From positions 59,967 to 79,966 of the IMG/VR virus record IMGVR_UViG_2645727837_000002: DNA of 20,000 nucleotides. The stretch is one strand, 5' to 3'. Every line of letters begins with the position of its first letter. The first letter of the stretch is position 1. A program made the translations under genes and the position numbers. The notes beneath the pieces were generated by a model, which did no database searches, was not told the origin of the DNA, and worked only from the letters and a program-made list of their open reading frames with translations. Positions 1 through 20,000 of the stretch are shown piece after piece. Source of the stretch: an uncultured virus (IMG/VR IMGVR_UViG_2645727837_000002) (taxonomy: Duplodnaviria; Heunggongvirae; Uroviricota; Caudoviricetes).

Positions 1-1826
1 CAAACCAAGGCGCGGCCAACAGCCAGCTCATGCGTCAGCTTCAGACCCAGCTGGACGCGTCCGACGACGAAATCCAGAAGACGTTCCTGCGCGCTCAGAT
101 CGACCGGCTGAAGGTTGCGCAGAACGACATTCAACGCAAGATCGAAAACGCGCGCGTCGAGGCTGCGCCGTCGCTGAAGGCGACAAACTCGGCCGCGCAA
201 CGCGCTCTTCAAGCACAGCTGGCCGAAGTCGACACCCAGGCTGGTATCACCCGTGACCCGGAGAAGGCACGGCAGCTCGGCGACGTCGCCGTCGAACTGA
301 TCAAGAACCAGTACAACCGTGCGATCGACACGCTGAAGCGGACGAGCCCGACACTTCAGGTCGGCGACCATCGCGACTACGCAGACGACGTGAAGCAGCA
401 GCTTCAGTCGTTGCAGGCCGAGATGGACGCGAAGGTTCGTTCGCAAATCGATAAGAACGCCGAGCGTGTGCGCAAGCTCAACGAGCAGATCAAGGCCGCG
501 CAGTTCAAGGAGGACGAAGATCGGGCGCGAATGGCGTTCAACGCGTTCATGACCACGATCAAGGGCGACGAGAAGACACGGGCAAGCAATCAAGCGATCG
601 AGCTGAAACGCAACTCTTACCCCGTGATTGCCGATCAGGCAGCGTCGGCATACATGAGTGATCCACGCTACTCGGCCCAGTTCAGCCAGGTTCAACGTCA
701 GTCGCTTAGCCTCAAGGCGGCGGCCGATCAGGACGTCGTGGACGCGCGCAACCTCGTCACGTATCAGGCGAACATCGCCCAACTGCGCGGCGAGATTGAG
801 CAATTGCGGAAACAGGTCAACGCCCGTACGGCGATGCTTGGTGAGGAAGGTGACGGCGCTGGCGCACCCGCGACCGGCCTGTACGCGCAGCTCGCTGCTG
901 CGAAGGCTGATCCTGCGAAACGGGAGGAACAGGCACGCCTTGAAGCCACGATCGTGCGCCTCACCACGGAACGCACTACGCAGCAGGGCGAACTTAACGC
1001 GCTACAAGATAAGTCGAACGCATTGGTTGAGAGTCAGGAGCGTCTTCAAGAGAAGCTTGCAGCGAAGACTACCACTGGTTCCTTCTCGCTGATGCAGGGT
1101 ATCAACGAGGCGAACAAGAACTTCCTCGACACGCACAACGCGACCTCGATGGCGATCGACGGGTACGCCAACATGCTGAACGGGACCGACAACGCGTTGA
1201 TCCAGTTCTTCGACGACCTGACCACCCATTCGAAGACCGCTGGTCAGGCAGTCAGGGACTTCGGCGTGTCGTTCCTGAAGATGGTCTTGCAGATCCTCGA
1301 ACAGCAGGCCGCGCTGATGCTTATAAAGGGCGTCCTCAGCATGTTCGGGACGGCGGCTTCTGCTTCCGCTGCACCCGTGGCCACGGGCGGCTTCGATATG
1401 CCCTCCACTGGCACCGCGCTCGCCGTCCAGGGTGGCTCCGTCAGCAACGGTCTCGTCACCCGCTCGGCGGGCGTGAAGCGCTTCGTGTTGGGCGGCAGCG
1501 TGACGGGCGGGATGCCCGGTCGTGACTCCGTACATGCTCTTTTGAAAGACGGCGAGTATGTGCTAAACGATGGGGCCGTGTCGGCGGTCGGCACCGACTT
1601 CCTCGACAACCTCAACGCACACGGCAACCGCGTCATCTCGAAGAGCACACCTGCACCGAAGCCTGAACGCGAGAAGCAGCCGCAGCACGTCAACGTGTGG
1701 GTCGTTGCCCCGGATCAAAAGCCGCAGATGGGTCCGAATGACGTCGTCGCCGCGATCAGCAACGACATCGTCACGGGCGGCTCTACGAAGAAGCTGATCA
1801 AGCAAGTTGCACTGGGTCAAATGTAA
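1..1826 (+). CDS. Phage tail tape measure protein, C-terminal part (5'-truncated by the window)
   Basis: The frame is open from base 3, upstream of the ATG at 30. Long Ala/Gln/Leu-rich helical protein. C-terminal 'FVLGGSVTGGMPGRDSVHALLKDGEYVLN' matches the GGxVxG..DSVxAxLxxGEyV motif typical of tape-measure C-termini. It lies directly before the minor tail genes. Confidence 0.85.
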   Translation, partial: NQGAANSQLMRQLQTQLDASDDEIQKTFLRAQIDRLKVAQNDIQRKIENARVEAAPSLKATNSAAQRALQAQLAEVDTQAGITRDPEKARQLGDVAVELIKNQYNRAIDTLKRTSPTLQVGDHRDYADDVKQQLQSLQAEMDAKVRSQIDKNAERVRKLNEQIKAAQFKEDEDRARMAFNAFMTTIKGDEKTRASNQAIELKRNSYPVIADQAASAYMSDPRYSAQFSQVQRQSLSLKAAADQDVVDARNLVTYQANIAQLRGEIEQLRKQVNARTAMLGEEGDGAGAPATGLYAQLAAAKADPAKREEQARLEATIVRLTTERTTQQGELNALQDKSNALVESQERLQEKLAAKTTTGSFSLMQGINEANKNFLDTHNATSMAIDGYANMLNGTDNALIQFFDDLTTHSKTAGQAVRDFGVSFLKMVLQILEQQAALMLIKGVLSMFGTAASASAAPVATGGFDMPSTGTALAVQGGSVSNGLVTRSAGVKRFVLGGSVTGGMPGRDSVHALLKDGEYVLNDGAVSAVGTDFLDNLNAHGNRVISKSTPAPKPEREKQPQHVNVWVVAPDQKPQMGPNDVVAAISNDIVTGGSTKKLIKQVALGQM

Positions 1827-2219
1827 ATGGCAACGTCACTCACTTTCGATTTTCCGAATCATCTGGTCGAAGAGAAGTACCCCGAGTCTGGAACGCGAAT
1901 CCAGCTCGGGAACTCGTATGTATTCTCGACGCCGCCGACCGCTCCGGAACAACGCATCTTCATTCTCTCGTTCGAGACGATGTGGCGCGGGATCAACGCG
2001 GACGGCTCCGTGGACATCACCACGAATCCGCTCAACAACATGGGTCTTCTCAAAGCCTTCTACGAAACGTACAGGCTCTACAAGACCTTCCAGTACAAGC
2101 ACCCCTGGTTGGGGACCTTGAACGTCCGCTTCAACAAGCCTCTCGAAATGCCGAAGGGTAAAAAAGGAGCCGACGGGTGGTCTGAGGCCTTCAGCGTCGA
2201 GTTCGTGGAGATGCCGTGA
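1827..2219 (+). CDS. Minor tail protein, lambda gpM-like (distal tail)
   Basis: 130 aa starting immediately after the TMP stop (TAA-ATG). Features 'YPESGTRIQLGNSY', 'KTFQYKHP...VRF' and terminal 'FSVEFVEMP'. Size and position match gpM. Confidence 0.7.
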   Translation: MATSLTFDFPNHLVEEKYPESGTRIQLGNSYVFSTPPTAPEQRIFILSFETMWRGINADGSVDITTNPLNNMGLLKAFYETYRLYKTFQYKHPWLGTLNVRFNKPLEMPKGKKGADGWSEAFSVEFVEMP

Positions 2220-2710
2220 GATCCGATCTTCCTGATACCCATGTTTCCCAGTCCTTCGAGCTGTCAGCCGACGCACTGGTCGACCTATTCAAGATGGAAC
2301 TCAACAGTATCTCCGGTGGCACGGTCCTTTGCATGACAGCCAAGACTCAAGTCACGTGGCAAGGGATGGTGTTCGAGTCCATCCCTATCACCCTCGCCGG
2401 CGAGGGTGTTCGCACGGATGGTCAGTGGAATCGACCGAAGCTCACGATCGCCAACCCGGACGGGCTCTTCTCTGCGTTTATCGCGCAGGGAAAGACCGAC
2501 AGTGCAACGATCACACGCTACCGGTGTCATCTTGAGGATGTGAGAAACAATGTCGGCCGCTACCAGATCAACATCTGGCGCGTGTCGAAGACCCTGAGCA
2601 TGAGCAATTCGATGGCTACCTTCGAACTGCGTACCCCACTTGACGGGCAGATGTTCTACCTGCCGGCACGTGCCTTTTACCCACCGGAGTTCCCCCATGT
2701 CTCTCTATGA
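2216..2710 (+). CDS. Minor tail protein, lambda gpL-like (short form)
   Basis: GTGA overlap with the previous gene. 'LVDLFKMEL', 'VTWQGMVFESIPI..GEG....GQWNRPKLTIAN' and 'FELRTPLDGQ..LPAR' are gpL-like. It lacks the Cys-rich C-terminal extension of lambda gpL. Confidence 0.75.
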   Translation: MRSDLPDTHVSQSFELSADALVDLFKMELNSISGGTVLCMTAKTQVTWQGMVFESIPITLAGEGVRTDGQWNRPKLTIANPDGLFSAFIAQGKTDSATITRYRCHLEDVRNNVGRYQINIWRVSKTLSMSNSMATFELRTPLDGQMFYLPARAFYPPEFPHVSL

Positions 2711-3239
2711 AAAATACATCGAAGGGTTCGAGGGAATCCCGTACGTCGAAGGCCGCGACGATTGCTACGGCCTCGTGCGCAAATGGTTGGACAAGACCTA
2801 TGGAATGAAGTTGACGAACTACGCTCGACCGTGCGCGTGGGAAAACGACGGCTTCAATCTGCTCGGCGACTACTTTAACCGTGAGGGCTTTGTCCTCATC
2901 AATACGCCACTGAATCGCTTGCAGATCGGCGACCTGTTGATGATGCACGTCGCCAGTAGGTCCGGCATCGCGAACCACATCGGCGTCTACGTCGGCAATC
3001 AGTACGTGTTGCATCACCTGTATGGCCAAGTCTCGAAAGCCGACCCACTGAACGACCGGTGGAAGAACCGCGTGCTCGATGTCATCCGGCATCCGGACAT
3101 CGCAGCGAAGAATCAGGAACAAGCAGAGTCGGTCGATTTCATGACCCTCCTGCCACCACACTTGAGAGAGAAGTATGAACGACGACTTGTTGAAACTCTG
3201 GACTCCCCTGACCGAACGGTGCGGCTTCCTCCTAAATGA
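2697..3239 (+). CDS. NlpC/P60 tail-tip protein (peptidase half of lambda gpK-like)
   Basis: ATG at 2697 with GGAG upstream. 'PYVEGRDDCYGLVR' carries the catalytic Cys and 'NHIGVYVGNQYVLHH' carries the His. Confidence 0.85.
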   Translation: MSLYEKYIEGFEGIPYVEGRDDCYGLVRKWLDKTYGMKLTNYARPCAWENDGFNLLGDYFNREGFVLINTPLNRLQIGDLLMMHVASRSGIANHIGVYVGNQYVLHHLYGQVSKADPLNDRWKNRVLDVIRHPDIAAKNQEQAESVDFMTLLPPHLREKYERRLVETLDSPDRTVRLPPK

Positions 3240-3543
3240 CGGATCGATCGTCGAGTGCCAAAACGTCCATGAGCAACCCGAAATAGGCTTTGAAATTACC
3301 CCCGCGTCTATCCGACAATACGAGGATCAGATTGCAGCCACATGGCACACGCATCCACGCACGGGGCCGAACCTATCTGCTCAGGACTACCGTGCATTTC
3401 AGGCGTGGCCAAGGTGGTTCCACTACATCATTGGCGAGCACGATGTCTGGTGCTACTACGTCAGAAACAACGCGGTAATTTTGCTCGATGAAGACGATCT
3501 TTCTGCATGGCTCCCTGAAGGAGCGGCACCCGGAGCCGATTAA
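3175..3543 (+). CDS. JAB/Mov34/MPN metalloprotease-like protein (other half of gpK-like)
   Basis: 'ERCGF' and 'WHTHPRTGPNLSAQD' form the JAMM motif E...HxH...S..D. Confidence 0.85.
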   Translation: MNDDLLKLWTPLTERCGFLLNDGSIVECQNVHEQPEIGFEITPASIRQYEDQIAATWHTHPRTGPNLSAQDYRAFQAWPRWFHYIIGEHDVWCYYVRNNAVILLDEDDLSAWLPEGAAPGAD

Positions 3544-4117
3544 AGTCCACGCCACCACGGCTGCTGAAGCGCTGACGGTGCTGAAGCAGCTTCCCGGCTT
3601 TGACGCCGAGAACCCCGTCGACGTGCGCGTCGACGGCTTCGATTGCCGCGATGCACTGTTCGTGCAGACCGACAAGACCGAGTTGCACGTCTACCCCGCC
3701 CTGCGCGGCGCGGGCGGCAACGGCAGCTTCCTACAGATCCTGATCGGGGCCGTGATGGTCGTGGTCGGCGCGATCCTCTGGTGGACCGGCCCGGTGGGCG
3801 GCACGATGGCTCAGGTCGGCATCGGCATGATGATGGGGGGCGCGATGATGATGCTCGGCGGCATCATCTCAATGCTCGCTCCCCAACCAAAGCTGGGGGC
3901 GAGTTCAGCGACGAACTCCAGCTTGATCATTCCTTCCAGTCAGAACACCGTGAAAATCGGCACTCGACTTCCGCTCCTGTTCGGTCGGGTGAAGCACTTC
4001 GGTCATTACCTGTCGTTCAACGTCGACGCGAAGCGGTACGACGATTCCAATATGGTCCTCGGTGGCTACTGCAACCAGAACGGGGACGGTCAAGCACTCC
4101 ACTGCGTTCTCGCATAA
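3488..4117 (+). CDS. Tail assembly protein, lambda gpI-like
   Basis: 'MKTIFLHGSL', 'HVYPALRGAGGNGSFLQILIGAV', a Gly/Met-rich hydrophobic stretch, and 'NTVKIGTRLPLLFGR'. Confidence 0.85.
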   Translation: MKTIFLHGSLKERHPEPIKVHATTAAEALTVLKQLPGFDAENPVDVRVDGFDCRDALFVQTDKTELHVYPALRGAGGNGSFLQILIGAVMVVVGAILWWTGPVGGTMAQVGIGMMMGGAMMMLGGIISMLAPQPKLGASSATNSSLIIPSSQNTVKIGTRLPLLFGRVKHFGHYLSFNVDAKRYDDSNMVLGGYCNQNGDGQALHCVLA

Positions 4118-4129
4118 CGAAATCCAACG

Positions 4130-7100
4130 ATGATTGTCGAAGAAGAACGCCCTATCCAGAGCATCCGTGGCGCGAGCGGCGGTGGCTCCAGCTCGCCCAC
4201 GCGAACGGACGACAACCTGTTTTCCCGAGACGTCGTCGAGATCGTCCTTGGTCTGTCTCAAGGCCCGATTCGAGGGCTGGTAGACGGCATGAAGACCTTC
4301 TCTGTCGGCGGGACGCCGCTCATGTCGCAGGACGGATCGCTGAACTTCAGTTCGTTTAACCTCGGCGTCAAGCTCGGCACCGCGCACGACTCGCCGGTCA
4401 ACTACGTCCTCGGGGGCGAAAGCTCGAACACCCAGGTCGGCACACGTCTATTTCAAGGGACGTGGGTCAACCGTCAGACCGACCAGTCGCTGAAGGGCGT
4501 TATCGACCAGCTGCAAGTGCGGATGCAGTTCAACGTCCTTTACATCCAGAACAACGACGGCTCCTTCAACAACACGGCGCGCTTCCGAATTCAGTATCGC
4601 CCGGCGTCCAGCTACGCCGCGTGGTCCGAGGTTCAAGGTGGACTGATCAAGGTGACGGGCAAGACCACGAGTGGCTACATGGTCGACTACGCGTGGGACG
4701 TGCCTCGCATCAATGACAACTGGGTGATACGGGTACTGAAGGAGAATCCGGACGCCAGTACGACGGAATTTTGTGACCTTACCTGGGAAAGCTTCCAGAT
4801 GATCACGAAAGGGAACCGCTCGTACAACCAAGTCGCGCTCCTCCATCTGGTCGCCAAGGCGACGAGCCAGTTCAGCTCGATCCCGGACTTCTCCGGCATT
4901 TATGACGGGCTGGAGATCCTGGTTCCGACGAACTACAACGGCGACATGCACTCGTACGACGCGAGCGGCCCGTGGAATGGGACGTTCAAGCTCGCATGGA
5001 CGAACAACCCGGCGTGGATTCTTTACAACCTCATCATGAACCCCACGTGGGGTCTCGCGAAGTATTACCCGTGGATCACGTGCAACCGCTTCGATTTTTA
5101 CGACGCGGGCCGGTGGTGCGACGAGATGGTCCCGGACGGCCGCGGTGGCTGGCAACCGCGCTACACCTTCAACCTCGCTCTGACCGACCAGCAAACCGGT
5201 CTCGACATGCTGAAGTATGTCGCCGGCAGCTTCGGCGCGGTTATCTTCGACGACGCGACTGGGATGGTCCATCTGCGCGTCGACCGGTGGGAAGAACCGA
5301 CCTTGATGTTCACACCCGAGAACGTGACGCCGGAAGGCTTCAGCTACACGTTCACGGACATGTCGACACGATACAACGACTACGAGGTTCAGTTCGTCAA
5401 CCCCGACATCGACTGGAACGTCGACCATCGGCGCGTCCCGAACGAAGAACACATCGCCCTCAACGGCAGCATTCCCTACCAGTTTCAGGCGATCGGCTGC
5501 ACGAACGAGCACGAGGCTGTTCGTCGTGCCACCTACCAGCTGATCACGTCGACCACCGAGTGTGCGACGGTGTCGTTCGTGACCGCGCGTCTCGGCCGCG
5601 TCATCGACCCGTACAAGCCGATCTACGTCGCCGACCCGATCACCGGCTGGTCGTCTGGTGGCCGGATCAAGTCGATCTTCAACAACAAGATCTACCTGCG
5701 AGACCCGATCTACTTTACAGTCAATCAGAACTACAACCTGCGGCTCCAGTCCGTCGACGGGTTGTCGAATTTCGTCGTTACCCCCGGCAAGATCGGGTCC
5801 GTGACCGAGCTGACGATCGTGAGCGGCATCATTCCGCCGAACATCCCGGATCGCACCGTCTTCACGATCGAGGACAACGGTGGGTTCGGGATCGCGAAGC
5901 CCTTCCGTACGATCGCGATCGAGCCGGTGGACAACCAGCCTGACACCTACAAGGTTACGGCTGTCGAAATCAACATCAACAAGCAGGCCGCAGCGGACAA
6001 CTGCGTGCCGATCGGCAGCAAGCAATATTCGTTCAAAAACCCGTTGATCCCTCCCCCGCCGACGAACATGGTCATGGCGTCCGGTACGGAGCAGCTGATC
6101 ATCGGTCAGGACGGCTCGATTCAGGCTCGTATCCTCGTATCCTGGGACCCGCCTGCAAACGCGATCGTTAAGCGCTACGACGTGCAGTGGAAGGAGAGTT
6201 CGCAGTCGACGTGGCTCACCGCGAGCACGACCGGCGAAAGCGTGTTCCTTGGTCCTTGCAAGAGCGGTGTCGACTACGACATCACGGTGTGGGCGATCAG
6301 CACGTTCGATTACCGCAGCTCGCAGCTGTCGACGTGGAACTATCGCTGCGTCGGGAAGGATGAACCGCCGAGCAACGTAACGAACTTCAACGTCATCCGC
6401 CGTCAGAACGACATCCTGCTGAAGTGGGACCCGATCCCCGATCTCGACCGCGCCGGTTACGAGATTCGCCTTGGCACGTCGTGGGAGACTGGAACGGTTC
6501 TCGTGACTGACTATGCAGCAACGCAGTTCGCATGGACGACGGACACAGGCGGGGCATACTCGTTCATGATCCGCGCGATCGATACGAGCCGTAACTTCTC
6601 GCCGATCCCGACGATCCAGACGATCGCACTGTATGGCCCGTCCTCAGTACGTGGCGTCATCGCTGTTCAGTCGTCGAACCGGATCGAGATGAGCTGGAAG
6701 CCGAACCCGGAAGACAACATTCTCGACTACGAGATCCGTGAGGGTGACACGTGGGCGACAGCCGTGTTCGTTGCAAAGACGAAATCTACAAGCTTCGGTC
6801 TTACGGCCGGCGCAGGTGGTACACGCAAGTTTTGGCTGAAGTCAATCGCCGCCCCTGGCATCTACTCGGACAAGGCGACCTTCGTTACTACCGACGTCGC
6901 TCAACTCGAAAACACAAACATCGTGTACGAGTCGGACGAACTGTCGAAAGGCTTCACCGGCATGCGGTACAACATGGTCGTCTACGGAAATTCTTTGCGG
7001 ATGGATGACGGGAAGGCGAAGGCAGAGTACATCTTCAGCGTGTCGCTCCCGACAAGCTTCCGTGCGCAGAATACGCTCTTCATTGGTCTCGACGCGATCG

Positions 7101-7735
7101 TCGACTTCACCATGCGATGGAACGACGCAACGTTCCCGTGGGACGACGCCAGAGCACAGATGCCGTGGGCCGCAGCGGGCGACATCTCGTCGATCAACTA
7201 CCGCGCCGAGATTGCCACGCTCACGGCACTACCGCCTGACGTGCTTTATGCGATCAAGCTCGACAATACGCTCGGATTCTCCGGCCCCGGTGAGGATGGA
7301 TCGGTCACGGAGCAGCAGACGGTTAGCTACCGCGCTGGGAAGTATGGCTCGGGCCTTTTCGTGCAAACTGCGCCGCTCCAACCGGTGCCAACTCACGTGA
7401 CATTCGACGTCAATATCCCGAACGTGTTCTCGACTAGCTTTTGGGTCATTCCGTACGACGACAACGACGATACATGGTCCAGCTTCTGCGGACGGAACGG
7501 TGCGCAAATCACGATCGGCTATCAAGCGTCCACGATGAGTGTCTTTGCGATCGACAACAACGGCAAGAAGATTTCCGTCCCGATCAACCTTGAAGTCGGT
7601 GAACGCTACTTCATCGCTATTTCGCAGGATACGAATACGCGCACGTTGTACGTCGGCCAGGAGGGCGGATCGGTATCCCGTGGAACCCTCGATGTCCAAG
7701 GTATCGGCCAAACCATCAACTACAGTTTGTACTGA
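4130..7735 (+). CDS. Central tail fibre / tip attachment protein, lambda gpJ-like, with FN3-like repeats and a beta-rich C-terminal domain
   Basis: 1201 aa. gpJ-like motifs 'LSQGPIRGL', 'WNGTFKLAWTNNPAWILY', 'WCDEMVPDGRGGWQPRYTFN' and 'AIGCTNEHEAVR'. Three FN3-like segments (VSWDPP..YDVQW; LKWDP..GYEIR; MSWKP..DYEIR). Confidence 0.9.
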   Translation: MIVEEERPIQSIRGASGGGSSSPTRTDDNLFSRDVVEIVLGLSQGPIRGLVDGMKTFSVGGTPLMSQDGSLNFSSFNLGVKLGTAHDSPVNYVLGGESSNTQVGTRLFQGTWVNRQTDQSLKGVIDQLQVRMQFNVLYIQNNDGSFNNTARFRIQYRPASSYAAWSEVQGGLIKVTGKTTSGYMVDYAWDVPRINDNWVIRVLKENPDASTTEFCDLTWESFQMITKGNRSYNQVALLHLVAKATSQFSSIPDFSGIYDGLEILVPTNYNGDMHSYDASGPWNGTFKLAWTNNPAWILYNLIMNPTWGLAKYYPWITCNRFDFYDAGRWCDEMVPDGRGGWQPRYTFNLALTDQQTGLDMLKYVAGSFGAVIFDDATGMVHLRVDRWEEPTLMFTPENVTPEGFSYTFTDMSTRYNDYEVQFVNPDIDWNVDHRRVPNEEHIALNGSIPYQFQAIGCTNEHEAVRRATYQLITSTTECATVSFVTARLGRVIDPYKPIYVADPITGWSSGGRIKSIFNNKIYLRDPIYFTVNQNYNLRLQSVDGLSNFVVTPGKIGSVTELTIVSGIIPPNIPDRTVFTIEDNGGFGIAKPFRTIAIEPVDNQPDTYKVTAVEININKQAAADNCVPIGSKQYSFKNPLIPPPPTNMVMASGTEQLIIGQDGSIQARILVSWDPPANAIVKRYDVQWKESSQSTWLTASTTGESVFLGPCKSGVDYDITVWAISTFDYRSSQLSTWNYRCVGKDEPPSNVTNFNVIRRQNDILLKWDPIPDLDRAGYEIRLGTSWETGTVLVTDYAATQFAWTTDTGGAYSFMIRAIDTSRNFSPIPTIQTIALYGPSSVRGVIAVQSSNRIEMSWKPNPEDNILDYEIREGDTWATAVFVAKTKSTSFGLTAGAGGTRKFWLKSIAAPGIYSDKATFVTTDVAQLENTNIVYESDELSKGFTGMRYNMVVYGNSLRMDDGKAKAEYIFSVSLPTSFRAQNTLFIGLDAIVDFTMRWNDATFPWDDARAQMPWAAAGDISSINYRAEIATLTALPPDVLYAIKLDNTLGFSGPGEDGSVTEQQTVSYRAGKYGSGLFVQTAPLQPVPTHVTFDVNIPNVFSTSFWVIPYDDNDDTWSSFCGRNGAQITIGYQASTMSVFAIDNNGKKISVPINLEVGERYFIAISQDTNTRTLYVGQEGGSVSRGTLDVQGIGQTINYSLY

Positions 7736-7736
7736 T

Positions 7737-8198
7737 ATGGCACACGTAATTTCCGATATCACCATCTCGAAGAAGGTGCTCGATGACGACGGCTTCCTCG
7801 CGCTGCTCACGTCGGACAGCCCGACCGGCTATGCCCCATTTCAACCGTTCGTGCAGGGCGACTACGAGTATCAGACCGCCCTCTTCCGCATCTCGATGAA
7901 CTCGACTTCCGGTGACCGTGGCGTGATCAACAAACTGAGCGTTGTCGTCGACGTTCCCGATATGTTCGACAGCGGCGACAACATCATCGACGGAACGACA
8001 CCGACGCGCATCTTCTTTACGCGTCCATTCCACGTCGCACCGAAGGTGACCCTGACCGTGCAGAGCGCGAGCGACCCATGTACCGCGAAACTTGTCGCCG
8101 GCTCGGTCACGCGCACGCATTTCGACTGTTTCCTTGAAAGGGTCTCTGATAAGGCAAAGATCGACGGCGCTTTGACCTGGGCCGCTCACGCTTACTGA
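7737..8198 (+). CDS. J-associated tail protein (153 aa)
   Basis: ATG 1 nt after the J stop. 'FVQGDYEYQTALFR', 'VDVPDMFDSG', 'IFFTRPFHVAPKVT' and terminal 'WAAHAY' resemble beta-rich tail-tip/fibre adaptor C-termini. Confidence 0.65.
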   Translation: MAHVISDITISKKVLDDDGFLALLTSDSPTGYAPFQPFVQGDYEYQTALFRISMNSTSGDRGVINKLSVVVDVPDMFDSGDNIIDGTTPTRIFFTRPFHVAPKVTLTVQSASDPCTAKLVAGSVTRTHFDCFLERVSDKAKIDGALTWAAHAY

Positions 8199-8227
8199 AA
8201 TCCCTTGGGCGCTCTGGCCAGCGCTCG

Positions 8228-8258
8228 TAAAATTCGTCTTGCTAACGGACACCACCAC
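8228..8258 (+). promoter_or_regulatory. Putative -10-like element (TAAAAT) plus CACCACCAC leader motif before the fibre gene
   Basis: TAAAATTC at 8228-8235 and CACCACCAC at 8250-8258. The same pair recurs before the endolysin gene. No convincing -35 was seen. Confidence 0.35.
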
Positions 8259-8259
8259 G

Positions 8260-9753
8260 ATGCAGAACTACACACAGATTCCAGACAGCCAGCGGGTATC
8301 CGACTCGCTCGCTCCGCTGCTCAACAACGATCTCACGGCGATTTCGCGCAACTCTGGCGACTCCTTTCCGATCACTGGACTCCAGATCGGTATGCCGTAC
8401 CTCAGCACGTCGCAGAACAAGCTCTTCCGGCTCGCGAGCCTGACGCCGGTCACATGGGTGGTCGAAATCGACTACAACCGTTCGATCGCATACCAGGACA
8501 ATCTCGACCAGGTTGCGGCGTCAGCAAACAGCCGTGTCCTCAAAAGCGGCGACAACATGACCGGCCCGCTCACGCTCTCGGGCGACCCATCGCAGGCGTT
8601 GCATGCCGCGCCGAAGCGGTACGTTGACGCGCAGGCGCAGGCGGCGACCACCGCGGCGAACAACCGTGTGCTGCGCTCTGGCGACCAGATGAACGGCCCG
8701 CTCACGCTCTCTGGCGACCCGTCGCTGCCCTACCACGCCGCGACGAAGAATTACGCCGACTACCTCTACAACTCGCTGAACAACGCCAAGCTCGGCCGCA
8801 ACGGCGACACGGTGGCCGAGCTTTACAACAATGGGTGGTTCCGCTCGAACGGTCAAGTTGGCTGGTACAACCAAACCTATGGCGGCGGCATCTATATGAA
8901 CGACGGGGGCTACGTCAAGGTTTACGGTGGCAAGGGATTCGCGACTGATACGCACACTCTCGAACAGGGCACGGGCGGAATCTGGACGTCGCGCTATGGT
9001 TGGCTGGAGAACTGCTTCGCCGGCAAGGGCGCTGAAGACCGCCTAAACTCGGTCGGCACGCTAGACAGCGGCGACGGCTGGCATCCGACGCAGCCGAATC
9101 TCCCGTGGTGGGGTGCCCCCGGTAACGGCGTCATTGCACCAGCGGCCTTCTACCTGAAACGGTCCGGCAGTCAGGTTCAGCTCGTGCGTATGTGGGGAAA
9201 CTGCAACTGCAACTGCGCCTGCACATGCTTCCCAGTCGGCACGCGGATCATGATGGCTGACGGCTCGTGGAAGGCCGTCGAGCATGTTCAGATCGGCGAC
9301 ATGCTCATGACGCCGCTTGGACCTGAAGCGGTGCTCGACATCGAGACACCGCAACTCGGCGACCGCAAGATGATCGGCTTCGAAGACGGCTCCCTCTTCT
9401 GGACCGACGATCACGCCTTTTGGACCCGCCGCGACGGTGCGCAGGCCTTCGGTGTCTACGACAAACAGTCGTGGCTCCGCGGCGTCGAGCTGGGCGTCGT
9501 GAAGGGTTTGCCGAACAACGACGACATTCGACTATTGGACGATCGGTGGGATGAGTTCGCGCACGTGAGTGGATGGAAGCGCAACCGCGTCGTCGCGCAC
9601 ACCCCCCCGGCCGACACCAAGGTTTACCTACCGATCGTCGGCGGATGCCACATGATCATCGCCGAAGGTTACGTCGTCTCGGCTGGCGCAAATGGGTTTG
9701 ACTTCGATTACAACACCTTCGAATGGAAAGGACTCAGCCATGTTGGTGCATAA
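8260..9753 (+). CDS. Tail fibre protein with C-terminal (Cys-x)n motif and Hint (intein-like) domain
   Basis: ATG at 8260 (497 aa; TTG at 8239 is an alternative). Two 'SGDxMxGPLTLSGDP...HAAxKxYxD' fibre repeats. Segment 'GWFRSNGQVGWYNQTYGGGIYM'. NCNCNCACTC at 9199-9228. Hint block A 'CFPVGTRIMMADGSWKAVEHVQIGD' from 9226, block B 'TDDH' at 9403-9414, C-terminal 'VYLPIVGGCHMIIAEGYVVSA' at 9622-9684. Confidence 0.85.
   Translation: MQNYTQIPDSQRVSDSLAPLLNNDLTAISRNSGDSFPITGLQIGMPYLSTSQNKLFRLASLTPVTWVVEIDYNRSIAYQDNLDQVAASANSRVLKSGDNMTGPLTLSGDPSQALHAAPKRYVDAQAQAATTAANNRVLRSGDQMNGPLTLSGDPSLPYHAATKNYADYLYNSLNNAKLGRNGDTVAELYNNGWFRSNGQVGWYNQTYGGGIYMNDGGYVKVYGGKGFATDTHTLEQGTGGIWTSRYGWLENCFAGKGAEDRLNSVGTLDSGDGWHPTQPNLPWWGAPGNGVIAPAAFYLKRSGSQVQLVRMWGNCNCNCACTCFPVGTRIMMADGSWKAVEHVQIGDMLMTPLGPEAVLDIETPQLGDRKMIGFEDGSLFWTDDHAFWTRRDGAQAFGVYDKQSWLRGVELGVVKGLPNNDDIRLLDDRWDEFAHVSGWKRNRVVAHTPPADTKVYLPIVGGCHMIIAEGYVVSAGANGFDFDYNTFEWKGLSHVGA
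8527..8760 (+). repeat. Two intragenic fibre-shaft repeats (34 aa each, 132-bp period)
   Basis: 8527-8628 encodes NSRVLKSGDNMTGPLTLSGDPSQALHAAPKRYVD and 8659-8760 encodes NNRVLRSGDQMNGPLTLSGDPSLPYHAATKNYAD. Confidence 0.9.
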
Positions 9754-10450
9754 GGTACTCATCCCCGACGATCTGACGGATGAGCAGCGCGCCCACGCGT
9801 ACGGCATCGTCACTATCATTCCGACACCTACCGGTTTCACTATGCAGTCGACGGACCTGAGCCTTTACTGGCAGTTCGACTTGAATAAGGTGGAGCACGG
9901 TAATGACGTCCTGCATCTAGTGCGTGCTCGTAACGGGCAGTACGTAGTCGTGTGGGGCAGCGACATTCACGAGTCAAAGGACAGCTTGTCGTCAGCTCTT
10001 CTTCGAAAGAACATCGATTCGTTTATGCCGCTCGTTCTCATCGGTATCAACGAAGAGATGAGCGCCTACACGGCGGTCTTTTTCTGCCACACTGTCGAGC
10101 CGACCAACTCAACCCCAACCGTGGACAATTCGGATGAAAGCGGCGACATGGTCCTAAAGCGGCTCATGCCAGCAATTGCGCCCGTTATCGACCGATGGCA
10201 TGCGAAGCACAAGCTGCTGAAAGACATCAAGACAAACGACGCACTCGCCGCGCTCGAAGCGCAGGTGGATCTGCTCACCGAGCTGCTGTTTTCAATCCTG
10301 CCGGCCGACGCATTTCCATCTGATAAACGACAGAAACTCCTTGACGCTGGTGTACTGAAAATGAAGGATGGGGACCTCGCTTTCAACGACATGGTCGCCT
10401 TCAAGACCACGCTCCGCGCGCGGCAGGCGACGTACCTAGCCACCAGATGA
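9740..10450 (+). CDS. Hypothetical protein (236 aa) between the Hint fibre and the radical SAM gene; possible chaperone or accessory factor
   Basis: ATG at 9740 with AAGGA upstream. It overlaps the fibre stop by 14 nt and has an ATGA overlap with the next gene. Beta-rich N-half and helical C-half ('ALAALEAQVDLLTELL'). Confidence 0.7.
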   Translation: MLVHKVLIPDDLTDEQRAHAYGIVTIIPTPTGFTMQSTDLSLYWQFDLNKVEHGNDVLHLVRARNGQYVVVWGSDIHESKDSLSSALLRKNIDSFMPLVLIGINEEMSAYTAVFFCHTVEPTNSTPTVDNSDESGDMVLKRLMPAIAPVIDRWHAKHKLLKDIKTNDALAALEAQVDLLTELLFSILPADAFPSDKRQKLLDAGVLKMKDGDLAFNDMVAFKTTLRARQATYLATR

Positions 10451-11799
10451 CCACCTTCCGCCTGAAGACGGTCGACGCCTCTGGCGTCGGCCGTGACTTT
10501 TTCTACAACAACCAACGAAGCACCCTCACCGACCACCGCGGTTACGACGTGGTGCCCGAGCGCCCCAGCGAGCCGCGCGCGCAGGCCGTGCCCCCCGGGC
10601 GCAAGGACCGCGTTGTTCGCACGCTGAAGATCCAGCTCGGCCTCTCGTGCAACTACAGCTGCGAATACTGCTCGCAACGATTCGTGCCGCACGCGGACCA
10701 AACCAACCCCGGTGACGTCGACGTGTTCATGTCCCACCTGATGGCAAACTGCTATCTCACGGAGGACGCGACTGTCGAGTTTTGGGGTGGCGAGCCGATG
10801 GTGTACTGGAAGACGCTCAAACCGCTCGCTGAGCGGCTGCGGACGCGTTACCCAGGCATCACCCTTCGGATGATCACGAACGGCTCCCTGATCGACCACA
10901 TGAAGGCCGGGTGGCTCATTTCGATGGGGTTCACGATCGGCATCTCGCACGACGGGCCGGGGCAGAAGGCACGGGGTCAAGACCCCCTCGATAACCCCTT
11001 GACGCGCGAAGCGATCCTCATGCTGTACCAGCGCCTTCGCCCGCTGAACCGGATCTCCTTCAACGCGATGCTGCACAAAGACAGTACGTCGCGGCGCGCG
11101 GTGCGCGACTATTTCATCAAGCTGACGGGCGACACCGACGTGCCGATCGGCGAAGGCATGTTCGTCGACGCGTACGACGAAGGTGGCCGCTCGATGTCGT
11201 TTCACGACGCGCACGAGCACGTCCGCTACCGCGCCCGCGCCTTCGACGAGCTGAAGAGCGGCAACGCGCTCAACTTCGACAGCGTCACGCAGAAAATCGT
11301 CGACTTCGGCGAGTCCGTGGTCACTCGGCGCGAAGCGCGCACGCTCGGCCAGAAGTGCGGCAGCGACCGCGCTGACACCCTGACGATGGACCTGAAGGGC
11401 AACGTGCTGACGTGTCAGAACGTGTCAGCGGTAGCGGTAGCGCCGAACGGCCAGCCTCATCTCGCCGGCAACGTGCAGGACATGGATACGGTCCAGCTCA
11501 AGTCCTCGCGCCACTGGTCGACCCGCGAGCACTGCAACACGTGTCCCGTACTTCAGCTCTGCAAGGGCAGCTGCATGTTCCTCGAAGGCGACTTGTGGGA
11601 TGTCACCTGCGAGAGCGCGTACAGCGACAACGTCGTATTCCTGGCCACGGCTCTCTACGAGCTGACTGGCTGCACCCTTCAGCGTATCGAGCCATTGACT
11701 GGCACGCTGCCTGAGCACCGCCAGATCGTCTTCGGACCTCTGGCCAACAAGCGGACCACCACCCGCAAAATCATCCAGATCAAAACGGAAACGCCATGA
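10447..11799 (+). CDS. Radical SAM enzyme with SPASM domain (peptide/protein maturase-like)
   Basis: CNYSCEYC (CxxxCxxC) at 10648-10671, 'FWGGEP', 'ITNGSL', 'ISHDG'. Seven-Cys SPASM pattern C-x18-C...C-x2-C-x5-C-x3-C-x11-C at 11356-11610. Confidence 0.95.
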   Translation: MTTFRLKTVDASGVGRDFFYNNQRSTLTDHRGYDVVPERPSEPRAQAVPPGRKDRVVRTLKIQLGLSCNYSCEYCSQRFVPHADQTNPGDVDVFMSHLMANCYLTEDATVEFWGGEPMVYWKTLKPLAERLRTRYPGITLRMITNGSLIDHMKAGWLISMGFTIGISHDGPGQKARGQDPLDNPLTREAILMLYQRLRPLNRISFNAMLHKDSTSRRAVRDYFIKLTGDTDVPIGEGMFVDAYDEGGRSMSFHDAHEHVRYRARAFDELKSGNALNFDSVTQKIVDFGESVVTRREARTLGQKCGSDRADTLTMDLKGNVLTCQNVSAVAVAPNGQPHLAGNVQDMDTVQLKSSRHWSTREHCNTCPVLQLCKGSCMFLEGDLWDVTCESAYSDNVVFLATALYELTGCTLQRIEPLTGTLPEHRQIVFGPLANKRTTTRKIIQIKTETP

Positions 11800-12137
11800 A
11801 CGATCAACAAGCCACTCCCCTGATGAACGAAGGACAGATGATGCACCACGTGCTGACGCAACAGCGCAACGAGCTGGCCGATCGCCTCGCTCACGCGAGC
11901 GTCGCAGCTGGTCAAGCCGAACAGCAAGTGCAAGCTCTGGCCGCAGCAAACGCAACTCTGCAATCGGCGCTCGACGAGGCGAACGCGGCACTCGAAGCAA
12001 CGAAGAACGCACTGGTCGCGAGCCAATCTCGCGCAGACCAGCTTCAGAAGAACCTCGACGACGCCAACCGGAAGCTTGCTGCGCATCAGCGACCGATTGA
12101 AGGCGCGTCTACGTCGGTTGATCCGATGCCCGTGTAA
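11796..12137 (+). CDS. Small coiled-coil hypothetical protein (113 aa)
   Basis: ATGA overlap with the rSAM gene. Ala/Gln/Leu heptad pattern. Confidence 0.7.
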   Translation: MNDQQATPLMNEGQMMHHVLTQQRNELADRLAHASVAAGQAEQQVQALAAANATLQSALDEANAALEATKNALVASQSRADQLQKNLDDANRKLAAHQRPIEGASTSVDPMPV

Positions 12138-12150
12138 TCGCACGAAAAGG

Positions 12151-12181
12151 TGCTAAGTGAACCACTTAGGTTCACTTAGCA
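12151..12181 (+). terminator. Perfect 13-bp inverted repeat; probable terminator (possibly bidirectional) or operator
   Basis: TGCTAAGTGAACC-actta-GGTTCACTTAGCA, preceded by AAAAGG and followed by TTTCC, 13 nt after the cassette's last stop. The U-tract is weak. Confidence 0.6.
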
Positions 12182-12223
12182 TTTCCAGTGCAAAACTCTT
12201 TGTATCTGCGTAAACCCCAACCT

Positions 12224-12262
12224 TAAAATTCTCGGCACTCACCACCACCACACGAGTCCGAG
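12224..12262 (+). promoter_or_regulatory. Putative -10-like element and structured leader before the endolysin
   Basis: TAAAATTC at 12224-12231. Stem CTCGG(c)ACTC / GAGTCCGAG encloses an ACCACCACCACAC loop and ends immediately before the ATG at 12263. Confidence 0.4.
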
Positions 12263-12796
12263 ATGTCTATTACGTCCGACCAGCTTCGGAAGATCTGGAC
12301 GCACGCACCGATCGACAGATGCGCCACGTACGCGCCCCTGCTCTCGGACGCGATGACGAAGTTCGAGATCGATACACCGGAAGAGATCGTCGAGTTCCTG
12401 GCTCAGATCTCGCACGAGTCAGCCGAGGGGCGCTACACGCTGGAGATCGCCAGCGGGCAGGCCTACGAGGGACGCAGGGATCTCGGCAACACGCAACCGG
12501 GCGACGGCGTCCGCTACAAGGGCCGCGGCCTGATCCAATGCACCGGTCGGATCAACTACCTGCTGATGGGCATGCTGCTCGATCTCGACCTGATCGCGCA
12601 TCCGGAACTGCTTGAGCAGCCGAAGTATGCCTGCCTCAGCGCCGCTGCATTCTGGTGGAACCACAAGCTCGACGACCTCGCGCTGAAGAAGAACTTCATC
12701 GCGGTCACGAAGGTCATCAACGGCGGCACGAACGGTCTGGCTGATCGTCAAGCGTATCTCGTGCTCGCACGGAAGGTCATTCCTGGAGCCGCCTAA
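12263..12796 (+). CDS. Endolysin, glycoside hydrolase family 19 (chitinase-like lysozyme)
   Basis: 'FLAQISHES', 'DLGNTQPGDGVRYKGRGLIQCTGRINY' and 'TKVINGGTNGLADR'. Confidence 0.92.
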   Translation: MSITSDQLRKIWTHAPIDRCATYAPLLSDAMTKFEIDTPEEIVEFLAQISHESAEGRYTLEIASGQAYEGRRDLGNTQPGDGVRYKGRGLIQCTGRINYLLMGMLLDLDLIAHPELLEQPKYACLSAAAFWWNHKLDDLALKKNFIAVTKVINGGTNGLADRQAYLVLARKVIPGAA

Positions 12797-13209
12797 TGAC
12801 GTCGCGCAACGCAGACTTCTTCGCGCGCCTCGGCTTCACCACGTGGGCGCTTTTGGTCGTCGTGCTTTCGATGTGCCACGCAAGCTCGATCCCGGCCGCG
12901 ACGATGCAACACGGCGGATGGTTCTTCACCCTGCTGCTGCTGGTTGCCGGCGCGCTGCTTCTGGTCGACATCGTGGTCAATGACTTGATGCCCGACCGAT
13001 TCGTTTTCACGTGGGGGTTGAAGTGGCGTCATTGGGTGTACCCGATAGCGTCCTTCTCTTTTGCGTCTCATCTGTTCGTTGCTGAGCAGGCTTACAAGAG
13101 TGTGCAGATAAGCACCCTCGTTCTCTATGGCTCGATGGCTGTGTTTGGCCTGACGCTGAGTTTTCGAAATCTTTTTCACGTACGGGGTCGAGCGTGCAGC
13201 GAACGATAA
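12796..13209 (+). CDS. Multi-pass membrane protein in the lysis cassette (holin/antiholin candidate)
   Basis: TAATG overlap with the endolysin. About 4 hydrophobic segments and a basic C-terminus. Confidence 0.6.
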   Translation: MTSRNADFFARLGFTTWALLVVVLSMCHASSIPAATMQHGGWFFTLLLLVAGALLLVDIVVNDLMPDRFVFTWGLKWRHWVYPIASFSFASHLFVAEQAYKSVQISTLVLYGSMAVFGLTLSFRNLFHVRGRACSER

Positions 13210-13589
13210 AGGTATGGGCGATGTTCCTCGCCCTCACGTGGTCTCTCGTCACCTACGCGGCAACGCGTAGCGACGTGTCTTTCGGACGCGATCTGGCCAG
13301 CATCCCGGTCATCGCGTACGTGATCACGGTCATCCTCAGCAGCATCGGCGGCGCAGCATCGACGCTGCAAAAGCTGTCGAGCGCCGAGGATCTGTCGCGC
13401 TGGAAGCTGCACGTCGCGCGCGACATGGTCTCCTCGATCGCAGCCGGCCTGCTGATGTTCTTCATCGCCGAATCGTTCCGCTGGGATTCCGCTCAAGAGG
13501 CCGCGGCCATCACTGTCGCCGGCTATGGCAGCTCGAAGCTGTTCGACGCGGTCATGACCCGCATTCTGCAAAAGGTGGACACCGCATGA
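13194..13589 (+). CDS. Putative holin
   Basis: GTG start. Several hydrophobic helices: 'ITVILSSIGGAASTL', 'SSIAAGLLMFFI', 'AAAITVAGYGSSKLFD'. Located between the endolysin and the spanins. Confidence 0.7.
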   Translation: MQRTIKVWAMFLALTWSLVTYAATRSDVSFGRDLASIPVIAYVITVILSSIGGAASTLQKLSSAEDLSRWKLHVARDMVSSIAAGLLMFFIAESFRWDSAQEAAAITVAGYGSSKLFDAVMTRILQKVDTA

Positions 13590-14101
13590 AGCTGACCGCC
13601 ATTGCCGCGCTCTGCGCCGCTCTCGTGAGCGGCGCTGGCGCTTTCTACTTCACCCGCGACCACTACGTCGCGCTCATAGCCGAGAACGACGATCGGCAGC
13701 AGAAGGCCCTGCGTGCCGCTCAAGCGCGAGCGGACGCGGCAGCGGCCTTCGCTACCACGACGTCGAACCTGCTGGTCACGCAGATCTCGACCGACTACGA
13801 AAGGAAGCTCAACGATGCGAAGTCTCAAGCCGACCGCGATATTGCTGCTGCCCGCGCTGGTGCTCTGCGCCTGCGCGACCGAGCCGCAACCTGTGGCAAT
13901 CAACCGTCCGAAGGTGCAGCTGGCCCCGGTGCCGGCGTATCTGCTGACACCGGAGGAGCCGAACTTTCGCTGCCGGCTACTGAATTTCTTCTCGGCGAAG
14001 CCGGTCGAGCTGACGAAATCGTGCTCAGGCTCAACGCCTGCGAAGCCGTCGTCCGGAGCGACCGAGACGTTCTCGATCGTCTGAACGCGGGTGAGCAATG
14101 A
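13586..14101 (+). CDS. Inner-membrane spanin (Rz-like)
   Basis: N-terminal TM segment, Ala-rich coiled coil, 'AGALRLR', C-terminal 'RADEIVLRLNACEA'. Contains an embedded lipoprotein gene. Confidence 0.85.
   Translation: MKLTAIAALCAALVSGAGAFYFTRDHYVALIAENDDRQQKALRAAQARADAAAAFATTTSNLLVTQISTDYERKLNDAKSQADRDIAAARAGALRLRDRAATCGNQPSEGAAGPGAGVSADTGGAELSLPATEFLLGEAGRADEIVLRLNACEAVVRSDRDVLDRLNAGEQ
13815..14084 (+). CDS. Outer-membrane spanin lipoprotein (Rz1-like), embedded in Rz in the +1 frame
   Basis: ATG at 13815 with AAGGAAG upstream. Signal peptide and lipobox 'MRSLKPTAILLLPALVLCA-C'. Pro-rich mature region. Confidence 0.8.
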   Translation: MRSLKPTAILLLPALVLCACATEPQPVAINRPKVQLAPVPAYLLTPEEPNFRCRLLNFFSAKPVELTKSCSGSTPAKPSSGATETFSIV

Positions 14102-14715
14102 GTGCGGCTTCCCTCCCCCTCGCCCCGACCAACCCGGACGGCCAACCGCTCATCCTGATGATGAGTCCGGTCTACAACAACCTCGGACAGCTGACCCCGA
14201 TGAAACTGCTTTACGGCCGTGGAGCGCCGGCCAACAACGTCGGTAACGACGGCGACTCGTACATCAACCTGGACAACAGCTTCATGTTCGGCCCGAAGAC
14301 GGGCGGCGTTTGGCCGAACGGCTACAGCATCAAGGGCGACAAGGGCGACAAAGGCGATACGGGCGACGTCAACAAGACGCCGATCGCGCGTATGAACGTG
14401 ACCGGCAACGGTCTCGACCTGGACCTGTCGACCGGCATCGGCTGCTTCAACGCGACGATCAACGCCCCGCAGACGGCAATCACGATCAGCAACCCAGCAA
14501 CGGATGCGAACTTCGTGCGCTCGTTCTCGCTCGTGCTCAAGCAGGGCACCGGCTCGAACAAGGTCAACAGCTGGCCGGCAATCATCAAGTGGAACGGTGG
14601 CGTCCCGCCCGTCCTGTCGTACGCGCAAGGCGTGAGCGACGCGTTCATGTTCGAAACCTACGACGGTGGCAAGTCGTACGTCGGCTACTTCGTCGGCAAC
14701 AACATTCCTGCGTAA
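14098..14715 (+). CDS. Small fibre/adaptor-like virion protein with a short collagen-like repeat
   Basis: 'GRGAPANNVGNDGDSYIN...FGPKTGGVW'. KGDKGDKGDTGD at 14332-14367. C-domain 'FSLVLKQG...WPAIIKWNGGVPPVLS....DAFMFETYDGG' is of a type common in phage fibres. Confidence 0.65.
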   Translation: MSAASLPLAPTNPDGQPLILMMSPVYNNLGQLTPMKLLYGRGAPANNVGNDGDSYINLDNSFMFGPKTGGVWPNGYSIKGDKGDKGDTGDVNKTPIARMNVTGNGLDLDLSTGIGCFNATINAPQTAITISNPATDANFVRSFSLVLKQGTGSNKVNSWPAIIKWNGGVPPVLSYAQGVSDAFMFETYDGGKSYVGYFVGNNIPA

Positions 14716-17529
14716 ATGAACCGGCTCTACCTGTCCCGTCAGTCCCTCAACCAGCTCGCCGCGAACGCGAACTCGATGCTCGACGGCCTCATGCAGTTCG
14801 TCGATCGTCACACGAAAGACGACCCGGACACGGGTCAGGACTACATGATCCTCAACAGCAAGAGCGTGCTCTGCAACAACATGCACTACGAGACGGGGAG
14901 CGTCTGGTACACCCCGAACGGCACGGCCACGACCGAAGGTCAGGCCCTGTACATCCTCGGCCTCTACTACGCATGGAAAGGCACCGGCAAGCGCTCCTAC
15001 CTCGACCGCGCCGTGCGTGCGATCGACGCGTACCTGGACCTCTTCTACGCCGGCCAGCCGACGCCGACCACGCCGCAGATCTACCGCTCGAACTGGATCA
15101 TCAACGGCAAGCGCCCGTTTCAGGCCTTCGGCCCGCTGGACCCGAACAACCCGGACAGCCCCGGTGGCAAGGGCATTCAGGTGCAGTTCACGAACGGCAT
15201 GGGCCAGATCCCGACCGGCGACCCGTACAACGGCCAGCTCATCACGCGTCTGTATTCCGTCTACAACGGGAAGCTCTCGTACGACTCCGTGCGCTCGGGC
15301 GTCAATGCTGGTGGCACGGTCTACCCGTTCGCTTCGTACGTGACGTACGACGGCGTGCGCCACAACGCGGATCAGGACGCGATCGACCCGAACGGCGACC
15401 CACCGGGGACGATCCGCCTCGTCGACACGACGTTCACCGGCACGGCGCTGGTGAACTACGCGAACATGACCGGCCCGATGATCGGCCGCAACGAGCCGTT
15501 CGATGTCTGGCCGATCTGGATGGCGTTGTCTCCCGACCAGTGGGGCAACTCGATCGACTCGGAGCAGTGGTTCGCCGAGGCCTGCTACTTGATGTTCCAG
15601 GAGACTGGCAACCCGCGCTACTTCAACGCGTTCAACGCCTCAATCTACACCATCAACGACGCGACCGACCTTCAAGCCGACGGCTTCTATTTCCGCCAGG
15701 ACACGAAGGCCGCTGACCCGTTCAACGTGGGCATCGCGTACGACTGGGAATACCTCGGCGACGCGATGGCGACGGTCAACCGCGACAGCAGCGGCTACAT
15801 CCACGTGTCGAAGACCGCTGAATCGAACGTGAACAAGGAGAGCACGGTCGCGCTCGAACAGATCGCCGTCTACACGCGCATCGACTCCAGCAAGACGGCG
15901 ATGGTCAACACCATCGGCATCAACACGCCGAAGGCTCGCATCGAGTTCCTGACGCGGATGAAGACCGACCTCCTGAGCGACGGCCGGCAGTATCGCTATG
16001 CCCTGCCCTCGAACGGTAGCGTGACGCCGACGCAGATGGTGGTCCCGTTCGGCCAGATGGTCACGGCGACGCAATCGGACGGCCAGCAGCACGCCATGCT
16101 CGACGGTTCGAGCTTCGTGCCGTACGGCAACGCCGGCTACACCACCACGTACGAGGGCGGCATCCTCGGCGACGCTGGCCGCGCTGACTGGATCGGCACG
16201 GTCAACATCAATGACAGCACTTCCGGCGTCGTCGCCGGCTTCTGGCTCGCAACACCGACCACCCGCGCCCTCACATCGTTGACGTACCGCGTGAACAGCG
16301 GCGAGATCTGGTTGAAGGTCACGGACGCGCTTGGCAATAAGTATCAGCGCGTGCTGCCCTCCGGTGGTTGGACCACGCTGCCGCTGAGCTGGTCCGACTT
16401 CACGCTCGTGCCGAATCAGGCGGCAGGCACGCCGGCCGCACCGACGCCGAATGGTGCGATGACGCAGATCGAATTCATCACGAACAACGGCCAAGGTGGT
16501 TCGGTCTCGACGTACTGCTGGGGCGAGATCCCGCAGAAGCTCGTGTCGGTCAACGACTACTCGACCGAGTGGTTCATCCATGTGAAATGCCAGCCGGCGA
16601 TGGAGATGGCCGTGGGAGACGTGTATGCGTCCAACCCTGCCCCGCTCGCGCTGAAATACTCACCTGGAGTGCTTCCCTTCACGACGAAGTATTCGGTTTC
16701 CCGCGCACGGAAGGATTACTGGCGAGGAACACCGTACACCGGCTACCAGTATGGGCCGATGTGGGTACTCTCGGGCAAGACCCAGTATTACACCAACTGC
16801 ATCGCCTTCTACTACGACGCGCAGGAAGCATACGCGAAGAAGATCGGTGTCATGGGTCCGGTTGCGCCGCTCTATGTGTGGCCGCGCTACGACCAGCTCG
16901 ATCAAGGCCCCATCGACACGTTCGCATGGGGTACGGACAAACCGTACCCGTGGGCGGGGTACAACGCGCGCGCGTTCTTCGCAGGTTGCCGGATGTGGCA
17001 GTTGCTCGTGCAGCAGGGTTTCCCTGTCGATACCCGGCTCATCACATTCTGCGAGCGCTATGCGAAGTATCTGGCTGATTTCCAGGATGCAAACGACAAC
17101 CTGACGCCGACTGAGTTTCCGCCTGACAAGCCGGCGTTCAACGATGACTACGACCACACCGGCCATATGACGGCGCTGTACATGGCGGGTGCAGTCTGTA
17201 TGAAGTTCGCCGGTTCGAAGTCCACCTACGTCGATCGCGTGATCAACGGCTGTATGGTCGAATTCACGCGCACGCAGGTGATCGAAGACCCGACCGGCCC
17301 CTACTCCGACATGAGCGGTGCGTACTCAAGCTGGTCGCATGGTCACTACTTCTACGGATTTTGGGCGGGCGAGATCATGCGCGCGCTAGGACTCTTGATG
17401 ATGTGGAATCTGCGCAATCAGCAAGGTGCAGGCATCCAAATCGAGGAATCCAACATCCTGCTTGAAAACGCGTCCGGACATATCGCCGCAGAAGACGGCA
17501 CTTTGATCAAAACAGAGACTTCCCTATGA
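14716..17529 (+). CDS. Large (937 aa) putative virion-associated glycosidase, GH8-like with inserted beta domains
   Basis: 'TTEGQALYILG' (from 14929) resembles the GH8 SEGQxY catalytic-Glu motif. 'GNSIDSEQWFA' (from 15544) resembles the GH8 NxAxDxD region. Helical aromatic-rich ends and a beta-rich middle. Confidence 0.55.
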   Translation: MNRLYLSRQSLNQLAANANSMLDGLMQFVDRHTKDDPDTGQDYMILNSKSVLCNNMHYETGSVWYTPNGTATTEGQALYILGLYYAWKGTGKRSYLDRAVRAIDAYLDLFYAGQPTPTTPQIYRSNWIINGKRPFQAFGPLDPNNPDSPGGKGIQVQFTNGMGQIPTGDPYNGQLITRLYSVYNGKLSYDSVRSGVNAGGTVYPFASYVTYDGVRHNADQDAIDPNGDPPGTIRLVDTTFTGTALVNYANMTGPMIGRNEPFDVWPIWMALSPDQWGNSIDSEQWFAEACYLMFQETGNPRYFNAFNASIYTINDATDLQADGFYFRQDTKAADPFNVGIAYDWEYLGDAMATVNRDSSGYIHVSKTAESNVNKESTVALEQIAVYTRIDSSKTAMVNTIGINTPKARIEFLTRMKTDLLSDGRQYRYALPSNGSVTPTQMVVPFGQMVTATQSDGQQHAMLDGSSFVPYGNAGYTTTYEGGILGDAGRADWIGTVNINDSTSGVVAGFWLATPTTRALTSLTYRVNSGEIWLKVTDALGNKYQRVLPSGGWTTLPLSWSDFTLVPNQAAGTPAAPTPNGAMTQIEFITNNGQGGSVSTYCWGEIPQKLVSVNDYSTEWFIHVKCQPAMEMAVGDVYASNPAPLALKYSPGVLPFTTKYSVSRARKDYWRGTPYTGYQYGPMWVLSGKTQYYTNCIAFYYDAQEAYAKKIGVMGPVAPLYVWPRYDQLDQGPIDTFAWGTDKPYPWAGYNARAFFAGCRMWQLLVQQGFPVDTRLITFCERYAKYLADFQDANDNLTPTEFPPDKPAFNDDYDHTGHMTALYMAGAVCMKFAGSKSTYVDRVINGCMVEFTRTQVIEDPTGPYSDMSGAYSSWSHGHYFYGFWAGEIMRALGLLMMWNLRNQQGAGIQIEESNILLENASGHIAAEDGTLIKTETSL

Positions 17530-18644
17530 GCGACATGAAAATCTCGGAGTTCAACGAACTCCAGAATCCAGTTGATGACGCAATGCTCGCGGGAGCATAT
17601 GGCGGCAACAACTTCAAGTTGAAGCTTTCGACACTGCGCGCGTGGTTCGGAATCGTGACGCAGAAGGCGGCAGGCTTCATGAGCGCGGACGACAAGACCA
17701 AGCTCGACGGTATTGCATCACAAGCGACAAAGAACAGCGCGGACGCGACGCTTCTAAACCGGCAGAACCACACTGGCCAGCAAGACGCGAGCACCGTGGC
17801 CGGTCTCGCGAAAGTGGCAACGAGCGGCAGCTACAAGGATCTGAAAGACGCCCCGCCCACTGGCATCCCGGTCGCAACAAGCACCCAGCTTGGTGGCGTG
17901 AAACTCGGCCCTGGCCAGACAACCGATGGCGATGGCACATTGCGGATCTCGCGCTTCGCCGAGCGTGCAGCATTTGATCCGGTGATGAAGGCCGGCACGG
18001 TCGCGCTCTCGAACAACAACCTGACCGCTACCGTCCCTGGCGGGAAGCAAGTCGTAGCGCTCGGAACGACCGGCATGAAAGCGGGAAAGTGGTACTTCGA
18101 AGCCACATTCGTCTCGGGCACATCCAGCGGGAACGCCGCGGTCGGCGTGTGCCCGCGTAACGAGGCGATGGACGCTCAGGTCGGATATGACGACGGTCAG
18201 GGGACGATCGGGAAATTCCAGTCGAGCGGGAACGTGTATCGAGACGGTGGCACGAACTCCGGGGCGGGCGCGGCATTCAACGTCGCAGGGGACACAGTCG
18301 GCGTAGCGATCGACGCGACGTCGCGCACGGCATGGTTCAGAGTCAACGGCGGCGTCTGGAACGGTAGCGCTTCGAACGACCCGGCAACTGGCGTGGGTGG
18401 TTACCCCATCGGCGGCACGTTCCCGCTCTTCCCCGCCATCTGCTCCGATGTTGCGTCCGTGTGGACCGTAAACTTCACTGGGCCATTCGCAGCAGCTTCC
18501 CCGACTGGATTCATCCCGTGGTCGCAAGGCAGCTTGCAGCTCTCCCTCGGGGATTGCGCAGACGTCGACCTGACCGGTGCAAAGGCTGGCGACACGCTGA
18601 AGCTCTCAACTGCCGGTGTCTGGAAGCCATCCTCGGTCGCGTAA
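17526..18644 (+). CDS. Fibre-like protein with SPRY/concanavalin-like domain
   Basis: N-terminal 'MSDMKISEF'. Fibre motifs 'AGFMSADDKTKLDGIA', 'LLNRQNHTGQQ', 'LAKVATSGSYKDL', 'PVATSTQLGGVK'. SPRY-like 'GKWYFE...VGV...GDTVGVAIDA...WFRVNG'. Confidence 0.7.
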   Translation: MSDMKISEFNELQNPVDDAMLAGAYGGNNFKLKLSTLRAWFGIVTQKAAGFMSADDKTKLDGIASQATKNSADATLLNRQNHTGQQDASTVAGLAKVATSGSYKDLKDAPPTGIPVATSTQLGGVKLGPGQTTDGDGTLRISRFAERAAFDPVMKAGTVALSNNNLTATVPGGKQVVALGTTGMKAGKWYFEATFVSGTSSGNAAVGVCPRNEAMDAQVGYDDGQGTIGKFQSSGNVYRDGGTNSGAGAAFNVAGDTVGVAIDATSRTAWFRVNGGVWNGSASNDPATGVGGYPIGGTFPLFPAICSDVASVWTVNFTGPFAAASPTGFIPWSQGSLQLSLGDCADVDLTGAKAGDTLKLSTAGVWKPSSVA

Positions 18645-18832
18645 TGGGGGCACCGTCTTTGCCGTTGGGACGTTGTTCGTCGTGTTGTTCTATCTCGCCA
18701 GCTACGCCGGACCTGCTTTGGGCCTCGTAGGTTAACGGCGAGGACTATACGATAGTCGACTAGATTGTGTTGCGACGTGCCAGAGCGCTCCATACCATAC
18801 GCGCTCTGGCCACCACCACACTAGGTCGAAAC

Positions 18833-19021
18833 ATGGAAACCACCACTCCCAAGAAGCTGTATCGCATCAGCGCGGTCATGGATATGCTCAGCATCTCCCG
18901 AACCACCGTCTACCGCCTCGTCGACAAGGGGAAGCTGAAACTGGTCAAGATCGGAGAGCGCTCCAGCGGCATCACCGCCGAAAGCGTCGAAGCGATCATG
19001 ACCGGCACGGACGCAGCTTAA
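18833..19021 (+). CDS. AlpA/excisionase-like helix-turn-helix protein (62 aa)
   Basis: 'LYRISAVMDMLSISRTTVYRLVDKGKLKLVKIGERSS' is an AlpA/Xis winged-HTH pattern. It is the last phage gene before the host gene. Confidence 0.85.
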   Translation: METTTPKKLYRISAVMDMLSISRTTVYRLVDKGKLKLVKIGERSSGITAESVEAIMTGTDAA

Positions 19022-19141
19022 CCCCCTCCCGGCGCTCGGACCCGAGCGCCCGCCCATTTCCCCCGTCGTCTCGCCCCGCTGTCGCCGCGCGCGATATGAT
19101 TGCGCACGCCTGAAAGTCCCAGTTTCTACCGACACAAAAGA

Positions 19142-19223
19142 TGGTAGCTAGACTGGTAGCCAACCCCGAAAATGACGGCATAATCAGCCGAAAAGCCTTG
19201 CCCAGCAAGGATGCGAGAAATTA
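19142..19223. other. Probable prophage attachment region (right end)
   Basis: TGGTAGC direct repeat (19142-19148, 19154-19160) and CCTTGC-cca-GCAAGG inverted repeat (19196-19210), between the Xis-like gene and the host gene. This resembles tyrosine-integrase arm/core sites. The partner att is outside the window. Confidence 0.45.
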
Positions 19224-20000
19224 ATGAAGATCGCCACCTGGAACGTCAACTCCCTGAACGTGCGCAAGCAGCACGTGCTCGACTGGCTCGCGCAGAGCGA
19301 CGTCGACGTGCTGTGCCTTCAGGAGCTCAAGATCCCCGACGAGAAGTTTCCGCGCGAAGCGCTCGAAGCGGCCGGCTACCGCAGCTGGTTCGCGGGCCAG
19401 AAAACCTACAACGGCGTCGCGATCCTCGCGCGCGCGAGCCTGCCGTTCGACGAGACGGATATCGTTCGCAACATCCCCGGCTTCGAGGACGCGCAGCAGC
19501 GCCTGATCGCCGCGACGATCGACGGCGTGCGGATCGTGTCCGCGTACTTCCCGAACGGCCAGGCGCTCGACTCGGACAAGTTCGTCTACAAGATGCAATG
19601 GCTCGACGCGCTGCAGGCATGGCTGAAGGACGAGCTGCAACGCTACCCGAAGCTCGCGCTGCTCGGCGACTACAACATCGCGCCCGAAGATCGCGACGTG
19701 CACGATCCGGCGAAATGGGAAGGCCAGAATCTGGTGTCGCCGCAGGAGCGCGCGCATTTCGCGCAGCTCGTCGCGCTCGGCTTCGTCGACGCGTTCCGAC
19801 GCTTCGAGCAACCCGAGAAGACCTTCACGTGGTGGGATTACCGGATGCTCGCGTTCCGCCGCAACGCCGGGCTGCGGATCGATCACATCCTGCTGTCGCC
19901 GGCGCTCGCCGAAACCTGCACGAGCTGCACCGTCGACCGCGTGCCGCGCACGTGGGAGCAGCCGTCCGACCACACGCCCGTCGTCGCGCAGCTCGGCTGA
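19224..20000 (+). CDS. xthA: Exodeoxyribonuclease III (host gene)
   Basis: 'MKIATWNVNS', 'LCLQELK', 'GQKTYNGVAI', 'YFPNG', 'GDYNIAP', 'FTWWDYR', 'GLRIDHIL', 'SDHTPV'. Complete 258 aa, with visibly more GC-biased codon usage than the phage genes. Confidence 0.97.
   Translation: MKIATWNVNSLNVRKQHVLDWLAQSDVDVLCLQELKIPDEKFPREALEAAGYRSWFAGQKTYNGVAILARASLPFDETDIVRNIPGFEDAQQRLIAATIDGVRIVSAYFPNGQALDSDKFVYKMQWLDALQAWLKDELQRYPKLALLGDYNIAPEDRDVHDPAKWEGQNLVSPQERAHFAQLVALGFVDAFRRFEQPEKTFTWWDYRMLAFRRNAGLRIDHILLSPALAETCTSCTVDRVPRTWEQPSDHTPVVAQLG

Follow-up and report, generated by a model that had tools for sequence, protein, structure and literature searches.

Gene layout and enzyme class

Four overlapping genes fill positions 8260-12137 of the window (the whole 20,000-nt stretch of viral DNA analysed here), between gpJ and the lysis genes (Table 1). 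They encode a tail fibre precursor, a protein termed ORF2, a radical SAM (rSAM)/SPASM enzyme and a coiled-coil protein, and successive genes overlap by 14 nt, ATGA and ATGA. Upstream lie gpJ (4130-7735; FNIII-A_GpJ, Phage-tail_3) and then a 153-aa ORF (7737-8198), and downstream follow a GH19 endolysin, a holin and Rz. The carrier of the cassette is a Burkholderia prophage, a JWF-like temperate siphophage of about 80 kb. A first-pass annotation had described these genes and overlaps between tail tip and lysis, bounded by a TAAAAT leader and a 13-bp hairpin, and all of these elements are present in the sequence.

Table 1 Features of the cassette in the window.
Feature	Position	Strand	Remarks
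Leader motif GTAAAATTC	8227..8235	+	TAAAAT at 8229-8234; in the 61-nt gap 5' of the fibre gene
Tail fibre precursor	8260..9753	+	497 aa
Asn-Cys ladder NCNCNCACT	9199..9225	+	residues N314-T322; directly before Hint; candidate rSAM substrate
Hint autoprocessing domain (bacterial intein-like or hedgehog-type)	9226..9750	+	residues 323-497
ORF2 (family F4)	9740..10450	+	236 aa
Radical SAM/SPASM enzyme	10447..11799	+	450 aa
Coiled-coil protein	11796..12137	+	113 aa
Hairpin closing the cassette	12148..12184	.	perfect 13-bp core, 12151-12181

The leader is a candidate promoter and the hairpin a candidate terminator; a promoter scan found no promoter-like sites. A near copy of the leader motif, TTAAAATTC then CACCACCAC, lies 5' of the endolysin gene at 12223-12231. 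With up to one mismatch the motif has 4 matches (1.48 expected), and on its own it is without significance because 4 matches were reached in 11 of 200 shuffles. The hairpin has a folding energy of -30.1 kcal/mol (z = -7.46), equalled by none of 200 shuffles, and may be a terminator, with a weak T-run on the + strand.

The third gene had been read as a seven-Cys SPASM radical SAM enzyme, and this identification stands. Its product falls into the phage family phrog_1802 (E 4.3e-59, 201.8 bits, residues 24-417). Both the SAM-cluster motif CX3CX2C (C68/C72/C75) and the seven SPASM Cys (304, 323, 363, 366, 372, 376 and 388) are invariant in 20 homologues. The SPASM model TIGR04085 matches at 31.6 bits (cut-off 27) and Fer4_12 at 24.8 bits (cut-off 22), while Pfam Radical_SAM stays under its cut-off (25.6 vs 29.5 bits). 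Motifs and profile matches thus place the enzyme in the radical SAM superfamily and the SPASM subfamily.

ORF2 is modelled by AlphaFold2 with a mean pLDDT of 87.5; a beta domain at its N-terminus is followed by a C-terminal helical bundle bearing LExQVDLL[TS]. It had no match in Pfam, NCBIfam or PHROG, and fold searches gave no clear match, with nothing RRE-like listed. As it has no recognisable fold, a role as adaptor or chaperone is proposed as a guess. The coiled-coil gene is translationally coupled to the rSAM gene (ATGA), and its product gave only weak coiled-coil matches. Its homologues (phmmer) occur at seven loci beyond the window (L004-L007, L009, L012 and L047), all in the clade of the window. 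The gene is thus confined to the JWF-like clade and probably not a core part, contrary to the first-pass annotation, which had counted it as a component of the system.

The tail fibre, its Asn-Cys ladder and the Hint domain

The fibre precursor consists of an N-terminal fibre part, a PilV/Shufflon_N-like distal domain (28 bits for Shufflon_N, cut-off 27.5), the Asn-Cys ladder and the C-terminal Hint domain. It matches the tail fibre family phrog_16641 (E 2e-10), and in tblastn its residues 1-315 hit genes annotated as tail fibre or tailspike in phages of Streptomyces, Bacillus, Shewanella and Aeromonas. The JWF orthologue gp028 is 53% identical to residues 1-310. Fibre homology and the place after gpJ identify the 497-aa product as a phage tail fibre, a predicted part of the virion.

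The ladder NCNCNCACT ends at T322, and its alternating Cys run on in register into Cys323, the first residue of the Hint domain. This agrees with the earlier description of a Cys motif immediately before Hint, held to be the only Cys-dense motif outside the enzyme; no other run of at least three alternating Cys occurs in any real gene of the window. The sole other alternating-Cys match in the window is a 50-aa spurious frame inside gpJ. In the AlphaFold2 model of the fibre the distal domain and ladder remain unmodelled (pLDDT <50), and the Hint part reaches pLDDT 74-97 per 10-residue block.

Although the Hint domain scores below the cut-off of Pfam Hom_end_hint (27 vs 32.1 bits), its top Foldseek match was the BIL2 domain of Tetrahymena (E 1e-8, TM 0.79), followed by inteins, 2lwy and the hedgehog autoprocessing domain 1at0. 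An alignment of eight homologues shows Cys1 (C323) and TxxH (T-D-D-H) to be kept. The fold match and these residues make the domain a member of the Hint superfamily of BIL/hedgehog type. The same alignment lacks the terminal His-Asn and a C-extein, the protein ending 15-35 residues past the last Hint strand, and this rules out an intein capable of protein splicing. The domain has the residues that an N-S acyl shift between Thr322 and Cys323 requires and lacks those for C-terminal cleavage or splicing; without a C-terminal His-Asn, cleavage by Hint is expected solely at its N-terminal junction. Fold, Cys1 and TxxH are thus shared with BIL and hedgehog domains; what sets the domain apart from them is its fusion to a phage fibre, where it immediately follows a Cys ladder in register with Cys1. 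No adduct-recognition region was identified in it.

Linkage of enzyme, ladder and ORF2 across phages

The linkage was followed from three starting points. The enzyme-started set comprised 53 loci with an rSAM homologue. In the 46 whose upstream sequence extends for 2 kb or more, an ORF encoding N(Cx)>=2C was sought on the same strand within 6 kb upstream. Such a ladder ORF was found in 43 of the 46 loci or, counted by lineage, in 22 of 24 clusters (80% identity), whereas around the rSAM loci the motif was never found downstream on the same strand and only once on the opposite strand. One of the misses (L018) is a contig that stops just before the expected gene, and in another locus (L044) the enzyme is present and the ladder absent.

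For the ladder-started set, IMG/VR was scanned for the DNA pattern of NCNCNCNC and 80 loci were fetched. C-terminal ladders, defined as in-frame and no more than 12 aa from the end of an ORF that is 60 aa or longer, occurred at 44 loci, and 40 of these have the rSAM beside them on the same strand; three of the four exceptions are cut contigs with at most 739 bp downstream. The enzyme was present at only 2 of 15 internal ladders and at none of 21 out-of-frame pattern matches. The co-occurrence of rSAM and ladder fibres that the first-pass annotation had put forward for testing is thus positive in both directions.

ORF2 gave a third direction. Its family F4 has 365 representatives at E <= 1e-3, and the 47 loci started from it represent 19 ORF2 clusters (70% identity). 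The rSAM gene is present at all 47, the two genes abut in 46, and a ladder lies upstream in 45. Conversely, just 19 of the 95 rSAM-bearing loci of the first two sets contain an ORF2 homologue; most cassettes lack it, and the unrelated families F3 and F8 stand in its place. Of the suggested co-occurrence with the 236-aa gene, then, the part that holds is that the gene is found only beside the rSAM. Taken from all three sides, this phage SPASM rSAM family is genetically locked to (Asn-Cys)n ladders, and the ORF2 family is locked to the rSAM.

In a ladder, Asn and Cys alternate strictly over 3-11 pairs. Across 63 ladders, Asn makes up 65% of the x positions, Ala 17%, Asp 6% and Gly 0.9%; Thr and Gln also occur. 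Most ladders form the natural C-terminus, and the residues that follow differ (none, K, GNG, GDA, STDC or TRGSL). On siphophage, myophage and podophage contigs, the gene ahead of the ladder protein encodes a Peptidase_S74 fibre, gpJ or a T7-type fibre. An annotated side tail fibre of RSP15 ends in NCQCGN, a ladder of two Cys only. A Cys-rich fibre ahead of Hint, as first described, is accordingly what the window contains, but in most cases the ladder is carried by a small tip protein or by the natural end of a fibre. Ladder proteins of just 65-140 aa are common, and 2OG oxygenases join many of the cassettes.

The ladder could alternatively be a metal- or iron-sulphur-binding element of the fibre tip, its Cys remaining unmodified and the rSAM being linked for some other reason. 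Alternating Cys in an extended strand would share one face, as do the alternating His of the T4 gp37 needle with its His-x-His iron sites, and iron-sulphur clusters are known in tail-tip proteins, such as that of lambda gpL. Metal binding would, however, leave unexplained why the ladder's partner, from all three starting points, is a SPASM enzyme of peptide-modifying type and not a cluster-assembly factor, and it accounts neither for the 2OG oxygenases nor for the strong Asn bias at the x positions. We consider it rather improbable.

The size of many ladder proteins is RiPP-precursor-like, and a cyanophage rSAM maturase is listed among 'antibiotic synthesis genes' in the account of PMC12801897. 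It is nevertheless highly improbable that the cassette yields a released peptide (a bacteriocin or signal) and no virion part, or that the rSAM is an unrelated accessory gene of the tail region. The ladder of the window lies within a 497-aa protein with a fibre N-terminus, where Hint cleavage would free Hint and not the ladder. In three tail types, genes for fibres or gpJ stand directly 5' of the ladder genes, and scanning of the cassettes revealed neither a peptidase nor an exporter gene. As to an accessory gene, a chance neighbour is excluded by the linkage, which is seen from three directions.

Probable maturation of the fibre tip

Dozens of unrelated phages pair the rSAM and a protein of no known family with ladders, and an enzymatic modification of host-binding fibre tips is therefore probable. 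In this respect the linkage of ladder, rSAM and ORF2 supports the first-pass reading of an enzymatically modified tip. On balance, we lean towards the cassette being a fibre-tip maturation module in which rSAM and ORF2 would modify the ladder and Hint would cut itself off. We infer any modification, and its kind, from gene linkage and family resemblance. A literature search returned no description of enzymatic modification of phage fibre tips by such a system.

Among NCBIfam families, the rSAM most resembles PapB, the geopeptide maturase, QhpD and anSME. All named-maturase models tried were rejected, with scores far under their cut-offs: PapB (NF047865, 49.3 vs 340 bits), QhpD (TIGR03906, 47.6 vs 453), anSME (TIGR03942, 43.7 vs 349) and the CrpC family (TIGR04463, 29.5 vs 525). 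The nearest PDB sequences are 8vpo (E 7e-7), anSME 4k36/4k37 (E ~8e-5) and CteB 5wgg. With PapB, QhpD and anSME all at 44-49 bits against cut-offs of 340-453, the sequence does not favour thioether formation over formylglycine or other SPASM chemistries.

Our best guess for the chemistry is Cys-to-Asn thioether cross-links, by analogy with QhpD, NxxcB and CrpC. QhpD and PapB make Cys-to-Asp/Glu thioethers, and the substrate of QhpD is a protein subunit; QhpD/QhpC and PapB/PapA differ from the present system in substrates and biological setting. As outlined in PMC9389541, the streptococcal RiPP enzyme NxxcB forms a thioether from Cys-S to Asn-C-beta and tolerates Ala, Gln and Asp as acceptors. 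Its description resembles the present case in an rSAM with auxiliary Fe-S clusters and in the partner residues (Asn/Ala/Gln/Asp vs Asn/Ala/Asp/Thr/Gln in the ladder), but its substrate NxxcA is a short peptide of leader and core, encoded in a quorum-regulated bacterial operon and bearing NxxC only once, whereas here a multi-pair ladder ends a phage fibre or tip protein. CrpC of Methanococcus voltae, according to the description in PMC13692751, is a SPASM rSAM that puts several thioether (ranthionine) links on CrpA, which like the fibre is a large protein encoded beside its enzyme and not a short peptide. CrpC has a predicted RRE, whereas none was detected in the rSAM of the window; the motifs of CrpA are CxxQ/D in 17-residue repeats, and the system belongs to an archaeal cell and not to a virion.

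Most RiPP maturases have an RRE. In the window neither the rSAM, whose core is preceded by just ~55 residues, nor ORF2 had a Pfam or NCBIfam match to a PqqD-like RRE, although weak matches could escape such a search. A RiPP by definition, with a short leader precursor and a released core, was rejected, as the fibre taken to be the substrate is 497 aa long and the cassette has no peptidase or exporter gene; the system resembles RiPP maturation in its working and lies outside the RiPP definition.

Possible, though unlikely, is an action of the rSAM on the ladder by another chemistry: formylglycine formation as in anSME, C-C or C-O cross-links, epimerisation or a C-terminal reaction of MftC type, in which case the tip would bear aldehydes or other groups instead of bridges. 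The rank of anSME among the nearest families and the no better scores of thioether synthase models speak for this, and since almost every ladder either comes to within 12 aa of the C-terminus or would be freed by Hint, a free C-terminus could matter. The anSME substrate motif, C/S-x-P/A-x-R, is however missing from the ladders, and the variety of residues after the ladder speaks against a reaction on a single defined residue at the C-terminus. The Asn, Ala, Asp and Gln at the x positions, in turn, match the acceptor tolerance outlined for NxxcB.

Under the preferred thioether reading, the rSAM would act on the ladder cysteines during late gene expression, with ORF2 perhaps helping as an adaptor or chaperone in place of the undetected RRE. 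Most likely this would give thioether bridges that join the sulphur of Cys to a carbon of neighbouring Asn, Ala or Asp residues, within one chain or between chains of the fibre trimer. Hint would afterwards remove itself by thioester hydrolysis, so that the mature fibre would end in the modified ladder, as most relatives naturally end in theirs. At the extreme distal tip, the ladder would lend the receptor-binding end stiffness, protection or shape.

Such self-removal would be analogous to that of Peptidase_S74 chaperone domains, C-terminal domains of fibre precursors that remove themselves and expose the mature distal end. Peptidase_S74 fibres precede the ladder protein in many related cassettes, whereas the fibre of the window has no S74 match but a Hint fold, a predicted Cys1 thioester mechanism and a Cys ladder to expose.

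Hint-capped ladders occur in 10 of 58 rSAM lineages, at three separate places on the tree, and the 11-row clade of the window also has four rows with plain C-terminal ladders (including L054 and L102). The Hint cap is thus an optional add-on of the ladder. Homologous fibres that stop at the ladder without Hint (P0037, which ends in NNNCNCNCNCANN, and those of L021, L023, L054 and L102) fit with Hint removal exposing the ladder as mature C-terminus. The same Hint also caps the ladder-less secreted proteins P0038 and P0040 and is therefore not specific to this system.

Linkage of the enzyme to Asn-Cys ladders

The first-pass annotation had suggested checking whether homologues of the radical SAM/SPASM enzyme of the cassette (rSAM) accompany fibres that end in an alternating Cys run. 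The run, here called an Asn-Cys ladder, was found associated with rSAM when starting from the enzyme, from the ladder and from ORF2, the gene between fibre and rSAM. With rSAM as query, 43 loci were retrieved from IMG/VR together with 3 phage records and 7 genome loci, 6 of which hold a real match, and the enzyme-centred set comprises 53 loci counting the window, 46 of which have at least 2 kb of upstream sequence (numbers with L denote loci of relatives). A same-strand ORF no more than 6 kb upstream of rSAM contains the motif N(Cx)≥2C at 43 of these 46 loci, nearly always as its last residues (for example ...YIRVNCNCNCNCNCNCNCNCNC-stop in L028), while the controls gave none downstream on the same strand and one on the opposite strand. 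Counted by rSAM clusters at 80% identity, a ladder is present in 22 of 24. The three misses differ in kind: the annotated side tail fibre of phage RSP15 ends NTNCQCGN with just two Cys, the contig of L018 begins right past the position held by the ladder gene in its relatives L014 and L016, and L044 encodes an enzyme of 34% identity without a ladder.

For the ladder-centred set, IMG/VR was scanned with the DNA pattern for NCNCNCNC; at least 121 stretches match, and 80 loci were examined. At 44 of the 80 the ladder is in frame and no more than 12 residues from the C-terminus of an ORF of 60 aa or longer. The family rSAM is on the same strand at 40 of these 44, lying downstream at 38 and upstream at 2. 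Of the four loci lacking the enzyme, three have at most 739 bp of downstream DNA, and the fourth, L129, is a doubtful 96-aa frame. The enzyme accompanies 2 of 15 ladders located internally or in short frames, and it is present at none of 21 loci where the pattern is not read as NC.

The third set was obtained by scanning IMG/VR with LExQVDLL[TS], an ORF2 motif taken from a 19-sequence alignment. It contains 47 loci, forming 19 ORF2 clusters at 70% identity; by comparison of contig names, 15 lie on contigs already in the other sets and 32 are new. The rSAM is on the same strand at all 47, its frame starting -327 to +57 nt from the end of the ORF2 frame at 46 and lying just upstream of ORF2 in L221. 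A ladder is found upstream at 45, the exceptions being L188, whose contig starts within ORF2, and L216, which has 1.4 kb of upstream sequence.

A separate layout occurs in Ralstonia phage RP12 (L003), where an unannotated 65-aa ORF between ORF074 and ORF075 (2990-3187) ends NCNCNCACTRGSL. Three rSAM genes follow, the first about 1 kb downstream of this ORF, and the closest homologue, ORF079, is about 4.7 kb downstream of it. Similar ORFs of 67-82 aa (…NCNCNCNC…RG[SI][LC]) are present in L063, L071, L115 and L131 with the same three-rSAM layout.

The ladder and its proposed chemistry

Among representative loci, ladder genes are placed directly 3' of a Peptidase_S74 fibre gene (L016, L020, L022, L028, L034, L039; an S74 fibre is likewise upstream of the ladder in L040, L051 and L052), two or three genes past gpJ (L013, L021, L023) or after a T7-type fibre gene (L019), so that contigs of sipho-, myo- and podophage type are all represented. 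The pre-ladder part of the window fibre matches the tail fibre family phrog_16641, Shufflon_N and, by tblastn, annotated tail fibre or tailspike genes of Streptomyces, Bacillus, Shewanella and Aeromonas phages. In addition, it shares a domain with several small ladder proteins, GIWTSRYGWLEN of the window corresponding to QIWTANYGWLHD in L013, L016, L021 and L022. As the C-termini of tailed-phage fibres are their distal ends, the ladder would form the extreme tip.

The window fibre has Cys at residues 252, 315, 317, 319, 321, 323 and 463. Four of them lie within the ladder, and Cys323, which continues the alternating register, is the first residue of the Hint autoprocessing domain. An AlphaFold2 monomer of the distal fibre and ladder stays below pLDDT 50 and thus gives no ladder geometry. 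Composition was taken from 63 distinct ladders of the enzyme- and ORF2-centred sets only, which were hence unselected for Asn: the non-Cys positions are 65% Asn, 17% Ala, 6% Asp, 4% Thr, 2% Gln and 0.9% Gly, and the number of Cys per ladder ranges from 3 to 11 with a median of 5.

The expected cysteines of rSAM, C68/C72/C75 and seven in the SPASM domain, are all ten invariant in 20 homologues down to 34% identity. The enzyme belongs to phrog_1802 (E 4e-59) and is a member of no named maturase family, scoring 40-50 bits against PapB, the geopeptide maturase, QhpD, anSME and others, for which the cut-offs are 340-453. Among solved sequences, 8vpo, anSME and CteB come closest (E 7e-7 to 6e-4). 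Thioether formation is the main reaction known for SPASM enzymes that act on Cys-rich substrates. NxxcB attaches Cys to Asn at the beta carbon and also accepts Ala, Gln or Asp (PMC9389541), and CrpC has been shown to install thioethers on a large Cys-rich protein (PMC13692751). The composition of the ladder fits acceptors of this kind, and these precedents together favour a stack of Cys-Asn thioethers as the probable product of rSAM. Catalytic-site proximity profiling tells sacti- from ranthi-synthases (PMC10288494). Other chemistries on the ladder, and a reading of the ladder as a metal site, are less likely rivals.

Hint cap and accompanying genes

In an alignment of eight homologues, the Hint domain conserves Cys1 (CF[PL]xG[TS]) and a TxxH block (WTDDH in the window) and ends in GY(V/L)(V/M)(S/T)(A/G)G followed by a short variable tail; His-Asn and a downstream extein are absent from all eight. 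From BIL and hedgehog domains it is known that such a residue set permits an N-S acyl shift, with cleavage restricted to the upstream bond. AlphaFold2 models the Hint region with confidence (pLDDT 74-97 per 10-residue block), and Foldseek places Tetrahymena BIL2 first (E 1e-8, TM 0.79), followed by inteins, a Clostridium BIL domain and hedgehog 1at0.

Of 58 rSAM lineages grouped at 85% identity, 10 have a Hint right after the ladder, and in 41 every ladder is a natural C-terminus. The remaining 7 lack a ladder, some of them being cut contigs (such as L015 and L018). Hint-capped ladders appear at three places on the rSAM tree, namely the clade of the window and Achromobacter phage JWF (with L203 near), L013, and L040/L042. 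This tree is a quick maximum-likelihood one with the careful search unfinished, an arbitrary root and long branches for L068, L044 and L205. Within the 11-row set containing the window (SH-aLRT 95), four rows have plain C-terminal ladders, and a Cupriavidus homologue of the fibre (P0037) ends ...NNNCNCNCNCANN without a Hint. This distribution is consistent with the Hint being a removable cap. The same Hint family ends two ladder-free, secreted-looking proteins of 468-477 aa (P0038, P0040) in which a signal peptide and a proline-rich linker are present, which makes the Hint a portable C-terminal autoprocessing module used beyond this system too. The Asn-Cys dipeptide is also the C-terminal splice junction of inteins; this explanation of the ladder was dropped, since no Hint is nearby for most ladders.

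In the AlphaFold2 model of ORF2 (pLDDT 87.5), residues 1-120 form a beta domain, and the C-terminal part is a helical bundle. Neither ORF2 nor 56 family members match Pfam, NCBIfam or PHROG; Foldseek gave nothing at E ≤ 0.001 and the ESM Atlas no usable match. The best VIA-align rows, a helical stretch at Z 6.5 and SPP1 gp22 over residues 1-117 at Z 5.4, are both in the range termed common. Among 1.84 billion representatives, a full HMMER scan identified 365 relatives at E ≤ 1e-3 (101 at E ≤ 1e-10), and the 150 of the 365 that were listed span 96-313 aa, mostly about 230-260 aa. The 56-sequence alignment has no stretch conserved enough for a motif search, and two distant single family proteins used as queries retrieved no IMG/VR locus. 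Two oxygenase-like genes intervene between the ladder gene and ORF2 in L019 and L048, and ORF2 nonetheless adjoins rSAM there; it therefore accompanies the enzyme rather than the fibre. It is not universal, being present at 19 of 95 rSAM-bearing loci of the enzyme- and ladder-centred sets. Cassettes without it have instead family F3 (like RSP15 ORF047) or F8, neither of which occurs with ORF2 at any of 27 representative loci. By hhalign, ORF2 shows no relation to F3 or F8 (probabilities 0.1% and 0.3%), and F3 and F8 share a weak C-terminal match (58%).

Between ladder gene and rSAM, many related cassettes (L013, L019, L020, L039, L051, L052 and others) have one to four extra enzyme genes. They encode proteins like 2OG-Fe(II) oxygenases (F22, F24), fatty-acid desaturases (F20) or RSP15 ORF046 (F19), or a second rSAM, and point to additional tailoring of the ladder, for instance hydroxylation. 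Lacking added oxygenase, desaturase-like or second rSAM genes, the window represents a minimal form. The coiled-coil gene, put forward as a further part of the module, is indeed adjacent, but phmmer homologues are confined to the clade of the window (L004-L007, L047; weakly L009 and L012), and JWF gp031 resembles it by eye at the N-terminus. The gene is treated as clade-specific.

Receptor-binding fibre tips determine the host range of phages and, to our knowledge, are thought to be unmodified polypeptides save for proteolytic trimming and metal binding. A reading that we hold at slightly less than even odds is that all three tail types share a virion maturation in which a dedicated rSAM turns the Asn-Cys ladder at the receptor-binding tip into a covalently stapled structure, with lineage-specific helpers (ORF2, F3 or F8, 2OG oxygenases) and, in some lineages, self-excision of the Hint, whose thioester might, besides being hydrolysed, fasten the tip to a neighbouring chain or partner. 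A SPASM maturase with a Cys-rich substrate is known; the virion fibre tip as setting, the substrate motif and the Hint cap are new. None of the papers searched describes a ladder of this kind or reports a phage fibre as the target of an rSAM, and the papers citing JWF that were consulted do not mention the enzyme. If the reading is true, virion maturation would gain a new type of step and RiPP-type chemistry would reach large viral structural proteins. Fibres of this kind, when engineered or produced in another host, would then require the enzyme, along with anaerobic Fe-S chemistry, for a functional tip. The ladder itself provides a simple sequence mark for finding such systems. A modification of the tip by rSAM would also account for phage rSAM genes that are listed without a proposed role (RP12/RP31; PMC5468394) or read, in one cyanophage case, as an antibiotic synthesis gene (PMC12801897).

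The late region around the cassette

The window makes up the final 20 kb of an IMG/VR provirus record of 79,966 bp, the completeness of which is rated at 98%. The features listed for the cassette in the first-pass annotation are all present, including overlaps of 14 nt, ATGA and ATGA. JWF, the closest cultured relative, keeps the gene order and overlaps in gp028-gp031, with gp028 ending at the ladder and an rSAM 56% identical, and a Burkholderia paludis MSh1 prophage has a copy of the cassette with an rSAM 96% identical.

Late-region genes and signals of the window, in order
Feature	Coordinates	Match or remark
L-like, NlpC/P60, JAB and I-like tail-tip genes		
gpJ	4130-7735	C-terminal end: weak Laminin_G_3/concanavalin-like match
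153-aa ORF	7737-8198	weak H-type lectin match (E 3e-4, under cut-off)
Leader before fibre ATG	8227-8259	TAAAATTC, then a few bases on CACCACCAC
Fibre	8260-9753	497 aa
Ladder	9199-9225	N314-T322
ORF2	9740-10450	236 aa
rSAM	10447-11799	450 aa
Hairpin within rSAM gene	10468-10494	12 bp, GC-rich, then GACTTTTTCT; codons 8-19
Coiled coil	11796-12137	113 aa
Leader before endolysin gene	12223-12262	near copy of the TAAAAT motif, then CACCACCAC
GH19 endolysin, holins		
Rz-like spanin	13586-14101	Pfam Phage_lysis, E 3e-10
ORF nested in Rz-like gene	13815-14084	+1 frame; MRSLKPTAILLLPALVLCAC...
Second tail-fibre-like gene set	14098-18644	205 aa (phrog_9017 tail fibre, E 2e-23); 937 aa (phrog_2871 tail protein, E 1e-235); 372 aa (SPRY domain)
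Endonuclease/exonuclease/phosphatase family gene	19224-20000	Pfam Exo_endo_phos, E 6e-33; extends past end of provirus record

The hairpin closing the cassette was confirmed as strong (-30.1 kcal/mol, z = -7.5); the terminator scan as a whole gave 5 terminator-like sites against 3.9 expected, that is, not above chance. The TAAAAT leader is present as annotated, but the frequency of the TAAAATTC motif alone is not significant and the promoter scan found no sigma-70-like site. The pairing of TAAAATTC with CACCACCAC may be a common late leader or promoter element. The hairpin inside the rSAM gene could throttle expression of the enzyme relative to the fibre.

The 153-aa ORF and the end of gpJ may be carbohydrate-binding parts of the tail tip. 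The ORF nested in the Rz-like gene looks like an Rz1 lipoprotein contained wholly within Rz. Fibre genes flank the lysis genes on both sides, and the same unusual arrangement is seen in JWF.

What the first reader, a model, noticed from the sequence alone, without database searches (positions are those of the whole stretch)
9226..9753. Hint domain at the fibre C-terminus looks cleavage-only, in the place of an intramolecular chaperone
Seen: Cys1 (CFPVGT, 9226) and block B TDDH (9403-9414) are intact, but the terminal block reads 'GYVVSA' instead of 'G..VHN'. About 22 more residues follow, and no homing endonuclease is present. Known: Cys1 plus TxxH drive the N-S acyl shift, while the terminal Asn is needed for splicing. 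Hedgehog-type Hints lacking it transfer the N-fragment to a nucleophile. Many fibres instead use an autocleaving peptidase S74 chaperone. Inference: cleavage between Thr and Cys gives a fibre of about 322 aa ending ...WGNCNCNCACT as a thioester. This could be hydrolysed, attacked by neighbouring thiols, or ligated to another molecule or subunit.
Basis: partly seen in the sequence, partly recalled or inferred. Interest (0 to 1): 0.8.

Follow-up and report, generated by a model that had tools for sequence, protein, structure and literature searches.

The report
Self-removing Hint cap on phage fibre
A prophage tail fibre ends in an intein-type (Hint) domain that has kept the residues for cutting at its front end and lost those for splicing, so it likely cuts itself off as a disposable cap and would expose a cysteine-rich fibre tip that a neighbouring radical SAM enzyme is predicted to modify.

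Summary
Observation confirmed. Residues 323-497 of the 497-aa fibre (8260-9753) model as a Hint domain (pLDDT 94; Z 18.2 to BIL2). Cys323, Thr382 and His385 are intact. Ser474-Ala475-Gly476 fill the His, Asn and +1 slots, so standard splicing is excluded. The domain belongs to a wide, always C-terminal Hint clade: in 113 sequences Cys1 is in 113, the block-B His in 112, terminal His-Asn in 0. It caps many unrelated proteins, often tail proteins, most without cysteines. In one locus it alternates with peptidase S74 on three paralogous collagen fibres, so the positional analogy holds; a chaperone role is untested. A 47%-identical fibre ends at the Asn-Cys ladder with a stop codon, as do ladder proteins in 20 of 43 radical SAM loci. 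This favours cleavage plus hydrolysis over ligation. The radical SAM gene follows the ladder, not the Hint (19 of 19 ladder rows, about five lineages, against 0 of 9 ladder-free rows). No cleavage was shown experimentally. This scan reported the same system before in other genomes; ten literature searches found no description. New variant of a known kind.

The parts
8260..9753 (+). Tail fibre precursor, 497 aa (54.3 kDa): anchor and shaft repeats, distal body, Asn-Cys ladder, Hint cap
   Evidence: PHROG tail-fibre hit phrog_16641 E 2e-10; lies after the gpJ-like tip protein; masses
8260..9225 (+). Predicted mature fibre, residues 1-322 (34.8 kDa), ending GNCNCNCACT
   Evidence: inferred from the Hint junction; 47% identical over 278 aa to Hint-less P0172, which ends NCNCNCNCANN-stop
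9199..9225 (+). Asn-Cys ladder NCNCNCACT (Cys315, 317, 319, 321; Thr322 is the -1 residue)
   Evidence: four Cys and Thr invariant in 17 of 17 homologues; dN 0 in 15 of 15 pairs
9226..9684 (+). Hint core, residues 323-475, with a family-specific insert (about 391-434)
   Evidence: insert largely gapped in the His-Asn sister repeats
9226..9228 (+). Cys323 = Cys1 nucleophile
   Evidence: 113 of 113 family rows
9403..9414 (+). Block B T382-D-D-H385
   Evidence: Ser/Thr 112 of 113, His 112 of 113
9628..9630 (+). Leu457 at the likely block F4 slot (no Asp, Asn or Cys)
   Evidence: family Leu 60 of 113, variable; sisters Asn 94%, Asp 6%
9679..9687 (+). Ser474-Ala475-Gly476 in the slots of penultimate His, terminal Asn and +1 nucleophile
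   Evidence: His-Asn in 0 of 113 family rows, in all 62 sister repeats (which were selected for it)
9685..9750 (+). 22-residue C-terminal extension with conserved D483, Y484, W489; modelled as folded
   Evidence: D 97, Y 101, W 98 of 113; pLDDT 93-95 to Hint residue 170
9737..10450 (+). 237-aa protein of unknown family; travels with ladder and radical SAM, also without a Hint
   Evidence: no family at cut-off; homologues in Hint-less ladder loci L174 and L177
10447..11799 (+). Radical SAM/SPASM enzyme, 450 aa (CxxxCxxC at 68/72/75; eight Cys from 304 to 409)
   Evidence: phrog_1802 E 4e-59; SPASM TIGR04085 E 1.6e-7, best equivalog PapB E 4e-13, far below cut-off

Best explanation
The last 175 residues of this tail fibre are a Hint domain that lacks the splicing residues and likely acts as a self-removing cap: Cys323 would attack the Thr322-Cys323 bond, and the thioester would likely be hydrolysed, leaving a 322-residue fibre ending in a free Asn-Cys ladder. 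Shown here: fold, residue pattern, conservation, position, and natural Hint-less counterparts. Inferred: (1) the N-to-S shift, from Cys1 plus TxxH; (2) release by water, because relatives make the same end with a stop codon and the unrelated clients share no acceptor; (3) before it leaves, the cap probably helps the tip fold or shields it, working like peptidase S74 in place and timing but by different chemistry; (4) in this phage the radical SAM/SPASM enzyme probably cross-links the ladder (Cys to Asn or Ala thioethers), before or after the cut.
For: Hint fold. Cys1 113/113, block B His 112/113, His-Asn 0/113. The -1 residue is Thr, Ser or Cys in 106 of 112 proteins with unrelated bodies, as expected if the junction is an active site. 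All 112 carry the domain within 55 residues of the C-terminus. Hint-less fibres P0172 and P0173 end at the ladder; a related tip occurs with a Hint in P0049 (E 3e-7). 20 of 43 radical SAM loci have ladders ending within 3 residues of a stop, 12 of 43 have ladder plus Hint. L088 has collagen paralogues capped Hint, S74, Hint. Radical SAM in 19 of 19 ladder rows with >=2.9 kb downstream, 0 of 9 ladder-free rows. A Hedgehog Hint without its sterol region still cleaves by hydrolysis (PMC4695875, passages); type B BILs lack block G and cleave without splicing (PMC4031507, passages).
Against: No experiment shows cleavage in any member. The usual block F4 Asp is absent (Leu457), which could slow or stop thioester turnover. 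The conserved insert and extension suggest a function beyond cutting, such as an acceptor site like the Hedgehog sterol region. Hint-less fibres show that the cap is not needed for folding in every lineage. The 19 ladder rows are about five independent lineages (13 are JWF-like). 4 of 43 radical SAM loci with about 5 kb upstream show no ladder, and 7 more are cut too short to tell. Some ladder-free rows have little downstream DNA (957 and 1900 bases).
Confidence: 0.5

Rival explanations
1. Ligation: the thioester is captured by an amine or alcohol (a lysine or N-terminus of another subunit, or a small molecule), as in Hedgehog cholesterolysis or BIL2 isopeptide formation; the insert and extension would form the acceptor site.
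For: Best structural match is BIL2, which forms an isopeptide bond (PMC8616854, passages). Insert and extension are conserved over unrelated clients.
Against: Stop-terminated counterparts cannot be ligated this way. The F4 slot is variable and mostly hydrophobic; no conserved Lys, Cys or Ser in the extension. BIL2 itself keeps its terminal Asn (entry title N143A).
Confidence: 0.17
2. The Hint is not cut in vivo and stays as a structural or receptor-binding tip domain.
For: No cleavage data; F4 Asp missing; a 400-base patch inside the Hint was exchanged against a close relative (72-79% DNA identity against 86-98% around it), as is common for receptor-binding parts.
Against: Cys1 and the block B His are the two invariant columns among 102 sequences, while surface positions vary; small -1 residue bias.
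Confidence: 0.13
3. Passenger: a degenerate intein-like element that removes itself and gives no benefit.
For: Hint-less homologues exist; the ladder label is scattered on the Hint tree (18 changes, shuffled mean 21.2, minimum 16), so the domain moves between clients; the clade sits among tandem His-Asn repeats, and 3 of 112 proteins carry it as the last unit of such an array.
Against: No homing endonuclease; at a C-terminus one stop codon would remove it, yet dN/dS is 0.05-0.25 and it is kept at the same position in 112 of 112 proteins.
Confidence: 0.1
4. Thiol capture: a ladder cysteine attacks the thioester and gives a C-terminal thiolactone or an inter-subunit thioester.
For: Four Cys lie within eight residues of the junction.
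Against: 45 of 112 family proteins have no Cys in the last 20 residues and only 29 have three or more; such esters would hydrolyse (established chemistry), so this is at most an intermediate.
Confidence: 0.08
5. A true splicing mini-intein that joins the 22-residue tail to the fibre.
For: Intein fold and blocks A and B.
Against: No His, no Asn/Gln/Asp, no +1 Cys/Ser/Thr, no F4 Cys.
Confidence: 0.02

Closest known systems
Type B bacterial intein-like (BIL) domains (as summarised in PMC4031507; passages read)
   Same: Hint fold, no endonuclease, no intein block G, cleavage uncoupled from splicing
   Different: Here a distinct clade with a ~45-residue insert and a folded ~20-residue extension, fixed at the C-terminus of largely phage tail proteins; Pfam Hint_2 was not hit by the query
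BIL2 of the Tetrahymena BUBL1 locus (PDB 6y75, 6tmm; PMC8616854 passages)
   Same: Best structural match, Z 18.2, rmsd 1.9, 135 residues; Cys1 and block B His
   Different: BIL2 keeps Asn143 and ligates to lysine; 19% identity; no ubiquitin-like partners here
Hedgehog autoprocessing domain (PDB 1at0; PMC4695875 passages)
   Same: C-terminal Hint, N-terminal cleavage only, extra segment after the Hint core; Z 14.1
   Different: No long hydrophobic sterol-recognition region; the counterpart of Asp303 was not mapped; no known acceptor
Peptidase S74 / intramolecular chaperone autocleavage domain (PF13884; PMC8326128 and 10.1101/2024.10.28.620165, passages)
   Same: C-terminal, self-removing, on tail fibres; interchangeable slot in L088; fibres sharing this shaft repeat end in S74 (11 of 120) or Hint (17 of 120)
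   Different: Unrelated fold and chemistry (Ser-Lys dyad, trimer-dependent, coiled coil); trimerisation and chaperone activity of the Hint cap untested
NxxcB/NxxcA (PMC9389541, passages) and CrpC/CrpA (PMC13692751, abstract)
   Same: SPASM radical SAM enzymes that make Cys thioethers, to Asn in NxxcA and on a Cys-rich protein in CrpA
   Different: Here the candidate substrate is a virion fibre tip with CxC spacing; the enzyme scores far below all RiPP maturase cut-offs; activity untested

Membership tests
Hint superfamily | Horseshoe beta Hint fold | tested here: met
Hint superfamily | N-terminal Cys/Ser and block B TxxH | tested here: met
   Cys323, T382, H385
Hint superfamily | N-to-S acyl shift and cleavage activity | not testable with these tools
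   needs biochemistry
Class 1 intein / type A BIL | Terminal His-Asn (or Gln/Asp) | tested here: not met
   Ser474-Ala475; 0 of 113 family rows
Class 1 intein | +1 Cys/Ser/Thr | tested here: not met
   Gly476; Cys/Ser/Thr in 13 of 113 rows
Class 3 intein | Block F4 Cys | tested here: not met
   Leu457; Cys in 1 of 113
Type B BIL | No similarity to intein block G | tested here: met
Type B BIL | Match to the family's own sequence profile | tested here: inconclusive
   Query has no Hint_2 (PF13403) hit at E<=0.1; one relative hits it at E 1.3e-5, below cut-off; that Hint_2 models type B BILs is recalled
Hedgehog-type Hint | Sterol-recognition region after the Hint | tested here: not met
   only 22, largely polar and aromatic residues follow
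Hedgehog-type Hint | Asp303-type residue for transesterification | not tested
   no residue-level structural alignment was returned
Peptidase S74 chaperone | PF13884 match, Ser-Lys dyad, C-terminal coiled coil | tested here: not met
Peptidase S74 chaperone (works-like) | C-terminal position on a fibre, exchangeable with S74 | tested here: met
   L088 paralogues
Peptidase S74 chaperone (works-like) | Trimerises and is needed for folding of the upstream fibre | not testable with these tools
   no complex model was obtained; monomer model of the whole fibre is uninformative (pLDDT <50 for 74-321)
Radical SAM/SPASM thioether maturase | CxxxCxxC plus SPASM domain beside a Cys-rich substrate | tested here: met
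Radical SAM/SPASM thioether maturase | Thioether formation on the substrate | not testable with these tools
   needs mass spectrometry

The most novel reading that the evidence does not exclude
Phages use a widespread, undescribed Hint clade as a second kind of self-removing intramolecular chaperone, convergent with peptidase S74, on many unrelated tail proteins; in this lineage its departure unmasks an Asn-Cys tip that a phage radical SAM enzyme staples with thioethers, a RiPP-like maturation of a virion protein.
Probability: 0.3. Interest if true: 0.85.

Novelty: new variant of a known kind. Interest (0 to 1): 0.62.

Why it matters
Tail-fibre maturation is usually explained by S74 or separate chaperones. 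A Hint-based cap would be a second, chemically different way to the same end, present on many tail proteins that are now annotated only as 'Hint domain' or hypothetical. It predicts that annotated fibre lengths overstate the virion protein by about 20 kDa. A natural N-terminal-cleavage-only Hint that accepts unrelated N-terminal partners would also be of use for making protein thioesters. Cultured phages (JWF, 2-1, PSTNGR1) make each step testable.

Tried and rejected
Family libraries name no full-length match for the domain: Pfam partial and below cut-off, NCBIfam none, PHROGs one weak unknown. ESM Atlas gave only generic Hint clusters and nothing for the 237-aa ORF. The whole-protein monomer model was unusable for the fibre body, and the body has no solved relative. 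No complex prediction was obtained, so the oligomer state of the cap is open. The wide VIA-align search was not run; the Foldseek and second-look results were clear. No Rfam family in 7500-13000. A locus search with P0172 returned no Hint-less full-length locus (8 loci), so the neighbours of P0172 and P0173 are unknown. The NCBI name 'shufflon PilV adhesin' on P0004 was rejected: it rests on a 57-residue Shufflon_N match inside a phage tail operon. 'The Hint serves the radical SAM system' was rejected as a general rule (0 of 9 ladder-free Hint rows have the enzyme). One row (L099, 77 bits, internal repeat with a long tail) was dropped from the 31 rows of that table, and two were set aside: L005 (ladder, 376 bases downstream) and L089 (Cys-rich, not Asn-Cys, 1.8 kb downstream, no enzyme). 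Literature: ten searches found no paper on a Hint cap on tail proteins or on radical SAM action on them; hits read for 'Hint' concerned terminase or helicase inteins. The JWF genome paper (doi 10.1007/s00705-017-3347-8) is not held and may contain virion protein data that bear on cleavage; most subscription papers and all supplements were not seen.

Full report
Setting. The window is the right end of a 79,966-base provirus record with one copy of the domain. Close relatives are prophages of Burkholderia paludis and B. territorii and the Achromobacter siphophages JWF and 2-1. Gene order is gpJ-like tip protein (4130-7735), H-lectin-like protein, the fibre (8260-9753), a 237-aa unknown, a radical SAM/SPASM enzyme (10447-11799), a coiled-coil protein and the lysis genes. 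The order fibre, unknown, enzyme holds in 10 of the 11 full-length loci (the eleventh contig ends inside the unknown gene) and in JWF.

The observation. Sequence libraries give only partial Hint matches, but a model built from 27 sequences has mean pLDDT 94.2 and matches BIL2, inteins and Hedgehog (best Z 18.2, rmsd 1.9, 135 residues). Model residues 1-153 span whole inteins end to end, and 1-155 matches BIL2 1-145, whose entry title names Asn143. Ala475 therefore sits in the terminal Asn slot, Ser474 in the His slot and Gly476 in the +1 slot. In the viral model library the two best hits are an uncultured-phage protein (TM 0.92) and the PSTNGR1 protein (TM 0.86).

The family. A profile of the domain found 306 representatives at E<=1e-30; only the best 150 were returned. 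112 of these 150 match the profile to position 160 or beyond; the other 38 are His-Asn-type repeats or fragments. In the 112 plus the query: Cys1 113, block B Ser/Thr 112, block B His 112, His-Asn 0, extension Asp 97, Tyr 101, Trp 98. The likely F4 slot is variable (Leu 60 of 113), where the sister repeats have Asn 94% and Asp 6%. The -1 residue is Thr 47, Ser 43, Cys 16 of 112 (sisters: 46 of 62 Ser/Thr/Cys). All 112 end within 55 residues of the match. Against 31 of the 62 sister repeats the family forms one clade (FastTree support 0.996). Among six close genes the domain shows dN/dS 0.05-0.25. The pattern is what PMC4031507 (passages) describes for type B BILs and what PMC4695875 (passages) describes for a Hedgehog Hint without its sterol region: front-end chemistry only. 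Cleavage itself remains inferred.

What it caps. 85 of the 112 proteins (the best-ranked of the 99 with at least 80 residues before the Hint) were scanned against PHROGs: 28 hit tail families, 3 other virion families, 16 only unknown or Hint-driven families, 38 nothing. Clients include long fibres, collagen fibres, a gpJ fragment, a tape-measure-like protein and small proteins of 260-430 aa. Some are not obviously phage proteins (a PilV-like protein P0104; a zinc-ribbon protein in L096). Only 29 of 112 have three or more Cys in the 20 residues before the junction and 45 have none. The cap is thus a general module and not a part of the cysteine system.

In place of S74? Positionally, yes. L088 holds three tandem collagen fibres with the same N-terminus, ending in Hint, S74 and Hint. 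Of the 120 listed proteins (of 242 hits) that share this fibre's proximal region, 17 end in the Hint, 11 in S74 and 92 in neither. None of the 112 family proteins hits an S74 profile built here from ten sequences. Against a simple replacement: in PSTNGR1, L031 and L033 an S74 fibre is followed by a separate small Hint-capped protein, and the L031 S74 fibre shares the anchor of our fibre (E 2e-14). S74 works as a trimer through a coiled coil and a Ser-Lys dyad (PMC8326128, passages); the Hint model has neither. A chaperone role is therefore plausible and untested.

Fate of the thioester. Natural controls favour a plain free end. P0172 and P0173 (305 aa; P0172 from Cupriavidus) end at the ladder with a stop; P0172 is 47% identical to our fibre over 278 residues. 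Among 43 loci of the radical SAM enzyme, 20 have a ladder protein ending within three residues of a stop, 12 have ladder plus Hint (three of these also carry stop-terminated ladder proteins; one, L168, uses a different Hint type), and 11 show no ladder, 7 of them with under 1.9 kb of upstream DNA. Many of the 20 are close relatives. Ligation stays possible: the nearest structure, BIL2, makes isopeptide bonds (PMC8616854, passages), and the conserved insert and extension need an explanation.

The radical SAM link. Of 30 Hint-family rows in fetched loci, 19 have a ladder and at least 2.9 kb downstream, and all 19 have the enzyme (about five lineages; 13 rows are JWF-like); 9 have no ladder and none has it; two could not be classed. 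The enzyme and the 237-aa gene thus follow the ladder, with or without a Hint. Precedents for the chemistry are NxxcB (Cys to Asn beta-thioether; PMC9389541, passages) and CrpC (thioethers on a protein; PMC13692751, abstract); both leads came from earlier notes of this scan. The modification is inferred from co-occurrence only.

Verdict. A real, conserved, splicing-incompetent Hint that most likely removes itself from the fibre tip (cleavage about 0.85; the full account with hydrolysis and a useful role before release about 0.5). It is a Hint-superfamily member, not an intein, Hedgehog domain or S74; it works most like a type B BIL in chemistry and like S74 in position. Ten searches found no description; the JWF paper could not be read. 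Earlier reports of this scan describe the same system in at least 16 genomes and the same cleavage-only reading in two; these are repeats of the idea and were not counted as evidence.

Noticed in passing
window 9260-9660 against L001: DNA identity drops to 72-79% inside the Hint while the rest of 8260-11800 is 86-98% identical: a recombination patch confined to the cap.
   Followed up: partly
L088 2637-6957: Three tandem collagen fibres capped Hint, S74, Hint, followed by two stand-alone Hint-like ORFs of about 232 aa that begin with Met-Phe or Met-Ser-Phe and lack Cys1.
   Followed up: partly
L195 3518-4838 and L197 3630-4980: A Hint-capped ladder protein is followed by two small ladder proteins that end at a stop codon, then the radical SAM gene.
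   Followed up: partly
L205 (Ralstonia phage RP12) 966-1184: An unannotated 73-codon open frame containing NCNCNCAC five residues before its stop lies upstream of three radical SAM genes.
   Followed up: no
L204 (Ralstonia phage RSP15) 3422-4294: Side tail fibre gp48 ends NTNCQCGN-stop, three genes before the radical SAM homologue: a short ladder in a cultured phage.
   Followed up: no
P0027, P0050, P0092; P0020-P0025: Tandem arrays of His-Asn Hint repeats occur in large proteins; in three proteins the extension-type Hint is the last unit of the array.
   Followed up: partly
L169, L173, L194, about 4-5 kb upstream of the enzyme: Radical SAM homologues without a detected ladder are preceded by clusters of small enzyme-like ORFs (His-rich, desaturase- or dioxygenase-like by eye; not scanned).
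   Followed up: no
window 14098-18644: A second set of tail-type genes lies after the lysis genes: a 937-aa phrog_2871 tail protein and a SPRY-domain protein.
   Followed up: no
window 19224-20000: Host exodeoxyribonuclease III gene at the prophage edge; its 90% cluster holds B. thailandensis, B. ubonensis, B. humptydooensis, B. oklahomensis and B. pseudomallei proteins.
   Followed up: partly
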